The position numbers were made by a program, and so were the translations under genes. This document shows, piece by piece, positions 1 to 64,000 of a stretch of DNA of 64,000 nucleotides. The stretch comes from Nitrospirota bacterium (GTDB lineage Bacteria; Nitrospirota; Thermodesulfovibrionia; Thermodesulfovibrionales; SM23-35), in the NCBI GenBank assembly GCA_049323875.1, contig JBMOLW010000041.1, forward strand, positions 74,476 to 138,475, written 5' to 3'. The notes under the pieces were generated by a model. It was not told where the DNA came from and did no database searches. It saw only the letters and a program-made list of their open reading frames with translations. Positions within the stretch are counted from its first letter, which is position 1. The number at the start of each line of letters is the position of its first letter.

Positions 1-385
1 TGTTTTCGCTCAGCAAACGGGTCTTTTCGAGCGCCTCTGAAACTGCGTTCCTCAGGTCCGCAGGGGTGAACGGTTTCAGGATGAATCCTTGTGCTCCAAG
101 ACGGAGAGCATTGATTGCGGTATCAAGAGTACCGTACCCCGTAATTACAATGATCGGGATTTCTTTATTGCCGGTGCGGATATGCCTGATCACATCCATG
201 CCGTCCATATCAGGCATTTTTATGTCAGTCATGACGAGGTCAAAAGACTCTTTCTCGATCAGTCCGATGCCCTGCTTTCCGTCCTGTGCGGTCCTGACCG
301 TGTAATTGCATTTTTCAAGGATATCTCTTGAAAGATGGAGGATCAGCTCTTCATCATCAATAACAAGAATCTTTTCCTGCTGCAT
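1..385 (-). CDS. Response regulator receiver-domain protein (3' end runs off the window)
   Basis: Truncated, so absent from the ORF track. Reverse translation from the ATG at 385 gives MQQEKILVIDDEELIL..FDLVMTDIKMPDMDGMDV..VITGYG..GAQGFILKPF, with CheY-like DD/D/T/K motifs. Confidence 0.85.
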   Translation of the reverse strand, partial: MQQEKILVIDDEELILHLSRDILEKCNYTVRTAQDGKQGIGLIEKESFDLVMTDIKMPDMDGMDVIRHIRTGNKEIPIIVITGYGTLDTAINALRLGAQGFILKPFTPADLRNAVSEALEKTRLLSEN

Positions 386-457
386 CACCCTCTGGCCTCA
401 CGGGCAGGTTTTCATTTTTATACCACAGCAAACGGAGAATTATCAATTTGACAAAAC

Positions 458-488
458 AAAAAGGCCATGCATTCTGCATGGCCTTTTT
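458..488 (-). terminator. Rho-independent terminator downstream of atpC
   Basis: AAAAAGGCCATGCA-TTC-TGCATGGCCTTTTT. A 9-bp GC-rich stem is flanked by A5/T5, which gives a U-tract on the minus strand 33 nt after the atpC stop. Confidence 0.7.
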
Positions 489-520
489 CAGTATACTCAA
501 GGGTATTGAATATTCCCAGT

Positions 521-931
521 CTATCTGAATTTCTCGCCTATCTGTACCCTCGCGACTGCCCTTTCAAGGGACGACGAAGCTCTCGCGAAATCAAATTCCT
601 CAGCCTTTTTGAGTCGTTCCTCCGCCCGTTTCATTGCTGCTTTCGCCCTCTCGACATCGATATCTTCCGATTTTTCTGCACTGTCGGCAAGAATCATAAC
701 CTTGTCAGGGCCGACTTCGGCATATCCCCAGTTTACAAAGACATATTTCGTTGTATTCCCCTTTTTATATGCAAGCATGCCTACTTTCAGGGTTGTAAAA
801 AAAGGCACATGTCCCGGGAGCACACCAAAGTCACCTTCACTGCCGGTGCAGGTTACTTCATCGACATCCTCACTCAAAATAAGGCCGTAAGGGGTAACGA
901 TTTCGAGTTTCAATTTGTTCTCTTTCTCCAT
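521..931 (-). CDS. atpC: F0F1 ATP synthase subunit epsilon
   Basis: 136 aa with the epsilon N-terminal beta-sandwich pattern (LEIVTP..GDFGVLPGHVP). Last gene after atpD. Confidence 0.95.
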   Translation of the reverse strand: MEKENKLKLEIVTPYGLILSEDVDEVTCTGSEGDFGVLPGHVPFFTTLKVGMLAYKKGNTTKYVFVNWGYAEVGPDKVMILADSAEKSEDIDVERAKAAMKRAEERLKKAEEFDFARASSSLERAVARVQIGEKFR

Positions 932-969
932 GAATAACTCTCCTGCCTAACCGTTTATTTCTTGTATCC

Positions 970-2406
<1,437 letters not shown>

Positions 2407-2432
2407 TTAAAAATTCGGTAACCCTTGATTCC

Positions 2433-3311
2433 CTAATCCTTCAACGCTTCGACTCCGCCGACAATATCCATCAGCTCCTTGGTAATGGACGCCTGTCTGA
2501 CCTTGTTTGCAAGGAGTGTAACTTTATTGATAAGCTCTGAACAGTTCTTTGTTGCGTTTTCCATCGCGGTCATTCTCGCAGCTTCTTCCGCTGCCGATGA
2601 CTCAAGCAGTGCCCGGTACGCCTGTATCTCGATATACTTCGGCAGCAACCTTTCGAATATCGCCGCACGAGTAGGTTCATAGAGGTAGTCCGCCGTCATG
2701 GATTGTTCTTTTTCTCCGGTTTCCCCCTCTAATGTTCCGACAGGCAAGAGTTTATTTATGGTAACTTTCTGGGCAATCATCGACTTGAATTCATTGTAGA
2801 TAACCACAACTTCATCAAAGGTCTCATTGGTATAATTTTCCACAAGATTCTGCGCAATTTCCTGAGCATTTGTATAGGATATTCTTCCGGATAATCCAAT
2901 CCATGTGTTTCTCATGGGAACGTTTCTCCTCCGGAAAAAGTCGCGTGCCTTTCTTCCCACCACGCTCAGAGATACCTCGATGCCCTCCTGTTTCAGTCCA
3001 TCGATATATTTATACGCAGCCTTCAGAATATTGGTATTAAAAGCGCCGCAGAGACCTTTGTCGGAAGTGATCACCACCACCTCAACCGTTTTTCTCGGCC
3101 TCAGGGCCAGGAGCGGATGGATTTCGCGTTCCGCGACTCTCGCAAGATCCGACAGGACTGTCTCCATCCTCATGGCATAAGGCCTGAAGTTCAGCATCCG
3201 GTCCTGAACCTTCCGCATCTTTGCTGCGGCCACCATCTTCATGGCAGCAGTGATCTTCTTCGTGCTCTGGATCGCTTTTAATCTTTTTCGTATATCCCTT
3301 AAAGTTGGCAT
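2433..3311 (-). CDS. atpG: F0F1 ATP synthase subunit gamma
   Basis: 292 aa. Gamma N-terminus MPTLRDIRKRLKAIQSTKKITAAMKMVAAAKMRK and C-terminal helix ITKELMDIVGGVEAL. Confidence 0.97.
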   Translation of the reverse strand: MPTLRDIRKRLKAIQSTKKITAAMKMVAAAKMRKVQDRMLNFRPYAMRMETVLSDLARVAEREIHPLLALRPRKTVEVVVITSDKGLCGAFNTNILKAAYKYIDGLKQEGIEVSLSVVGRKARDFFRRRNVPMRNTWIGLSGRISYTNAQEIAQNLVENYTNETFDEVVVIYNEFKSMIAQKVTINKLLPVGTLEGETGEKEQSMTADYLYEPTRAAIFERLLPKYIEIQAYRALLESSAAEEAARMTAMENATKNCSELINKVTLLANKVRQASITKELMDIVGGVEALKD

Positions 3312-3335
3312 GTATCCTCTCCTATCACGAACTTA

Positions 3336-4847
3336 TTATGCTGAGAAGGTCTTCTTGAACGCTGTAATTGCCTCGGTCAGCTTCGCTTTAAGGTCATCAT
3401 CCAGTGCCTTCTTTTCCATGATCTCTTTTTTCAGGTCCTGTTTTTCAGCCCTTATATATCTCATAAATGCTTCTTCAAAGGACCGTATCGATTCAACCGG
3501 GACGTCATCGAGAAATCCCTGGGTCCCTGCATAAATAACAATAATCTGATCATCAACCGACATCGGAACGAACTGGTCCTGTTTCAGGAGTTCGACCATT
3601 CTCTGTCCTCTTTGAATCTGGGCGAGCGTCGCTTTGTCAAGATCAGAGGCAAACTGGGCAAATGCAGCAAGTTCCCGGTACTGGGCAAGGTCGAGCCGGA
3701 GCATACCCGCAACCTGCTTCATGGCTTTGATCTGCGCTGCACCGCCGACACGGCTGACCGAGAGACCAGCATTCACTGCAGGTCTGATGCCGCCGTAAAA
3801 GAGCTCGGGCTCAAGATATATCTGGCCGTCAGTAATGGAGATAACGTTTGTCGGGATATATCCGGAAACGTCACCGGCCTGTGTCTCAATGACAGGGATT
3901 GCTGTCAGGGAGCCTGCTCCCATATCGTCGCTCATCTTCGCTGCCCTTTCAAGAAGCCTTGAGTGGAGATAGAAGACGTCACCGGGGTATGCCTCACGTG
4001 AAGGCGGACGTCTGAGAATCAGGGAAAGCTGCCTGTAGGCCTGCGCCTGCTTGGTAAGATCATCATATGCGATAAAGGCATGTTTGCCGCTGTCCCTGAA
4101 ATATTCCCCCATCGTGCAACCAACATATGGAGCGATATACTGAAGAGGCGCGGGCTCACTCGCTGTTGCGACAACAACGATCGTATGTTCAAGTGCACCC
4201 ATTTCTTCGAGTTTCTTGACTGTATTGACGACTGCGGGTCTCCGCTGTCCTACCGCAACGTATATACAGGTAACGTCCCCGCCTTTCTGGTTAATAATTG
4301 TATCGATCAGGATTGCGGTTTTGCCGATCTGACGGTCACCGATACAGAGTTCCCTCTGTCCCCTCCCGATCGGGATCATGGCATCTACTGCCTTGATGCC
4401 TGTCTGGAGCGGCTCATGAACCGGCTTCCTCTTGATGATACCGGGGGCTACGACCTCGACTTTGCGGGTCTGTTTTGCATTGAGCGGGCCCTTGCCGTCA
4501 ATCGGTTGTCCGATTGCGTTGACAACCCTTCCCCGTAATTCCTCTCCGACGGGGACTTCCATAACCTTGCCGGTACGTTTGACGATATCGCCCTCTTTGA
4601 CAAGTTTGTCCTCGCCGAAGAGAACCGCACCGACTGAATCGTCTTCAAGGTTCAATGCCATCCCTACTACACCGTTCGGAAACTCGAGCATCTCCATAGC
4701 CATGCAGTTATCGAGTCCGTAAACCTTTGCAACTCCGTCACCGATATAGGTAACGGTACCGATTTCGCTGACGTCAACCTTCTTTTCAAAGTCCGTGATC
4801 TGCTTCTTCAAAAGTTCGCTTATTTCTTCTGTCTTGATCTCTGGCAT
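3336..4847 (-). CDS. atpA: F0F1 ATP synthase subunit alpha
   Basis: 503 aa with Walker A GDRQIGKT and full-length alpha-subunit similarity. Confidence 0.99.
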
Positions 4848-4851
4848 AATT

Positions 4852-5391
4852 TCACCCCTTTATTAACTCATCTTTTAAAAGCCTTAGCTGGCCTTTTATG
4901 CTCGTATCATACATAGTGCTCCCCATCTTGATGAGAATTCCCCCAAGAAGGGAAGGATCTACCACATATTCCAGATCCACATCCCTGTCGGTCATTTTTT
5001 TCAGAGAGGCTTTCAGCGTATTTTCACGGTCCTTACTGATTTCGATGGGAGTCATGACAACCGCTTTGGCCCTCTTCTGCTTTTCGAGATAGAGATTTGT
5101 GGCAATCCTTATGATATCCGAGAGGGCTGCAATAACCCCTACTTCTGCTATGTGGAGGATAAATTTGACGGTGTTCTCAGACAGTTTCAGTCTTTCGGTG
5201 AGAGATTTGATCACAGACGCCCTTTCCTCTGGGGTAAATCTCGGGTTCACAAGGAGACTCTTAAATTCCTTGCTCCTGACCATGAGGTCGTTAATGGAAA
5301 CAAGTTCAGCAAGCGCCTGAGGTGCGTTTTCCGTTCCAACGTTCCTCAGCAGTGCCTTCGCATATCTGTTTGCTTCTCTTACTGGTTTCAA
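4852..5391 (-). CDS. atpH: F0F1 ATP synthase subunit delta (OSCP)
   Basis: 179 aa in the position between the b and alpha genes. TTG start preceded by GGAGG and overlapping the atpF stop (TTGA). Confidence 0.88.
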
Positions 5392-5978
5392 CCTCTGCCT
5401 CCTATCTTGACAAGAGAATCTTCAAGAAGCTTTTCCTGCTCATCCTTCGTCATTTTTTCTTTCAGCTTCTTTTCGGCAAGTTCCATCGCCAGTTCAACAG
5501 CCTCTGCCTTGATCTGTTCTTTTGCATGTTTCAACTCAAACTCTATATTCGTTTTCGCCTGTTCAAGTATTTTTTCCTGAAGCCTTGCGCTCTCTTCTAT
5601 TATCCTGTCCCGCTCCATTTCCCCGGACTTCCGGGCAGCTGCGATGATGGCCTGCACTTCTTCATCCTTGGTCTTCAGTTTTTGTTCGACTTCCTGCATC
5701 GCCTTCAGTGCAGCTTCTTTTGCTTCTTTTGCCTCTTTGAGTGTCTTTTCTATCGCTTCGGTCCTTTGCTTGAGCGCATTCTGGATCGGTTTTTTGCCGA
5801 ATTTCCAGAGAATAATAATAAGGACGCCGAAATTGATGATCTTCCACATATAATCTTTCCAGAGGGGGGTATGGGCTGCTTCACCGCTGCTCGCAAAAGC
5901 TGCTGCGGCAGTTGCTAGGGTAACCATACAAAAAGCAAGGAGGGGAAAAATTGTGCTGTGTTTCTTTATCTCTCTCAT
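5388..5978 (-). CDS. atpF: F0F1 ATP synthase subunit b
   Basis: 196 aa with N-terminal hydrophobic segments followed by a long Lys/Glu/Ala coiled coil. ATGA overlap with the upstream b' gene. Confidence 0.85.
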   Translation of the reverse strand: MREIKKHSTIFPLLAFCMVTLATAAAAFASSGEAAHTPLWKDYMWKIINFGVLIIILWKFGKKPIQNALKQRTEAIEKTLKEAKEAKEAALKAMQEVEQKLKTKDEEVQAIIAAARKSGEMERDRIIEESARLQEKILEQAKTNIEFELKHAKEQIKAEAVELAMELAEKKLKEKMTKDEQEKLLEDSLVKIGGRG

Positions 5979-6394
5979 ACCTTCACCAGCTTTCTGACAA
6001 TTTCATCGGAGAATTTATCCACATCAGCCCTTAATGCCTGTCGTGCCTTTTCAGCATCCGCCTTGATCTCTGCCTTTGCTTTTTCAAGGATGGAAACAGC
6101 TTCAGCCTCGGCAGTAGAGAGGACTTCTTTCTGTTTCTGAACCCCTTCCGATCTGAGTGTTTCGAAAGTCTCCTTCGCCGTGCTCCTGGCATCGGAAAGC
6201 TCCCTGTTGAGCCTTGCAATGCTTTCCTCCCGCTTGGTGCTCATGTCCCTCACGGCATCGAGGTCTCCTTTGACCGTATCGTCTCTTTCCTTGAAAATCT
6301 TGAGGAGGGGCTGCAAAAGGATGGAATTTAAAATGAAGAGCAATACAAGAAAATTAATCAGCATGACAATAAAAGTCCAGTTAAGCTCTAGCAT
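5975..6394 (-). CDS. atpF2: F0F1 ATP synthase subunit b'
   Basis: 139 aa with one N-terminal TM (FIVMLINFLVLLFIL) and a charged coiled coil. First gene of the cluster. Confidence 0.8.
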   Translation of the reverse strand: MLELNWTFIVMLINFLVLLFILNSILLQPLLKIFKERDDTVKGDLDAVRDMSTKREESIARLNRELSDARSTAKETFETLRSEGVQKQKEVLSTAEAEAVSILEKAKAEIKADAEKARQALRADVDKFSDEIVRKLVKV

Positions 6395-6435
6395 ATTTCA
6401 CCTTCCGTCTTGATAGTTTGTAGAGAAGCGAAACC

Positions 6436-6465
6436 AGCATACCACAGCCCAAAAAAGATTGTCAA
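6436..6465 (-). promoter_or_regulatory. Candidate sigma-70 promoter of the atp cluster
   Basis: Minus strand reads TTGACA, an 18-nt spacer, then TGgTATGCT (extended -10), about 40 nt upstream of the b' ATG, which has a GGAAGG SD. Confidence 0.5.
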
Positions 6466-6651
6466 GAGGTTTTTAAATAGGGAAAACAAGGTCCTGGAAA
6501 TTTAAAAATTCAAGAAAAACAGGCTCCATTGACTTGGAAAATCCGGGGGCCGGCATCCTTCCTTCGCCTGTTCCCAAACCAGGGATTACCCCCTTTATTT
6601 TTCCTGCCTCCTGTTCTCTTGCATGATTACGGTCACCTTATCCGGAAGCGG

Positions 6652-7824
6652 ATGATGTGGTACAATAACATGATGTTTCGGGCAAAACTCGAAATATTGA
6701 GAGAACATAACCTCCTGAGGACAATACTTGACAGGGAATCAATGCAGGGGCCCTTGATCCTGTTTCATCAGAAACCGTATATAAACTTTGCATCCAATGA
6801 CTATCTCGGTCTCGCCGGTCATCCTTCTCTCATCAACAGGGCAAAGCAGGCTCTCGACTCATACGGAACTGGGTCCGGTGCATCCCGACTCCTCGCCGGC
6901 GGAACAGTCCTGCACCATGAACTTGAAACAAGAGTCGCCGCATTCAAGGAGACCGAAACTGCACTCGTCTTCAATTCAGGATATGCTGCAAATACCGGCC
7001 TCATCCCTGCGCTCACAGACGAAGAGACTGCGATCTTCAGTGACGAACTCAACCATGCAAGCATCGTTGACGGGTGCAGGCTCAGCAAGGCCGATATCTT
7101 GGTATTCCGGCATCGTGATATCGCGCATCTCGAAGAATTGATGGAAAAGAATGCGATGCGCAAGAAGATCATTGTAACCGATACCGTGTTCAGCATGGAC
7201 GGCGATATCGCACCATTAAGAGACCTGTACGCCCTATCCCATCACTATAGCCGTAAATTCCCATCCCATGATCTTCTCCTGTATCTGGACGAAGCACATG
7301 GAACCGGGGTGCTCGGAAACGGGAAGGGGACCCTGCACCATTTCAGCCTGAAGCCCGAACCATGGGTCATGCAGATGGGCACGTTTTCAAAAGCCTTTGG
7401 TTCGTTCGGCGCTTTTGTTGCAGGCACAAAAGATATCATCCAATGGGCAGAAAACACAGCCCGCAGCCTCCTCTATTCGACCGCGCTGCCGTCATGCGTC
7501 ATTGCTGCATCCCTCGCCTCGCTCGACATCATCACAAACGATCCTTCATTCGTGAGAAAACTGTGGGCAAACAGAGAGAAAACCGTAAAGGGCATTCAGG
7601 ACTGCGGTTATCAAACCGGTCAGAGTGCAACGCCTGTTATTCCGGTCATGACAGACACGATAGAAAATACCCTGCGTGTCTCGGAGCATCTGTTCAAAAA
7701 CGGCATATACGCTCCGGCGATCAGACCGCCGACAGTAAGAGAACCCCGGATACGGGTAACAGTAACTGCCGCACATACCGAAGAACATATTGAGAGACTG
7801 ATTGAAGCACTGAGAAAAGCATAG
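6652..7824 (+). CDS. bioF: 8-amino-7-oxononanoate synthase
   Basis: Alpha-oxoamine synthase family (DYLGL, SDELNHASI, FSMDGD, PLP-Lys in GTFSKAFG). The track ORF starts at 6529, but the family N-terminus aligns with MMWYNNMMFRAKLEIL, so the start is 6652 or 6670. Confidence 0.88.
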   Translation: MMWYNNMMFRAKLEILREHNLLRTILDRESMQGPLILFHQKPYINFASNDYLGLAGHPSLINRAKQALDSYGTGSGASRLLAGGTVLHHELETRVAAFKETETALVFNSGYAANTGLIPALTDEETAIFSDELNHASIVDGCRLSKADILVFRHRDIAHLEELMEKNAMRKKIIVTDTVFSMDGDIAPLRDLYALSHHYSRKFPSHDLLLYLDEAHGTGVLGNGKGTLHHFSLKPEPWVMQMGTFSKAFGSFGAFVAGTKDIIQWAENTARSLLYSTALPSCVIAASLASLDIITNDPSFVRKLWANREKTVKGIQDCGYQTGQSATPVIPVMTDTIENTLRVSEHLFKNGIYAPAIRPPTVREPRIRVTVTAAHTEEHIERLIEALRKA

Positions 7825-7832
7825 GGCCATAA

Positions 7833-7940
7833 AAATCCTCAATACTAATATCGAAATTCTAAACAAATTTAAAATTCAAATACCCAAAAATTTTGATATT
7901 ATGAAATTCGGACTTGTTTAGAATTTAGCATTGAGGATTT
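7833..7940. repeat. AT-rich imperfect inverted repeat / long hairpin between bioF and bioD
   Basis: AAATCCTCAAT (7833-7843) pairs with ATTGAGGATTT (7930-7940). AAATTCTAAACAA (7854-7866) pairs with TTGTTTAGAATTT (7914-7926). About 47 nt of AT-rich loop. Confidence 0.6.
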
Positions 7941-7968
7941 CGAATTTATTCTTTAGAACAGGAATTCT

Positions 7969-8673
7969 ATGGCAAAGGGTTTCTTTGTAACAGGAACAGA
8001 CACGGGGGTCGGGAAAACGATCATCACCGGTGCGTTGATTCTGGCTCTCAGGCGCCTCGGAATCAACGCATGCGGCATGAAACCTCTGGAGACCGGCTGC
8101 CTCAGAGAAGGCGATATCCTGGTGCCTTCAGACGGGATGTTTATAAAAACCCTTGCACATATGGAAGAATCAGTCCATCTTGTTTCTCCATGCTGTTTCG
8201 AAAAACCGCTCGCTCCCCTGACCGCATCACAGATTGAGAGGACAACAGTCGACTTCCCGAAAATAAAAAGAGCCTATACTCAACTTCGGGGCATATATGA
8301 TGCAGTGGTCATCGAGGGCATCGGCGGACTCCTGGTTCCGATAAGGCGGGATTATTCGGTGCTCGACCTTGCGAAAGAGTTCATGATGCCATTGGTGATT
8401 GTTGCAAAACCGGGACTCGGAACACTGAACCATACGATGCTTACGGTAGAGTGTGCAATAAAGGCAGGGCTTCCCGTTGCCGGGATAATCATCAATTATC
8501 ACAACCCGCCTGAAGATACCCTTGCAGAAGAAACGAATCCCGAGACACTGACGCAGATATGCCCGGTGCCGGTCATCGGCATCTTTCCCTATCTCCGGGA
8601 CTTCGACACGGGAATCATCGAAAAAGCAGTCGTAAAAAATCTGAACCTGGAGATTATCAGGCAATATATATAA
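7969..8673 (+). CDS. bioD: Dethiobiotin synthase
   Basis: 234 aa with P-loop GTDTGVGKT and BioD family similarity. Follows bioF. Confidence 0.93.
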   Translation: MAKGFFVTGTDTGVGKTIITGALILALRRLGINACGMKPLETGCLREGDILVPSDGMFIKTLAHMEESVHLVSPCCFEKPLAPLTASQIERTTVDFPKIKRAYTQLRGIYDAVVIEGIGGLLVPIRRDYSVLDLAKEFMMPLVIVAKPGLGTLNHTMLTVECAIKAGLPVAGIIINYHNPPEDTLAEETNPETLTQICPVPVIGIFPYLRDFDTGIIEKAVVKNLNLEIIRQYI

Positions 8674-8676
8674 AAA

Positions 8677-8706
8677 GAGGGGAGACCGTCCAAACGGCCT
8701 CCCCTC
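8677..8706. terminator. Hairpin terminator between convergent bioD and dapA
   Basis: GAGGGGAG-ACCGTCCAAACGGC-CTCCCCTC preceded by A5, which gives a U-tract for the minus-strand dapA transcript. Confidence 0.6.
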
Positions 8707-8731
8707 TCAGAACTTTTCCTCTCCTGTATGG

Positions 8732-9604
8732 TTAAATCAGTTTTAAAGTCTTCAGGACCTTCCCCAGTTTTTCCTTATTCGCGGGAGACATTTCACAGAG
8801 CGGAAGCCTGAACTCCTCCTGTATCTTCCCCATCATGGCAAGCGAGGTTTTGACGGGGATGGGATTCGTCTCGATGAACATCGCCGCATTGAGAGGCTCA
8901 AGCCGGTAATGGAGTTCCCTCGCTTTATCATACTGACCTTTCAACATGTATGCACACATCTTCGAGACCTCTTTCGGCATCACATTCGCTGACACCGAGA
9001 TGGTGCCTTTGCCGCCGAGCGCCATAAGGGTAAGGGTGGTAAAATCATCGCCGGATATGACCGTGATCTTATCGCCGCAGAGTCTGATAACCTCACTTAC
9101 CTGCTTCATATCGCCTGTTGCCTCTTTTATTGCGATGATGTTCCTTATTTCCGCAAGACGCGCGACCGTGGGAGGGAGGATATTCACTGCCGTCCTTCCG
9201 GGGACATTATAGAGGACCAGGGGCAGATCAACCTTTTCTGCGACAAGCTTGTAGTGCCGGTAAAGGCCCTCTTGTGTCGGTTTATTATAGTAGGGCGCTA
9301 CAAGCAGCGCCGCGTCTGCGCCTGACTTTTTTGCGTGTCGGGTGATCTCGATCGTCTCGTCGGTCGAATTTGCCCCGGTTCCCGCGATCACCGGAATCTT
9401 TTTGTTCACGACTTTGACCGCGATATCAATGACCCTGTAATGTTCTTTATAGTCGAGGGTTGACGCCTCCCCTGTTGTGCCGCAAGGGACTATCGCATTA
9501 GTGCCCTGTGATATATGCCATTCTATGAGGTCACCGAATGCCTTCTCATCCACCTTCCCTTTCTTAAAAGGGGTTACGATTGCGACAATTGACCCTTTCA
9601 ACAT
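8732..9604 (-). CDS. dapA: 4-hydroxy-tetrahydrodipicolinate synthase
   Basis: 290 aa with full-length DapA similarity (GTTGE, YNVPGRT, IIAIKEATGD). Confidence 0.97.
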   Translation of the reverse strand: MLKGSIVAIVTPFKKGKVDEKAFGDLIEWHISQGTNAIVPCGTTGEASTLDYKEHYRVIDIAVKVVNKKIPVIAGTGANSTDETIEITRHAKKSGADAALLVAPYYNKPTQEGLYRHYKLVAEKVDLPLVLYNVPGRTAVNILPPTVARLAEIRNIIAIKEATGDMKQVSEVIRLCGDKITVISGDDFTTLTLMALGGKGTISVSANVMPKEVSKMCAYMLKGQYDKARELHYRLEPLNAAMFIETNPIPVKTSLAMMGKIQEEFRLPLCEMSPANKEKLGKVLKTLKLI

Positions 9605-9809
9605 GACCGTCTCCTTTTTGCATGTTTATACTGATTCCATCCCCTCCCGATTTTTTATTGAATAAGCACTGAACTCTGGTTATCCAGATGAACACTCTTT
9701 CCTCCGTACTCATTCTATCAAAAGTCGTACCTGAAAAAAAGTGCGGGGTTTTGCTGCCGTCAATTTTGTAAAGCCAGGCGTATCGTTTCCTGCAGACGGA
9801 CGCACGGGC

Positions 9810-10658
9810 TCAGGAGCGAAAAACACCTTCGAATACTTCTACTGCCGGTCCGGACATATACACGCGGTTATCATCTGCCCAGTGAATGACGAGATCCCCT
9901 CCAAGCAGATGCACCACAACTTTTCTCCCCGCAAGTCCCTTCAGATGCGCCGCGACTGCAGCAGCAGATGCGCCTGTACCGCATGCCATCGTCTCGCCTG
10001 ATCCGCGTTCCCAGACGCGCATCTTGACCTCTGAAGGACTGATCACCTCGATAAATTCCACATTGGTCCTTTTAGGGAATATCTGATAGTGTTCAATGAT
10101 CGGTCCGAAATACGCCACCGGGAACTCGTCCACCCTTTCAACAAAGATAACCGCATGAGGGTTTCCCATGGACACGCAGGTGATCCTCAATTCTTTATCC
10201 TCTATACGAAGGGGATAGTCGACGATACCACCCGAAGGATGAGGGATGAGGGATGAGGGATGAGGGAGATGAACCGGTATTTTCTCCGGGTCGAAGACCG
10301 GCTCACCCATATCTACCTTTACCATGTCCCCTGACTTTTCCGGCCTGATGATCCCTGCCAATGTTTCTATGTCGAGGATATCTTTCGGGGAGAGGTTCCT
10401 GTCCCATACGTACTTTGCAAGACAGCGGATACCGTTTCCGCACATCTCGACCTCGCTCCCGTCCGCATTGAAGATCCTCATTTTAAAATCGGCGATTGCG
10501 GACTTCTCGAGCAGGAGGATCTGATCGGCACCGACGCCGAATCTCCGGTCGCACAATTGTTGGGCAAGGCTGGCAATATTCTCAAGCCGGGTCTCTCTTG
10601 AATCGATCACGACGAAATCGTTCCCGAGGCCGTGCATCTTGGTAAAGAGCAGGTTCAT
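9810..10658 (-). CDS. dapF: Diaminopimelate epimerase
   Basis: 282 aa with both catalytic Cys motifs (EMCGNG, MACGTG). Carries a repeat-derived insertion HLPHPSSLIPHPSGG. ATGA overlap with lysA. Confidence 0.95.
   Translation of the reverse strand: MNLLFTKMHGLGNDFVVIDSRETRLENIASLAQQLCDRRFGVGADQILLLEKSAIADFKMRIFNADGSEVEMCGNGIRCLAKYVWDRNLSPKDILDIETLAGIIRPEKSGDMVKVDMGEPVFDPEKIPVHLPHPSSLIPHPSGGIVDYPLRIEDKELRITCVSMGNPHAVIFVERVDEFPVAYFGPIIEHYQIFPKRTNVEFIEVISPSEVKMRVWERGSGETMACGTGASAAAVAAHLKGLAGRKVVVHLLGGDLVIHWADDNRVYMSGPAVEVFEGVFRS
10237..10273. repeat. Heptamer tandem array (GGATGAG)x4 plus degenerate tail, inside dapF
   Basis: Four perfect GGATGAG units at 10237-10264, followed by GGAGATGAA. 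Read on the coding strand as PHPSSLIPHPS. Confidence 0.9.
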
Positions 10659-11911
10659 TTCAGGAATTTCGGTATCCTGTTCCAGCGTGTGAGATCATCA
10701 TAGGTTTCCCGAACGCGTATCAGGGCATGTTCTCTGCCGTTCACCATTACCTCAGCAGCCCTTGGACGGCTGTTGTAGTTCGAACTCATGGAAAAACCAT
10801 ATGCACCAGCGCTCATGACGGCAAGATATTCCCCGTGCTCCACCTTCTGGAGCTCTCTCTCCCGGGCAAGGAAATCTCCCGTCTCGCAGATAGGTCCGAC
10901 AACGTCACAGAGAACCGACTTCCTCCTTTTCTTTGCCACAGGGAGAATGTGATGATATGCATCGTAAAACGAAGGCCTGATCAGATCGTTCATCCCGGCG
11001 TCAACGATGACAAATTCCTTTTTTCCCCCTGTTTTCAGATAGAGCACTTTCGTCACAAGAATCCCTGCGTTGCCTACAATCGACCTCCCCGGCTCCATCA
11101 GCAAGGTGAGTTTTCGCCTTTTCAGGAGAGGGATGAGGCTCTTCGCAAGGTCTTTCGGTACCGGAGGGTCCTCATTCCGGTAAGGGATTCCGAGTCCGCC
11201 CCCGATATCGAGGTATTCTATCCCGATCCCCTGTTCGCTGAGGTCGTCCAGAAGGATGAGAATTCTCTTCAACGCATCGACGAAAGGCGAAACCTTGGTT
11301 ATCTGGGACCCGATATGCTTATGGACCCCGACAAGGGTAATATTCCTGAGCGAGGATGCAAGCCGGTAGTATTCGAGGGCCTCTTCAATCGGTATCCCGA
11401 ATTTATGTTTCTTCAGTCCGGTTGCGATATACGGGTGTGTTTCAGGATCAATATCAGGGTTGATCCTCAATGCAACGGGCGCCTTTTTCTTCATTGTTCC
11501 CGCGACCCTGTCGATCTCTCTCAACTCGTGTTCCGATTCCACGTTGAACATGAGGATCTTCGACTTCAGGGCAAGCCGTATCTCATGATCTGTTTTTCCG
11601 ACCCCCGCGTAGACAATCTTTTTCGCAGGCACTCCTGCCTTCAGGGCAACAAACAGTTCTCCGCCTGAAACGATATCAGCCCCTCCGCCGTGCTTTGCAA
11701 ACAATCTGACAATCGCGGGGTTCGGATTAGCCTTGACCGCAAAACAGATGATATGAGGGTAATCATTAAACGCATCGTCATACGCCCTGAAGTGCCTGAG
11801 CAGGGTGCGATAACTGTAAATATAGAGCGGTGTGCCGTATTGATCGGCGAGCTTCTTTACCGGCACGTCTTCAGCGTATAGTTCTCCGGCACGGTACCTG
11901 AAAAAATGCAT
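10655..11911 (-). CDS. lysA: Diaminopimelate decarboxylase
   Basis: 418 aa with PLP-Lys motif FAVKAN, plus DIGGGLGIPY and GPICETGD. Confidence 0.97.
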   Translation of the reverse strand: MHFFRYRAGELYAEDVPVKKLADQYGTPLYIYSYRTLLRHFRAYDDAFNDYPHIICFAVKANPNPAIVRLFAKHGGGADIVSGGELFVALKAGVPAKKIVYAGVGKTDHEIRLALKSKILMFNVESEHELREIDRVAGTMKKKAPVALRINPDIDPETHPYIATGLKKHKFGIPIEEALEYYRLASSLRNITLVGVHKHIGSQITKVSPFVDALKRILILLDDLSEQGIGIEYLDIGGGLGIPYRNEDPPVPKDLAKSLIPLLKRRKLTLLMEPGRSIVGNAGILVTKVLYLKTGGKKEFVIVDAGMNDLIRPSFYDAYHHILPVAKKRRKSVLCDVVGPICETGDFLARERELQKVEHGEYLAVMSAGAYGFSMSSNYNSRPRAAEVMVNGREHALIRVRETYDDLTRWNRIPKFLK

Positions 11912-12062
11912 CGGGGGTCTCCCTTTTTGTTATTTTTCGCGTGCTTTATTGTACACGGATTATTCCTGTTATCTCAAGATATCCGTGAATTTGTATTTCC
12001 TGTATTCGGGTATGGTAAAGTTTTATGGAGAGCATGAGAATTCAACCTTTTTGGAGGTAGCG

Positions 12063-14009
12063 TTGGGAAAGAACCTTGTCGAAAAAATATTTGAAGCCCA
12101 CAGAGTGTACGGAGATCTGACCCCGGGCACACCGGTCGGGGTTAACGTGGATCAGGTCTATACGCAGGATGCAACAGGCACCATGACCTGGCTCCAGTTC
12201 GAAGCAATCGGAATCGACCGGGTAAAAGTCCCGCTCGCAGTTTCGTACGTGGACCACAATATGCTCCAGCAGAACTTTATGAATCCGGACGATCACCTGT
12301 TCCTTCAGACTGTTGCCGCACAATATGGGGCGTATTTCTCAAGACCCGGGAACGGGATCTGTCATCAGGTCCATCTGGAACAGTTCGCTGCGCCCGGGAA
12401 GATCGCGCTCGGCACCGACAGCCACACTCCGACCGGCGGCGGAATGGGAATGATCGCGATCGGGGTCGGTGGTCTGGATGCCGCGACGGTAATGGCCGGC
12501 TCGCCCTTTGAAATCACCATGCCGCAGATCGTGAAGATCAATCTGACCGGGAAGCTCCAGAGGCCATGGGTTACGGCTATGGATGTTATCCTTGAAATCC
12601 TGAGAAGACTGACCGTCAAGGGCGGGGTTGGAAAGATATTCGAATATGGTGGCCCCGGAGTTAAGGACCTGAATGTTCCTGAGAGAGCGACCCTTACCAA
12701 TATGGGCGCTGAACTCGGAGCTACCACCTCCATATTCCCGAGTGACAAAAAAACAAAGACATACCTCGCCGCGGTCGGAAGGGAAGCCGACTGGGCAGAA
12801 CTCAGTGCGGACAAGGGGGCCGGATACGACGGGGTTATTCAGGTAGACCTCGGCAGAATCGAACCGATGATCGCACAGCCCCACAGTCCGGATAATGTGG
12901 TGACGGTAAAGAGTCTTACCGGGCGGAAAGTGGATCAGGTCTGTATCGGCAGCTGCACCAATGCTTCATATCAGGCACTGAAGACCGTTGCCTCAATCCT
13001 GAAAGGAAATACTGTTGCTCAGGGGGTGAACCTTCTGATCAATCCAGGATCAAAGCAGGTGTATGAGATGATCGCGCAAGAGGGGCTCACGAGCGACATG
13101 ATCTCTGCCGGCGCTAGGATGCTTGAAGCCTCATGCGGCCCGTGCATCGGCATGGGCGGGGCCCCGGGAAGCGGTCAGGTTTCCGTGCGCTCCTACAACC
13201 GGAATTTCAAGGGGAGGAGCGGCACCAAGGACGCTTCGATCTATCTTGCAAGCCCGGTATCCTGTGCTGTGTTCGCGGTAAGAGGAGAGATCGTCGATCC
13301 CCGCGATTCAGGTCTGGTGATCAGCAACTTCAGAGAACCCAAAAAATATCTGATAAACAGGAATTTTATCATTCCTCCGAGAGACGACACCTCGGGGGTT
13401 ACGGTTGTCAAGGGGCCGAATATCAGGGAAATATCAGTAAAAGACCCCTTGCAGGACACGATCGAAGCAGAAGTGCTGTTAACACTCGGAGATAACATCA
13501 CGACTGACGACATCATGCCTGCAGGTTCCGCTATACTTCCCTATCGGTCTAACATCCCCGCGATTTCAGAATTCGTCTTCAGCAATATTGACAGCTCGTT
13601 CAGCAAACGGGCACGCGAGGCCAAACCAGCGGGAGGGGGGATTATTATCGGAGGTGAAAACTACGGCCAGGGATCGTCAAGGGAACACGCAGCGATCGCG
13701 CCGATGTTCCTCGGGATACAGGCAGTCATCGCGAAATCCTTTGCGCGGATCCACCGGTCTAATCTTATTAATTTCGGAATCCTGCCGCTTTTGTTTAAGA
13801 ACAGCGATGATGCCCGGAAGATTGAGCAAAGAGACAGGCTGGTCATCAAAGATGTGAAGAATGTATTGACCGGGAGCCAGTCATACCGGGTTTACAACAA
13901 GACCAAAGATTTCACTTTTGAAGTGTATTCGCAGATGAATGAACGGGAGAGAGAGATCATCCTGTCAGGAGGGTTGCTGCCCTATACGAGAATAAACAGA
14001 GAAAAATGA
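12063..14009 (+). CDS. Aconitate hydratase (aconitase/IPM-isomerase superfamily, ~650-aa type)
   Basis: Fe-S ligand motifs GTDSHT, IGSCTNAS and CGPCIGMG, with a C-terminal swivel domain (GENYGQGSSREHAA). The track ORF starts at a TTG at 11949. The preferred start is the TTG at 12063 (MGKNLVEKI), 5 nt after GGAGG. Confidence 0.85.
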   Translation: MGKNLVEKIFEAHRVYGDLTPGTPVGVNVDQVYTQDATGTMTWLQFEAIGIDRVKVPLAVSYVDHNMLQQNFMNPDDHLFLQTVAAQYGAYFSRPGNGICHQVHLEQFAAPGKIALGTDSHTPTGGGMGMIAIGVGGLDAATVMAGSPFEITMPQIVKINLTGKLQRPWVTAMDVILEILRRLTVKGGVGKIFEYGGPGVKDLNVPERATLTNMGAELGATTSIFPSDKKTKTYLAAVGREADWAELSADKGAGYDGVIQVDLGRIEPMIAQPHSPDNVVTVKSLTGRKVDQVCIGSCTNASYQALKTVASILKGNTVAQGVNLLINPGSKQVYEMIAQEGLTSDMISAGARMLEASCGPCIGMGGAPGSGQVSVRSYNRNFKGRSGTKDASIYLASPVSCAVFAVRGEIVDPRDSGLVISNFREPKKYLINRNFIIPPRDDTSGVTVVKGPNIREISVKDPLQDTIEAEVLLTLGDNITTDDIMPAGSAILPYRSNIPAISEFVFSNIDSSFSKRAREAKPAGGGIIIGGENYGQGSSREHAAIAPMFLGIQAVIAKSFARIHRSNLINFGILPLLFKNSDDARKIEQRDRLVIKDVKNVLTGSQSYRVYNKTKDFTFEVYSQMNEREREIILSGGLLPYTRINREK

Positions 14010-14078
14010 CAAGGCAAAGTCCTGGAAAGACTGATTTGACAAGAAATCCTGATTTTGGTTAAATTAGTGTTTACCTTT

Positions 14079-14154
14079 GGGCCGCTAGCTCAGCTGGTAG
14101 AGCAACGCCCTTTTAAGGCGTGGGTCGTTGGTTCGAATCCAACGCGGCTCACCA
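14079..14154 (+). tRNA. tRNA-Lys (anticodon UUU)
   Basis: Cloverleaf GGGCCGC/GCGGCTC acceptor, anticodon loop CTTTTAA, TTCGAATCC T-loop, encoded CCA. Confidence 0.95.
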
Positions 14155-14159
14155 TGAGC

Positions 14160-14237
14160 GTCCCTATCGTCTAGCCCGGCCTAGGACATCGCCCTTTCAA
14201 GGCGGTAACACGGGTTCGAATCCCGTTGGGGACGCCA
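14160..14237 (+). tRNA. tRNA-Glu (anticodon UUC)
   Basis: GTCCCTA/TGGGGAC acceptor, anticodon loop CTTTCAA, encoded CCA. Close to the E. coli tRNA-Glu layout. Confidence 0.95.
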
Positions 14238-14288
14238 ATTTTTTCATTCTCTTGATATCATCTCCTCCCTTTGATACCGTATACGGTT

Positions 14289-15245
14289 ATGAAGAAACTT
14301 CTTCTGTTCTTCATTTTCATGCTTATTTCTCCGCTTCCGGCCAATGCATTTGACGGACCGTTGCAGGTGCGGAATCAGTTCCCTCTGTTCCTCTCTCTCA
14401 ACACTCCGTATCTCGAAAAAGCAGCCATCGAGACTTCTCTCAGGGTGTCCCTCTCACATTCGAGCATCTACCTCGTGGACAATTCAGCAACATGGAAGAT
14501 GGGAATCGATATAGAGATAACCGAACTCAATCTGACGGCAAAAAAGAATTTCAGGGATTTGATCGAGGTCGGGATTGAACTGCCGATACTTAGTTTCGGT
14601 TCCGGTTTCACGGACGGCTTTCTCGACGGCTATCATGATACGTTCGGCTTTCCCGATTACGGGAGAAGCGAAAGACCTGAGAATGAATTCCTGTTCGAGG
14701 TGCGCAGGGGCGATACGCTGATACTCAAGGGAAAGAACGGGCGTATTCAGGTCGGGGATATCAGGCTCACGGTGAAAAAACCCGTTCTGATGTCCGATCC
14801 GGCAGTGAGCATCCAAGCTTCAATTGAGTTCCCTTCGGGTGATGCGAAGGCCGGATTCGGAAACGGAAGTCTGGATACGGGTCTTTCTGTCATGGCAGAA
14901 AAGAATCTCGGGCAAAAACTGCGGGCCTATCTGAACTTGGGCATGGTATTTCCCGGGGATCTGAAAGGATATGCAAGGGTGCGCATCAGAGATTATTTCC
15001 AGGGAGGAGCAGCGGTAGAGGCAGCTTTCTGGAAAAACATCAGCCTTGCAGGACAGGTATTCATTCAGGGATCGCCATTCCCTGAAACGGATATCTCTTC
15101 AATGGACAGGACTGCGGTACTCCTCTCGTTCGGGGGGAGATATTCTGCCGGCAAGAACAGCCTTGAATTCTCTTTGACCGAGGACCCCAATACCTCCGGA
15201 GCGCCTGATTTCATCGTGAATTTTTCTTTCAGGAGATTCTTCTGA
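14289..15245 (+). CDS. Putative outer-membrane beta-barrel protein (DUF3187-like)
   Basis: Signal peptide MKKLLLFFIFMLISPLPANA, alternating beta-strand pattern, and C-terminal aromatic residue (..FSFRRFF). The DUF3187 assignment is from memory only. Confidence 0.45.
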   Translation: MKKLLLFFIFMLISPLPANAFDGPLQVRNQFPLFLSLNTPYLEKAAIETSLRVSLSHSSIYLVDNSATWKMGIDIEITELNLTAKKNFRDLIEVGIELPILSFGSGFTDGFLDGYHDTFGFPDYGRSERPENEFLFEVRRGDTLILKGKNGRIQVGDIRLTVKKPVLMSDPAVSIQASIEFPSGDAKAGFGNGSLDTGLSVMAEKNLGQKLRAYLNLGMVFPGDLKGYARVRIRDYFQGGAAVEAAFWKNISLAGQVFIQGSPFPETDISSMDRTAVLLSFGGRYSAGKNSLEFSLTEDPNTSGAPDFIVNFSFRRFF

Positions 15246-15285
15246 ACCTTGTAAGCTTCTGATTCCGTAAGCTATTATATAACCT

Positions 15286-15759
15286 ATGAAAAAATCCAAA
15301 ACCCTGAGACCCGGATGGGACGAATATTTTATCGGAATTGCGAAGGCCGTCTCGACAAGAGCTACGTGCCTGCGGAGAAAATACGGCGCTGTCATCACCA
15401 AGGACAATATTATTGTCAGCACCGGGTATAACGGCGCTCCCAGAGGGATGAGAGACTGCCTTGATGCAGGCAAATGTACCCGGAAAGAACTCCAGATCCC
15501 TCACGGCGAACGATATGAACTCTGTCACAGTGTCCACGCCGAGGCCAACGCGATAATCCGTGCTTCTGTTGACGAGATGAAGGATGCCACCATCTATATT
15601 TCCGGGACCGACGAGAATGGCCGCGAGTGCAATTCCGAGCCCTGTATGATGTGCAAGCGGATGATCCTGAACTCACAGATAGCAAAAGTCGTCTGCTCTG
15701 ACGGGGACAGCGGGTTCTCGGTCGTGAACCCGAAGAAGTGGCTGAAGAAAAGAGTTTAG
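15286..15759 (+). CDS. comEB: Deoxycytidylate (dCMP) deaminase / ComEB family
   Basis: 157 aa with zinc motifs HAEANAI and PCMMCKRMI. Confidence 0.9.
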   Translation: MKKSKTLRPGWDEYFIGIAKAVSTRATCLRRKYGAVITKDNIIVSTGYNGAPRGMRDCLDAGKCTRKELQIPHGERYELCHSVHAEANAIIRASVDEMKDATIYISGTDENGRECNSEPCMMCKRMILNSQIAKVVCSDGDSGFSVVNPKKWLKKRV

Positions 15760-15767
15760 CCCGGTCT

Positions 15768-16511
15768 ATGGAAAAAAGACTCCAGAAGATACTCGCCGAG
15801 ATGGGGATCGCCTCAAGAAGAAAGGCTGAAGAGCTGATCCTGGAGGGCCGGGTGACGGTCAACGGGCAGATTGCAACGCTCGGCACCAAGGCGGACGCCG
15901 CAAAAGATCACATAAAGCTTGACGGAAAGCTTCTCATCAGGCCGGAACCGACGGTGTATCTCATATTCCATAAACCGAAAGGTGTGGTCACGACTCTCCA
16001 TGACCCTGAAGGCAGACCTACTGTCAAAGATTTTCTCAAGAAGATAAAATACAGGGTCTTCCCTGTCGGACGGCTCGATTATGATTCCGAAGGGTTGCTG
16101 CTCCTGACAAATGATGGGGATTTCGCTCATTTATTGCTCCATCCTTCGAAGAAGGTATACAAAACCTATCTTGTGAAGGTAAAGGGAGAGCCGGACGAGG
16201 CCAAAATGCAGAAACTGAGGAAAGGGATCAGGCTCAAGGAAGGGATAACCGCTCCTGCGCGGATAAAGAAACTGCGGGAGACGGAAAACAATACATGGTT
16301 TGAGATGACCATACATGAAGGGAAAAAACGACAGATCAGAAGGATGTTCCTCGAGATCAAACATCCCGTCCTGAAACTGAAGAGAACAAAAATCGGCGGT
16401 CTGTCGCTCGGTGACCTGGGAGCCGGTGAGTACCGGTTCCTGACAGCCGGAGAAATAGAGAAAGTAAAAAAAGAATTTTTCGCTGATCGGAGGGCAGATG
16501 GTTCGCGATAA
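15768..16511 (+). CDS. rluB: 23S rRNA pseudouridine synthase, RsuA/RluB family
   Basis: S4 domain (RLQKILAEMGIASRRKAEELI) and catalytic GRLDYDSEGLLLLTNDG. The ATG at 15768 is preferred over the track GTG at 15738. Confidence 0.88.
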   Translation: MEKRLQKILAEMGIASRRKAEELILEGRVTVNGQIATLGTKADAAKDHIKLDGKLLIRPEPTVYLIFHKPKGVVTTLHDPEGRPTVKDFLKKIKYRVFPVGRLDYDSEGLLLLTNDGDFAHLLLHPSKKVYKTYLVKVKGEPDEAKMQKLRKGIRLKEGITAPARIKKLRETENNTWFEMTIHEGKKRQIRRMFLEIKHPVLKLKRTKIGGLSLGDLGAGEYRFLTAGEIEKVKKEFFADRRADGSR

Positions 16512-18291
16512 AGGGTGTGGGGAAATACGGGAATCTGACATCGGCAAAGACCTGGGTCTCTGCGGCTGGGTATTCAGACGGAGAGACCATGGCGGTCTCA
16601 TATTCATAGACCTGAGGGACAGGAGCGGTGTGCTCCAGATCGTATTCAGCCCCGATGTCTCCGGGGCGGCGCATAAAGATGCGCATGACCTGAGGAGCGA
16701 ATATGTGGTTTCCGTGACGGGTCAGATCAGGAAGAGGCCTGAGGGGACGGAAAACCCTGCAATGGCAACCGGCACGGTTGAGATGTATGTGAACAGACTG
16801 GAGGTGCTGAATGAAGCATCTCCCCTGCCGTTCATGATCGAGGATGCAGCCGATGCTGGGGAACAACTGAGGCTGAAACACCGGTATCTTGACCTGAGAA
16901 GGCCTGAGATGCAGCAGAACATCATCACACGGCACAGGACGACCAAACTCATAAGGGATTACCTCGACGAAAAAGGCTTCCTTGAGATCGAAACCCCTAT
17001 GCTCACAAAATCCACACCTGAGGGGGCCCGGGATTATCTTGTCCCGAGCCGGCTGAACCCCGGTCACTTCTATGCCCTGCCGCAGTCTCCCCAGATCTTT
17101 AAACAAATATTGATGGTAGGCGGCCTCGAAAAATACTTCCAGATCGTGAAATGTTTCAGGGACGAAGACCTCCGCGCGGACAGGCAGCCTGAGTTCACCC
17201 AAGTCGATATGGAGATGTCGTTTGCCGATACGGATGAGATAATCAAGACCGTTGAAGGCATGATGCAAAAGCTTTTCAGGGAGGTCCTCGGTACAGACCT
17301 TGCCCTGCCTTTCCCTTCTCTGGGGTTTCACGAGTCTCTGGAAAGGTTCGGGAACGACAAACCCGACCTCCGGTTTGGCCTGGAGCTTAAGGAAATGGCT
17401 GATCTGGCGGAGAAAGGCACATTCAAAGTCTTCCTTGATACGACAAAAGCCGGCGGCAGAGTCAAAGCTCTCAACGGTAAGGGGATGGCCGGTCTTTCGA
17501 GAAAAGAGATCGACATGCTTACTGAAGAGGCAGTCTCATTCGGGGCAAAAGGCCTTGCGTGGATCAAAGTGAAGAACGGGTTCGAGTCTCCGATCGCGAA
17601 ATTCTTTCCTGAAGAAATCCTCAGGCAGATGGCACAGCGTCTTGAAGCAGAGGAAGGCGATTTGATGCTCTTTGTTGCGGACAGCGAAAAAGTCGTTCAC
17701 GATGTGCTGAGCAGGATGAGACTGGAATTCGGCAGAAGATTGAATCTTATCCAGCCCGGATATAAATTTGCATGGATAACCGGCTTTCCGCTTCTGGAGT
17801 GGAATGACGAAGAGGGCCGTTTCGAGGCGATGCATCACCCCTTCACCTCGCCTGCCGATGGAGATATCGCAAAGCTTTCCTCATTGAATATTTCCGAACT
17901 CCAGACGCCGGACTCCGAACTTTCCCGCATCAAAGCAAAAGCATATGACATCGTGCTGAACGGGTATGAGATCGGTGGCGGGAGCATCCGTATCCACCAG
18001 CGTGACGTCCAGAGGAAGATGTTCGAAATCCTCCGGATATCAGAGGAAGATGCGCGGATGAAATTCGGGTTCCTCCTCGATGCGCTCGAATACGGCGCGC
18101 CTCCCCACGGCGGCATTGCGCTCGGTCTCGACAGACTGGTAATGATTATGGTGGGAGCAACGTCCATCAGGGATGTGATCGCATTCCCGAAGACCCAGAA
18201 GGCGTTCTGTCTCATGAGCGGCAGTCCGTCGCCGGTCGAACAGAAACAACTGCGGGAACTCTCCATCAAACTGAACCTGCCTGAAGTGTAA
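16498..18291 (+). CDS. aspS: Aspartate--tRNA ligase
   Basis: 597 aa with a class II aaRS core (FRDEDLRADRQPEFTQVD, GGGSIRIH, GIALGLDRLVM). Confidence 0.98.
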   Translation: MVRDKGCGEIRESDIGKDLGLCGWVFRRRDHGGLIFIDLRDRSGVLQIVFSPDVSGAAHKDAHDLRSEYVVSVTGQIRKRPEGTENPAMATGTVEMYVNRLEVLNEASPLPFMIEDAADAGEQLRLKHRYLDLRRPEMQQNIITRHRTTKLIRDYLDEKGFLEIETPMLTKSTPEGARDYLVPSRLNPGHFYALPQSPQIFKQILMVGGLEKYFQIVKCFRDEDLRADRQPEFTQVDMEMSFADTDEIIKTVEGMMQKLFREVLGTDLALPFPSLGFHESLERFGNDKPDLRFGLELKEMADLAEKGTFKVFLDTTKAGGRVKALNGKGMAGLSRKEIDMLTEEAVSFGAKGLAWIKVKNGFESPIAKFFPEEILRQMAQRLEAEEGDLMLFVADSEKVVHDVLSRMRLEFGRRLNLIQPGYKFAWITGFPLLEWNDEEGRFEAMHHPFTSPADGDIAKLSSLNISELQTPDSELSRIKAKAYDIVLNGYEIGGGSIRIHQRDVQRKMFEILRISEEDARMKFGFLLDALEYGAPPHGGIALGLDRLVMIMVGATSIRDVIAFPKTQKAFCLMSGSPSPVEQKQLRELSIKLNLPEV

Positions 18292-18581
18292 CCGATTCTT
18301 TCCCGGCGCGATGCACTGTATCAGGCAATGGATGATACTGCGGTGACTGCTTTATCAAAAAGTGCACAGTGATAAGTGCGCTTGTCACCTGCACATCCGC
18401 ACTCTGGGGCAGATTCTAAATTTGTTCAATCCTTCATCAAAGGCGCATGGCGGGGGCGATGTATGTGGGATAGAAATTACCTAAAAAAATGACCCTACAA
18501 TGCATCATGTAATTTCTGATTGACAGGAAAAATCACAATATTGCACACAGACAACACATAAGCTATTTTTGCCTCTACTAT

Positions 18582-19967
18582 CTAATGCCTTTTCTTTATT
18601 ATCACAGTATCTTCGCCAATGAACGAATAACCATTCTTCAAATTGCCTGTCAGCGTAAATCTAACACAATCACCGCTTTTCGCTGTATCTATCAACGTTG
18701 ATGAGATTGCCTTCATATCAAACTTTAACACCAGATCAAGAAATAGATCTCGCGTTGACGGACTGCAGTTGTTACAAGAATCTTTGTCTACATAGTGTAT
18801 TTGCAAGGTATCCACATTTTTAAACTTCCGCTTCTCAGAAGGTACGCCATTAAGTCTTAGTGAATTTTGATCGATCATAGTCACATCTAATTGATCTGTC
18901 CCAAGAATCGCAACAGTTAACAAGCCCTTACTGTTCACATTCAATTCATTTGGGCATGAATTTGGCATGATATCAATGGAAACTAATGTTTGATCTACGC
19001 TAGGTTTTGCGATGATTCCTATTTTATGATTGACTATGTTCTTCTCTCCAGAGCCAACTATCACTCCTTTATCGTTGATTCTTTCCGGCCAATACTGGCC
19101 CCAACCGGGAGGCATCAATATTTTATACTCACCTCTGTAGTACAGGAAGCCTTTATAAACTGGTTCAGCGTCATAGCCAAAACCAATAACTTCACCTCTA
19201 TTGTTAATATCAACTGCATAGGCAGATAGCCAACCTGGCGGCATCAATTCTGTATAGCTTCCGTCGTCGTACAAGAACCCTCTCAATGTACCCTCAGAAT
19301 CACGACCAGTCCCGACGACTACTCCGCTGTTGTTGATGGCATTAGGAGCTGCGCTTTGCCAACCCGGAGGAAGTAAAGGGACATAAAACTCCTTGTTATA
19401 TATGAAACCATAATAATTGTTCCACCCGACAACAACGCCATGGTCGTTAATGTCAAAAGCATAAGAGATACTGGAGTCAGGTGGCAATAACGTGGTATAT
19501 TTTCCAGAGTTGAACAGGAAGCCTTTTAGCCCTTGACCGTCATCTCCGAAACCTACAATTTCGCCTTTGTTGTTAATCCGCATGCTTCTTGCGGTGTTCC
19601 ATCCCGGAGGAATTACCTCCGAATAGTGTCCATCAGAGTACACAAAATTTGTCTGCCCATATTCAGCTACTCCCCAACCTACAGCTGTTCCCTGATCATT
19701 GATATCCAACGCATGTGCCCAATACCAGTTTGATGGAAGTAATTCAAAATAAGTCCCATCGTCATAGATAAACCCAACGTTCGTAGAAGAATGATATCCT
19801 TGGCCAACAATAACATCATTATTATTTATACCGAGGGGTAGGGCTCGCAGCCAACCCGGAGGAAGCGGTAATTCATAGTAGTCATATCCTGCTGCCTTAA
19901 CTGAGACCGGCGTTAGAATCAATAGGGACAAAAGAATTAAATATAACCATAGAGCTTTCAATTTCAT
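18582..19967 (-). CDS. Secreted repeat protein, HAF-family-like extracellular repeats
   Basis: Signal peptide, then about 8 repeats of the type PPGW..A..INN.G.VVG......GFLY..G.Y..L. Distinctly AT-rich relative to its flanks. Confidence 0.55.
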   Translation of the reverse strand: MKLKALWLYLILLSLLILTPVSVKAAGYDYYELPLPPGWLRALPLGINNNDVIVGQGYHSSTNVGFIYDDGTYFELLPSNWYWAHALDINDQGTAVGWGVAEYGQTNFVYSDGHYSEVIPPGWNTARSMRINNKGEIVGFGDDGQGLKGFLFNSGKYTTLLPPDSSISYAFDINDHGVVVGWNNYYGFIYNKEFYVPLLPPGWQSAAPNAINNSGVVVGTGRDSEGTLRGFLYDDGSYTELMPPGWLSAYAVDINNRGEVIGFGYDAEPVYKGFLYYRGEYKILMPPGWGQYWPERINDKGVIVGSGEKNIVNHKIGIIAKPSVDQTLVSIDIMPNSCPNELNVNSKGLLTVAILGTDQLDVTMIDQNSLRLNGVPSEKRKFKNVDTLQIHYVDKDSCNNCSPSTRDLFLDLVLKFDMKAISSTLIDTAKSGDCVRFTLTGNLKNGYSFIGEDTVIIKKRH

Positions 19968-20215
19968 GTTTTATTCCCTTTCTCCATAGTGTGAGAATAT
20001 ATACAATTTAAGGTCAAGGAATACTTTAATTACTTAACTCCTATAATACTCCAACTAAATAAATCGGTAGGCATTATTGATCTTATAGCTTGCAACTAGT
20101 CTCTGAACAAAAAATGACCATTGATTCCTATTAGAATGACTGGCCTTTATTCGTATATTGCAAGGTGTTTATAACAGGAAGAAGGTATTCCAGCTAACCC
20201 TCAATGTGTACTAAG

Positions 20216-20806
20216 TCAGTTTGGCAAATTTTTCCGGACAAGTTCCCTATATCTGTAGCAACTTCTAACGTGATCATTGACCATTCCTGTTGCCTGCATG
20301 TGAGCATAAACAATTGTCGAGCCTACAAATTTAAAGCCCCTCTTTTTCAAATCCTTGCTTATACGGTCTGACAGTTCCGTTCTTGCCGGCAACTCGCTCA
20401 AGTCCTTAAATCCGCTGTGCACAGTCTTGCCTTCAATGAATCCCCATATATATTTATCAAATGTGCCGAACTCCTTTCTGACTGCAAGGAAGGCTTTTGC
20501 GTTTGTAACAGCACTGGTGATCTTCAACTTATTGCGTATTATTCCCGCATCCTTGAGAAGGGACTCTATTTTTTTCTTGTCGTATGCTGCAACTTTATTG
20601 AAATCAAAATCGTCAAAAGCTTTTCTGAAATTTTCTCTCTTCCTCAAAACGGTTAGCCAGCTCAGTCCCGCCTGAAACCCTTCAAGGGTTAGAAATTCAA
20701 ACAGCTTCCTGTCATCATGGACCGGTACACCCCATTCATTGTTGTGATACTTGATAAGCAAATGGTCAGACGTAGGCCATGAACAAGTTTGTTTGCTGGT
20801 TTTCAT
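20216..20806 (-). CDS. tag: DNA-3-methyladenine glycosylase I
   Basis: 196 aa with Tag family motifs (YHNNEWGVPVHDD, EGFQAGLSW). Confidence 0.9.
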   Translation of the reverse strand: MKTSKQTCSWPTSDHLLIKYHNNEWGVPVHDDRKLFEFLTLEGFQAGLSWLTVLRKRENFRKAFDDFDFNKVAAYDKKKIESLLKDAGIIRNKLKITSAVTNAKAFLAVRKEFGTFDKYIWGFIEGKTVHSGFKDLSELPARTELSDRISKDLKKRGFKFVGSTIVYAHMQATGMVNDHVRSCYRYRELVRKNLPN

Positions 20807-20917
20807 AATGACACTCTAATAATTATCAATTGACCTCTGCACCATTATATCAAATCGGAAGAGTATGGACTTCAGGAAGAAGGTTTGTCCAGGCACATCA
20901 TGATGTCTTTTTATCAG

Positions 20918-21187
20918 CTATTTGTATACATTGCCATGTGGCACTATATTCACTACCGCTATAGTCCGATCATCCTCTAAGATGGCAAAAACAATCCGGT
21001 ATTTCCCGACCCTGAGACGACAAAATCCCCTCATGTCACCCGTAAGACGTTTTACGGATTGGTGTTCGAGAGGATTTTCCAAATCAGACAGCGCTTCAGG
21101 TTCTTTTTTTACGCGCTGTCTTGTTTGCGGAGTCAAACGGTTATAATATTTCGCTGCGGTCGAAGAAAGTCTAATCTGCCAGGTCAC
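20918..21187 (-). CDS. Type II toxin, RelE/ParE family
   Basis: 89 aa. GTG start overlaps the antitoxin gene by 17 nt. RelE/ParE-like pattern (..RLRVGKYRIVFAILEDDRTIAVVNIVPH). Confidence 0.8.
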   Translation of the reverse strand: MTWQIRLSSTAAKYYNRLTPQTRQRVKKEPEALSDLENPLEHQSVKRLTGDMRGFCRLRVGKYRIVFAILEDDRTIAVVNIVPHGNVYK

Positions 21188-21416
21188 TCAGCTTTTTCCC
21201 CTTGCCTGCTTTAATTTCTTCAAGACCTTTTTTGCATTCGTCGAGAAAGCCGGGAATTTGCAGCAGTTCCATGGTTTCTTTGTGCCGCGAGATATATGCG
21301 TCGGTCAATTCAGTGTAAATATCGGTAAGCGACCGGTTTTCATAACCGGCAATCGCCCGAATAACTTTGAGCCGTTCTTCCGGCAATCGTAACGTTGTCG
21401 TACCTTTAGTTGTCAT
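21171..21416 (-). CDS. Type II antitoxin, ribbon-helix-helix type
   Basis: 81 aa with an N-terminal RHH-like segment TTLRLPEERLKVIRAIA. Lies upstream of and overlaps the toxin gene. Confidence 0.7.
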   Translation of the reverse strand: MTTKGTTTLRLPEERLKVIRAIAGYENRSLTDIYTELTDAYISRHKETMELLQIPGFLDECKKGLEEIKAGKGKKLSDLAD

Positions 21417-21439
21417 GGCGCCTTGCCTCCTGAAGTAAG

Positions 21440-21478
21440 GATATACAATAAAATATTATGATGTCAAGATATTATGAT
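21440..21478 (-). promoter_or_regulatory. Candidate TA-operon promoter with direct-repeat operator
   Basis: Minus strand has TTGACA (21467-21462), a 16-nt spacer, TATATC (21445-21440), then GGAGG and the ATG. Two ATATTATGAT direct repeats (21453-21462, 21469-21478) straddle the -35. Confidence 0.4.
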
Positions 21479-21512
21479 ATTAAGTAGGGGCTGCTTAAGA
21501 GCGCAGGACAGG

Positions 21513-22748
21513 TCAAAACTTCCTTACATACTCCATATACGATGCGTAATTGCGGCGTGTTTCGGCCATGCTGTCGCCACCGAATTTTTCGAGGAAGGCT
21601 GCCGCGATTGTGAGGGCAAGCATCGCCTCTCCGATAACCGCAGCAGCGGGTACTGCACAGATATCAGAGCGCTCATAGGCTGCTTCGACCCGCTTTTTGG
21701 TGGCGACATCGACGGAACGGAGGGGTTTTCTCTGTGTCGGTATCGGTTTCATGACAGCGCGTACGATGAGCGGCATGCCGTTGGTAATACCTCCCTCGAT
21801 CCCGCCTGCAAAGTTGGTCCTTCTGGAGAAGCCGGCAGCTTCTTCAGTGCTGAGTTTGATATTCCGGCTTTTTGCTCTTTGCTCTTTGCTCTTTGCTCTA
21901 TACACTATTTCATCCATAACCTCGGAACCGGATCTCCTCCCCATCCCGAACCCGAACCCGATCTCGACACCTTTCATCGCCTGTATCCCCATGACAGCCT
22001 GTGCAATCTTCCCGTCAAGCCTGCGGTCCCACTGGATATGACTCCCAAGGCCTGCCGGTACACCGGTGGCAAACACTTCGAAGATCCCGCCGAGCGAATT
22101 ACCTTCTTTCAGTGCCCTGTCTATGAGCCTGACCATCTTGTCCGAAACCGCTTGATCAGGACATCTGACAACCGATTTCTCTGCCCTGGCGAACATCCTG
22201 TGCAGTTGATCAGTATTCATGAGCCAGCTCTCGACCCCGGTTTTCTGAATTCCGATCTGAATGACATAACCGCCGACAAATATCCCGAATTCAGAGAGAA
22301 ATCTCTTGGTGACGGCGCCAAGTGCGACCCTCATTGCAGTCTCACGCGCGCTCGACCGTTCGAGGATGTTCCGCATATCCTGGTGGTCATATTTGATCGC
22401 ACCCGCAAGGTCCGCATGTCCGGGTCTCGGTCGCGTCACCGCCGGGATTGAGCCTTCTGCTTCAGCAAGAGGAGACATCCCTTCATTCCAGTTTTTGTAA
22501 TCCTTGTTCTCGATAATGAGCGCGACCGGAGAGCCAATGGTCTTCCCCCAACGGACGCCCGACAGGATCACTGCGTGGTCTGACTCGATCTTCATCCTCC
22601 CGCCTCTGCCATAGCCGCCCTGTCTCCGTCTCAGGTCCCTGTCGATGTCGTCAGATGAAATCCTGAGCCCCGAGGGAATCCCCTCAAGGATTCCTGTCAG
22701 GGCTTTCCCGTGTGATTCACCGGCCGTTATGTATCGCAACGTGCTCAT
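21513..22748 (-). CDS. aroC: Chorismate synthase
   Basis: MSTLRYITAGESHGKAL, RPGHAD, RSSARETA. The ATG at 22748 is preferred over the track TTG at 22769. Contains a repeat-derived loop insertion YRAKSKEQRAKSRNIKL. Confidence 0.95.
   Translation of the reverse strand: MSTLRYITAGESHGKALTGILEGIPSGLRISSDDIDRDLRRRQGGYGRGGRMKIESDHAVILSGVRWGKTIGSPVALIIENKDYKNWNEGMSPLAEAEGSIPAVTRPRPGHADLAGAIKYDHQDMRNILERSSARETAMRVALGAVTKRFLSEFGIFVGGYVIQIGIQKTGVESWLMNTDQLHRMFARAEKSVVRCPDQAVSDKMVRLIDRALKEGNSLGGIFEVFATGVPAGLGSHIQWDRRLDGKIAQAVMGIQAMKGVEIGFGFGMGRRSGSEVMDEIVYRAKSKEQRAKSRNIKLSTEEAAGFSRRTNFAGGIEGGITNGMPLIVRAVMKPIPTQRKPLRSVDVATKKRVEAAYERSDICAVPAAAVIGEAMLALTIAAAFLEKFGGDSMAETRRNYASYMEYVRKF
21870..21897. repeat. 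Heptamer tandem array (TTTGCTC)x4 inside aroC
   Basis: Four perfect units. The coding strand reads GAGCAAA x4, translated as AKSKEQRAKS. Confidence 0.9.
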
Positions 22749-22860
22749 AAGGGACACTTGTTGTGTCAAAGTATACCACAGTTTTTATGGAATTTTTCCC
22801 GGCAATGAAGATAATATACCAGGGAAGTTACCATCAAGCAGACATGCCTGATATTTCTGT

Positions 22861-22915
22861 CATTGCGGCTTGTCCGCAATCCTTCTTCAGAAAGATTCCC
22901 GACAGGCGGGAATGA
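22861..22915. repeat. Bipartite double-hairpin REP-like element, copy a
   Basis: CATTGCGG-CTTGT-CCGCAATCC, a 14-nt spacer, then GATTCCCG-ACAGG-CGGGAATGA. Same flanks as the copies at 29108 and 31184. Confidence 0.8.
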
Positions 22916-22970
22916 TAACATGATATATTGTTGCTTATGACTATATTACTGAATCAGAAATAGGACAGCT

Positions 22971-23510
22971 ATGAACAGGAAAACCCTATCCGGCTATTGC
23001 ATCGTTCTCGCACTCTCGTCTCTTCTCCACGCGCTGAGCCCTGCAAAAACATCTATACACCTGATACTCCCCCTTTTTCTGCTCTTCTATCCGACCGTCA
23101 CAGGCTACAGGGTAAAGATCAGTCTTTCCCCGAAGGATATCATGTTCGGGCTTGCGGTATCAGTATTGATCCTTGCACCTTACGGGATTGCGTTCAGGGC
23201 AGAACCGGGCGACCTAACCCCTTATCTCATAGTTTTCCAGTTCCTCGGCGTTGCATTCCCTGAAGAATTTTTCTTCAGGGGATTCCTCCAGGATTCTCTG
23301 GGGAGGAACTACAAAGCAGTCGTGTTCGCAAGCCTCCTTTTTGCGCTCGCCCATCTCCCGCAGGCAATATTCAGCGGCGGATGGATCGCACTCCTCAGCT
23401 TCTTCCCTTCACTGATTATGGGATGGCTTTTCCTGAAAACAAAGAATATACTGCCCGGCGCCATATTTCACTGGGTTGCGAACCTGATACAGCAGTCGAT
23501 ACCCGGCTGA
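22971..23510 (+). CDS. CPBP family (CAAX/Abi) intramembrane glutamic endopeptidase
   Basis: 179 aa, polytopic, with motifs EEFFFRGF (EExxxR), FALAHL (FxxxH) and HWVANL (HxxxN). Its stop lies 2 bp from the convergent S8 protease stop. Confidence 0.85.
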   Translation: MNRKTLSGYCIVLALSSLLHALSPAKTSIHLILPLFLLFYPTVTGYRVKISLSPKDIMFGLAVSVLILAPYGIAFRAEPGDLTPYLIVFQFLGVAFPEEFFFRGFLQDSLGRNYKAVVFASLLFALAHLPQAIFSGGWIALLSFFPSLIMGWLFLKTKNILPGAIFHWVANLIQQSIPG

Positions 23511-23512
23511 TT

Positions 23513-25816
23513 TCACCCTTTCCTTCTCAGGATAAATACGATCACAAGGGGAAGCAGGAGCATAAGGGTATCTGCAACTGCTGTCTGGGGCGAAGCAGTC
23601 CTCCCGATGGCACACCCGCCGCCACCGCCTCCGTCTCCGTTATCAGAGGAAGATTTTTCCGTGGTCGCCTGGGTTTCATTCGAATACGCCGAATAGCCGA
23701 ATGTATTTACTGCACGCACCCGATAGAAATATGTTGTGGCCGGATTTAACCCCGAATCATTGTAGCTCGTGGTATTCGATCCGGTCCCTGCTATTTCAGC
23801 ATACATCCCGGCCTCTCCGGTCTTTCTCTCGATCCTGAAACCGGTTTCATTCGATGAAGTATCTGTCCAGGAAAGATCTATCTGGCTTTTTGAAACCGCC
23901 GTTGCCATGAGGTTCGATGGGGCAGAGGGAATCATAGCGTTCAAGGCTTCAAAGGCATTTACCCTTCCCCCGGTCGCCGTAAACCCGGTGAGGGAACCCT
24001 TCTGATCCACACTGTTCAGGATAATATTCCTCACCTCAGCATAGGACAGGGCAGGATTGGCCGAAAAGACCAGCCCGGCAACACCGCTTACATACGGGGC
24101 AGCAAGCGATGTTCCGCTCCACGGCAGTTCTCCGCGATACATTTCATATGAATAACCCCCTACGCTCAGCGGCTGCCTCTGTACAAGAACATCATCAATG
24201 GATACCCCCTCCTGCTGGAAAAACCCGTCTGATTCGAGGCCAAACCCGATATGGAACCGGTCATAGAGATCGGCTGCTTCCGTAATCAGGTCAGTAAAGA
24301 CCGGGACAAAAGCACCTCCGGTATTCCCGTCCGTCCATGCAACGTTCTGCCATGTATTGCCGTCCGGAGAAGAGTTGAACCAGAAATAATCAAATGAGAG
24401 TTGATCGATATGTCCCTTCCAGACACAGGACAGGATATAGAGGTTGTTCTTGACCGATACCAGCGGGGTCAGATATCCTGCCCAGGAATTGGTATTGGGC
24501 AGATAGGTCGCTCCGGGGCTCTCTTCAAGGCTGTTCGTTCCGTTCACCCCGGTTCCCGGGGTTATCTCCCATGATGCGTTTATTCCACCCTGTGACCATC
24601 CGATCAGGGAAAGCGGGCCCGTTGCACTGTCAAAGTTCTCACTATATACCGTAACCGGTGCGCCCGCTGAAATTACCGGGACAGTGCTGTAGATCTCCAC
24701 TCCCGGAGCAGCAAGATCAACAGATGCTGCTCCATAATTCGAGAAATTCGCAAGGGTATCGCTGCTGTCAGAAGCCGCGACTGACAGGATATTATCCAGG
24801 CTGAAGCCGGCAGGGTAGAAGGGAGCCAAATCAGTGTTCAAACTCTCATTGCCCGCAGCAGCAACAAACAGCACCCCTTTCGACCGGGCATAGTTTATGG
24901 CACTATAGAGAGTATTTGAGTAATCATATCCTCCCCAGCTCGCATTGATAACCCGGGCTCCGTTGTCTGCAGCATAGATGATTGCACCGGCTGCATTCGC
25001 TACATCGCCCGACCCGGTCACTCCCAGAAAACGGATCGCCATGATATTTGACGACCACATGACTCCTGACCCGCCCATACTATTGTTTCCGTCTGATGCG
25101 ATAATCCCTGCGACATGGGTCCCATGGGAGTCCAAATCCTCGGGATAGCCGTCATTATCCACAAAATCCCAGCCATACATATCATCGATATATCCATTGC
25201 CGTCGTCGTCTATGCCATTCGCCGAGATCTCTCTTGTATTCCTCCAGATATTGTCCGCAAGGTCCGGGTGGTTGTATGCGACTCCTGTATCAATTACAGC
25301 GATGATACTGTCCTTCGACCCTGTCGTAAAATCCCATGCTTCCGGAGCATCGATATCCGCATCAGGACTCCCGCTGGTCTGTCCGGTATTTGCAAGCCCC
25401 CACTGATAGATAAAGCCCGGGTCATTCGGGATGACCGCCTTCCTCACAAGATAATTCGGCTCTGCATATTCAACATCAGGATTCGATCGATAGGCGTCGA
25501 GTGTTTTCTGAAGGTCCACGGAACCAGGCAACAGGACCCGTTGTACTCCGATATGCTTCAGCTCGCGGACTTTTCCTGCCCCCATAGCCGCATTGAGCGA
25601 AACTCTTCTCAAGTCCGGGGTACCGGGTTTGAATTTGACGAGAACTTCTCCGGGGAGGTTCCGGGACATCGGCACCTTTAAGCCCTCCGAGCCCTTTCCC
25701 TGAGTCTGCAGGGAAACAGGGTCAGGATTCGTTGTGTTTTGCGTGATCCGGAATTGCTCTTCAGCGCCGCACCCGGCAAAGGCCAGCACAACCATAATAC
25801 AGATGAAATATCTCAC
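23513..25816 (-). CDS. S8 (subtilisin-like) serine protease: lipobox, propeptide, FN3, Cys-containing C-terminal tag
   Basis: GTG start 5 nt after AGGAGG and 10 bp after gspN. Lipobox LAFAGC and propeptide ..VLVKFKPG..VEYAEPNY. Catalytic triad AVIDTGV, HGTHVAG, SGTSLAAP. One FN3 domain. Tail GGGGGGCAIGRTASPQTAVADTLMLLLPLVIVFILRRKG. Confidence 0.93.
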   Translation of the reverse strand: MRYFICIMVVLAFAGCGAEEQFRITQNTTNPDPVSLQTQGKGSEGLKVPMSRNLPGEVLVKFKPGTPDLRRVSLNAAMGAGKVRELKHIGVQRVLLPGSVDLQKTLDAYRSNPDVEYAEPNYLVRKAVIPNDPGFIYQWGLANTGQTSGSPDADIDAPEAWDFTTGSKDSIIAVIDTGVAYNHPDLADNIWRNTREISANGIDDDGNGYIDDMYGWDFVDNDGYPEDLDSHGTHVAGIIASDGNNSMGGSGVMWSSNIMAIRFLGVTGSGDVANAAGAIIYAADNGARVINASWGGYDYSNTLYSAINYARSKGVLFVAAAGNESLNTDLAPFYPAGFSLDNILSVAASDSSDTLANFSNYGAASVDLAAPGVEIYSTVPVISAGAPVTVYSENFDSATGPLSLIGWSQGGINASWEITPGTGVNGTNSLEESPGATYLPNTNSWAGYLTPLVSVKNNLYILSCVWKGHIDQLSFDYFWFNSSPDGNTWQNVAWTDGNTGGAFVPVFTDLITEAADLYDRFHIGFGLESDGFFQQEGVSIDDVLVQRQPLSVGGYSYEMYRGELPWSGTSLAAPYVSGVAGLVFSANPALSYAEVRNIILNSVDQKGSLTGFTATGGRVNAFEALNAMIPSAPSNLMATAVSKSQIDLSWTDTSSNETGFRIERKTGEAGMYAEIAGTGSNTTSYNDSGLNPATTYFYRVRAVNTFGYSAYSNETQATTEKSSSDNGDGGGGGGCAIGRTASPQTAVADTLMLLLPLVIVFILRRKG

Positions 25817-25826
25817 AATAACCTCC

Positions 25827-26606
25827 TCACCGGTAAAGGGTTCCCTTCACCGGTATCACAAAATAACCGGGAGAGACTTTATAGTGCTCAAGCTGCGCGA
25901 GCAGAAACGGGTTTTCGAGAAATGACCTGCCCGGCATGATTTCCATGGCAAGGTCCATCACCGTATTCCGGACTACCCCTTTGAGTCTCGCAAAGACATC
26001 TTCTCCCTCGAGTGAAAGGGATACGATCCGTATCGTGTCACCCTGAATTTCCAGTGCCCCGGTAAGGGTATGGAACAGGTTCAAGGGCACCCGTCTGCCC
26101 GCATAGGTAGCAGGTTCTAAGCGGGCATCCCCTGAAGCGAACTCGGCATGACCGGTTGAATCATTAATCCTCAAGGTGCCGGACAGTCTGCCCCTGCCTG
26201 CGAGACCCATCCTTTTCAGGAATACGATCTCGCTGATGCTGACATCGTTGAGAGAACACGTTATCTGCTGGGTGTCCCTGGTAAATTCCATTCTGCCCGA
26301 AACAGCCCCGCCATATACTTCACCATCGAGCACCCCGCGCAGACTGAAGAAGAAGAGACTGAACGGGTAGACGCGGAGCGAGAGATTGCGGAACGTGACC
26401 AGTTCATGGCTGTCGCGCCTCAGGACTGCTGTGTCAATATCTATAGTATACAACAACCCTTTCTTCAGTCCATGCAGTTCAGCATTGATCCCGTGGGCTG
26501 CGAGGGAATCCTCTATAATGGCCTGGAGTGTGTCCGGGGAGAAAACAACCCATGGACCGCAGAGGATCAGGATCAGGGCGCATGCGAGGATAAGGAAAAG
26601 CTTCAC
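25827..26606 (-). CDS. gspN: Type II secretion system protein N (putative)
   Basis: 259 aa with an N-terminal TM. Positioned after gspM, with a GTGA overlap with it. Confidence 0.6.
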   Translation of the reverse strand: MKLFLILACALILILCGPWVVFSPDTLQAIIEDSLAAHGINAELHGLKKGLLYTIDIDTAVLRRDSHELVTFRNLSLRVYPFSLFFFSLRGVLDGEVYGGAVSGRMEFTRDTQQITCSLNDVSISEIVFLKRMGLAGRGRLSGTLRINDSTGHAEFASGDARLEPATYAGRRVPLNLFHTLTGALEIQGDTIRIVSLSLEGEDVFARLKGVVRNTVMDLAMEIMPGRSFLENPFLLAQLEHYKVSPGYFVIPVKGTLYR

Positions 26607-27106
26607 TTTGTCATCAGGAACGAAAGGGCAAGGGAAATATTCAAGAGCTCAGGATTCTCAAAAGACTTCTTGATAGTCACCTTTTTCATGACAAGCGGCA
26701 TGGGTGCGTTCTCGATCCTGTAAAGGATATTCACCATCTCATTCATGGTAACTTTCTCGAGAGAGAGATCGGCACCCTCTTCAAAACCGCCCCTGATCTC
26801 CTTCTTTCCTGTGGACTTCAGAGTTTTTACTGTATCTTTCAGTCCCATTGAACTGAAGGCTTCATCGACAGCCTGAACAATGCCCTGAGGAGCTGAAAGG
26901 CCCTTCCTGCTTTCTCCTGAATCTATCCTCTGTTTCAAAGAGAGGTATTCCTCCTTCAGCTGAAGCATCTCGTTCTGTTGTTCTTTGAGCATGGCCAGCT
27001 CTGTTCTGGCCGATGAGATCAGGTGCATTCCATAGAAGAGGAGGAGAAGAGCAACGAACAGGCCGCCAAGAAAAATCATCATTGTTTTGTCCTTGAAAAA
27101 TGCCAT
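26603..27106 (-). CDS. gspM: Type II secretion system protein M (putative)
   Basis: 167 aa, bitopic (TM IFLGGLFVALLLLFYGM) followed by a coiled coil. Positioned after gspL. Confidence 0.6.
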   Translation of the reverse strand: MAFFKDKTMMIFLGGLFVALLLLFYGMHLISSARTELAMLKEQQNEMLQLKEEYLSLKQRIDSGESRKGLSAPQGIVQAVDEAFSSMGLKDTVKTLKSTGKKEIRGGFEEGADLSLEKVTMNEMVNILYRIENAPMPLVMKKVTIKKSFENPELLNISLALSFLMTK

Positions 27107-28170
27107 CAGGATTTCCTCTCCCTCGCTGTTATGGTGAACAGCATCCCACTCGCCGCAGACGACTTGGAATCTGACAGGGCAACCCCGTCAAAAACCGGCT
27201 CCAGTCTGTCCTTCATCTTCTGTACCTCGCCCAGGGTCGGGGCTTCTCCTTTCAGAATCAGATTCTCCCTGTCCATGGTCATCTCATGAAAGACCACGTC
27301 TTGCCTGTCGATTTCCGAAATTGCAAGGATTGCGGCCAGAGGACTGATACCGAGAAATATCTCCTCGTCGGTTTTCAGTTCTTTCATATGGGATTTCATC
27401 TGATGGAGTTCATTCACGATATTCTTTTCTCCGGGGAAGACTTCCTGATACTCTTTTCGTATAGCATTTTTTACCGCTGCGATTTCCGAGCGGACAGAGA
27501 AAATATTCAGCAGGATGTCAGCAGCAAAAAACATCACGACAACCATGGCAAGGAGCGCAGTCAATCTCAGCGATCTCCGGGTCTTTTCGGTCTCCCGGGT
27601 GTATGCAAATTCATCCCTGCGGAGGTTGAGGACCGGAGACTTCATCTCTTCAAGAGCAACAGATATCCTTTCCTCTCCGTCCAACTCGCCCGGCCCGAGA
27701 AGTTTTTCCGGTGAAAAATCCCTGATAACTTTCCTGAGATCAAGAGACGTTATGCAGACCGGGTCGGCATTGTATGTCTTCAGTTTTTCCAGAAGGCCTC
27801 TGATAATTTTTTTACTCACATACACTGCGAGCACCTGGCTTGTGTTGCCGGAATCAGTGAGCGGGATGCAATCAAACACCACATTTTCAGATCCTTCGAG
27901 TATGATGTTGTCAAGTTCAAAGGGGAGCACGTCCCTCACCTTTTCCCGTTCTCCAAATGGCAGGTCCATGACCCGGAAATCGAGATTGCTCAGGGGAAGG
28001 CTTACATAGGTATTCTCAACAGCACCCGGAACAGGATCGATCGGAAAATCGTGGCTGCCTGAGCGGGGATAGACCTTGCTCTCCTTAAGAGTATAACCGC
28101 CCCTTCCTGAATCGAAGAGATAGGTTTCGATTTCAGAGTCTCTGATATCAAGAAAGAGCGCCGTTGCCAC
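27106..28170 (-). CDS. gspL: Type II secretion system protein L (putative)
   Basis: 354 aa with a cytoplasmic PilM/actin-like N-domain, one TM (LTALLAMVVVMFFAADILL) and a periplasmic C-domain. GTG start. Confidence 0.65.
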   Translation of the reverse strand: MATALFLDIRDSEIETYLFDSGRGGYTLKESKVYPRSGSHDFPIDPVPGAVENTYVSLPLSNLDFRVMDLPFGEREKVRDVLPFELDNIILEGSENVVFDCIPLTDSGNTSQVLAVYVSKKIIRGLLEKLKTYNADPVCITSLDLRKVIRDFSPEKLLGPGELDGEERISVALEEMKSPVLNLRRDEFAYTRETEKTRRSLRLTALLAMVVVMFFAADILLNIFSVRSEIAAVKNAIRKEYQEVFPGEKNIVNELHQMKSHMKELKTDEEIFLGISPLAAILAISEIDRQDVVFHEMTMDRENLILKGEAPTLGEVQKMKDRLEPVFDGVALSDSKSSAASGMLFTITARERKS

Positions 28171-29057
28171 TAATATTCCTTCCAGTATTCAATGAGATTG
28201 CCGTTGTGATCCCATACCGCTTCAATGATCCGTTTCACTCCTCCTGATGACGCTACCGACTTCACAGAAAATTGGCTGCTTTTCTCCATCAGGGCTATCG
28301 AGGTATCAGGCAATGAACCCGTGAATCTCTGAAAGTCCTCTCCCTTCAGGGGAACCACTTCCCTGTTGCGGACTATCTGCTCCGCTTCCTCTTCCGTAAC
28401 ATCCTCCGCAAGGCATCTCAGCACAGGGGTGCCGGCAGTGTTAATATTTATTTCAAGGTTCAATGCGCTCTTTCCAAAGACAGTAACATATGGCAATAAT
28501 GTATCATACTCTTCTTCCCCGATTCCATGCACCAGGAGAAGTTCGTCGATACTGACGAAATATGCGTTTTCTGCCCCGGTCTCCGAACCCGGCACTCTTG
28601 CCTCGCTGTCCCCGTCTATCCAGTCCGCAATTCTCCCGGCAATACGCTCATCAAGGTTTAAGATGGCCAGCAACCTCACAAATGCATCATAGGTATTCTT
28701 TTGGCCGTTGGGATAGACAAGGGTGTTGATGTTGAATTTGGCGTTTTCGTCCTCGATCCTGACCGTGACCGTCCCCTGGAAATCCTCGAAAGGATTTTCC
28801 ACAGGCATCTCCATAAAATTCTGTGTCGGTATCGCAGTTCCGGAACTCAGCACATTGGCAAGAAACGGCACTGATACGTTGATCCCTGATCTTGCCATGA
28901 GGGAGAGCCGCTGCGCATCCCGCCAGTTATAGAGATTATTCGTTCCCGTATAGACACCATAAGAGAATTCCACGACCATCGCAGTCAGGAGAACAAGGAC
29001 AAGAAGCGTGATAACCAGTGCCATGCCGTGCTGGTTGAAGCACACATTGTGTTTCAT
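28170..29057 (-). CDS. gspK: Type II secretion minor pseudopilin K
   Basis: Prepilin-like MKHNVCFNQHG|MALVITLLVLVLLTAMVVEF with a large GspK-size body. The track ORF extends to 29228, but that extension is a translation of REP copy b. Confidence 0.7.
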   Translation of the reverse strand: MKHNVCFNQHGMALVITLLVLVLLTAMVVEFSYGVYTGTNNLYNWRDAQRLSLMARSGINVSVPFLANVLSSGTAIPTQNFMEMPVENPFEDFQGTVTVRIEDENAKFNINTLVYPNGQKNTYDAFVRLLAILNLDERIAGRIADWIDGDSEARVPGSETGAENAYFVSIDELLLVHGIGEEEYDTLLPYVTVFGKSALNLEININTAGTPVLRCLAEDVTEEEAEQIVRNREVVPLKGEDFQRFTGSLPDTSIALMEKSSQFSVKSVASSGGVKRIIEAVWDHNGNLIEYWKEY

Positions 29058-29107
29058 CGTTTTCCTGGAAATCTCCCTTTCACACTGCATTACTTCTGAA
29101 TAACTGT

Positions 29108-29173
29108 CATTGTCCGGCTTGACCGGACAATCCAGTTTTTTTCTCTGGATTCCCCGATCAAGTCGGGGAATGA
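29108..29173. repeat. Bipartite double-hairpin REP-like element, copy b
   Basis: CATTGTCCGG-CTTGA-CCGGACAATCC, a 17-nt spacer, then GATTCCCCGA-TCAAG-TCGGGGAATGA. Lies between gspJ and gspK. Confidence 0.85.
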
Positions 29174-29224
29174 CTTTATGGACATTTATGCCCAAGTGAA
29201 GAGAGAACAAAGGAATCTTCTCCA

Positions 29225-29875
29225 TCATACCTGATTTCCTATCCTGGGTTTTGCGATATCATTGAGTGTAACCGTATGCCCCTTGATTCTCATGGTCAGG
29301 CCTATCCGTAATTCCCCGGGTTTCGTTTTGTTCACTGCCGCATCCCAGGTCCCCACCCAGGCATCCTGATATTTCGCCTCGATGCTGAACCCTTCAAGAT
29401 CTTCTATGATCTCAACTCCCTCTGTTTCTGCCCTCCCGTATGGTGATTCCATTTTTTTCAGGAGGCTCAGTTTCCCCTCTTTCTCTTCGACATAATACGA
29501 AATCCTTGAAAGCCCGGGGCGCAGAGCGGAGAATGCAGTGAAATCGAGCTGTGTGGTCTGTCTGCCGTAGACATCTCTGTCCTCAATCCGGAATACAGTA
29601 TGGGTTTTCTGTTCGTTCTGATATGCGGCTTCAAGTTCGCATCTAAGGATATCGATAGCTCTCCTTGCCTCCTGAAGTCTGGTCAAAGATTCATCCATTC
29701 CTTCCATTGCCCTGTAGCTCAGGAAAAATGTACTGTAAATCGCAACGAGGATTACGGAGAGGATTGAGACTGCGACAAGCACTTCCAGCAGCGTAAAACC
29801 CATTCGCTGTGACAGGAGAACCCCGGGCCTGTCCTGTCCACCGAAATGGCATAAAGAATCCGTCTTATTGATCAT
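29225..29875 (-). CDS. gspJ: Type II secretion minor pseudopilin J
   Basis: 216 aa with prepilin motif ..QRMG|FTLLEVLVAVSILSV. ATGA overlap with gspI. Confidence 0.7.
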   Translation of the reverse strand: MINKTDSLCHFGGQDRPGVLLSQRMGFTLLEVLVAVSILSVILVAIYSTFFLSYRAMEGMDESLTRLQEARRAIDILRCELEAAYQNEQKTHTVFRIEDRDVYGRQTTQLDFTAFSALRPGLSRISYYVEEKEGKLSLLKKMESPYGRAETEGVEIIEDLEGFSIEAKYQDAWVGTWDAAVNKTKPGELRIGLTMRIKGHTVTLNDIAKPRIGNQV

Positions 29876-30216
29876 TTGACCACAAACTCATTTAACTTCA
29901 CCTCTTCGCCGCCTGCGTTCACCACAACGATAATCTCCGACACCCCGGTATACGGGGAGGCCTTTACAAAAGTCTCATAGGAGTAATGTTCATACGGGGC
30001 ATCGAACTGCGCCTTGCCGGCAACAGGATCCTGTTCGAGATCCGCCATTTTGCTCCTTGCAAGCAGGGTTGCGACCGTTATAGTCTCCTGCCTCTCAATC
30101 AGCCCCAGTTGGTAATTAACGGTATAGATGAGGGTTACAAGCAGGCTGCCGACTATTGCCAGCGCAATCAGCACCTCAAGAAGCGTGAAACCCCTTTTTC
30201 CTCCTTCCTCCTTCAT
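29872..30216 (-). CDS. gspI: Type II secretion minor pseudopilin I
   Basis: 114 aa starting MKEEGGKRG|FTLLEVLIALAIVG. The start codon and SD lie inside the heptamer array. Confidence 0.75.
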   Translation of the reverse strand: MKEEGGKRGFTLLEVLIALAIVGSLLVTLIYTVNYQLGLIERQETITVATLLARSKMADLEQDPVAGKAQFDAPYEHYSYETFVKASPYTGVSEIIVVVNAGGEEVKLNEFVVK

Positions 30217-30272
30217 CCTTCCTCCTTCATCCTTCCTCCTTCATCCTTCATCCCTCATCCTTCATCCCTCGT
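30203..30272. repeat. Heptamer tandem array (CCTTCAT/CCTTCCT)x10 at the gspH-gspI junction
   Basis: Ten contiguous 7-nt units. The coding strand reads ATGAAGG/AGGAAGG. The array contains the gspH TGA stop (30255-30257) and the gspI ATG (30214-30216). Confidence 0.92.
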
Positions 30273-30725
30273 CTCTATCTTCACCCTGCCGCTCAGGTGG
30301 TTCAGCCTGACTGTCATCTGGCTTTCCCCCCTCGTCAGGTAGATAAAGAGGTCCTCCCGGGCGCCGAGAGGCTCAAACAGAAGAGTCAGTTCACCGCTCG
30401 ATACAAGCCCCCTGGATGGTATTTCGACTCCGGTGAGGTCATGAAAAAGCCGGGATTTCTTCCCTGCAGGCTCACTCCATGCCACCAGATTCTTCGTGAG
30501 ATCAAAGGTGAGGGAGAACGTCTCTTTTCTCGACACCGCATTGTCATTTACATATCTCAGGATTGAAGCCATCTCGCGTGCTTCAGCCCTCAGCCTGCTC
30601 TCTCCGAATCCGGTGAATGCAGGTAATATCACTGCCAGGACGACGGACAGGACAAAGAGCACTATGATCAGCTCGATGAGAGAAAAACCGGGGCTATTGC
30701 ATATCCCAGTTCTGGATATCCGCAT
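30255..30725 (-). CDS. gspH: Type II secretion minor pseudopilin H
   Basis: Prepilin motif MRISRTGICNSPG|FSLIELIIVLFVL. The ATG at 30725 has a purine-rich upstream region and is preferred over the track start 30761, which has no SD. Confidence 0.7.
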   Translation of the reverse strand: MRISRTGICNSPGFSLIELIIVLFVLSVVLAVILPAFTGFGESRLRAEAREMASILRYVNDNAVSRKETFSLTFDLTKNLVAWSEPAGKKSRLFHDLTGVEIPSRGLVSSGELTLLFEPLGAREDLFIYLTRGESQMTVRLNHLSGRVKIETRDEG

Positions 30726-31125
30726 CTTTCCCTTCCCCGCCCTCTTTTCCGTCTGCTCCATAGCTCAGGATATCAAAGTCGCCGTAGATACCGGGAGAGA
30801 TGTAGATATAGGGATTATTCCAGGGATCAAGCGGGATTTTTCTCTGTTCGAGATAGCCGCCTTCACGGTATTTCTCAGGTATCTGCCCGACAGCGGGCTT
30901 CTCGATGAGTGATTCAAGTCCCTGTTCAGTGCCCGGGTAAAACCCGTTGTCGAGCTTGAAGAGCTTCAGGGCAGTCTCAAAATTCTTTATCTGTACCTTT
31001 GCCTCTGCAATCCGTGCGTCGTCGGTCCGCCCGATGATCTTCGGCGCAACAATGGCAACGAGGAGACTGAGTATGAAAACCACGACAATAATTTCGAGCA
31101 GGGTAAATCCTTTCTTGTTTTTCAT
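30694..31125 (-). CDS. gspG: Type II secretion major pseudopilin G
   Basis: 143 aa starting MKNKKG|FTLLEIIVVVFILSLL. GspG core ..AKVQIKNFETALKLFKLDNGFYP..DPWNNPY. SD GGAGG. Confidence 0.93.
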   Translation of the reverse strand: MKNKKGFTLLEIIVVVFILSLLVAIVAPKIIGRTDDARIAEAKVQIKNFETALKLFKLDNGFYPGTEQGLESLIEKPAVGQIPEKYREGGYLEQRKIPLDPWNNPYIYISPGIYGDFDILSYGADGKEGGEGKDADIQNWDMQ

Positions 31126-31183
31126 GATTCCTCCGTTCTGGGTTCTCTATTACTAAGACGGCTATAACCAAGGAGACATCTGA

Positions 31184-31249
31184 CATTGCCCGACTTGATC
31201 GGGTAATCCAGAGGAAGGCAAAAGATTCCCCGGTCAAGCCGGAGAATGA
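31184..31249. repeat. Bipartite double-hairpin REP-like element, copy c
   Basis: CATTGCCCGA-CTTGA-TCGGGTAATCC, a 14-nt spacer, then GATTCCCCGG-TCAAG-CCGGAGAATGA. Lies between gspF and gspG. Confidence 0.85.
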
Positions 31250-31274
31250 CGAACAGACAAGCTTCTGTCGCCAT

Positions 31275-31400
31275 ACTAATGACCGCATTAGTAACTGTCC
31301 GGTATAGTCCTTGAGCGGCTTTATCTCCCGAATGCGTTCGGGAGATACCTCGGAGGGCGATAGCCCGAGAATGAGCGAAAGTACTATACCGGACAGTTAT
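31275..31400. other. Highly structured element (three-way-junction-like) between gspF and gspG
   Basis: Perfect 15-bp closing stem ACTGTCCGGTATAGT (31294-31308) / ACTATACCGGACAGT (31383-31397). It encloses hairpins ATCTCCCGAA-TGCG-TTCGGGAGAT and CTC..GGGC-GATA-GCCC-GAG. An adjacent hairpin ACTAATG-ACCG-CATTAGT sits alongside. Confidence 0.45.
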
Positions 31401-31408
31401 TCGTATGC

Positions 31409-32584
31409 TCATTTGATCAACTGGTTCAACTGGAATATCGGAAGCAGGACCGCAAGCACGATGAGTCCAACCAGAAATCCCATGCAGAGAATCATCGCCG
31501 GTTCAAGCAGCGAAAGGGCTTTGTCAACCCTGCGGGAGAACTCCTCCTCGTAAGAATGTGCGGCATTTCTGAGAACCTCTGCCAACTGTCCGCTCCTTTC
31601 TCCGGTTGAAATCAGCTGGAGGAGTACCGGGGGAAAACCATCGAGCGATGCAGAAAGCCGGGCACCCTCTGACACCCGCTTTCCGGCATCCAGAACGTTC
31701 ATCTCAATCACTTTGTTCCCGATCGATCTTGCGGAAAGCTCAAGGGCATTCAGCATGGGAAGCCCCCCCTCAAGAAGGAATGACAAGATCCGGGCGAAAC
31801 GCCCGAAATAGAGGCTCTGGAGAATATTGCCCGGGATACGCAATACCACCCTGTCGACAAAGGCACGTTTCTTCTCCCTGAGGTCCCTGAGGAAATAGAG
31901 ACCACTGAGAAGCAAGCCCATAAGGACCCACCAGGAGCGCTGAAAAACATCACTCACCCAGATGAGTATCACGGTAAGCAAGGGGAGCGCGCTCTGGGTG
32001 TCCTGGTATATTCTGGTGATTTTCGGCATCACAAAGGCGAAGAGAAAAGAAAGCACGATAAAGCTTATGCAGATCATAAAAACAGGGTAGATCATCGATG
32101 TCCTAACTTTGGATTTCAGGCTGTCCTGGGACTCGAGAAAATCGGCGATACGGATGAGGATAGTATCGAGATTTCCGCTCGCCTCACCTGCAGCGATCAT
32201 ATTGATATAGAATTCAGGAAAAATTTTTGGATATTCCTCCAACGCTTTCGAGAAATTTGACCCTGCGGCAATTCGTTCCCGTATGTCCACCAGCATGGTT
32301 TTCCAGAAACCTTTCTGCTCGTCTGAGAGTGACCTGAGCGCTTCAAGGAGGGGTACGCCGGAGGAGAGAAGGGTTGATAATTGCCGCGTTACGGAGGGCA
32401 GAAGGGCTGAGTCGTTTCTGCTGAACAGGGAAAACCGTCTTGTTCCCGAAACCCCTTCCACGTTTCTCGGATAGAGCCCTGACTCTTTGAGCCTGAGCAC
32501 TGCGTCCTTCCTGCTTGCTGCCTCGATCGTTCCCGTTGCCTCGGAACCGTCAGCCCTGTATCCCTTATAGTGAAATATCGGCAT
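31409..32584 (-). CDS. gspF: Type II secretion system inner-membrane platform protein F
   Basis: 391 aa with two GspF/PilC-type repeats and three TM segments. Confidence 0.92.
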   Translation of the reverse strand: MPIFHYKGYRADGSEATGTIEAASRKDAVLRLKESGLYPRNVEGVSGTRRFSLFSRNDSALLPSVTRQLSTLLSSGVPLLEALRSLSDEQKGFWKTMLVDIRERIAAGSNFSKALEEYPKIFPEFYINMIAAGEASGNLDTILIRIADFLESQDSLKSKVRTSMIYPVFMICISFIVLSFLFAFVMPKITRIYQDTQSALPLLTVILIWVSDVFQRSWWVLMGLLLSGLYFLRDLREKKRAFVDRVVLRIPGNILQSLYFGRFARILSFLLEGGLPMLNALELSARSIGNKVIEMNVLDAGKRVSEGARLSASLDGFPPVLLQLISTGERSGQLAEVLRNAAHSYEEEFSRRVDKALSLLEPAMILCMGFLVGLIVLAVLLPIFQLNQLIK

Positions 32585-34085
32585 AATCTTTCTGGGTTAC
32601 CCGCAGGACTTCTTCAAGGGTTGTAATCCCCTGTATCACCTTCTCAAGTCCGTCCTGGCGGAGCGTTTTCATACCCTGCGAAACTGCCTGGCTCTTGATC
32701 CTCTGGGAGTCCATCCGGTCGGTGATCATGGGACGTATCTCGCTGCTGATCTCGAGCAGTTCGAAAATGCCCAGCCTCCCGAGATATCCCTTTCCCTTGC
32801 AGGTATCACATCCCTGCCCCCTGAAAAGAGCCCGGGGAGGTTCCGGGAAATATGAGCGCTCACTCTCCGACGGGGCATAGGCTATCTTGCACCGGGGGCA
32901 GATCGTACGCACCAGCCTCTGCGCAAGCACAAGGGCAAGTGACGAAGCAACGAGGAAGGGCTCGATACCCATGTCTATGAGCCTCACCAGTGCGCTCGGT
33001 GCATCGTTTGTATGAAGGGTGCTGAGAACAAGATGACCGGTAAGCGATGCCTGCATGGCTATTTCAGCCGTTTCGAGGTCTCTTATCTCTCCGACCATGA
33101 TCACGTCAGGGTCCTGCCTCAGAATAGACCTCAGCCCCGAGGCAAAGGTAAGTCTTATTTTAGGGTTCACCTGAACCTGTCCGATGCCTTTCAGCTGATA
33201 TTCGATCGGGTCCTCAACCGTGATAATATTTTTTTCTTCCGTATGAATCCTGTTGAGCGCAGCGTAGAGGGTCGTCGTCTTCCCGCTCCCGGTGGGACCC
33301 GTAACCAGGATGATACCATCCGGCCTTTTCAGATGCTCCTCCATCTTTTTTTCGTCATCCCTGCTGAACCCGACCTCCCAGAGCCCCAGCAGACCCTGTT
33401 TCCTGTCAAGGAGCCTCAGCACTGCCCTCTCGCCATGAGATGCAGGGATGACCGATACCCTGATATCGATATCCCTTCCACCGAGAAGAAGGCGTATCCT
33501 CCCGTCCTGCGGAAGCCTCTTTTCAGCAATGTCGAGGTTCGCCATGATCTTGATCCTGCTGATTAATGCATCCTGGATAATTTTCGGCGGGGTCAGCACC
33601 CTGTGGAGCACCCCGTCTATTCTCAGTCTCACATCGAGCTCTTTCTCATACGGCTCGATGTGGATATCACTTGCACGCTCTTTTACCGCCTGGAGCAGAA
33701 GTGCGTTGAGGAGCCGGATTATGGGGGCCTCTTCGGTCAGTTCGAGCAGGTCTTTCGGTGCTTCGAATTCAGTCGCAACAGAAGAGAGGTCTTCTCCGGC
33801 AATGGTATCCATAACCTCCTCTGCCGAACCCATCTGCCCGTAGAACCTGTTGATCGCATCGAGGATGACCCCTGCACTTGCCCTGACGGGTTTGGGCTTC
33901 AATCCCAGCGTCTTCGCGACTTCAGAAAGCGCAAGCACTCCCCTGTCGTCGGCAACGGCACAGAGGAGATCCGCGTTATCCTGCCTGATAGGGAAGATCT
34001 GGTTGTTCTTTACAAAGGCGAGGGGGATATTCCTGAGAAGAACGGCTTCAACATCCTCATCTCTTATGGCATCAATTTTTTCCAT
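32565..34085 (-). CDS. gspE: Type II secretion system ATPase E
   Basis: 506 aa with Walker A GPTGSGKTT, Asp/His boxes, and the zinc motif CPRC..CDTC. Confidence 0.95.
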   Translation of the reverse strand: MEKIDAIRDEDVEAVLLRNIPLAFVKNNQIFPIRQDNADLLCAVADDRGVLALSEVAKTLGLKPKPVRASAGVILDAINRFYGQMGSAEEVMDTIAGEDLSSVATEFEAPKDLLELTEEAPIIRLLNALLLQAVKERASDIHIEPYEKELDVRLRIDGVLHRVLTPPKIIQDALISRIKIMANLDIAEKRLPQDGRIRLLLGGRDIDIRVSVIPASHGERAVLRLLDRKQGLLGLWEVGFSRDDEKKMEEHLKRPDGIILVTGPTGSGKTTTLYAALNRIHTEEKNIITVEDPIEYQLKGIGQVQVNPKIRLTFASGLRSILRQDPDVIMVGEIRDLETAEIAMQASLTGHLVLSTLHTNDAPSALVRLIDMGIEPFLVASSLALVLAQRLVRTICPRCKIAYAPSESERSYFPEPPRALFRGQGCDTCKGKGYLGRLGIFELLEISSEIRPMITDRMDSQRIKSQAVSQGMKTLRQDGLEKVIQGITTLEEVLRVTQKDYADISL

Positions 34086-34092
34086 CCGATAG

Positions 34093-36369
34093 TCATTGTA
34101 TCTTCATGATATAGTTGGGCTCTGCATATTCCACCTCTTTATAGCTCATAAAAATCCTGACCGCGTCCTTCACATCCCGGCCCTCCTTCACCAGTATCCG
34201 GTAGAGTCCTTTCGGCTTCAAAGGAGACTCGACAGCAGCATCCTCCCGGGAGAGTATCTCAGCGATCCTCTCCTCTGAAGTCCCCTCTCTGAATTTTACG
34301 AGCAACTCGCCCTCTTTATATCTTTCCTCCATCCTTGCAAATTGCAACTGTTTTTCACCGGTCAACTTATCGAGCTGCTCAGGTTCTCTCACAATATGGG
34401 GAGTCAGGAATATGAGCAGGTTAGTCTTCTTTTTCTCCACAGATTTGTTCTTGAACAGCCAGCCCAGCAGGGGGATATCGCCGAGGAGCGGCATCTTGTT
34501 CACAGTCTCTTCCTCCCGCTCTTCCATGAGTCCCCCGATTACCACGGTCTGGTTATCCTTGACAACAACAGAGGTTTTTGTCGAGCGTTTCGTTGTTGTA
34601 GGCCCCACAGTGAGCACCACGGTGGTTGATTCCTGCTTCAGGGCTGATATCTCTTCATAGATGTCGAGTTTCACATGGTTCCCTTCCGTAATCTGCGGGG
34701 TGATTCTCAGCGTAATCCCGACGTCTTTCCTCTCGATCGAGGTGAAGACTGATTGAGGCCGTGCAGGATCGGATTCTTTCTGTGCGATGAACGGCACATT
34801 CTCTCCCACGATGATTTCTGCTTCCTTGTTGTCAGAGGTCAGGATCTGCGGGGTGGAAAGGACGTTCACTGCGTCCTTGAACTCGTTCAGGCTGAAAAGC
34901 GCTGCAAACCCGGGCACAGTCAGAGTTGAAGTCACAGCAGTTCCGTCCGTGCCGATCGTCGTAATCGGGACATCGAGAAAATTCCCCATACCGCCGGCTG
35001 TCATTCCGGTGAGTCCGTAGAGAATTCCCTGCATGGAGGTGGCATCGATCTGACCGAAACCTCCGACCGCAACCGGCTCTCCGTCCTTTTCAGCGATGAT
35101 CCGCCACTTGGAGCCGAGTTCCTGCAACCTGTCTATCGAGGCTTCAACGATCATCGCCTCTACGTATACCTGCCTTCTCTTCCTGTCAAGCTGTTTGATG
35201 ACCTGGACAAGGTTCTGGTAATCTGAAGGAGAGGCTACAATAACAAGAGAATTGGTCGCCTTGTCCGGTGAGATAATAACCCTGCCTCCCGGCTCGAAGG
35301 GGCTCTTCTGTTGCTGGCTCTGCTGACCTGTCTGTCCTGTCCTTGCCTGTGCTGATATCCCCGTTATCATGGAATCAAGCACCTTGGAGAGTTCAGTTGC
35401 GTCCGCATATTCAAGGAAATAGACGTTGATCTTGCTTATTGCATCAGGAAGCGGGATATCGAGGAGAGAAACAATCCGCTTCATGGCCTCTTTTTCCTGC
35501 TTGTCTGCAATCATGATAACGGCATTCAGCCTCGTGTCTGCAAAAACCGTTGATTTGGATTCCTCAACAGACGCCGCCGGCACGGTTTCGCCCGGCCTCA
35601 GCGCCCTCATTGCAGCGGGTTGCCCCTTGCTGCTCAGGACCAGTGTCTCGGTCAGGATCTTCACCACATCTTCCGCATTTGCATATTTCAGGAGAACAAG
35701 CTCAGGCTCCTCTATGCCCGGCTTGTCTATGGTTTCAAGGATCTCGAGCATTCGCTGGACATTCGTTGCAGAGTCGACCACCATGAGCATATTCCCCGGG
35801 CCGAAGGATGAGATATGCCCGTCCCGCGAGACAAGGGGCTGGAGGAAATTCATCGCCTTTGCAGAAGAGATCGCGCTCAGTTGTATCAGTCTTGTGATGT
35901 ACGCATCGCTCACCGGCACACCCTCGTCCGTCTGGAGTTCGGTTCCTGTCTGCCTTGCCTGGGTGGTCGGCACGATCTTATATACTTTTCCGGACGGTAT
36001 AATGGTAAACCCCTTCAGTTCCAGTACTGAAGTGAAAAGGTGGAATGCATCATCCACCGAAAGCCTGGATGGCGCGATGATGGTTATCGTACCCTTCACT
36101 TTCTCATCGAAGACGAAGTTCTTGCCTGTTACTTCGCTGATGAACTTCACCACGACCGGGATATCCACGTCTACAAAGTTGAAGGCTACTTTCTTCTCCT
36201 TACCCTGGCTTTCTTGTTTTTCGGTCGGGGAGGTTTCTCCATACAGGGATGAAATAGGAAGGATGAAGGATGAAATGAGAAACAGGAGAAGGATGAAGGA
36301 TGAAGGATGAAGGATGAAACGTGAACTAACAGAAGAACGAAGGTTGAAGGATGAAAATTTATTCCTCAT
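34093..36369 (-). CDS. gspD: Type II secretion system secretin D with C-terminal S8-propeptide-like domain
   Basis: 758 aa with a repeat-encoded signal peptide, N0-N3 domains and a secretin core (VVIGGLMEE..PLLGDIPLLGWLF). The last 75 aa (YKEGELLVKFREG..VEYAEPNYIMKIQ) resemble the neighbouring protease propeptides. Confidence 0.93.
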   Translation of the reverse strand: MRNKFSSFNLRSSVSSRFILHPSSFILLLFLISSFILPISSLYGETSPTEKQESQGKEKKVAFNFVDVDIPVVVKFISEVTGKNFVFDEKVKGTITIIAPSRLSVDDAFHLFTSVLELKGFTIIPSGKVYKIVPTTQARQTGTELQTDEGVPVSDAYITRLIQLSAISSAKAMNFLQPLVSRDGHISSFGPGNMLMVVDSATNVQRMLEILETIDKPGIEEPELVLLKYANAEDVVKILTETLVLSSKGQPAAMRALRPGETVPAASVEESKSTVFADTRLNAVIMIADKQEKEAMKRIVSLLDIPLPDAISKINVYFLEYADATELSKVLDSMITGISAQARTGQTGQQSQQQKSPFEPGGRVIISPDKATNSLVIVASPSDYQNLVQVIKQLDRKRRQVYVEAMIVEASIDRLQELGSKWRIIAEKDGEPVAVGGFGQIDATSMQGILYGLTGMTAGGMGNFLDVPITTIGTDGTAVTSTLTVPGFAALFSLNEFKDAVNVLSTPQILTSDNKEAEIIVGENVPFIAQKESDPARPQSVFTSIERKDVGITLRITPQITEGNHVKLDIYEEISALKQESTTVVLTVGPTTTKRSTKTSVVVKDNQTVVIGGLMEEREEETVNKMPLLGDIPLLGWLFKNKSVEKKKTNLLIFLTPHIVREPEQLDKLTGEKQLQFARMEERYKEGELLVKFREGTSEERIAEILSREDAAVESPLKPKGLYRILVKEGRDVKDAVRIFMSYKEVEYAEPNYIMKIQ
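36247..36355. repeat. GGATGAA heptamer arrays within the 5' end of gspD
   Basis: GGATGAA units at 36247, 36261, 36268, 36291-36318 (4 perfect) and 36349. The coding strand reads TTCATCC, giving SRFILHPSSFILLLFLISSFILPISS. Confidence 0.9.
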
Positions 36370-36371
36370 CT

Positions 36372-36734
36372 CTATTTCCTCCTAACCTTTTTCACGATGG
36401 ATGTAAAAATTGCTATCAATTCATTGGCCTCTGAGAGTAAGGTTTTCAGTTCTGCACTGCTATTTATTTTAGCATCAAACAATAGTTCAAGCCAGTATAT
36501 CGTTTCATCCAGCTCCTGAACAACGATTCCGATTTTGGAAACAAATTCAGAATCAGAGCGGGCACGACACGCTTCGCGGTAATTCGCACGAGCCGATGTT
36601 CCGGAACGCAATACTTGTTTGCCGATTATTTGAGCTTCATGAGATTTGGAAGGAAGTAAAGAATAGAAATGGACTATCTTTATCGCGTATTTTTTTGTCC
36701 TGTCCCTCAAATTCTCTGTGATTCTATTTTCCAT
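36372..36734 (-). CDS. Four-helix-bundle protein (23S rRNA intervening-sequence protein family)
   Basis: 120 aa with family pattern ..QVLRSGTSARANYREACRARSDSEFVSKIGIVVQELDETIYWLELL. Lower GC than its neighbours. Alternative start at 36773 inside the heptamer array. The stop lies 2 nt before the gspD ATG. Confidence 0.8.
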   Translation of the reverse strand: MENRITENLRDRTKKYAIKIVHFYSLLPSKSHEAQIIGKQVLRSGTSARANYREACRARSDSEFVSKIGIVVQELDETIYWLELLFDAKINSSAELKTLLSEANELIAIFTSIVKKVRRK

Positions 36735-36761
36735 TTTCCTCCCTGTTTTTTCTGTCTTTAC

Positions 36762-36792
36762 TTCCTCCTTCATCCCTCACCATTCATCCTTA
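36762..36792. repeat. Short heptamer array (TTCCTCC/TTCATCC) between gspC and the four-helix-bundle gene
   Basis: TTCCTCC TTCATCC CTCACCA TTCATCC, in inverted orientation relative to the 36247-36355 arrays. Confidence 0.8.
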
Positions 36793-36796
36793 TCTT

Positions 36797-37672
36797 TTAT
36801 CGTATCTGATACGTCATGGTCATCCGTGCGCCTGACCGGATCATGTCAATCTGCACCCTGTCAAGACCTTTCAGCGCATTGAATGCCTGCAGCGCCCTGT
36901 CAGGATTCGAAATATCGTATTCGTTGATCCGAAGCAGCACATCACCGTCCTGGAGACCCAGACTGTGGTAGATCCCCCCGGGTTTCACTTCACTCAGGAC
37001 GAACCCCTCCTCCCTGCCGTTCACCACGTTCGGCCTGAGCCGTGCATCGGTCATCATCTGGGCCGGATTCGCAATTGCATGCTGGAGTCTGTTCTGATCA
37101 ACGACATATAACCCCCTCCCTACTCTCTGGGCAAATGCAGAAAGCTGAGGACTGCCTGCAGCGACCGGGCTGCTGATCTCTTTTATGGTAACGTCATCGA
37201 GGGGGATTTCGATCTCCCTGCCCCCCTGTATAAGCAAGACCTTTTCTTTTTCGACACGGGAGAGTTTCCCGGCTCCAAAGACTGATTCGCCGAGCTTGAA
37301 TACATCCTGCAGCCCTGTCCTGTCCCTGAATATTCCGAAGGTCATCTCCTTCGGGCCAACTACTGTGCCGACCAGTGCGATATCCGCCGGACCTGCCTGA
37401 CTTCCGGAAGAAGCGGCCAGGAGCTTCAGTTCCCCGCCAGGGAAACCGAAAGGATTGTTCGCAAGGATACGGGCATACTCTGTGAATTGGGTCTTGTGCA
37501 TTTCCGGCTGTTTACCGGCAGTCGAAAGGGATTCTGTCCTTGAGGCCTTTCCCTGTGCGAAATACAGCGTCAGGGCATCCCTGACCAGAAAAAGAGTCGC
37601 TAACACAAGGAGGATGCCGAGACAGACATTCAGAAAGAAAATAGTTCTCTTTGTCAGAAGTCCTGAGTTCAA
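36797..37672 (-). CDS. gspC: Type II secretion system protein C (PDZ domain)
   Basis: 291 aa with an N-terminal TM, an HR-like region and a C-terminal PDZ (GFVLSEVKPGGIYHSLGLQDGDVLLRIN). TTG start, and the only start available. Confidence 0.8.
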   Translation of the reverse strand: MNSGLLTKRTIFFLNVCLGILLVLATLFLVRDALTLYFAQGKASRTESLSTAGKQPEMHKTQFTEYARILANNPFGFPGGELKLLAASSGSQAGPADIALVGTVVGPKEMTFGIFRDRTGLQDVFKLGESVFGAGKLSRVEKEKVLLIQGGREIEIPLDDVTIKEISSPVAAGSPQLSAFAQRVGRGLYVVDQNRLQHAIANPAQMMTDARLRPNVVNGREEGFVLSEVKPGGIYHSLGLQDGDVLLRINEYDISNPDRALQAFNALKGLDRVQIDMIRSGARMTMTYQIR

Positions 37673-37736
37673 TGGGTATCCTTGTATAATACGCTACTCT
37701 ACAGTCCCAAAGGCTCATGGGACATAGGCATCAGCG

Positions 37737-37842
37737 CTCTCCCCTCCCTCGATGGGAGGGGATTAAGGGGAGGGTGTTCCCTGTACCCTTTATCAATCAC
37801 CCTCTCCCTACCCCTCCCCCCTCAAGGGGGAGGGAATTGATT
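37737..37842. repeat. Pair of inverted GC-rich palindromic (GGGAGGGG-type) REP-like elements
   Basis: CCCCTCCC-TCGAT-GGGAGGGG-ATTA-AGGGGAGGGTG (37741-37776) and its inverted homologue CACCCTCTCCCTA-CCCCTCCCCC-CTCAA-GGGGGAGGG (37798-37834). Confidence 0.75.
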
Positions 37843-37850
37843 GAGCATCC

Positions 37851-37886
37851 AAAAACAGACAACCCCGAACTGGTTCGGGGTTGTCT
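37851..37886 (-). terminator. Rho-independent terminator after the upstream S8 protease
   Basis: AGACAACCCCGAAC-TG-GTTCGGGGTTGTCT. The minus strand continues G-TTTTT. Lies 27 nt after the stop at 37913. Confidence 0.8.
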
Positions 37887-37912
37887 CGAAATTCTATAAA
37901 GTATTTTTACTC

Positions 37913-40015
37913 TTAACTCCTCCGCCTTCTTATGAGCGCGAGAGCTATCGCAGGCATGAGCAGCATCAGGACATCTGCACATGCAGTAGGGATATTCTGT
38001 GGTCCTCCGACAGAACATCCTCCGCTTCCACCCGACTTTCTCTGACCACCGCTCGGCGTAAGGGTAGTTGCAGAAATCTCATTCGAATATGCGGAGTATC
38101 CTGCAACCGGATTAAACGCTCTCACCCTGTACCAGTAGGTTGTAGCCGGACTGAGGCCTGAATCAGGAAAGGTAGACACGTTCTGGCCGACCTGTCCCAC
38201 CTGGATAAAATCATCGTTCACGGTACGTCTCTCGATCAGATATTCCTGCTCAGTTGACGAGTTGTCCGACCAGGCGAGCTGGATCTGGGAACTGGAGGTT
38301 GTAACCACCCTGAGATTCGTCGGCGGGTTGATTGGGGTCACCTGGGATATCTGAGTTCCCTGCTGGAGCGGGGATTCTCCGATATCATTATAGGCACTTA
38401 CCCGGTAATAATATCTCGTCCCGTCGGTCAGGCCTGCATCCGCGTAAAAATTGCCATTTACCCCTACCGTGGCTACCTGCACATAGTTGATCCCGTCTGT
38501 TCCCCGGTAAATCCTGTAGCCGGTTTCATCCGTAGCGCGGTCTGTCCATGCCAGATCAATCTGCAACGCGGAAACCGGGGTCGCACTGAGGTCATAGGTT
38601 GCCCACAGGGATTTCAGGGACCGGTCTGCGTTGATCCTTCCTCCTGTGAGAATCCAGCCGTTCAGGGTGTCGAGCACATCGACATATCTCAGCACCATAG
38701 TCTTGATCTGGCCGTGGGTAAAATGAGCATAATATGCGCTTAACAAACCTGCAAGACCGGTTACATGCGGGGCTGACATGGAAGTGCCTGAGAACATCTC
38801 CAGATGGCCGTATCCGTAATACTGGGTCCACCAGTTCGGCACGGTGCTGAAAATATAGGTTCCCGGCGCAGCCACATCAACAGATGTGGGGCCGAAATTG
38901 CTGAAAGAAACTCTCCTGTCGTCCTGGTCAGTCGCTGCGACAGAGATGATATTCGGCAGGTCGTAGCTTGCAGGATACATCGGCATGGCATCATTATTGT
39001 CCCCGACCCCGTCACTCCCGCCATTTCCGGCAGAGGCTACATAAAGGAGCCCTGCAACATTTGCCCGGTCTATAGCCTGATATTCAGCAGCGGAATAATT
39101 CCCCCCGCCGAAACTTGCGTTCATAACTCTGACGTTCACCCCGTGGTTGTTTTTCATATCGATAGCGTAATCGATGGCAGCGATTTCGTCCCCGACATCA
39201 CAGGAACCGTTCACATCACACACCTTGAGCGCCATCATGTTCGTCAGCCACATAATGCCCGCGATGCCTGCGCTGTTATTCCCTTTCGCCCCGATGACTC
39301 CTGCCACGTGCGTGCCATGTCCATAGTCGTCCATCGGGTCGCTGGTGTTGTCCACAAAATTCCAGCCCATGCAGTCGTTCAGGTATCCGTTGCCGTCATT
39401 GTCAACCGCGTCGGTACAACTTGTTTCTCCGAGGTTTCTCCATACATTCCAGACAAGGTCATTATGGCTGTAATCGATGCCCGTATCGAGCACCGCAACC
39501 GTCACGTCACCGCTTCCGATGGTCACATCCCAGCCTTCCGCCATTTTACTGTCAGCGCCTGCTGTCCCATACGCATACTGACCGGTGTTCCATAACGCCC
39601 ACTGGTTCGGGAAATACGTATCGTTCGGTATTATGATGTTCAGTTTTCTTATATAGTTCGGTTCTGCATATTCAACATCCTGGCTCGCCATATACTGCAT
39701 GACTGCGTCTTTGAGAGAAAGCCCCTGGGGCAGTTTTACCTGAGTGAGGTTCTTGATTGTGGAATAGTTCCTCACTACCGTTGCCCCGACTGCCTGATGC
39801 ACGGCAGCAGACGATGCAGCCTTGACGCCTGATCTGAATTTTACGAGCAGTTCGCCTTCCCGGTAATCCCCGTTCTCCATCTGTTCGATGACGGACTGGG
39901 CTGAGAGCTTGATGCTGCCGGAGGACCCTGATGTATCTGAAGAGATGTTGGTGGAAGACTGGCTGCCGCAGGCGGCAAGAAACATACATATCATTAAATA
40001 TAAATATTTCCTCAT
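37913..40015 (-). CDS. S8 (subtilisin-like) serine protease: lipobox, propeptide, two FN3, Cys-containing C-terminal tag
   Basis: Lipobox MFLAAC and propeptide YREGELLVKFRSG..VEYAEPNYIRK. Catalytic triad AVLDTGI, HGTHVAG, SGTSMSAPH. Two FN3 domains. Tail GGSGGCSVGGPQNIPTACADVLMLLMPAIALALIRRRRS. Confidence 0.93.
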   Translation of the reverse strand: MRKYLYLMICMFLAACGSQSSTNISSDTSGSSGSIKLSAQSVIEQMENGDYREGELLVKFRSGVKAASSAAVHQAVGATVVRNYSTIKNLTQVKLPQGLSLKDAVMQYMASQDVEYAEPNYIRKLNIIIPNDTYFPNQWALWNTGQYAYGTAGADSKMAEGWDVTIGSGDVTVAVLDTGIDYSHNDLVWNVWRNLGETSCTDAVDNDGNGYLNDCMGWNFVDNTSDPMDDYGHGTHVAGVIGAKGNNSAGIAGIMWLTNMMALKVCDVNGSCDVGDEIAAIDYAIDMKNNHGVNVRVMNASFGGGNYSAAEYQAIDRANVAGLLYVASAGNGGSDGVGDNNDAMPMYPASYDLPNIISVAATDQDDRRVSFSNFGPTSVDVAAPGTYIFSTVPNWWTQYYGYGHLEMFSGTSMSAPHVTGLAGLLSAYYAHFTHGQIKTMVLRYVDVLDTLNGWILTGGRINADRSLKSLWATYDLSATPVSALQIDLAWTDRATDETGYRIYRGTDGINYVQVATVGVNGNFYADAGLTDGTRYYYRVSAYNDIGESPLQQGTQISQVTPINPPTNLRVVTTSSSQIQLAWSDNSSTEQEYLIERRTVNDDFIQVGQVGQNVSTFPDSGLSPATTYWYRVRAFNPVAGYSAYSNEISATTLTPSGGQRKSGGSGGCSVGGPQNIPTACADVLMLLMPAIALALIRRRRS

Positions 40016-40125
40016 GGTCTCACTCCTTTATTAAAATCATTCACTCGCATCATCTCCAATCAGAATCCCTTCCGATATCTATCTTTATCCAGGGGCGGCA
40101 TTTCGCCCGCCCTGTGCATTAAGTC

Positions 40126-42042
40126 CTAGATAGCTTCCTGTATTGTTATCGTCGATAGATCCGTACCTGCAGCAGCATCAATGACAGTTAAGGTGACATT
40201 AACATCAGGTGGCCCTGCAATAATATTTCCCGCTGGTACGGTAACCACGATAGGGCCTGGCGCTGCGAGAGCCCAAATGCCGCCCTCGCCTCCGTCTCTG
40301 ATTCCGTTATTTGCGGTTCCACCACCGTCCCCGTTATCATTAAATGCAAGATTCGCATTATTTGAGGCAACAACGTATCCTGCCGTGCCTCCTGAGACGG
40401 AGAAGAGGAGGGTTTGCGGCAATGCGTTTTCACTTATTGTCACCGTCGCCGGACTGATAGAGAGCGGGCCGATAACCGTAATATAACCCGTCTTGGTTTC
40501 CGAATCTGAGCCACCGGCACCGGTAGCGACCATTGTCACGGTATAGGTTCCGGCAGCAGCATACGTATTAGAAGGATTTTGCACCGTAGCGGTATTCCCG
40601 TCACCAAAACTCCAGGCCCATGATGTAGGGCTCCCTGTGGACAGGTCGGTAAAATTCACGGTTAATGGAGCAATCCCCGATACGGGTATCCCGATAAAAT
40701 CTGCAACAGGAGCTGCAGGCGGCACGAAAGTGACATCAAGTGTTACCGCAACGGTATGCCCGGCCGCATCCGTGACCGTATATGTTGCGGTTGTCGCAGC
40801 AGTCCCTGCCGGTACGGTAACACCAAACGTGTCTCCGCTGGAGACGACTGTTGTCGGTACCGGGGGAAGTGTCGCATCATCAGTAGTGACTGTGTAGGGC
40901 GGAATTCCGTTGCTGATGATATAGGTCGCTGTGCCGCCCACGACACCGTCAACGGTCTGGCTTGGTGGTGATACGGTAAGAGCACCAGCTACAAGGATCG
41001 TGATGGTATTTGTCACATTGCCGATAGTAGCGGTCACTATTGCGTCACCTAAATATGTTGCTGATGGGGTGAATACTGTCGAGGCTGCCCCGTTATCCGT
41101 CAGGTCGACCAATGGTGAGACAAACCCCGCAGTCACAGGACTTACGCTGAACTGCACTGCGAGATCATCGGGGATTGTGCCTGCGCTCGTGAGTAGATAT
41201 GCGGTAACCGTCGCCGTTTCCCCTTCGCTTCCTACAACGCCAGGGGGATTCGCAATCATATTGATTCCGGTAAGATATACCGGCTGGAGGAATACGGCAA
41301 TAACATCTGCGGAGCCATTCGAACCGACTGCCTGGATAAGGAGAGACGTTTCCTGGCCGACAACCGACGTCGGAGAAACCTGGAGGAAGGTAAACGCCTG
41401 ACCTTCTGAATTTGTCATAAAGGTATTGCCCAGAGGGAACGATGAGCCTGAGTTGCCGCTGAAGGTAATATTCATGCCGACAATCCGCTTGCCGAATTCG
41501 TCAAATGCAGTTGCCCGCAATGTGGCACTGTCATCAGTCGGGGTCTCGAAGAAATTGAAATCACTCGCTTCATTATAAATGCCGTCGTTATCAGCATCGA
41601 TATCAAGGACAATGGTAGGCTCCGGCCACATAAGGGCAAAATCCGAATAGTAGACCACTATCCTGTCCCTGACCTGGTTCAACCCTTCATCCACCTCTGC
41701 CTGAATCGTGGCAAAACCGACTTCATGCGAGTGCAGGGTGGCGGTGGCGATACCGGCTGCATTTGTCTTGTCGGTAATCCTGTCCAGCGACCCTACCGGT
41801 GAAAGGTTCGTGAACCTGACCGGCAAGTCTGCGACCGGATTGCCGTTCCCGTCAAGCACCTTTGCATGCAGGGTGATGTCGCTGTTCGTCTGTGAGACGA
41901 AATGCGTGGGTGTCAGTTCAACAAGGGTGGCTTTCCCCGGGTTCTCGCCCTTCGGTGAGTTCATTGACCCGCCTCCCCCGCCGCAACCGGCAAACGAAAG
42001 AGTCAAACCAAGCAAGACAACGAGTATGAAAAATTTTTTCAT
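40126..42042 (-). CDS. Lipoprotein with bacterial Ig-like (Big) and PKD domains
   Basis: ATG at 42042, 6 nt after GGAGG. Lipobox LSFAGC, a Big_1-like segment (LHAKVLDGNGNPVADLPVRF), and a PKD domain (PLTVNFTDLS..WSFGDGNT..HTY-like..YTVTMVATG). Confidence 0.8.
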   Translation of the reverse strand: MKKFFILVVLLGLTLSFAGCGGGGGSMNSPKGENPGKATLVELTPTHFVSQTNSDITLHAKVLDGNGNPVADLPVRFTNLSPVGSLDRITDKTNAAGIATATLHSHEVGFATIQAEVDEGLNQVRDRIVVYYSDFALMWPEPTIVLDIDADNDGIYNEASDFNFFETPTDDSATLRATAFDEFGKRIVGMNITFSGNSGSSFPLGNTFMTNSEGQAFTFLQVSPTSVVGQETSLLIQAVGSNGSADVIAVFLQPVYLTGINMIANPPGVVGSEGETATVTAYLLTSAGTIPDDLAVQFSVSPVTAGFVSPLVDLTDNGAASTVFTPSATYLGDAIVTATIGNVTNTITILVAGALTVSPPSQTVDGVVGGTATYIISNGIPPYTVTTDDATLPPVPTTVVSSGDTFGVTVPAGTAATTATYTVTDAAGHTVAVTLDVTFVPPAAPVADFIGIPVSGIAPLTVNFTDLSTGSPTSWAWSFGDGNTATVQNPSNTYAAAGTYTVTMVATGAGGSDSETKTGYITVIGPLSISPATVTISENALPQTLLFSVSGGTAGYVVASNNANLAFNDNGDGGGTANNGIRDGGEGGIWALAAPGPIVVTVPAGNIIAGPPDVNVTLTVIDAAAGTDLSTITIQEAI

Positions 42043-42076
42043 CGTATCCTCCAAAGACAATAATTGCTTGTCTTTT

Positions 42077-42715
42077 CTAGTCGCAATAATCAAACCATCC
42101 TATCTGGAAATCCACCTGTGTCTTGACAGAAAAATCCTCCCCGTACTCGTTCTGACCGTAGAAAGTATAAATGGCTGTATAGTTATTGATATATGCCAGA
42201 TGGTAATCATACCGGCCTGATAACACATCATCGCCGTACTTTTCTTTTCTGACCAGATCAATCAGCTTTATGGTCCATGTGGAACTCGTGGTGCCGGTCC
42301 CCGAAAGAGGAGGGGTAATGATCAGGGTCTCAAAACGGGTATCCTGTTCGATCGGCGGAGCCCCGAGTGAGTCATTCGAACGCCGGTACTCAATAGTATA
42401 TTTATCGATATAGAGTGTCCCGGGCTGTATGGTAGGATTCGGGTTGATGAGGGATGCGAAAAAGGTAACTTCTGCCTGATGGTCGGTAAAATCCTCGTAA
42501 ATGGGGGGGGGACCCTCATCACAGATGTCCTGGAAAACATCAACAGAATACGTGTCTCCACCAAGATACAAGCCGGTTACGACTGCGCTCACCTGAACCC
42601 CGGTATCCTCTATCCCCTTGCTCCCCGGCGCCCCGGCGCCGCTGCCGCATCCTGAAAGAATAACAGACATTGCTGCGATATACAGGATAAAAAGAAGGAA
42701 ATATCTTTTTTTCAT
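42077..42715 (-). CDS. Hypothetical lipoprotein
   Basis: 212 aa with lipobox VILSGC. No family recognised. Confidence 0.6.
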   Translation of the reverse strand: MKKRYFLLFILYIAAMSVILSGCGSGAGAPGSKGIEDTGVQVSAVVTGLYLGGDTYSVDVFQDICDEGPPPIYEDFTDHQAEVTFFASLINPNPTIQPGTLYIDKYTIEYRRSNDSLGAPPIEQDTRFETLIITPPLSGTGTTSSTWTIKLIDLVRKEKYGDDVLSGRYDYHLAYINNYTAIYTFYGQNEYGEDFSVKTQVDFQIGWFDYCD

Positions 42716-42766
42716 CTTGCCCCCTGTTCTCCTCTTGATAATGGTAATATCATGGCAATTTTATCT

Positions 42767-44983
42767 TCATGGTTTCTCAACAATCCGGGGTGTGATGAAG
42801 ATCAGCAGTTCGCTCGTCGATATTTGTTCTTTCTTCGACTTGAACAGCCATCCCAGAACAGGGATATTCATCAGTCCCGGAACTCCGCTTTCGGACTCAT
42901 TCGTCGTAATTTTATACATTCCGCCGATGACAATAGTCTCGCTGTCCTTGATAATAACATTGGTAGTAGCCTCTTTTTTATCAGTCCCGGGCACCCCTTC
43001 AACCGAGGGCACAGTCGGATCGAGTTCTTCTTTCTTCACTTCGATCATCAGCGCGATGGACTTGTCCGGGGTTATATGAGGCGTTACATTCAGTTCAAGG
43101 GTAACGTCCTTGAATTCAGTGGAGACCGTACCTTCTGTAGTCAGCTTTCGTACGGGGATGCTCTTGCCCTGGAGGATCTTCGCCCTGCCGTTGTCCACAG
43201 TAAGGATCTTGGGATTCGAGACCACCTTGAGCTTGCCCATTGTCTCTATTGCACTGAGCTGGAGGTCCAGTCCTATTGTCCGTGAGGGGTCCAGTATCCC
43301 GAAAGTAATGCCGGAACCCGACAACGGGCCGACGCTTTTTGCCGGGAGGTCCACCATATAATTTCCGCCGGTAACCGGCCCTGCAGACGTGTTGGGCACC
43401 CCTGATAATCCCCCCAGGGAACTGAGGCCGTTCGGCGACACCATGTTCAGACCCCACTGGATGCCCAGCTCAGAGGTATTGTCACTGTTGATCTCCACTA
43501 TCCTTGCTTCAACAAGTACCTGTGGGGTCGGTTTGTCGAGTGTAGCAAGGATATTCTCAATCTCAGGGAATACTTTGGCGACATCTTTAACAAAGAGCGT
43601 GCTCGTCCGTTTATCCACATTGAGACTGCCTCTCGGGGACAATATCTTTGCGTTCCTTATGGCAGCGTCCACCAGAGCGACCTCTGCATAACTCACATTG
43701 AAGACGCGGGTTTCGAGCGGTTCTGCCTTCATTTCCGCTTCCTTGACCTTTGCCTTGTCTTCACTTTCCCTCGCGAAAACCGAATGGGGCGCGATCCTGA
43801 TAATATTCCCCTGGATATCTTTGTCGAGGCTGAACGTCTTCAAAATAGTGTCAAGTGCCTGGATCCAGGGAACGTCCCTGAATTTCATGGTAGCCTTGCC
43901 CTTGACGTCAGGGTGTATGAAGAGGTTGCATCCGCTGATGTCTGCAAACAGCCGGAGGATCGGCACGATATCCTGATCCTGGAAATCAAAATTCACTGTC
44001 TCTTTCCCTGCAAGATATGCCTCGCACCTTGTCCCTGCCAGTTTCTCGTGAGGCGGCATGGTCTCGGGCATTGCCTCTCCATACTTCTCTTCTGAGACTG
44101 CCTCTTCAGCAGGGAATCCCGCAGGCTCAGGTTCACTCCTCCTCAGGCTGATCACGATCGAGTCAGCGATTGAAGCGACATCGAAGTTGGTCTTCTCCTG
44201 AAGATCGAGAACAAGCCGGACCTTATCGTCGTGTTTGCCTGAACGCATCCCCTTGACAGGGGAAACCACAGAAACCGGGATCAGGGCATTCAGCGTCACG
44301 TCAGGGATATCAATCACCAGACGGTCTTCCAGGGGGAAGACATTCGGGATCATGGAACCGTTCCCTTTAATCAGCACATTCACGGTATCAGCAGTGGGTT
44401 CGAAGGAGATCTCGTTGATCTCGGTAGCCTTCGGCAGGGGTTCCCGCATTACCGGCGGCGTGGTTTCTTCAATCCTTCTCACCTGTACTTCGGGGACATG
44501 CGCTGCCTTTTTTGCTGCTTCTTCCCTGACCCTGATCGTCAGAACATTATTGTTGTAATCCTGATCAACTGAAGCTGGCGACTGGAGCAGCATTTCAAGC
44601 CGCGCTATGAGGGTAGGGGATTCGATCTGTGAGGGGGTTATTTCTGAAATGCCGGGCTTCCGGGAAATAATCTTCTCATTGAAGGTTCCCAGGGAAACAT
44701 CAGGCATGTCGACTACAATCTTATACGGGTCTCCCGGTTTATAAATGGTATAGATAAACGGTTTGTTTGCCGTCACCGTAACCATATTATCCTGTACATT
44801 GATGCCGGTAATGGCCGCGGGTTCATCCATCCGCATCGTTTCTTTGCCACTTCCTTGTGTCCCTGCACAACCGGCAATCAGGGAACAGACGAGCAGGAAA
44901 GAAAAGACGGAGAAAAAGAACAACGCTCCGCCGTGTTTTTTATCCCTCAATTTTTGTTTATCGAGTATAAAATTCTGATTCAT
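42767..44983 (-). CDS. pilQ: Type IV pilus secretin PilQ
   Basis: 738 aa with lipobox LIAGC, AMIN-like repeats, N0-like FDFQDQDIVPILRLFADISG, and a secretin core IVIGGMYKI..VPGLMNIPVLGWLFKS. Confidence 0.9.
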   Translation of the reverse strand: MNQNFILDKQKLRDKKHGGALFFFSVFSFLLVCSLIAGCAGTQGSGKETMRMDEPAAITGINVQDNMVTVTANKPFIYTIYKPGDPYKIVVDMPDVSLGTFNEKIISRKPGISEITPSQIESPTLIARLEMLLQSPASVDQDYNNNVLTIRVREEAAKKAAHVPEVQVRRIEETTPPVMREPLPKATEINEISFEPTADTVNVLIKGNGSMIPNVFPLEDRLVIDIPDVTLNALIPVSVVSPVKGMRSGKHDDKVRLVLDLQEKTNFDVASIADSIVISLRRSEPEPAGFPAEEAVSEEKYGEAMPETMPPHEKLAGTRCEAYLAGKETVNFDFQDQDIVPILRLFADISGCNLFIHPDVKGKATMKFRDVPWIQALDTILKTFSLDKDIQGNIIRIAPHSVFARESEDKAKVKEAEMKAEPLETRVFNVSYAEVALVDAAIRNAKILSPRGSLNVDKRTSTLFVKDVAKVFPEIENILATLDKPTPQVLVEARIVEINSDNTSELGIQWGLNMVSPNGLSSLGGLSGVPNTSAGPVTGGNYMVDLPAKSVGPLSGSGITFGILDPSRTIGLDLQLSAIETMGKLKVVSNPKILTVDNGRAKILQGKSIPVRKLTTEGTVSTEFKDVTLELNVTPHITPDKSIALMIEVKKEELDPTVPSVEGVPGTDKKEATTNVIIKDSETIVIGGMYKITTNESESGVPGLMNIPVLGWLFKSKKEQISTSELLIFITPRIVEKP

Positions 44984-45495
44984 TATTCTTCCCCCTTGTG
45001 GAGTTTCAAAATCGAATCCCTTGGTTTTATATCGCCCTTATAATCTTTGACATATTCCCTGATATGCACAGAATCCTTCGTTATTTTTTCGACCTTGCCG
45101 TCCTGGAGTCCGAGGGTCATCCCTTCTGTAATGGTATACGTCTTTTTGTCCGGCAGCATGATCAATGCGTAGTACTTGTCATTATCCCATGCAATGGCAA
45201 GAAGACGGATTTCTTCAACACCGTAACTTTCCATGGGACTGGCCCCCATCTTCTTTTTCGGTTTTTCCTTTGTCACCTGGACGAGTGGCAGGAAAGGGTC
45301 CCGTCTGCCCCGTGCATCGTACGCAACTTCTTCCTGCCCGGATTTCGAAGCCTCCTGTGCCACCTTCTCTTCCGGTGTCGCAGCAGGCTGAGCCTGTTTG
45401 TCAGCAGAAGGCTTCCTGGGCGGAGGCTGCCCTTTGCCACAGCTGGAGGACAAGACACAGACTGCCATGAGAAAACATATCAGAATGCGGTTCAT
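44983..45495 (-). CDS. pilP: Type IV pilus assembly lipoprotein PilP
   Basis: 170 aa with lipobox LSSSC. Position and size fit the pilMNOPQ order. Confidence 0.75.
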   Translation of the reverse strand: MNRILICFLMAVCVLSSSCGKGQPPPRKPSADKQAQPAATPEEKVAQEASKSGQEEVAYDARGRRDPFLPLVQVTKEKPKKKMGASPMESYGVEEIRLLAIAWDNDKYYALIMLPDKKTYTITEGMTLGLQDGKVEKITKDSVHIREYVKDYKGDIKPRDSILKLHKGEE

Positions 45496-46121
45496 CTTTT
45501 CGTGCCCTTGCCTTTGGCTGGTGCTTTTTCTTTCTTCATCTCTTCTTCCGGCACCGACGAAAAAGTTGTTGCGGTAAACGCTATTTTCATGACTGCCGCA
45601 CCTTTGTCCGGCTTCGGGTCCGAGAGCCTGATATCAGAGATGTTAACTATCCTGTTCAGTTTCGTAATACTCCCGAAGAAATGTCCCAGATTATGGTAAC
45701 TGCCTGAAAGTTCAACCTTTACCGGGATTTCGTATACTATGCCGCTCGCATGGGTTTTTCTCTGCCCGGGCTGCCAGAGCCTCACTTTCTGCCCCGAACT
45801 GATACAAAGGTCCGAGACCTGTTTCAGCAGGGTGGATACTTCCTTCTCCTCAGGCAATTGTTCTTTTAACTCTTCAAGTCTTTTTCTCAGCCGTTCATTC
45901 TCCAGGGTGAGTTCAGGTAATTTTGCCACTTTTGCCTGGTCTGCGGCTATCTGATTCTCCTGAACAGCAATCTTCTTCTCAAGGGCTTTAATCTCTTTAT
46001 TCTTCGGCAGGATCAGCAAAAAAATGACTACCGCAATAATAATGATAGCCGGGACTACCGCAATAACGACCTTCACAGGCTTCGAAAGGTTTTTCATATC
46101 AATGTTGAATTTTAATGCCAT
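45492..46121 (-). CDS. pilO: Type IV pilus assembly protein PilO
   Basis: 209 aa, bitopic, with a coiled coil and ferredoxin-like C-domain. ATGA overlap with pilP. Confidence 0.8.
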   Translation of the reverse strand: MALKFNIDMKNLSKPVKVVIAVVPAIIIIAVVIFLLILPKNKEIKALEKKIAVQENQIAADQAKVAKLPELTLENERLRKRLEELKEQLPEEKEVSTLLKQVSDLCISSGQKVRLWQPGQRKTHASGIVYEIPVKVELSGSYHNLGHFFGSITKLNRIVNISDIRLSDPKPDKGAAVMKIAFTATTFSSVPEEEMKKEKAPAKGKGTKR

Positions 46122-46122
46122 C

Positions 46123-46665
46123 TCATCCCTTTATCCTGAAGTTCAGCTTGAATGCATACAGGGGAATTTTTTCTACTTCGATACTCTTCGATTCTTTCAG
46201 ATATACATCGGAGAAAAGCGCTGATTTCTTCAGGTTGTCCACATAGGCGACGATCTCCGCGTTGGTAAACCCGAACCCCTCGATATCAACACTGCTGGTC
46301 CCTGTCATTTTCAGGTCTTTCAGCCAGACGCCGGTAGGAATCAGGAGGTTGACCTCATTCAGGACTTTTACCGGCACACTCCGGTTCTTGCTCAGCTGCT
46401 CGATGACGTCATTCCGCTGCTTGAAGTCCTTGTTGCGCTGTTCAAAGTTCTCAACTGCCTTGATCTGTTGCTGGAGCTCCGCGATCTTCCTCTCATTGTT
46501 CGCAAAATCAGCCTTTCGTGCATGTAACCGTGAACTGAAAAAGAAGACAAGATATGCCATAATGAGTGCGGCGGCAAGAGTAACCAGAATTGTGGAAATG
46601 AGAAAGGTCGGCAGCGGCTTCGCTTTCTTTTTTCTTTTTACGGGCAGAAGGTTTACTTTTATCAT
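46123..46665 (-). CDS. pilN: Type IV pilus assembly protein PilN
   Basis: 180 aa with N-terminal MIKVNLLP motif, a TM and a coiled coil. Confidence 0.85.
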   Translation of the reverse strand: MIKVNLLPVKRKKKAKPLPTFLISTILVTLAAALIMAYLVFFFSSRLHARKADFANNERKIAELQQQIKAVENFEQRNKDFKQRNDVIEQLSKNRSVPVKVLNEVNLLIPTGVWLKDLKMTGTSSVDIEGFGFTNAEIVAYVDNLKKSALFSDVYLKESKSIEVEKIPLYAFKLNFRIKG

Positions 46666-47699
46666 CTGTCGCCCGGTCTCCTGAGCGCCAAACCGGCAGC
46701 AACCGCTGCGATCGGCGCCATTTCTTCAATATAGGTCACATCGAATTTTTTCGGTATCCTGATATTTTTGAACGCCTGCAAGACCTTCGTCTCGACCCCT
46801 ATCTTTTCCGCAAGAAGTCTGGGGAAATCCCTGATGAGACCGCATCCTCCGCTCAGGATCACTTCATTGATCTCCTCGTGGAAATATTCCAGGGAGCGGT
46901 TCACCTCACCGATTATCTCTTCAGAGGCAAGCTCCATGACAGACTGGGCATCCTGGGGGGATACGTTCTCAACAGGTTCTCCCCTTTTCAGCCTTTCTGC
47001 AACTTCGTAGGTAAGATTAAATTCCCTCTGGAGAACTTCGGTGTGGAGATTGCTGCCGACTGCGCTGTCTCTGGTAAAGACCGAGACTCCTCCCTTGAGG
47101 ATATTCATATTAATGGTGCTCGCGCCTATGTTGACGAGCGCAACATTCTTGCCGGGCTCGATTTCGTAATTCACTTCATAGATATTTTCGAGAGCGAACG
47201 AGTTGACATCCACGATGATACAGTTGAAGCCTGCTTCTTTAACCACCGTAAGATATTCATTGATGATATCTTTCTTTACCGCGACCAGGATAACATCCAT
47301 CTGGCCGGGTTCTTCCTTGGGCCCGAGTATCTGAAAGTCAAGGTTGACGTCTTCGATATCAAAAGGTATATATTGTTCTGCTTCGAATTTTATGGATTCT
47401 GCAAGTTCTTCTTCAGACATATCCGGGAGGGCGACTCTTTTGATGATGACAGAAGAATGACCAGCCATGCTGATGACAACATCCTTTGTCTTTATCCTGG
47501 CCTTCCGGGTGAGTTCTTTGAGCGAATCGACCAGCCTCAGGGAGTCTATTACCGAGCCGTCGACGATAAGTTCCGGGGGGAGCGGGAGGATATCGAAGAG
47601 CTCGAGTTCATATCCGCCCTTTGTATCCCTGAGCTGAACAACTTTCAGATATCCTGAGCCGATGTCCAGCCCGATAGTGCTTTTGCCACCAAGAAACAT
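46662..47699 (-). CDS. pilM: Type IV pilus assembly protein PilM
   Basis: 345 aa with an actin-like ATPase fold (IGLDIGSGYLKVVQL). Confidence 0.9.
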   Translation of the reverse strand: MFLGGKSTIGLDIGSGYLKVVQLRDTKGGYELELFDILPLPPELIVDGSVIDSLRLVDSLKELTRKARIKTKDVVISMAGHSSVIIKRVALPDMSEEELAESIKFEAEQYIPFDIEDVNLDFQILGPKEEPGQMDVILVAVKKDIINEYLTVVKEAGFNCIIVDVNSFALENIYEVNYEIEPGKNVALVNIGASTINMNILKGGVSVFTRDSAVGSNLHTEVLQREFNLTYEVAERLKRGEPVENVSPQDAQSVMELASEEIIGEVNRSLEYFHEEINEVILSGGCGLIRDFPRLLAEKIGVETKVLQAFKNIRIPKKFDVTYIEEMAPIAAVAAGLALRRPGDR

Positions 47700-47780
47700 G
47701 ACATATGAATAACAAAAAAAAAAGGTCTTGTCAAGCTTTTTTTATTTAATATCAGACAATTTCAATATAACACTGAGAAT

Positions 47781-48644
47781 TTAGTTTAACATTCTTTCTA
47801 TTTTTAACCATTTTTGCTCGATTCTGCCTATACCAAGGAGAACATTTTCAGGACTCTTTAGCCTTATATACGAATTGTCCGGGGGGAAATCCTGGCCGGC
47901 TTTGCGTGGAAGGCCCCTGCTCAGTTTTCCGAACTCTTCTTCAGTAAGCATGATTTCTGGCAGGTGGGATAATGCAAAGTCCATCGGGTAGCAGGTGCCG
48001 GCTCCGGCTGCCAGTTCGCTGAACGCCGTTGATTCCGTAACCCGGAACTTTCCGATGCAGGTCCTCTGCAATGCGGTCATATGGCCACCCGGGCCGAGAA
48101 CAGCACCAAGATCATTGCAGAGACTCCTCACATAGGTTCCTTTCGAACATGCTATCCGCAATTCAACAAAGGGAGGATCAAATTGGATGAGTTCAAGTTT
48201 ATGGACAGAGACAGTTCTCTCAGGACTCCTGATATCCGTTATACCCCTGCGTGCAAGCTTGTAAAGGCGCTCTCCCCCCACCTTGATTGCAGAATAGATG
48301 GGCGGCACCTGGAGTATCCTGCCGGTGAATTGTTCAAGGGCATGGAGAACATCTGGTTTCCGGATGAAACGGCAATCTTTTTTTTCGAGAACGGTCCCGG
48401 TCGAATCATAGGTATCGGTTTTTTCGCCGAGCTTCATGCGGACCTCGTATTCCTTATCGAGATCAGAGAGGAACCGGGTTATTTTGGTCGCCTTGTCCAG
48501 ACAGATGAGCAGCACCCCGGTTGCAAGCGGGTCCAGGGTGCCGGCGTGGCCTGCTTTCCTCACACCAAGGAGTTTTTTAACCCTGGTGACCGCCTGCTGC
48601 GAGGATATGTTTTCAGGCTTGTTCAGGTTTATTATGCAATTCAT
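47781..48644 (-). CDS. truB: tRNA pseudouridine(55) synthase
   Basis: 287 aa starting MNCIINLNKPENISS..AGHAGTLDPLATGVL. The ATG lies 2 nt after the encoded CCA of tRNA-Arg. Confidence 0.95.
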   Translation of the reverse strand: MNCIINLNKPENISSQQAVTRVKKLLGVRKAGHAGTLDPLATGVLLICLDKATKITRFLSDLDKEYEVRMKLGEKTDTYDSTGTVLEKKDCRFIRKPDVLHALEQFTGRILQVPPIYSAIKVGGERLYKLARRGITDIRSPERTVSVHKLELIQFDPPFVELRIACSKGTYVRSLCNDLGAVLGPGGHMTALQRTCIGKFRVTESTAFSELAAGAGTCYPMDFALSHLPEIMLTEEEFGKLSRGLPRKAGQDFPPDNSYIRLKSPENVLLGIGRIEQKWLKIERMLN

Positions 48645-48646
48645 AG

Positions 48647-48723
48647 TGGCGCGCCCAGGAGGATTTGAACCCCCGACCTGCGGATTCGTAGTCCGTCGCT
48701 CTATCCAGCTGAGCTATGGGCGC
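48647..48723 (-). tRNA. tRNA-Arg (anticodon ACG)
   Basis: Reverse complement gives GCGCCCA..anticodon loop CTACGAA..TTCAAATCC..TGGGCGC-G-CCA. Confidence 0.93.
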
Positions 48724-48741
48724 GGTTTTTATCCCGGAAAA

Positions 48742-49383
48742 TTATCCCTTCCTGACGCCTTCTTTCAGGGTTATGCCATATTTGGGATGTTCAAAAGGAT
48801 GTATTGAGGGCACCTTGGCAAACAACCAGCCCCACTGTCTTCCCGGAGCAGGGAATATCTGCTTGTTGTTCTCATATACTTTGATGCTGAGAGCCGGGTT
48901 ATTCGGCTGGTTCGATGACGAGGTGAGGGTAAGCCCGTCCATTCTGAAATCCGGAAGAAAATCTCCGACATGGATTTTCAGCGCTGAGTTCGGGACAACA
49001 AAATCACTGTTCAGCTTTACCGTGTATTCATGCTTCGTCTTCGAGACCTTGTCCTCTAATACTATCTTTGCCGACTCCCACTTGCCCTTCACGGAGACAG
49101 GGACAATAATCTGGGTTTTTCCCATCGGCATGGTGCCCGGCCTTGCCATCTGCTGCGACCCGGCAGGGGGCATCGTTCCCGGAGGCATTTGCCCTGACGG
49201 CACCGGTCCCGGTGTCATAGAACCGGGGGGTATTTGTTCCTGGGATATCGGGCCTGGAGGCATCTGTCCCGGCATCATCTGTCCCGGAGTCTGGGGGACC
49301 GGTGGTTGTTCTTCCTTCTTCTTACATGCCTGGAACAAAAAAAGCAATAAAAGGCACAGTATGAGTAATACACTCTTCTTCAT
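48742..49383 (-). CDS. Lipoprotein with Pro/Gly/Met-rich linker and DUF2155-like C-terminal domain
   Basis: Lipobox LFQAC and a low-complexity PGQMPPG linker. The C-terminal GWLFAKVPSIHPFEHPKYGITL resembles the DUF2155 signature (from memory). Confidence 0.55.
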   Translation of the reverse strand: MKKSVLLILCLLLLFLFQACKKKEEQPPVPQTPGQMMPGQMPPGPISQEQIPPGSMTPGPVPSGQMPPGTMPPAGSQQMARPGTMPMGKTQIIVPVSVKGKWESAKIVLEDKVSKTKHEYTVKLNSDFVVPNSALKIHVGDFLPDFRMDGLTLTSSSNQPNNPALSIKVYENNKQIFPAPGRQWGWLFAKVPSIHPFEHPKYGITLKEGVRKG

Positions 49384-49451
49384 TCTTCTCTCCTTTTTCG
49401 ATTGTCACTTTTCATTCTTTAACTCTTGACTGTTCACTGTTAACTCTGTAA

Positions 49452-49544
49452 TGGCGGAGAGGCAGGGATTCGAACCCTGGGTGGGGTTTTACCCCCACAA
49501 CCGCTTAGCAGGCGGCTGCCTTCGACCGGCTCGGCCACCTCTCC
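49452..49544 (-). tRNA. tRNA-Ser (anticodon GCU)
   Basis: Reverse complement gives GGAGAGG..anticodon loop CTGCTAA, a long variable arm, TTCGAATCC, CCTCTCC-G-CCA. Confidence 0.93.
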
Positions 49545-49579
49545 CGGACAGATTATTATACTAACAGCTTGAGACCTAT

Positions 49580-50425
49580 TCAGGCAATATCTCTATGGAC
49601 TACACTCAGCTCAACCGGATATTTCTTCAGATATGTCCTGAGCCTTTCAACAATTGCCGGTGAGCGGTGATTTCCCCCTGTGCAACCAATACCGATTGCG
49701 AGATAAACTCTTCCCTCCCTGATATAGTTCGGCACGAGGAAATCCAGCATGTCCTGTATCTTCTTCACATAGGTTTTCGCTACCCTTCCCCTGAAGACAT
49801 ACCCTGCCACTTTTTTATCAGTCCCTCTCAGGGGTTTCAGTTCAGGGACGAAGTTCGGATTGGGAAGGAACCTCGCATCAAAGAGCAGGTCAATATTCTG
49901 TGGTGCGCCGAATTTGAAACCGAATGAAATCAGCACCACGGTCAGTGCTGTTTTCCCTGTTTTCATGGCATAGAGGGAAGTAACAAGCTGTCTCAGCTGA
50001 TGGGGAGTATACGAGGAAGTATCGATTATCCGGTCGGCTGCATCTTTCAGGAGAGAGAGCCTTTCCCGCTCTTTTGCGATCGCCTCCTCGACACTTCCTC
50101 CAAGAGGATGGGGGCGGCGTGTTTCCTTGAATCTTCTCACCAGGACGTCCTTTTCAGCATCAAGGAACAGGACCTCTGTCCGGCGCTGCTTCCTGAGGAC
50201 TCTGAGGACGTCGCTGATTTCAGTCAGGAAACCTTTTTCCCGTATATCTATGCCGATGGCGATCTTTTCTATGTCTTTCTGGCGGATGACCGTAGTGACG
50301 AAAGACTCGATCAGGGTAACCGGAAGGTTGTCCACACAGTAGTATCCGCAGTCCTCAAGAGCGCGGAGCGCCACGGTCTTGCCTGACCCGGAAAGGCCTG
50401 TAAGTATGACGATGACCGGTTTCAA
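49580..50425 (-). CDS. rapZ: RNase adapter protein RapZ
   Basis: 281 aa with Walker A GLSGSGKT and C-terminal ..GCTGGNHRS. TTG start. Follows hpf. Confidence 0.92.
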   Translation of the reverse strand: MKPVIVILTGLSGSGKTVALRALEDCGYYCVDNLPVTLIESFVTTVIRQKDIEKIAIGIDIREKGFLTEISDVLRVLRKQRRTEVLFLDAEKDVLVRRFKETRRPHPLGGSVEEAIAKERERLSLLKDAADRIIDTSSYTPHQLRQLVTSLYAMKTGKTALTVVLISFGFKFGAPQNIDLLFDARFLPNPNFVPELKPLRGTDKKVAGYVFRGRVAKTYVKKIQDMLDFLVPNYIREGRVYLAIGIGCTGGNHRSPAIVERLRTYLKKYPVELSVVHRDIA

Positions 50426-50434
50426 GCCGGTCTT

Positions 50435-50959
50435 CTACCTGACCGGCTCGATGAGCCCGAAATTCCCGTCTCTTCTCCGGTAGATCACATTGATTTCACC
50501 ACTGTTGTCATTCGTGAACACGAAAAAATCCTTATCGAGGAGTTCCATCTGCATTGCAGCCTCGTCAGGGCTCATCGGCTTGAACTCGAACCGTTTATTT
50601 TTGATAATTGTTCCGTATTCACGAGGCGCCGCTGCCTCAGTAATCTTCGCCCCTGCCTTTCCTTCGGTCTTTCTGTGGGAAACCAGTTTCTCCTTGTACT
50701 TCTTAATCTGCCGTCCGAGTTTTTCCGCTACTTCATCAATGGACGAATACACATCACCGGTAATAGCCTCAGCCTGTATCAGCATTCCATTCACTTTCAG
50801 GAGGACTTCGGCCTTATGGCGGTATTTCTCGACCACCAGGGTGACATTCGCTTCGGAAATATTCGCAATATACCGGTCAAATCTTTTTACCTTCTTTTCC
50901 ACATAGGTCTTCAAAGCATCGGTGATGTCGAGGTGTCTTCCGGTAACAATGATATTCAT
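50435..50959 (-). CDS. hpf: Ribosome hibernation-promoting factor (long form)
   Basis: 174 aa with an S30AE N-domain (MNIIVTGRHLDITDALKTYVEKK) and a C-terminal dimerisation domain. Lies downstream of rpoN. Confidence 0.93.
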   Translation of the reverse strand: MNIIVTGRHLDITDALKTYVEKKVKRFDRYIANISEANVTLVVEKYRHKAEVLLKVNGMLIQAEAITGDVYSSIDEVAEKLGRQIKKYKEKLVSHRKTEGKAGAKITEAAAPREYGTIIKNKRFEFKPMSPDEAAMQMELLDKDFFVFTNDNSGEINVIYRRRDGNFGLIEPVR

Positions 50960-50974
50960 GTAATCCTCCTCCTT

Positions 50975-52417
50975 TTATTTGGTCGGTTTCCTTCTCTGCG
51001 CTTGCGACGGGATGCCCAGTTCCTCCCTGTATTTTGCCACAGTCCTTCTCGCAATTTCGATGCCATGCTGTTTCAGCATGTCGGCAATCTTCTGGTCGCT
51101 GAACGGTTTCTGCATGTCTTCTTCAGTCACGATCTTTCTGATCATATTCTTGACCGATGTGGACGAAATAGTCCCCAGGCCGCTGCTGAGAGCGCTGCTG
51201 AAGAGGAACCGGAAGCTCAGGATTCCGTGCTCACACGCGAGGTATTTATTCGAGGTAACCCTGCTCACCGTACTCTCGTGCAGATTCAGTGCGGAAGCAA
51301 CGTCTTTGAGCGTGAGGGGTTTCAGATATGCAACCCCATGGTCGAAGAACTCCCGCTGGAGGTCAAGAAGCGTCTCGGTCACCCGGTAAATCGTCCGGTT
51401 CCGCTGGTCAAGACTTTTCAGGAGTCCGACTGCAGCGCGCCATTTTTCAAGAAGAAAATTTTTCTCTTCCTTCGGGAAGTCGTTTTCCTGCTGAATCAGT
51501 TTCCGGTATACGCTGCTCACATTCAGCTTCGGAACTCCCTCATCATTGAGAATAATCTGATATCCTTCCGCTGTCTTGACCAGGTACACATCCGGTACGA
51601 TATAATGCGGAGCCGTACCGGAAAAATTGCGACCCGGTTTCGGTTCAAGACCTTCTATAATCCTGACCGCAGCCAGGATGTCATCAAGGGGAAGGCTGTA
51701 CTGTTGTGCCAGTACGGCATATTTCTTGTTCTCGAGTTCATCCATGTTGCTGAGGATAATCTGTTCGATGATCGTCCCGTGAAAACCCAGTGCAGATACC
51801 TGAATGAGGAGGCTTTCCTGAATATTCCGTGCGCCGACCCCCGGCGGATCGAATTCCTGTATCATCCTGAGGGCTTTATCCGCCGTCTCCCCGTCAGTCT
51901 CTGCGGCATCAATAATCTCCTCAAGTGAGGCAGCGAGATATCCGTTCTCATCGATATTCCCGATGATTATCTCTCCTACCTTCCTGATATCATCGGGAAT
52001 ATGGGAAAGACGCAATTGCCAGAGGAGATGACTCGCAAGGTCAGGTTCCTTGGTAAGAAACTGATCAAATGAAGGGGGGGTAACCGTCCCAGGGGTAAAA
52101 TACCCGAGGTCCCGGCCGTCAGAACTCCTCTCTTCAAAATATTCATCCACAGTGAGATTCATGAGTTTTTCGATCGGCGCCTCTGTATCCTCATACTCTT
52201 CTTCCTTTTCCGAAGCTTCCCGCTCTTCCGCGCTGAGTTCCTCCGGGGGAACCTCTTCGTTTGCCTCCTCAAGGAAAGGGTTCTCCAGCAGCTCCTGGTT
52301 GAGAAATTCGGAAAGCTCAAGATGGGGCAACTGGAGCAACTTTATCGCCTGCTGCAGCTGCGGCGTCAGGATGAGTTTCTGTGAGAGCCTGAGCTCAAGT
52401 CTGCTCTCGAGAGCCAT
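50975..52417 (-). CDS. rpoN: RNA polymerase sigma-54 factor
   Basis: 480 aa with a Gln/Leu-rich region I, an acidic region II, and the RpoN box ARRTVAKYRE. Confidence 0.97.
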   Translation of the reverse strand: MALESRLELRLSQKLILTPQLQQAIKLLQLPHLELSEFLNQELLENPFLEEANEEVPPEELSAEEREASEKEEEYEDTEAPIEKLMNLTVDEYFEERSSDGRDLGYFTPGTVTPPSFDQFLTKEPDLASHLLWQLRLSHIPDDIRKVGEIIIGNIDENGYLAASLEEIIDAAETDGETADKALRMIQEFDPPGVGARNIQESLLIQVSALGFHGTIIEQIILSNMDELENKKYAVLAQQYSLPLDDILAAVRIIEGLEPKPGRNFSGTAPHYIVPDVYLVKTAEGYQIILNDEGVPKLNVSSVYRKLIQQENDFPKEEKNFLLEKWRAAVGLLKSLDQRNRTIYRVTETLLDLQREFFDHGVAYLKPLTLKDVASALNLHESTVSRVTSNKYLACEHGILSFRFLFSSALSSGLGTISSTSVKNMIRKIVTEEDMQKPFSDQKIADMLKQHGIEIARRTVAKYREELGIPSQAQRRKPTK

Positions 52418-53139
52418 CAGAGCCTGAACTCCTCTCCGAGAAACACTTCCCTGACCCGGGGGTCTGAGACAAGGGTATCAGGGCTACCTTCACTGAGGAT
52501 TGACCCGTTGCTTATGATATACGCCCTGTCGGTAATAGAGAGGGTATCCCGGACATTATGATCCGTAATCAGAATTCCGAGTCCTTTATCCTTAAGGTAC
52601 CGCAACATCTTCTTCAGTTCGATGATTGCAATAGGGTCTATCCCTGCAAACGGTTCGTCGAACAGGAGGAAGCTGGGTTTTACCGCAATCGCCCGCGCTA
52701 TTTCCGTCTTCCTCCGCTCACCCCCGGAAAGTTTGTATCCCTCCTTGTCCGCGAGTTCGGTAAGATTGAATTCCCGCAATAACCGTTCGACTTCCTGCGC
52801 GATCTCGGCTTTCCCCAGGCCTCTGATCTCGAGTACAGCCCTCAGATTGTCCTCGACCGAGAGTTTCCTGAATATTGAAGGTTCCTGGGGGAGGTAACTG
52901 ATCCCCATGAGGGCCCGCCGGTACATCGGCGTTTGGCTAAGATCCTCGTTGTCGATCAGGATCTGACCGCTGTCGGGTCTTATAAGCCCGACTATCATAT
53001 AAAAGGTCGTCGTTTTCCCGGCCCCATTCGGACCAAGCAGTCCCACGATCTCCCCGTTGGTTACCGAGAGACTGAGATCCTGCACAACCTGCCTTTTGCC
53101 GTACTGTTTTGAAAGTCCTTTTGCTTCAAGGAGGTGCAC
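52417..53139 (-). CDS. lptB: LPS export ABC transporter ATP-binding protein
   Basis: 240 aa with Walker A GPNGAGKTT and signature LSGGERRK. GTG start. Confidence 0.95.
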   Translation of the reverse strand: MHLLEAKGLSKQYGKRQVVQDLSLSVTNGEIVGLLGPNGAGKTTTFYMIVGLIRPDSGQILIDNEDLSQTPMYRRALMGISYLPQEPSIFRKLSVEDNLRAVLEIRGLGKAEIAQEVERLLREFNLTELADKEGYKLSGGERRKTEIARAIAVKPSFLLFDEPFAGIDPIAIIELKKMLRYLKDKGLGILITDHNVRDTLSITDRAYIISNGSILSEGSPDTLVSDPRVREVFLGEEFRL

Positions 53140-53153
53140 TGCGTATCCCGTCC

Positions 53154-53642
53154 TTATTGTCCGCTGGAAGTGATAAAAACCTTGCTGCCTTCCACGATGA
53201 ACCGGCCCTCTTTCATCAGGTATGTCATTGCTGAGCCTGTGATCACACTTTCACCTTCCGTAGCCCTTGGCTCACCGGTAAAGAGAACCCTTTCCTCTCC
53301 GGAGAAATAGGTTGCTTCCCCGGCAGTTATCACCCGGTCCCCCTTCAGCACCCTGACGTTTCCCTGAGCATCAATCCGGGTAACATTGCCGGTTTGGCTG
53401 TCATACGCAACGCTCATCCGGTCTGCCCAGAGAGTCATGTCAGGGGTTCGGGCGACAACAGAATGTTCAAAAACAGCCGTATGGGTCTTGCTGTCTGCAG
53501 CAAGTTTCTGGGAAGTGATAACCACAGGGCCCTGAATTTTTTTTTCCTCTTCAGCAAAACCAGATGAGAAGAGCAGGAAGGCAAGGAGAAGGCCGGCGCC
53601 ACACGGCCAGAACTTACTGATGGAACGTCGCCTTGACATCAT
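53154..53642 (-). CDS. lptA: LPS transport periplasmic protein LptA (OstA-like)
   Basis: Signal peptide MMSRRRSISKFWPCGAGLLLAFLLFSSGFA followed by an OstA beta-jellyroll pattern. The track start 53798 lies inside lptC. Confidence 0.8.
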   Translation of the reverse strand: MMSRRRSISKFWPCGAGLLLAFLLFSSGFAEEEKKIQGPVVITSQKLAADSKTHTAVFEHSVVARTPDMTLWADRMSVAYDSQTGNVTRIDAQGNVRVLKGDRVITAGEATYFSGEERVLFTGEPRATEGESVITGSAMTYLMKEGRFIVEGSKVFITSSGQ

Positions 53643-54123
53643 TGAGAATGTTGACTTTCTGCTCGGAGTCTGCATGCATGCCGGTACCTTCAACGCTGAA
53701 TCCTTTCCCCTCCACCCTGATCTTTCCTCCGGTTGTGAGCTCTCCTGAAGAAACTTCATAATCGAGAGAATCCGCTGACAGGCTGAAATCTTTTCCAAAG
53801 GCTTTCACCGTCTCATCTGTTGAAAAGCTCTGATTCGAAAGGTCATATATTCCTGTATCTGCATGCAGCACCATGCCGTTTTCCTCTATGCGGAGCGCTA
53901 TATCGCTCAGTTCCGCCTTGTGCTCTCCTTCCCGGAAATCAGCCTTGCTTGCCGTGAGGGTCCATGTGGTGATCCCGTCCTTTTTCTGTACAATCCGGAT
54001 GTCTTCAAGGAAAGAATCCGCACTGGTCCGTATATCCCCGATCATGTCCCTCCCGTTCCTCAGCATGAAGAAAAGACTGCTGAAAAACAGGACAGAAAGC
54101 CCTATCAGGAAAACTTTCCTCAT
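53614..54123 (-). CDS. lptC: LPS export system protein LptC
   Basis: 169 aa with an N-terminal TM anchor. Positioned upstream of lptA-lptB. Confidence 0.8.
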   Translation of the reverse strand: MRKVFLIGLSVLFFSSLFFMLRNGRDMIGDIRTSADSFLEDIRIVQKKDGITTWTLTASKADFREGEHKAELSDIALRIEENGMVLHADTGIYDLSNQSFSTDETVKAFGKDFSLSADSLDYEVSSGELTTGGKIRVEGKGFSVEGTGMHADSEQKVNILNDVKATFHQ

Positions 54124-54224
54124 TCAAAATTCTATCACACAGGATGCCCTATGTAAACCCGTACTGAAAAAGCACGGGGAAAGATTTCCTTGAAAAAATA
54201 TTGCTGCCGTTCAATAATAGAGCC

Positions 54225-54545
54225 ATGATTTCATTTGACGATTTCAGGAAACTGGATATCAGAATCGGGAAAATTCTTGCTGCGGAAAAAGTGCAGGGCA
54301 CCGATAAACTGCTGAAGATCGAGATTGATGTCGGTACAGAAAAAAGACAGCTTGTCGCCGGGATTGCGGAGAGCTATGAACCTGATGCGCTTATCGGGAG
54401 AGAAATCCCGGTTCTCCTGAATCTTGAACCGCGGACCATCAGGGGAGTTGAAAGCCATGGCATGATACTGGCAGCGGTCATGGATGGGAAGGCGGTCCTC
54501 ATGCATCCTGACCGGGAAGTCCCTCCGGGAAGTATCATCAGATAA
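54225..54545 (+). CDS. csaA: tRNA-binding OB-fold protein (CsaA/EMAP family)
   Basis: MISFDDFRKLDIRIGKILAAEKVQGTDKLLKIEIDVG..VAGI..NLEPRTIRGVESHGMILAA. Confidence 0.85.
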   Translation: MISFDDFRKLDIRIGKILAAEKVQGTDKLLKIEIDVGTEKRQLVAGIAESYEPDALIGREIPVLLNLEPRTIRGVESHGMILAAVMDGKAVLMHPDREVPPGSIIR

Positions 54546-54591
54546 GCACCCCCTGCTTGTCTGACGGGACACAAATGCGGTAAGGTAGAAA

Positions 54592-55605
54592 ATGCCTCCC
54601 CGGAAGGAACAATTCAGCGGATGCCTCATCGGTCAGTGCCTCGGTGATGCTACGGGATTTGTTGTTGAAGGGTATTCCCCTGCTGCATGCCGGCGGTATG
54701 TCGATGATTTTCTCAAAACCGGCAGGGCAGAACAATTCGGAGGGCATTTTCCCTTCCCCTTCGGTCAGTATTCCGATGATTCCCAGCTCGCCCGTGAACT
54801 GATGCAGAGCTATGCTGCCTGCAGGAAATTCGATCCCGCCGATTATGCTGAACGGTTGAAGAAGATTTTCACCGAGCAGAGAATCGTTGCCTTCGGATAT
54901 TCAACAAAAGAATCGGTCAAAAGGTTATGCATGGGGACTCCATGGGAGGAGTCCGGAGCTTCGCCTCCTGCAGCGGGAAATGGAAGTGCCATGCGGGCAG
55001 CGCCTGTTGGTTTATTCTTTTTCGACAATCCGGAGATGCTTATTCAGGCTGCCCACGACCAGGGGAGGATTACCCACCGGGACCCAAGAAGCTCTGCGGG
55101 TGCAGTTGCAATCAGCGGGGCCGTCGCCCTGGCATTACCGGGAGAGTCACCCGATCCTGATCGCATCCTTTCACTGCTTGCCGACTGGACCGGGAAAGTA
55201 TCTGTCGCATTTGCCTCAGAGTTGAGGAAACTCCCAGGATGGCTTTCCCTCCCGCCTGAAGAAGCAGCGGCAGTCATTGCTGATGCAGGTTCAGATGCCG
55301 AGTATATTGATGATGACGAATGGAAAGGGATATCAGGATATGTCGTCAGCAGTGTGCTCTGGAGCCTCTATTCCTTCCTCAGGACGCCGGAAGACTACTG
55401 GGAAACTATCTGTACTGCCGTCTCCGCAGGCGGCGATACGGATACCACCGCGGCGATGGCAGGCGCGATCAGCGGCGCCTATCTGGGGATTGAGGGAATC
55501 CCTTCACCTCTGCTCAAACATCTTGCGGACAGGCAGACCTGGAGATATGACGAACTGGTCGAATTGGCACATCAGTGCTATGCAATAAAAATGCGGATAC
55601 GATAA
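54592..55605 (+). CDS. ADP-ribosylglycohydrolase family protein
   Basis: 337 aa with N-terminal GCLIGQCLGDATG and C-terminal GGDTDTTAAMAGAISGAYLG metal-site motifs. Confidence 0.88.
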   Translation: MPPRKEQFSGCLIGQCLGDATGFVVEGYSPAACRRYVDDFLKTGRAEQFGGHFPFPFGQYSDDSQLARELMQSYAACRKFDPADYAERLKKIFTEQRIVAFGYSTKESVKRLCMGTPWEESGASPPAAGNGSAMRAAPVGLFFFDNPEMLIQAAHDQGRITHRDPRSSAGAVAISGAVALALPGESPDPDRILSLLADWTGKVSVAFASELRKLPGWLSLPPEEAAAVIADAGSDAEYIDDDEWKGISGYVVSSVLWSLYSFLRTPEDYWETICTAVSAGGDTDTTAAMAGAISGAYLGIEGIPSPLLKHLADRQTWRYDELVELAHQCYAIKMRIR

Positions 55606-55607
55606 TT

Positions 55608-56405
55608 ATGAAACCTTTTTTCCCCGGCGACTCGTACGACACCCCGGATGATGCGCCGCGTTTTCTCGGGGACCGTCTCGCGCTGAATACCCGCTGGTAT
55701 TTTGCCGGCGAATATATACGCGAAGTATTCAGGTCCCGCTCGATGGCGCTCAGGGGCCTATACGAAAGGAAAGCCTGGGCAGAGTCTTCTTACAGGGTTT
55801 TTAAAATAATCGAGGGGTGCGGAGGGCGGTTTCGCCTGAGAGGGATGGACAATATCCGTTTGTGTCAGCCGCCTGTGGTCTTTATCAGCAACCATATGAG
55901 CACCCTGGAAACTATGACTCTTCCCTGCATGATCGCACCTTTTTTCCCGGTTACGTTTGTAGTCAAGGAAAGTCTGGTGACACACCCCCTCTTCGGGCCG
56001 GTCATGCGCTCCAGAGATCCTATCGCGGTGAGCAGGAAAAATCCCCGGGAAGATTTTCAAATCGTTATGACCAGAGGGAAAGAATTGCTGGCTCAAGGGA
56101 TATCACTCATCATCTTCCCCCAGAGCACCAGAAACGCGGAATTTAGACCAGAGGAATTTAATTCTTTGGGTGTCAAACTTGCAAGGGCTGCCGGCGTGCA
56201 GGTTATGCCCGTGGCCGTCAAGACGGATTTCTGGGGAAACGGTAAATATCTGAAAGACCTCGGGACTATCAACCGCAGTAAACCTATCCATATGGTTTTC
56301 GGCCGGCCATTTTCGATTCAGGGGACCGGCAAGGATGAGCAGAAAAAGGTTATCGATTTCATAACCCATCATCTCCGGCAATGGGGAGCGATCGTAAAGG
56401 AATAG
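55608..56405 (+). CDS. Lysophospholipid (1-acyl-sn-glycerol-3-phosphate) acyltransferase family protein
   Basis: Motif I NHMSTLE (HX4D/E type) and motif III FPQSTR. The ATG at 55608 lies directly after the upstream stop. Confidence 0.8.
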   Translation: MKPFFPGDSYDTPDDAPRFLGDRLALNTRWYFAGEYIREVFRSRSMALRGLYERKAWAESSYRVFKIIEGCGGRFRLRGMDNIRLCQPPVVFISNHMSTLETMTLPCMIAPFFPVTFVVKESLVTHPLFGPVMRSRDPIAVSRKNPREDFQIVMTRGKELLAQGISLIIFPQSTRNAEFRPEEFNSLGVKLARAAGVQVMPVAVKTDFWGNGKYLKDLGTINRSKPIHMVFGRPFSIQGTGKDEQKKVIDFITHHLRQWGAIVKE

Positions 56406-56464
56406 AAAACCTTTTCACGCCCCTTTTAAAGGCAGAGGTCTCAGGCTTCAACACTCAATTCACA

Positions 56465-57085
56465 TTACTCCGGATATACAATACATTTTGTCCCTTCGCT
56501 CAAAGACCAGTAAAGGGCCCTGGCATCCTGTTGCTCAATCCCGAGATCCAGGGCAGTGTAGTGTTTTCCGCGGATGACATACCAGAAGGTAACCACTGGT
56601 CTTACGAAAAGATTCTCCAGAGATGCAAGCGTATTCCTGAAGGTTGAAGTCATTCCTTCCGAGGGGCGTACTGATATGAAAACCCTGTCATCGAACACAA
56701 GAGTATAGCGTACCGGCATGTCATCGAGCTCAAGCACATCAAGGGTAAACTCCTCTGATTCTTTCATGTCCCCCGGGCTTATTATTCTTCTCGAAGGTTT
56801 TAGCAATACGCTCTTCTTCGCCAGTGTCAGGGCCTTGTCAGGTGCGGAGTTCCCCCATAGGTCAATCCTGCGGACCGGGAATTCCCGCAACGTTATCCCC
56901 TTGGCCTTCAGCCGGACAATCTTTTCCTCCAGATGAAAGATCACATAGAGATTTGATTTTTTCGCCAATGACCACTCTTCTCTGAGGAGCTGATTTTCCT
57001 TTGCAAGACCTGCCCGGTTCCCGCCGGCAGTATGGTACGGGAAGAGCACAAGGGTTAAGATAAGGACGATTAGCCTGGCGAGCAT
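56465..57085 (-). CDS. Hypothetical exported protein
   Basis: 206 aa with an N-terminal signal/anchor. Adjacent to the L,D-transpeptidase genes. No family recognised. Confidence 0.5.
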   Translation of the reverse strand: MLARLIVLILTLVLFPYHTAGGNRAGLAKENQLLREEWSLAKKSNLYVIFHLEEKIVRLKAKGITLREFPVRRIDLWGNSAPDKALTLAKKSVLLKPSRRIISPGDMKESEEFTLDVLELDDMPVRYTLVFDDRVFISVRPSEGMTSTFRNTLASLENLFVRPVVTFWYVIRGKHYTALDLGIEQQDARALYWSLSEGTKCIVYPE

Positions 57086-57086
57086 A

Positions 57087-57716
57087 TCAGAAAATATAAA
57101 TTCTTGTCCCGATGTCCGTCACGGCAAAAAGAGCTTTGAGGTCTTCATCTCCGACGCGGATACATCCATGGGTAACATTTCTGCCAAGCAGTCTCGTATA
57201 GAGCGTTCCGTGTATGTAGTAGCCATTACCAAAGCCGAGTGCATAATCCCCGAGCATGCCCTGCTCCAGCCTCCCCTGCAGCGTACCGGGGATCTTCTCA
57301 CCCTCTTCAATAAAAGCCCAGTCAGGCTTAGTCCAGACCGGTGCAACCCGTTTCGTCTTCACCGAAAACACTCCCCGCGGGGTATCGAATACCCATATGG
57401 TTTTCTTCTGCGGGTCTTTCAGTACCGCGCCGCTTCCGCACGATACAACTGCTTCACGAATAACCCTGCTCCCTTTTTTCAGAAAAAGCCTGTTATTCGC
57501 GCTGTCAACAACGATTGAAACCCCATCCTGTGTCATGTTCTTCATCCTCTGCTTCAGGTACCGGTTGTCCGATTGCAGGTTCGCAAGGCTTCTGTCCGAA
57601 CCCTGTACCTCCGTCTCAAAGGGCGGCCGTATTCCGAAATAAAACCCCATGCCCCACATGATGAGAAAAAGGGAGCACAGCCCTGATGCAATAATGGTCC
57701 TCTTGTCCCGGAACAC
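57087..57716 (-). CDS. L,D-transpeptidase (YkuD domain)
   Basis: Catalytic motif HGT..LLGRNVTHGCIRV. GTG start, N-terminal TM. Confidence 0.88.
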   Translation of the reverse strand: MFRDKRTIIASGLCSLFLIMWGMGFYFGIRPPFETEVQGSDRSLANLQSDNRYLKQRMKNMTQDGVSIVVDSANNRLFLKKGSRVIREAVVSCGSGAVLKDPQKKTIWVFDTPRGVFSVKTKRVAPVWTKPDWAFIEEGEKIPGTLQGRLEQGMLGDYALGFGNGYYIHGTLYTRLLGRNVTHGCIRVGDEDLKALFAVTDIGTRIYIF

Positions 57717-57719
57717 CGC

Positions 57720-58823
57720 TTAGTTGCCTCCAATCGCTGAAGACAGCCGGTTCCCGGACTCAACCGCTCCAACGATAGTGACCGGAGTTCCCACCGGTAC
57801 CATTGCAAAGAGCTCATCGATACGGGAGTTATCCATTGCAATACACCCATACGTCATACTGTCTTTCCCGCCACCGTGTATTTCTATCAACCCCCCGATA
57901 CTGACCGTGCGGGGGATAAGTCCCTGTTTCTTTGCACGATCAAACCGCCTTCGGTCTTCTTCATTGGGATAATTTATCAGCAGGGCTTTATGGTAACGGC
58001 TCCGTCCGAGTTTTTTAATAATCCGGTATTTCCCCTCGGGTGTGGCATGATCTCCCGCATGGAGCTTGTCCATGGACCCGTTCCTGCCGATCCCGATCCT
58101 GTATGTCTTATAGACAGCTCCCTTTTTATAAAGCGTAAGCGTACGCTCACTTTTATTGACTACTATCACAGGGATATTCCGTTTCCGCGATTCCGCAACA
58201 GTGTCGGAGACCCATTTCCGCCATTGCTCAATCTGCCCTGTATCCGAATACCGCTCTACGATCGGGCAGAGGGTTTTCTCTGCCGCATTCATATGCCCGG
58301 CAAGCGAGGATATCCTTTCATCAGCACCGGTGAAGTCACCTGCCGCAAAGCGCTTCTTCGCTTCGATGAGAATGACTTCCGCCTGGATAAGCTCCCGCCT
58401 GGCTAGGCGCCCTTCATTCATGGTTTTTGACAGCCCCTTCAGCATATCAATCTGATCGGAGAAAGACAAAAGTATTTCCTCAGTCTTCCGGGAAAATTCC
58501 CGCTTCTTTTCCTCCAGTTGTCCGGATAGCGCATTTCCATTCTCCAGGAGCCGCCTGAATTCTGACTGGATACCGGCATAATTGCGGAACAGAATGAACC
58601 GGGATCTCTCCCGGATAAGATCTGATCTTGCTTTGATAAGTGCCTTCCTGTATTCCTCGTATTCTTCCGGAAGGTATAAAGGGACCCCCGCCCTCCAGAG
58701 GGCGAGTTCCTGTTCCGTTACCTGTTTTACCTCTGGAGGGACCGGGGGTTCACTGCAGCCTGTGAAATACAGGAGTGCGACTGCGAGCAGTACAGGCTGA
58801 ATGTTCTTCAGGTTCACCGTCAC
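57720..58823 (-). CDS. L,D-transpeptidase family lipoprotein (YafK-like catalytic domain)
   Basis: Lipobox YFTGC, a long helical N-region, and C-terminal IEIHGGGKDSMTYGCIAMDN. Confidence 0.8.
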   Translation of the reverse strand: MTVNLKNIQPVLLAVALLYFTGCSEPPVPPEVKQVTEQELALWRAGVPLYLPEEYEEYRKALIKARSDLIRERSRFILFRNYAGIQSEFRRLLENGNALSGQLEEKKREFSRKTEEILLSFSDQIDMLKGLSKTMNEGRLARRELIQAEVILIEAKKRFAAGDFTGADERISSLAGHMNAAEKTLCPIVERYSDTGQIEQWRKWVSDTVAESRKRNIPVIVVNKSERTLTLYKKGAVYKTYRIGIGRNGSMDKLHAGDHATPEGKYRIIKKLGRSRYHKALLINYPNEEDRRRFDRAKKQGLIPRTVSIGGLIEIHGGGKDSMTYGCIAMDNSRIDELFAMVPVGTPVTIVGAVESGNRLSSAIGGN

Positions 58824-58843
58824 AGAGCACCCCGCATAGTATC

Positions 58844-59449
58844 TTATCTTACCTTTGTAGTGCCGACTTTCTCCATAGCCTGGGCAACCTGCGCCGAGAC
58901 CTCTCCTGCTTTCTCTTTTATGCTGTTCGCCTTCTCTTTCGCTGCGCCGTAATCTTCTCCGTCCATTGCTGCCTGGACTTCTGCGAGAGAATCTTCAAGC
59001 CCTTTAACGTCTGCTTTCAGAACCTCGATGTCAGCTCTGGAACCCTTTCCTTTCGGTGCCCTGGCGAGCATGGCCTTGGCTTCTTCGACTGCTGCCTTTG
59101 CAGTTTCCTGTGCAGCGAGGGCATCTGTTTTTGCCTGTTCTTTCTTCATCGGGAGATTGGCCTTGAGGGTTTCAGCGTCAGCTTTCACTTTCGCCAGCAT
59201 CTCTTTGGCCTTGCTGTAGTTCTTCATGGTTTTTCCGTCCTGCACCTTGATCTCTTCCATTGCCGCGGTCATCGCTTCGGCGATTACCTTTACGTCCTCA
59301 GGGGCAAATTTCTGGGCACCCTCGGCCATAATCGCGTCTACTGAAGCCTGGGCAGCCGTGATATCTTCTGTAGGCTGCTTGCCGCATCCTGCAATAAGAA
59401 GGACCGCCAATACGCTGCAGATCAGAAAGGTAACAGTTATTTTCTTCAT
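58844..59449 (-). CDS. Ala/Lys/Glu-rich helical lipoprotein, hypothetical
   Basis: 201 aa with lipobox LIAGC and SD AGGAG. Lies downstream of a candidate sigma-54 promoter. Confidence 0.65.
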   Translation of the reverse strand: MKKITVTFLICSVLAVLLIAGCGKQPTEDITAAQASVDAIMAEGAQKFAPEDVKVIAEAMTAAMEEIKVQDGKTMKNYSKAKEMLAKVKADAETLKANLPMKKEQAKTDALAAQETAKAAVEEAKAMLARAPKGKGSRADIEVLKADVKGLEDSLAEVQAAMDGEDYGAAKEKANSIKEKAGEVSAQVAQAMEKVGTTKVR

Positions 59450-59616
59450 TTTTGTTGTTCTCCTTTTTCTTTTTTAATTTTTTTCTCTTACTCAGGCTTT
59501 CTGGTGAATCTTATTTCCCCTTCTTGTCTTTTGGCTTGCCCGGAGCTTTTTTCTTGTCCATCCATACCCTCCTCTGGAAAAGATTATCCCCGAATACAGG
59601 GATCCGGACCAGGAAT

Positions 59617-59632
59617 AACAATTCCTGTGCCA
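59617..59632 (-). promoter_or_regulatory. Candidate sigma-54 (-24/-12) promoter
   Basis: Minus strand reads TGGCAC-AGGAA-TTGTT against the consensus TGGCAC-N5-TTGCW. The -12 element is GT instead of GC. Confidence 0.4.
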
Positions 59633-59712
59633 GATTCAGATATGGGATAAATATTCCGAAAATACAATACGTTATCAGGATATTGGCTTTTCTGTTCTCT
59701 CATATAATGTAC

Positions 59713-59736
59713 ATTATGGCACGGAGGTGCCATAAT
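59713..59736. promoter_or_regulatory. Palindromic candidate enhancer (UAS) site 1
   Basis: ATTATGGCAC-GGAG-GTGCCATAAT with perfect 10-bp arms, about 85-100 bp upstream of the candidate -24 element. Confidence 0.5.
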
Positions 59737-59767
59737 GACGCATAAAAATTAATTATTGACTTTTATC

Positions 59768-59784
59768 TATGCCATTATGGCATA
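59768..59784. promoter_or_regulatory. Palindromic candidate enhancer (UAS) site 2
   Basis: TATGCCA-TTA-TGGCATA, sharing the TGCCAT/ATGGCA half-site with site 1. Confidence 0.45.
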
Positions 59785-59838
59785 AATAGAGCATAGTAAC
59801 CGGAATTAATTCTTCCAGAGAGGTCAAAATAACGCAGG

Positions 59839-61194
59839 ATGCGGGAAAAGACGAGCAATATTCTCGTGATCATGGGAACCCGGAACAAGGACTGGGAAAC
59901 CCTGATTGCCGGCCTCAGAAAACATAAGGATTTCATTCCCTATGTGACTGCCTCAATCAGCGAGGCAGTCACGATTATCAAGAATGAGCCTATCCATATC
60001 ATAATCTGCGACTACGATCTGCCCCGGGACAGCCTTAAATTTCTGAGAAAAGTGAAGTTCCTCAAACCGTATATCGAGGTAATTTTCCTCTCGGAAAACG
60101 TCAACCTTCCCAAAGCAATCGAGGCAATGAAAGAGGGGGCGTATGATTTCTATCAGCTTCCTGTTGACAAAAGACTGCTGCATACTGTTATTGACAAGGC
60201 AGTCGAAAAACAGATTCTCTTCTTCGAAAAATCTGCGCTGGTGCTGAAGATGCAGGAACAGTTCGACTACCGGAATATTATAGGCCGGAGCAAGGCAATT
60301 AAGCATGTAGTGGATATCGTGAGCTCGGTGGCACAAAAAAACGTCAGCATCCTGATTTCAGGGGAAACCGGGACAGGGAAGGAGCTTGTCGCAGGGGCAA
60401 TCCATTATAACAGTCCGCGGTCTGCAAAGCCCTTCATAAAAGTCAACTGTGCCGCTCTCAGCGAAGGGGTTCTCGACTCAGAACTCTTCGGACACGAGAA
60501 AGGCGCATTTACCGGTGCGATTGCAACCCGGGTGGGCAGGTTCGAACTTGCAGACGGCGGAACCATCTTCCTTGATGAAATAGGGGATGTGTCTCCCAAT
60601 ATCCAGGTCAAGCTCCTCCGGGTGCTGCAGGAAAGGGAATTTGAGCGGGTAGGGGGCAATGAAACCAAGAAAGTGGATGTGCGGGTTCTCGCGGCAACAA
60701 ACAGGGACCTGAAGAAACTGATTGATGAAGGCCATTTCAGAAAAGACCTTTATTACCGTCTGAACGTTGTAAACATCGAAATGCCCGCCCTCAGGGACCG
60801 CGCTGAAGACATTCCTCTCCTCGTAAGCTACTTCATCAGCAAATTAAATACCGAGAAAGGGTATCAGATAAAGGGCATCGGGAAAGACGCAATGCAGATA
60901 CTCATCAACTACCACTGGCCCGGCAATGTCCGTGAACTCGAAAATGCGATTGAATCCGCAATGGCGCTCGCCGAAGGAGACATCATCGAGGCAAAGTATC
61001 TCCCCTCGTTCCTGCTGCTCAACCCTCTCGAACACAGCGAATATTATCAGATACCGAGAGACCTTACGCTCGCAGATATCGAAAAGAAAGTAATCGAACT
61101 CTCCTTAAAGAGAACCGGAGGCAATAAAACCCGGGCTGCGAAACTCCTGGACATCGGCCTCAGAACCCTGCAGAGGAAAGTTAAGCAATCCTGA
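59839..61194 (+). CDS. Sigma-54-dependent transcriptional activator (NtrC-family bEBP) with atypical receiver
   Basis: 451 aa with Walker A GETGTGKE, the GAFTGA loop (HEKGAFTGA) and a Fis-type HTH (GNKTRAAKLLDIGLRTLQRKV). The receiver keeps the CDYDLP Asp but lacks the N-terminal DD pair. Confidence 0.92.
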   Translation: MREKTSNILVIMGTRNKDWETLIAGLRKHKDFIPYVTASISEAVTIIKNEPIHIIICDYDLPRDSLKFLRKVKFLKPYIEVIFLSENVNLPKAIEAMKEGAYDFYQLPVDKRLLHTVIDKAVEKQILFFEKSALVLKMQEQFDYRNIIGRSKAIKHVVDIVSSVAQKNVSILISGETGTGKELVAGAIHYNSPRSAKPFIKVNCAALSEGVLDSELFGHEKGAFTGAIATRVGRFELADGGTIFLDEIGDVSPNIQVKLLRVLQEREFERVGGNETKKVDVRVLAATNRDLKKLIDEGHFRKDLYYRLNVVNIEMPALRDRAEDIPLLVSYFISKLNTEKGYQIKGIGKDAMQILINYHWPGNVRELENAIESAMALAEGDIIEAKYLPSFLLLNPLEHSEYYQIPRDLTLADIEKKVIELSLKRTGGNKTRAAKLLDIGLRTLQRKVKQS

Positions 61195-61213
61195 CATAGC
61201 AAGGGAAACGGGA

Positions 61214-61642
61214 TTATCTTTTCGGTTTCCTGAATTTGTCCAGGGGGACCACTTTGTCATCATGCGGGATTGCATCTTCTCCTGCGGCAGCCTCAGCTTT
61301 GGGCGACTCATCTTCTCCAAGCCAGTCCCAACGGTCAAATCGCACCTTTGCATCCGGTGAAAAAACCGAAATGATATCGTCTGCACCAAAGAAACACTTC
61401 TCGGGTTTGTTCCCGGCGCCGAATCCGAGCGTAGTGGTAATATTTCCGTCCTCTGTCCATTGAAGGTCCCTGTTGTTGTTCTGGGTAAAGACAAGGACAA
61501 GCCCTTTCTCTTTCTCTTCCTCGGTAAATCCTCTCCTTCCTATTCTGGCATGCTCGGAATATTTCAGGACGACATAAACCCGTCCGTAATCGTTGAAAAG
61601 GTCATAGAAGAGATTCCGGAGATATTTCAGCTGATTCTCCAT
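61214..61642 (-). CDS. sspB: ClpXP adaptor SspB-like protein
   Basis: SspB-like core with an acidic linker and a C-terminal ClpX-binding-like tail DKVVPLDKFRKPKR. The ATG at 61642 is preferred over the track start 61726. Confidence 0.6.
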   Translation of the reverse strand: MENQLKYLRNLFYDLFNDYGRVYVVLKYSEHARIGRRGFTEEEKEKGLVLVFTQNNNRDLQWTEDGNITTTLGFGAGNKPEKCFFGADDIISVFSPDAKVRFDRWDWLGEDESPKAEAAAGEDAIPHDDKVVPLDKFRKPKR

Positions 61643-61939
61643 TCCCTTCAAAATAGTACAAGCGGCAGGAAAAAGCAAGACGAATTGACCCGAAAAATGC
61701 ATTTTGGATATAAAGACGGCAGGCACCTATGCAGCAAAACCTCTTGAACGCAGAATTTACGTCTGTATGGTATCCGGGCGGCAGGGCTGAAAACGTTCCG
61801 GGAATCCGGGTCATGAAACCGCTCACCAAGGAGCTGCGCACATGCCTGCCGTTCATTGCATTTTTCGGGTTGATCTGTTTCATGGCTGATGGAGGGGGGA
61901 GGGGCCTCCGGGGGAGGAGACCCCTCGTGGGAGGGAAAG

Positions 61940-63106
61940 CTATACTTCCTTTTGGGGTTGGGGAGCCTTGCGTAAAAAAGCAGGTATATCAATGGCATTT
62001 TCATACGAGGACATGATCTCTGTCGCCATGACATCGACCCCTAATTCTGACCGTATGTTCTTTGACAATACCCGCTCTGAACCTTTCAGGGTTACCGGAT
62101 GTTTCAGGGGAGCCCACTTCTTCACCTGGGGAAGGTCGACCTTCTCTTTCTGTGCGTCAAATCCGGTTGCGATTACCGTAACCCGCACCTCGTCCCCGAT
62201 GTCAGGGTTGATCACTGCACCGAATATGAGGTGCACCTCCTCGTGGGAAGAATCATAAATGTATGAAACAGCATCCTGGACATCGTTCAGGGAGAGCTCG
62301 AGGCCGCCGGTGATGTTCACCAGGATACCCTTTGCTCCCTCTATGGAAGAATCCTCAAGCAGGGGATTCGATATGGCCTTTTTCGCTGCATCGAGCGCCC
62401 CGGTATCTCCTCTTCCTGTGCCGCTGCCCATGACACCGCGGCCTTTATCCTCGATGATCGTCCTCACATCCGCAAAGTCGACATTGATAAGCCCGGGTAT
62501 CAGGATAATATCGGAAATCCCCTGTACTGCCTGTTTCAGGACATCATTCGCAACCGCGAATGATTTGAGGAGCGGAGTGCCTTTCTCAACAACCAGGCCG
62601 ATCTTGTCATTCGGTATGACGATGAGGGTATCAACATGTTTTCTCAACTCCATGATCCCTTCTTCAGCATTCAGATATCTCACTTTCCCCTCATAGAAAA
62701 AAGGTTTGGTGATAACAGCTACGGTGATGGCGCCAAGTTCCTTTGCAACACTTGCGATTACAGGCCCTGCTCCGGTTCCGGTTCCGCCACCCATGCCGGC
62801 AGTGATAAAGACCATGTCAGAGCCATCGAGATATTCGGTGATTGCGGTCGTATCTTCAAGGGCTGCGTCCCTTCCGATCTGGGGATCTGACCCCGCGCCA
62901 AGGCCACGGGTCAGGTTTGCTCCTATCTGCACTTTCACGGGTGCGAGGTTCGTCTCAAGAGCCTGCATATCAGTATTGATTGCCACGAACTCGACTCCCT
63001 GCAGGTTCGATGCAATCATGTTGTTGATCGCATTTCCACCGGCTCCCCCGACACCGACGACTCTGATCTTTGCTCTCTGTCCTTTTACTTCTTCGATTTC
63101 AAACAT
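61940..63106 (-). CDS. ftsZ: Cell division protein FtsZ
   Basis: 388 aa with the tubulin signature GGGTGTG and the N-terminus IRVVGVGGAGGNAIN. Confidence 0.98.
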   Translation of the reverse strand: MFEIEEVKGQRAKIRVVGVGGAGGNAINNMIASNLQGVEFVAINTDMQALETNLAPVKVQIGANLTRGLGAGSDPQIGRDAALEDTTAITEYLDGSDMVFITAGMGGGTGTGAGPVIASVAKELGAITVAVITKPFFYEGKVRYLNAEEGIMELRKHVDTLIVIPNDKIGLVVEKGTPLLKSFAVANDVLKQAVQGISDIILIPGLINVDFADVRTIIEDKGRGVMGSGTGRGDTGALDAAKKAISNPLLEDSSIEGAKGILVNITGGLELSLNDVQDAVSYIYDSSHEEVHLIFGAVINPDIGDEVRVTVIATGFDAQKEKVDLPQVKKWAPLKHPVTLKGSERVLSKNIRSELGVDVMATEIMSSYENAIDIPAFLRKAPQPQKEV

Positions 63107-63130
63107 CTGCTCTTCCTCCTCTTCGTATTT

Positions 63131-64000
63131 TTATATGAAGATTCCTTTGACCCATTCTTTCATCTTTCCGAATATTCCGGAAAACGCATCGGGATAAAAA
63201 ACCTTCTCGTGTTCCGAATCGAAACCATAGAGCACGAGACCTGCGCCGGTCGCATACATCGGGTTCTTTTCTATCTCAGGACATCCCCGGATTCCCCTCG
63301 GAAATCCTATCCTGACAGGCATTTCCAGAACAGCCTCTGCCATCCTGTCCATGCCTTCAAGCAAGGCTCCGCCGCCGGTTATCACCACCCCTGTCGCCGC
63401 TATATCGTAGCCGGAACATGAACGGAGCTCAGTGCGAATAAGATCAAGGAGCTCCTCTGCACGCGGCTGGATAATCTCAGCTACATATCTCCTCAGTATC
63501 TTCCTGCTCTGTCCAGCCTGGAATATCTCTATCTCCTGACTCTCGTCCACCAGAGCAGTCACCGCATGGCCAAAACTCTTTTTCACCCGTTCAGCCTCAG
63601 GCACAGGAATCCTGAGCCCTACAGCAACATCGTTCGTGAAATGATTTCCTCCGACTGCAAGAACCGAAGAATGCCTCAGCCATCCATCCTTATAGAGGAT
63701 GATATCCGTTGTCCCGCCGCCGACATCAACAATCGCCACGCCGAGTTCTCTCTCATCGTCTGTAAGGATCGCTTCCGCTGAGGCAAGCGGCTCAAATACG
63801 ATATCGACAACTTCGAGCCCTGCCTTCTCACAGCATTTCATAAGGTTTTGCACGGAACTGACGGCACCGGTGAGAATATACACTTTTGCTTCCAGCCTCA
63901 CCCCTGCCATGCCGATCGGGTCTCTGATTCCGTTCTGCCCGTCAAGGGTATATCCAGTCGGTATGACATGAAGAACTTCCCTGTCAAGGGGGACGTACAC
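63131..64000 (-). CDS. ftsA: Cell division protein FtsA (5' end outside the window)
   Basis: Actin-like fold (DVGGGTTDI, VITGGGALLEGM) and a C-terminal amphipathic helix GIFGKMKEWVKGIFI. Lies upstream of ftsZ. Confidence 0.95.
   Translation of the reverse strand: MYVPLDREVLHVIPTGYTLDGQNGIRDPIGMAGVRLEAKVYILTGAVSSVQNLMKCCEKAGLEVVDIVFEPLASAEAILTDDERELGVAIVDVGGGTTDIILYKDGWLRHSSVLAVGGNHFTNDVAVGLRIPVPEAERVKKSFGHAVTALVDESQEIEIFQAGQSRKILRRYVAEIIQPRAEELLDLIRTELRSCSGYDIAATGVVITGGGALLEGMDRMAEAVLEMPVRIGFPRGIRGCPEIEKNPMYATGAGLVLYGFDSEHEKVFYPDAFSGIFGKMKEWVKGIFI

Follow-up and report, generated by a model that had tools for sequence, protein, structure and literature searches.

What would a domain resembling a protease prodomain do at the end of a secretion channel? 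The window, by which we mean the whole 64,000-nucleotide stretch of a Nitrospirota bacterium contig (JBMOLW010000041.1) analyzed here, encodes a type II secretion system (T2SS) bracketed by two S8 (subtilase) proteases, S8-1 and S8-2. The original prediction held that its secretin, GspD, ends in 75 residues homologous to the prodomains of both proteases, that these residues occupy the position of the pilotin-binding S-domain, and that no secretin with such a fusion had been described; our literature search for a secretin–prodomain fusion likewise found no publication. A pilotin-binding C-terminal S-domain is not universal among secretins.

A prodomain homologue at the C-terminus of GspD

The 758-residue open reading frame is a complete, bona fide type II secretin, with TIGR02517 covering residues 63–670 at 548 bits (cutoff 351) and Pfam resolving an N0 domain (63–132), three Secretin_N domains, a Secretin domain (498–661), and then PF22148 (Fervidolysin_NPro-like, 676–752). 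Its gene lies among ORFs for GspC/PDZ, GspE, GspF, pseudopilins, GspL (with a GspL_C match), and GspN, all on the same strand (Table 1), and the gene order of this operon, read from Pfam labels, is identical in another locus (L082). Both the operon context and the N0-N1-N2-N3-secretin core are shared with canonical secretins (PulD/PulS, GspD/AspS). The tail directly follows the secretin domain, in the S-domain position as predicted, with just one helix (model positions 9–26 in an AF2 model of residues 655–758, pLDDT 61–65) separating it from the barrel; an LTPHI...K..F motif is conserved in this linker region of the tail alignment, and the helix is possibly a remnant of an S-domain helix. Accessory domains recur at secretin ends, including AMIN in the window's type IV pilus secretin PilQ and AMIN or SH3_3 in sister-clade GspD, but unlike other such modules (AMIN, SPOR, SH3) the one found here is a protease-prodomain homologue. 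PilQ itself served as an internal control, its Secretin domain running to residue 736 of 738 and leaving no room for a tail.

Table 1. Features of the window, with positions counted from its first letter.
Feature	Position	Strand	Evidence or detail
gspD, T2SS secretin of 758 aa, prodomain-like C-terminal tail included	34093..36369	minus	TIGR02517, Pfam
Predicted linker helix, residues 663–680, barrel to tail	34330..34383	minus	AF2 model
Prodomain-like tail, residues 676–758	34096..34344	minus	PF22148, AF2, Foldseek, dN/dS
E750-P751-N752, putative helix-capping motif, compare Glu69/Asp71 of the BPN′ propeptide	34114..34122	minus	Alignment
C-terminal hexapeptide Y753-I-M-K-I-Q758, compare P6–P1 of a cleaved propeptide	34096..34113	minus	Stop codon 34093–34095
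gspE	32565..34085	minus	ORF; start 8 nt past the gspD stop
Rest of T2SS operon	25827..34085	minus	gspE, gspF, gspG, H, I, J, K, gspL, possible gspM, gspN
gspN, Leptospira-type	25827..26606	minus	TIGR04411 match
gspC with PDZ domain	36797..37672	minus	PF11356 T2SSC, PF00595 PDZ
S8-2, subtilase lipoprotein	37913..40015	minus	Lipobox FLAAC, PF22148 41–120, S8, two fn3, GGC / hydrophobic / RRRRS tag
S8-2 prodomain, residues 41–125, closest relative of the tail in the window	39641..39895	minus	BLASTP 43%, E 5e-16
S8-1, 767-aa subtilase lipoprotein, immediately after gspN	23513..25816	minus	PF22148, S8 with insertion, fn3, GGC / hydrophobic / RRKG tag
S8-1 prodomain, residues 55–125	25442..25654	minus	PF22148 55–121, E 1.2e-12
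PilQ, type IV pilus secretin, internal control without tail	42767..44983	minus	TIGR02515, 377 bits

The 75 residues named in the prediction are indeed the C-terminus of the GspD translation, and both prodomain stretches quoted for comparison are present in the S8-2 and S8-1 ORFs. Evaluating the homology itself, we found that the tail aligned by BLASTP with the S8-2 prodomain (43% identity over 75 aa, E 5e-16) and the S8-1 prodomain (36% identity over 70 aa, E 2e-12), and that PF22148 matched at E 1.8e-12 (47.9 bits, cutoff 21) across profile positions 7–81 of 81; by these scores the similarity is far above chance. The proposed extent needed correction, as the domain starts about 8 residues further upstream and spans residues 676–758. 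Structure comparison, which had been suggested as a check for an I9- or fervidolysin-type prodomain, agreed with the profile match: AF2 modeled the tail at a mean pLDDT of 75 (most of the core 81–93, one block 76) as a b-a-b-b-a-b fold (E34–39, H45–54, E58–63, E68–72, H79–87, E92–97), and its best Foldseek matches were subtilase propeptides (3whi, 8c4x_B, 1spb_P with a target-normalised TM of 0.72, 1scj_B, and 1r6v), the free inhibitor POIA1, and the ORF2 chaperone (3wqb_B, E 0.096), all at modest E-values (2e-3 to 1e-1). A profile search of PDB sequences with an alignment of 33 tails returned nothing significant (best E 0.076, unrelated), fervidolysin being missed because that profile is too narrow. 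The tail has been kept long-term under purifying selection (dN/dS = 0.13).

In family and fold the tail is akin to the N-terminal propeptides of subtilases (MEROPS I9; PF22148, PDB 1R6V; BPN′/E, PDB 1SPB, 1SCJ, 3WHI), yet unlike them it precedes no protease and no autocleavage sets it free. There is no S8 domain in GspD, the homologue sits at the C-terminus of the secretin, and its free end is genetically encoded; because of this placement we describe the tail as a propeptide homologue rather than a propeptide.

Distribution and origin of the fusion

Seeing a domain so similar to those of adjacent genes, one must ask whether the fusion is peculiar to this assembly. Among the matches listed, all 240 homologues from two Nitrospirota clades carry the tail (120/120 and 120/120) and none of 120 GspD proteins of the sister clade do; at the species level it is present in 77 of 80 genomes, spanning Nitrospirota and some Syntrophales and including complete chromosomes. 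The original prediction would have fallen had the tail proved an assembly chimera or lacked conservation, and it is neither, since it is conserved in independent assemblies. In some relatives the domain is internal, with a linker and then a SPOR domain (PF05036) behind it, or occurs as two tandem copies.

Most tails (79 of 89) fall within one clade that is free of N-terminal S8 prodomains, and tails are nearer to one another (41% identity) than to neighboring S8 prodomains (36%). Because the tails form essentially one lineage, nearer one another than the local S8 prodomains, the fusion is old and did not derive from its neighbors, and recent capture from S8-2 was rejected on these clustering and identity comparisons. 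Stand-alone secreted and lipoprotein bacterial homologues of the domain cluster with the GspD tails. The best explanation of these sequence relationships is that the fusion arose once, in an ancestor of a large Nitrospirota/Syntrophales GspD clade.

A P1-like ending and the flanking S8 lipoproteins

In known complexes, Glu69 and Asp71 of the subtilisin BPN′ propeptide cap helices of the protease, the corresponding residues in the stand-alone inhibitor SUB1-ProM are E146 and N148, and P1 lies six residues past the cap (D71 to Y77 in BPN′; D211 to D217 in PfSUB1 Prodp9) (PMC6993865). The GspD tail shares with subtilase propeptides an E-x-N/D cap motif where the last strand ends, followed by six residues to P1: E750-P-N752 is succeeded by YIMKIQ, whose Q is cap+6, and then by the stop codon. 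A-E-P-N is invariant across the 33 aligned tails, which are close relatives, and the hhalign comparison with the BPN′ prodomain, weak as it is (21 columns, E 0.086), serves as evidence of a concordant register only, not of homology. An exact +6 stop is found in 54 of the 120 close homologues listed and in 27 of 64 species-level tails (42%), and 49 of these 64 end within +13 of the cap; the stand-alone versions of the domain, with signal peptides or as lipoproteins, likewise have their modal end at +6. In the 27 species-level tails with the +6 stop, hydrophobic residues occupy P4 in 21 and P2 in 26, K/R occupies P3 in 19, and Q/K occupies P1 in 22; the window's own YIMKIQ is close to the YIRKLN that ends the S8-2 prodomain (junction EPN-YIRKLN/IIIPND). 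A free C-terminus at P1 is not universal, because 15 of the 64 species carry a further 26–328 residues after the domain, often with a SPOR domain, or have the domain duplicated, and EPN is degenerate in the Magnetobacterium group and some Syntrophales, though the domain persists there. To judge from these alignments, the cap motif and P1-equivalent end favor protease binding, chaperoning or inhibition, short of demonstrating any of these.

Turning to possible partners, the T2SS operon lies between the two S8 lipoprotein genes, in conserved order, in the window's clade, where an S8-1 orthologue holds the same position in five loci (L002, L003, L008, L011, and L082) and both the synteny and the C-terminal tag of S8-2 are conserved in its orthologues. 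The suggested co-occurrence of tail and tagged S8 neighbors is real within this clade but did not extend to tail-bearing loci overall: counting the 32 loci with full 10-kb flanks, all of them tail-bearing, an S8 gene lies within 10 kb in 9, all from the window's clade, and in none of the other 23. One locus of the SPOR clade (L081) has no S8 gene nearby. The link to protease cargo in the original prediction is thus supported in part. The Cys-containing S8 tag matched JDVT-CTERM weakly (19.9 bits against a cutoff of 27), and no sorting enzyme for it was found among about half of the window ORFs of at least 200 aa.

Surface proteases that depend on a T2SS and bear tripartite C-terminal tags are known, as is lipoprotein cargo (PMC6219818, PMC12802150). 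Comparable substrates include Vibrio cholerae VesB (GlyGly-CTERM/rhombosortase), PulA, and the GspN-requiring lipoprotein cargo of Acinetobacter baumannii, which the window's S8 proteases resemble in their lipobox, their Gly-rich/hydrophobic/basic tag, and their place beside a T2SS operon with GspN and a PDZ-containing GspC; they differ in having a Cys in the tag. From synteny, we infer that S8-1 and S8-2 are exported by this T2SS.

Candidate roles of the tail at the secretin

We propose that the tail acts in the periplasm as a prodomain mimic, binding S8 proteases in trans at the secretin and inhibiting them, a reading drawn from sequence that we hold tentatively, at close to but short of an even chance. 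We infer the topology, binding, inhibition, and secretion role of the tail as follows. Its last ~83 residues would constitute a complete, "pre-cleaved" mimic of a subtilase prodomain. The S-domain of other secretins is periplasmic and sits against the barrel's outer wall, and because of this analogy the tail would be expected in about 15 copies displayed just beneath the outer membrane. There it would act in trans on PF22148-type S8 proteases, docking on their catalytic domain in the style of a cognate propeptide: its beta-sheet would lie against a pair of helices on the protease surface, with E750 and N752 as their caps, and the free hexapeptide would occupy the S6–S1 subsites much as a cleavage product does. 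Until export, protease molecules would stay inactive and gather at the secretin, the cargo in this lineage being the two operon-bracketing lipoproteins with their C-terminal tags, and the outcome would be protection of the periplasm and the secretion machine, possibly with some aid in the hand-over to the channel. The secretin pore may, in short, hold or silence its protease cargo. A stronger version, in which the secretin is a built-in cargo-specific receptor and inhibitor whose ~15 mimics per channel grip the active-site face of the mature S8 lipoproteases, silence them while they are periplasmic, and tie their release to export, strikes us as rather unlikely on present sequence data.

This mimic reading is supported by the PF22148 match and fold, the A-E-P-N motif, the P1 end and substrate-like C-terminus, and the constraint on the tail, as well as by the clade specificity of the tail, the S8 synteny in the window's clade, and the T2SS protease and lipoprotein precedents. 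It is weakened by the few loci with S8 genes nearby, the SPOR or duplicate extensions, the groups with degenerate EPN, the absence of any special likeness between tails and neighboring prodomains, the modest Foldseek E-values, and the weak BPN′ register. T2SS cargo enters the channel by a known route that does not pass along the outside of the secretin barrel, and the tail's expected position on that outer wall counts against the mimic reading too.

Propeptide-like folds that act in trans are well represented among stand-alone inhibitors, which share the fold of the tail (POIA1 of Pleurotus, PDB 1ITP; yeast PBI2; Arabidopsis SPI-1; Toxoplasma MIC5; Plasmodium SUB1-ProM). SUB1-ProM also has the E-x-N cap, and its gene adjoins subtilase genes (PMC6993865). 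As for such a genomic link between the GspD tail and a target subtilase, S8 genes lie on both sides of the operon in the window's clade and are absent within 10 kb from 23 of the 32 fully flanked loci, and while these inhibitors are free small proteins, the GspD module is covalently fused to a subunit of a multimeric secretion channel. A bacterial counterpart is ORF2 (PDB 3WQB chain B), an external chaperone named in a reference of PMC5638518, whose client is the Aeromonas sobria serine protease ASP, itself lacking a propeptide; ORF2 too is a separately encoded propeptide-like fold partnered with a secreted subtilase in a Gram-negative periplasm. ORF2 is however soluble and serves a protease without a propeptide, whereas the S8 proteases of the window have prodomains of their own, and its structural match to the tail is weak.

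The most serious alternative is that the prodomain fold was taken over for a structural or assembly role, substituting for or extending the S-domain with no protease contact, where it might stabilize the multimer, space the secretin from peptidoglycan, or bind a pilotin-like partner; we consider this possible, if on the doubtful side. Its strength is that the tail is far more widespread than S8 synteny, that in many relatives the tail is extended by a long linker plus a SPOR domain, which binds peptidoglycan, or is doubled in tandem, that the domain outlasts the decay of EPN, and that it holds the pilotin-binding position directly past the barrel. Against this stand the surface-exposed E-P-N, invariant in the 33 close relatives and kept in most of the wider set, and the quantised length and substrate-like hexapeptide reaching P1, which are unexpected for a purely structural role; the stand-alone secreted and lipoprotein homologues that cluster with the tails share the same ending, and those stand-alone proteins with this fold whose function is known inhibit proteases (PMC6993865).

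Less probable, and in our view improbable outright, is a trans-acting foldase or activation switch rather than mainly an inhibitor, in which the tail would either catalyze S8 folding at the secretin or oust the cognate, lipid-anchored prodomain and thereby confine release of the mature protease to the site of export. Intramolecular chaperoning is a known function of prodomains with this fold (PMC6993865), and the match to ORF2 points the same way, as does the location of both S8 prodomains directly behind the lipobox cysteine, because of which removal of the prodomain would detach the enzyme from its lipid anchor. An extra foldase is not obviously needed, however, where S8-1 and S8-2 each already include a complete prodomain, the match to ORF2 is weak, and exchange and simple inhibition look alike in sequence data. 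An assembly chimera or a recent local capture of no general significance, to which the 43% identity with S8-2 and the ~1.5 kb between the genes might point, is so improbable as to be effectively refuted by the comparative data, given the recurrence of the fusion in independent assemblies (every listed homologue of the two clades, 77/80 species-level genomes), a continuous reading frame with gspE starting 8 nt after the gspD stop, the clustering of 79/89 tails apart from N-terminal S8 prodomains, and the purifying selection.

To our knowledge, the recognition of folded cargo by the T2SS is still ill defined, with no known universal signal, and the propeptide-like inhibitors we are aware of are free proteins of fungi, plants, and apicomplexans plus one Aeromonas chaperone. 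If the mimic reading is true, a secretin permanently carrying a relative of the domain that inhibits its presumed cargo would supply a specific protein–protein contact at the channel that is simple to test, and would extend the repertoire of propeptide-like inhibitors to a membrane-machine fusion. Should the stronger receptor-and-inhibitor version hold, this T2SS would be the first whose outer-membrane channel is fused to a substrate-recognition element, giving a defined binary interaction with which to study cargo selection. If the role is instead purely structural, a protease prodomain fold would have been enlisted to serve a secretin as an accessory domain where a pilotin-binding S-domain would otherwise sit. 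As the feature is pervasive in environmentally important, largely uncultured Thermodesulfovibrionia/Nitrospirota and in some Syntrophales, it bears on how these organisms deploy proteases at their surface.

A subtilase-propeptide domain at the end of GspD

Evaluating the gspD product against domain models revealed a complete type II secretion system (T2SS) secretin (NCBIfam TIGR02517, 548 bits, cutoff 351, residues 63–670), with Pfam placing an N0 domain (63–132), three Secretin_N domains and the Secretin domain (498–661), and with a match to PF22148, ‘Fervidolysin N-terminal prodomain’, directly after the barrel (residues 676–752, E = 1.8e-12; 47.9 bits, cutoff 21). The last 75 GspD residues quoted in the original prediction match the end of this ORF exactly. 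By BLASTP, this tail aligned with the N-terminal region of S8-2 at 43% identity (E = 5e-16) and with S8-1 at 36% identity (E = 2e-12), and both of these subtilase lipoprotein proteases, which flank the T2SS operon, possess PF22148 followed by Peptidase_S8 and fn3 domains. Given these PF22148 and BLASTP matches, the predicted homology between the GspD tail and the S8 prodomains is correct and goes beyond chance.

An AlphaFold2 model of GspD residues 655–758, run on a 33-sequence alignment, had a mean pLDDT of 75 (81–93 over most of the domain core) and comprised a helix (663–680) followed by strand-helix-strand-strand-helix-strand. Foldseek comparison with the PDB placed 3whi (pro-subtilisin E), 8c4x_B (prodomain of the PAM protease), 1spb_P (prosegment of subtilisin BPN′; TM 0.72, target-normalised), 1scj_B and 1r6v (fervidolysin, 26% identity) at the top. 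Lower in the list were furin-bound PC1/3 prodomains, 1itp (POIA1, a free inhibitor) and 3wqb_B (ORF2, which acts as an external chaperone for the Aeromonas ASP protease). Although the E-values lie between 2e-3 and 0.1, a modest range that is to be expected for 75 residues in a ferredoxin-like fold, the ranking of the predicted model toward subtilase propeptides is unambiguous and agrees with the HMM result, such that the anticipated I9-like fold is present in this comparison. By sequence and fold, the tail is a member of the subtilase-propeptide superfamily; since it is neither upstream of a protease domain nor autocleaved, it fails the positional feature that defines a propeptide.

Known secretin accessory modules are AMIN, SPOR, SH3 and pilotin-binding S-domains, whereas this tail is a protease-prodomain module. 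Our full-text literature search found no description of a secretin with such a module, in line with the earlier statement that the fusion is undescribed, although precomputed Pfam annotations already show the secretin plus PF22148 architecture for hundreds of proteins in the databases.

Features of the T2SS region, in window coordinates
Feature	Position	Strand	Remarks
HAF-repeat/DUF3466 protein	18582–19967	minus	~3.5 kb beyond S8-1
S8-1	23513–25816	minus	subtilase lipoprotein protease
gspN, Leptospira-type	25827–26606	minus	TIGR04411, 92.6 bits (cutoff 50)
gspD	34093–36369	minus	758-aa ORF, complete type II secretion secretin
GspD tail	34096–34344	minus	residues 676–758
23S-rRNA-intervening-sequence-protein family gene	36372–36773	minus	133 aa, PF05635, four-helix bundle; between gspC and gspD
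S8-2	37913–40015	minus	subtilase lipoprotein protease
Big_1 + PKD lipoprotein	40126–42093	minus	655 aa, between pilQ and S8-2
GGATGAG repeat	10237–10267		4.4 copies, related to the next two
TTCATCC/GGATGAA repeat	30198–30267		ten further copies, gspH/gspI junction
TTCATCC/GGATGAA repeat	36247–36318	minus	10 tandem copies, signal-peptide coding part of gspD

Conservation and origin of the fusion

PF22148 and secretin domains occurred together in all 120 of the best listed whole-GspD homologues (66–87% identity), which derive from many independent assemblies and, where named, from Nitrospirota or Thermodesulfovibrionales. A phmmer search of 1.84 billion representatives with the tail as query recovered further, more remote GspD proteins that also have this tail, some of them possessing tandem prodomain-like pairs, or the tail followed by a long linker, acidic in character, and then a SPOR-like domain. 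Homologues of one phmmer protein, P0192, carried PF22148 in 120 of 120 listed, with about 30 of these also carrying SPOR (PF05036). Two tandem domains or a post-tail extension of 180–330 residues, acidic/Pro-rich and often terminating in a peptidoglycan-binding SPOR domain, were observed in four phmmer proteins (P0122, P0125, P0192, P0157) and eight scanned loci (L026, L033, L038, L040, L045, L053, L060, L063).

Scanning one genome per species yielded 80 GspD loci, which we searched with custom HMMs of the secretin core and tail and of the prodomains and catalytic domains of S8 proteases. The tail was in frame in 76 of them, the exceptions being L080 (Nitrospiraceae UBA9159), where it lies on a separate short ORF (10378–10822) after a truncated gspD, which reflects either an erroneous frameshift or a tail naturally separated from the secretin; L059, a locus cut short by the contig end; and L073 and L079, whose GspD has no tail. 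Tail carriers belong to the Nitrospirota (Thermodesulfovibrionales, Sulfobium, Dissulfurispiraceae, Magnetobacterium group) and include some Desulfobacterota (Syntrophales, Desulfobacteraceae). For a negative control we took the clade to which the L079 protein belongs. This clade, spanning Deltaproteobacteria, Thermodesulfobacteriota and Methylomirabilis, had PF22148 in none of 120 listed members, and the window's PilQ secretin stops two residues past its secretin domain, with no tail.

Codon comparison with the closest relative put dN/dS at 0.13 in the tail and at 0.05 in the core, with dS near saturation. A neighbour-joining tree (261 domains, 79 columns) placed 79 of 89 GspD tails in one clade without any N-terminal S8 prodomain, its other members being only short fragments, stand-alone proteins and two S8 C-terminal copies, and tails of the window's clade averaged 41% identity to other-clade tails versus 36% to local S8 prodomains. 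By this clustering and these identities, the tail goes back to a single ancient acquisition and was not copied from present neighbours. Conservation is found where the original prediction had allowed for its absence in related genomes; the fusion is genuine and ancient, confined to its clade and kept by purifying selection, and the comparative data exclude an artefact or a recent capture as its origin.

Operon setting and the S8 proteases

On the minus strand, the gene order is pilM, pilO, pilQ, the Big_1/PKD lipoprotein, S8-2, gspC (PDZ), the PF05635 gene, gspD, gspE, gspF, G, H, I, J, K, L, gspN and S8-1, with gspE starting 8 nt past the gspD stop. The arrangement of S8, gspC, gspD through gspN, and S8 is identical in a 72%-identical relative (L082), which has a Big_1 protein at the site equivalent to the 655-aa lipoprotein, possibly another surface or T2SS-associated protein, and is missing the PF05635 gene at the gspC–gspD position. 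Among repeats, a 7-nt unit in a coding region would shift the frame if it slipped, such that the heptanucleotide repeat could act as a switch for phase variation or be a repeat element particular to the lineage; orthologous GspD signal peptides show the same ‘FILHPSSF’ peptide motif in varying copy number.

Both S8 proteases begin with lipoprotein-type signals (FLAAC in S8-2, LAFAGC in S8-1), the lipobox directly preceding the prodomain, and end in a tag composed of a Gly-rich stretch with Cys, a hydrophobic segment and basic residues (GGGGC-S/A-I/V-G...Q/P...hydrophobic...RRR(R/K)), which is kept in S8-2 orthologues; S8 orthologues were noted at L002, L003, L007 and L009–L012. The S8-1 catalytic domain is split by an insertion of ~180 residues (two HMM segments, the first ending near residue 390 and the Ser-motif segment starting near 576), as it is in orthologues at L002, L008 and L011. 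The sole model match to the tag was JDVT-CTERM, sub-threshold, and the scanned window ORFs (about half of those ≥200 aa) held no candidate sorting enzyme. The tag shares its three-part layout with GlyGly-CTERM, the signal by which VesB, a V. cholerae protease, reaches the cell surface via the T2SS (PMC6219818), and GspN-dependent lipoprotein cargo has been described (PMC12802150). By synteny, S8-1 and S8-2 are therefore reasonable putative cargo of this T2SS.

Across loci with full 10-kb flanks, an S8 gene lay within 10 kb in 9 of 32, the tail being present in all 32; with partial loci included, S8 genes were near gspD in 13 of 80, all of them within the 20 loci whose GspD matched most closely, and a SPOR-clade chromosome had no S8 gene near gspD. 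The proposed co-occurrence of the tail with S8 neighbours thus holds in the window's own clade and fails elsewhere. Tails without nearby S8 genes, as well as the combination of tail and SPOR, would be accounted for if the prodomain fold had been taken over at the S-domain position to serve in structure or assembly, the main rival to a protease-directed function and one that we consider less likely.

The cap motif and a possible action in trans

In subtilisin–propeptide complexes, the propeptide sheet packs on two enzyme surface helices, which are capped by two acidic residues where the last strand ends (Glu69/Asp71 in BPN′, Glu209/Asp211 in PfSUB1), after which the chain crosses the substrate cleft to P1 (Tyr77 in BPN′, Asp217 in PfSUB1), six residues past the second cap residue; in SUB1-ProM, a stand-alone inhibitor, the cap position is occupied by E146-x-N148 (PMC6993865). 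The cap-equivalent motif of GspD, A-E750-P-N752 (EPN), is invariant across 33 aligned tails, and hhalign, with weak statistics, set Y-A-E-P-N-Y-I of the tail over Y-V-E-E-D-H-V of the BPN′ prodomain in the same register, in which the GspD C-terminus Q758 is N752+6 and P1-equivalent. In 120 close listed homologues, tails ended at +6 (54), +9 (50) or +16 (10). Among 64 species-level tails with the motif kept, 27 ended at +6 and 49 within +13, and the domain was internal in 15, with 26–328 residues following; EPN has decayed in the Magnetobacterium group and some Syntrophales. Tails ending at +6 had a hydrophobic P4 (21/27), K/R at P3 (19/27), a hydrophobic P2 (26/27) and Q or K at P1 (22/27), the corresponding six residues being YIRKLN in S8-2 and YLVRKA in S8-1, where the mature-domain start motif (I)PND lies 1–3 residues further on.

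With its P1-equivalent ending, the recurrent +6 position and a substrate-like hexapeptide, the tail looks like a complete, already ‘cleaved’ prodomain, the form to be expected if it acted in trans as a product-like ligand for the active site of a subtilase. A structural role leaves both the invariant cap motif and this quantised, substrate-like C-terminus unexplained.

The domain also occurs outside of secretins. Many phmmer proteins of ~100–140 aa (P0130, P0131, P0134, P0138, P0142, P0156 and others) consist of a signal peptide or lipobox and a prodomain-like domain only, most ending 6–7 residues past EPN (commonest, +6), and about a dozen of 63 such proteins cluster with GspD tails in the domain tree; these bacterial proteins probably act as free subtilase inhibitors in the periplasm or at the surface. 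Three S8 proteases (P0149, P0152, P0169) possess a normal N-terminal prodomain and a second copy at the extreme C-terminus, after a ‘CFIATAAYG’ box and hydrophobic region, that terminates a few residues past EPN, and several S8 C-terminal copies fall inside the larger tree clade containing all GspD tails.

We tentatively favour, at somewhat less than even confidence, the tail as a periplasmic prodomain mimic that would bind S8 catalytic domains in trans; a variant in which it serves as a foldase or in prodomain exchange strikes us as improbable. Functionally, such a mimic resembles the external chaperone ORF2 and the stand-alone propeptide-like inhibitors POIA1, PBI2, SPI-1, TgMIC5 and SUB1-ProM, with the difference that its host protein is a subunit of a secretion channel. 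In solved secretins, the S-domain lies on the outer wall of the barrel. By analogy, the tail would be present there in multiple copies, just under the outer membrane, where in the window's lineage both lipoprotein S8 enzymes, encoded at the operon's two ends, would also be located, and its binding would keep these proteases inactive and close to the secretin.
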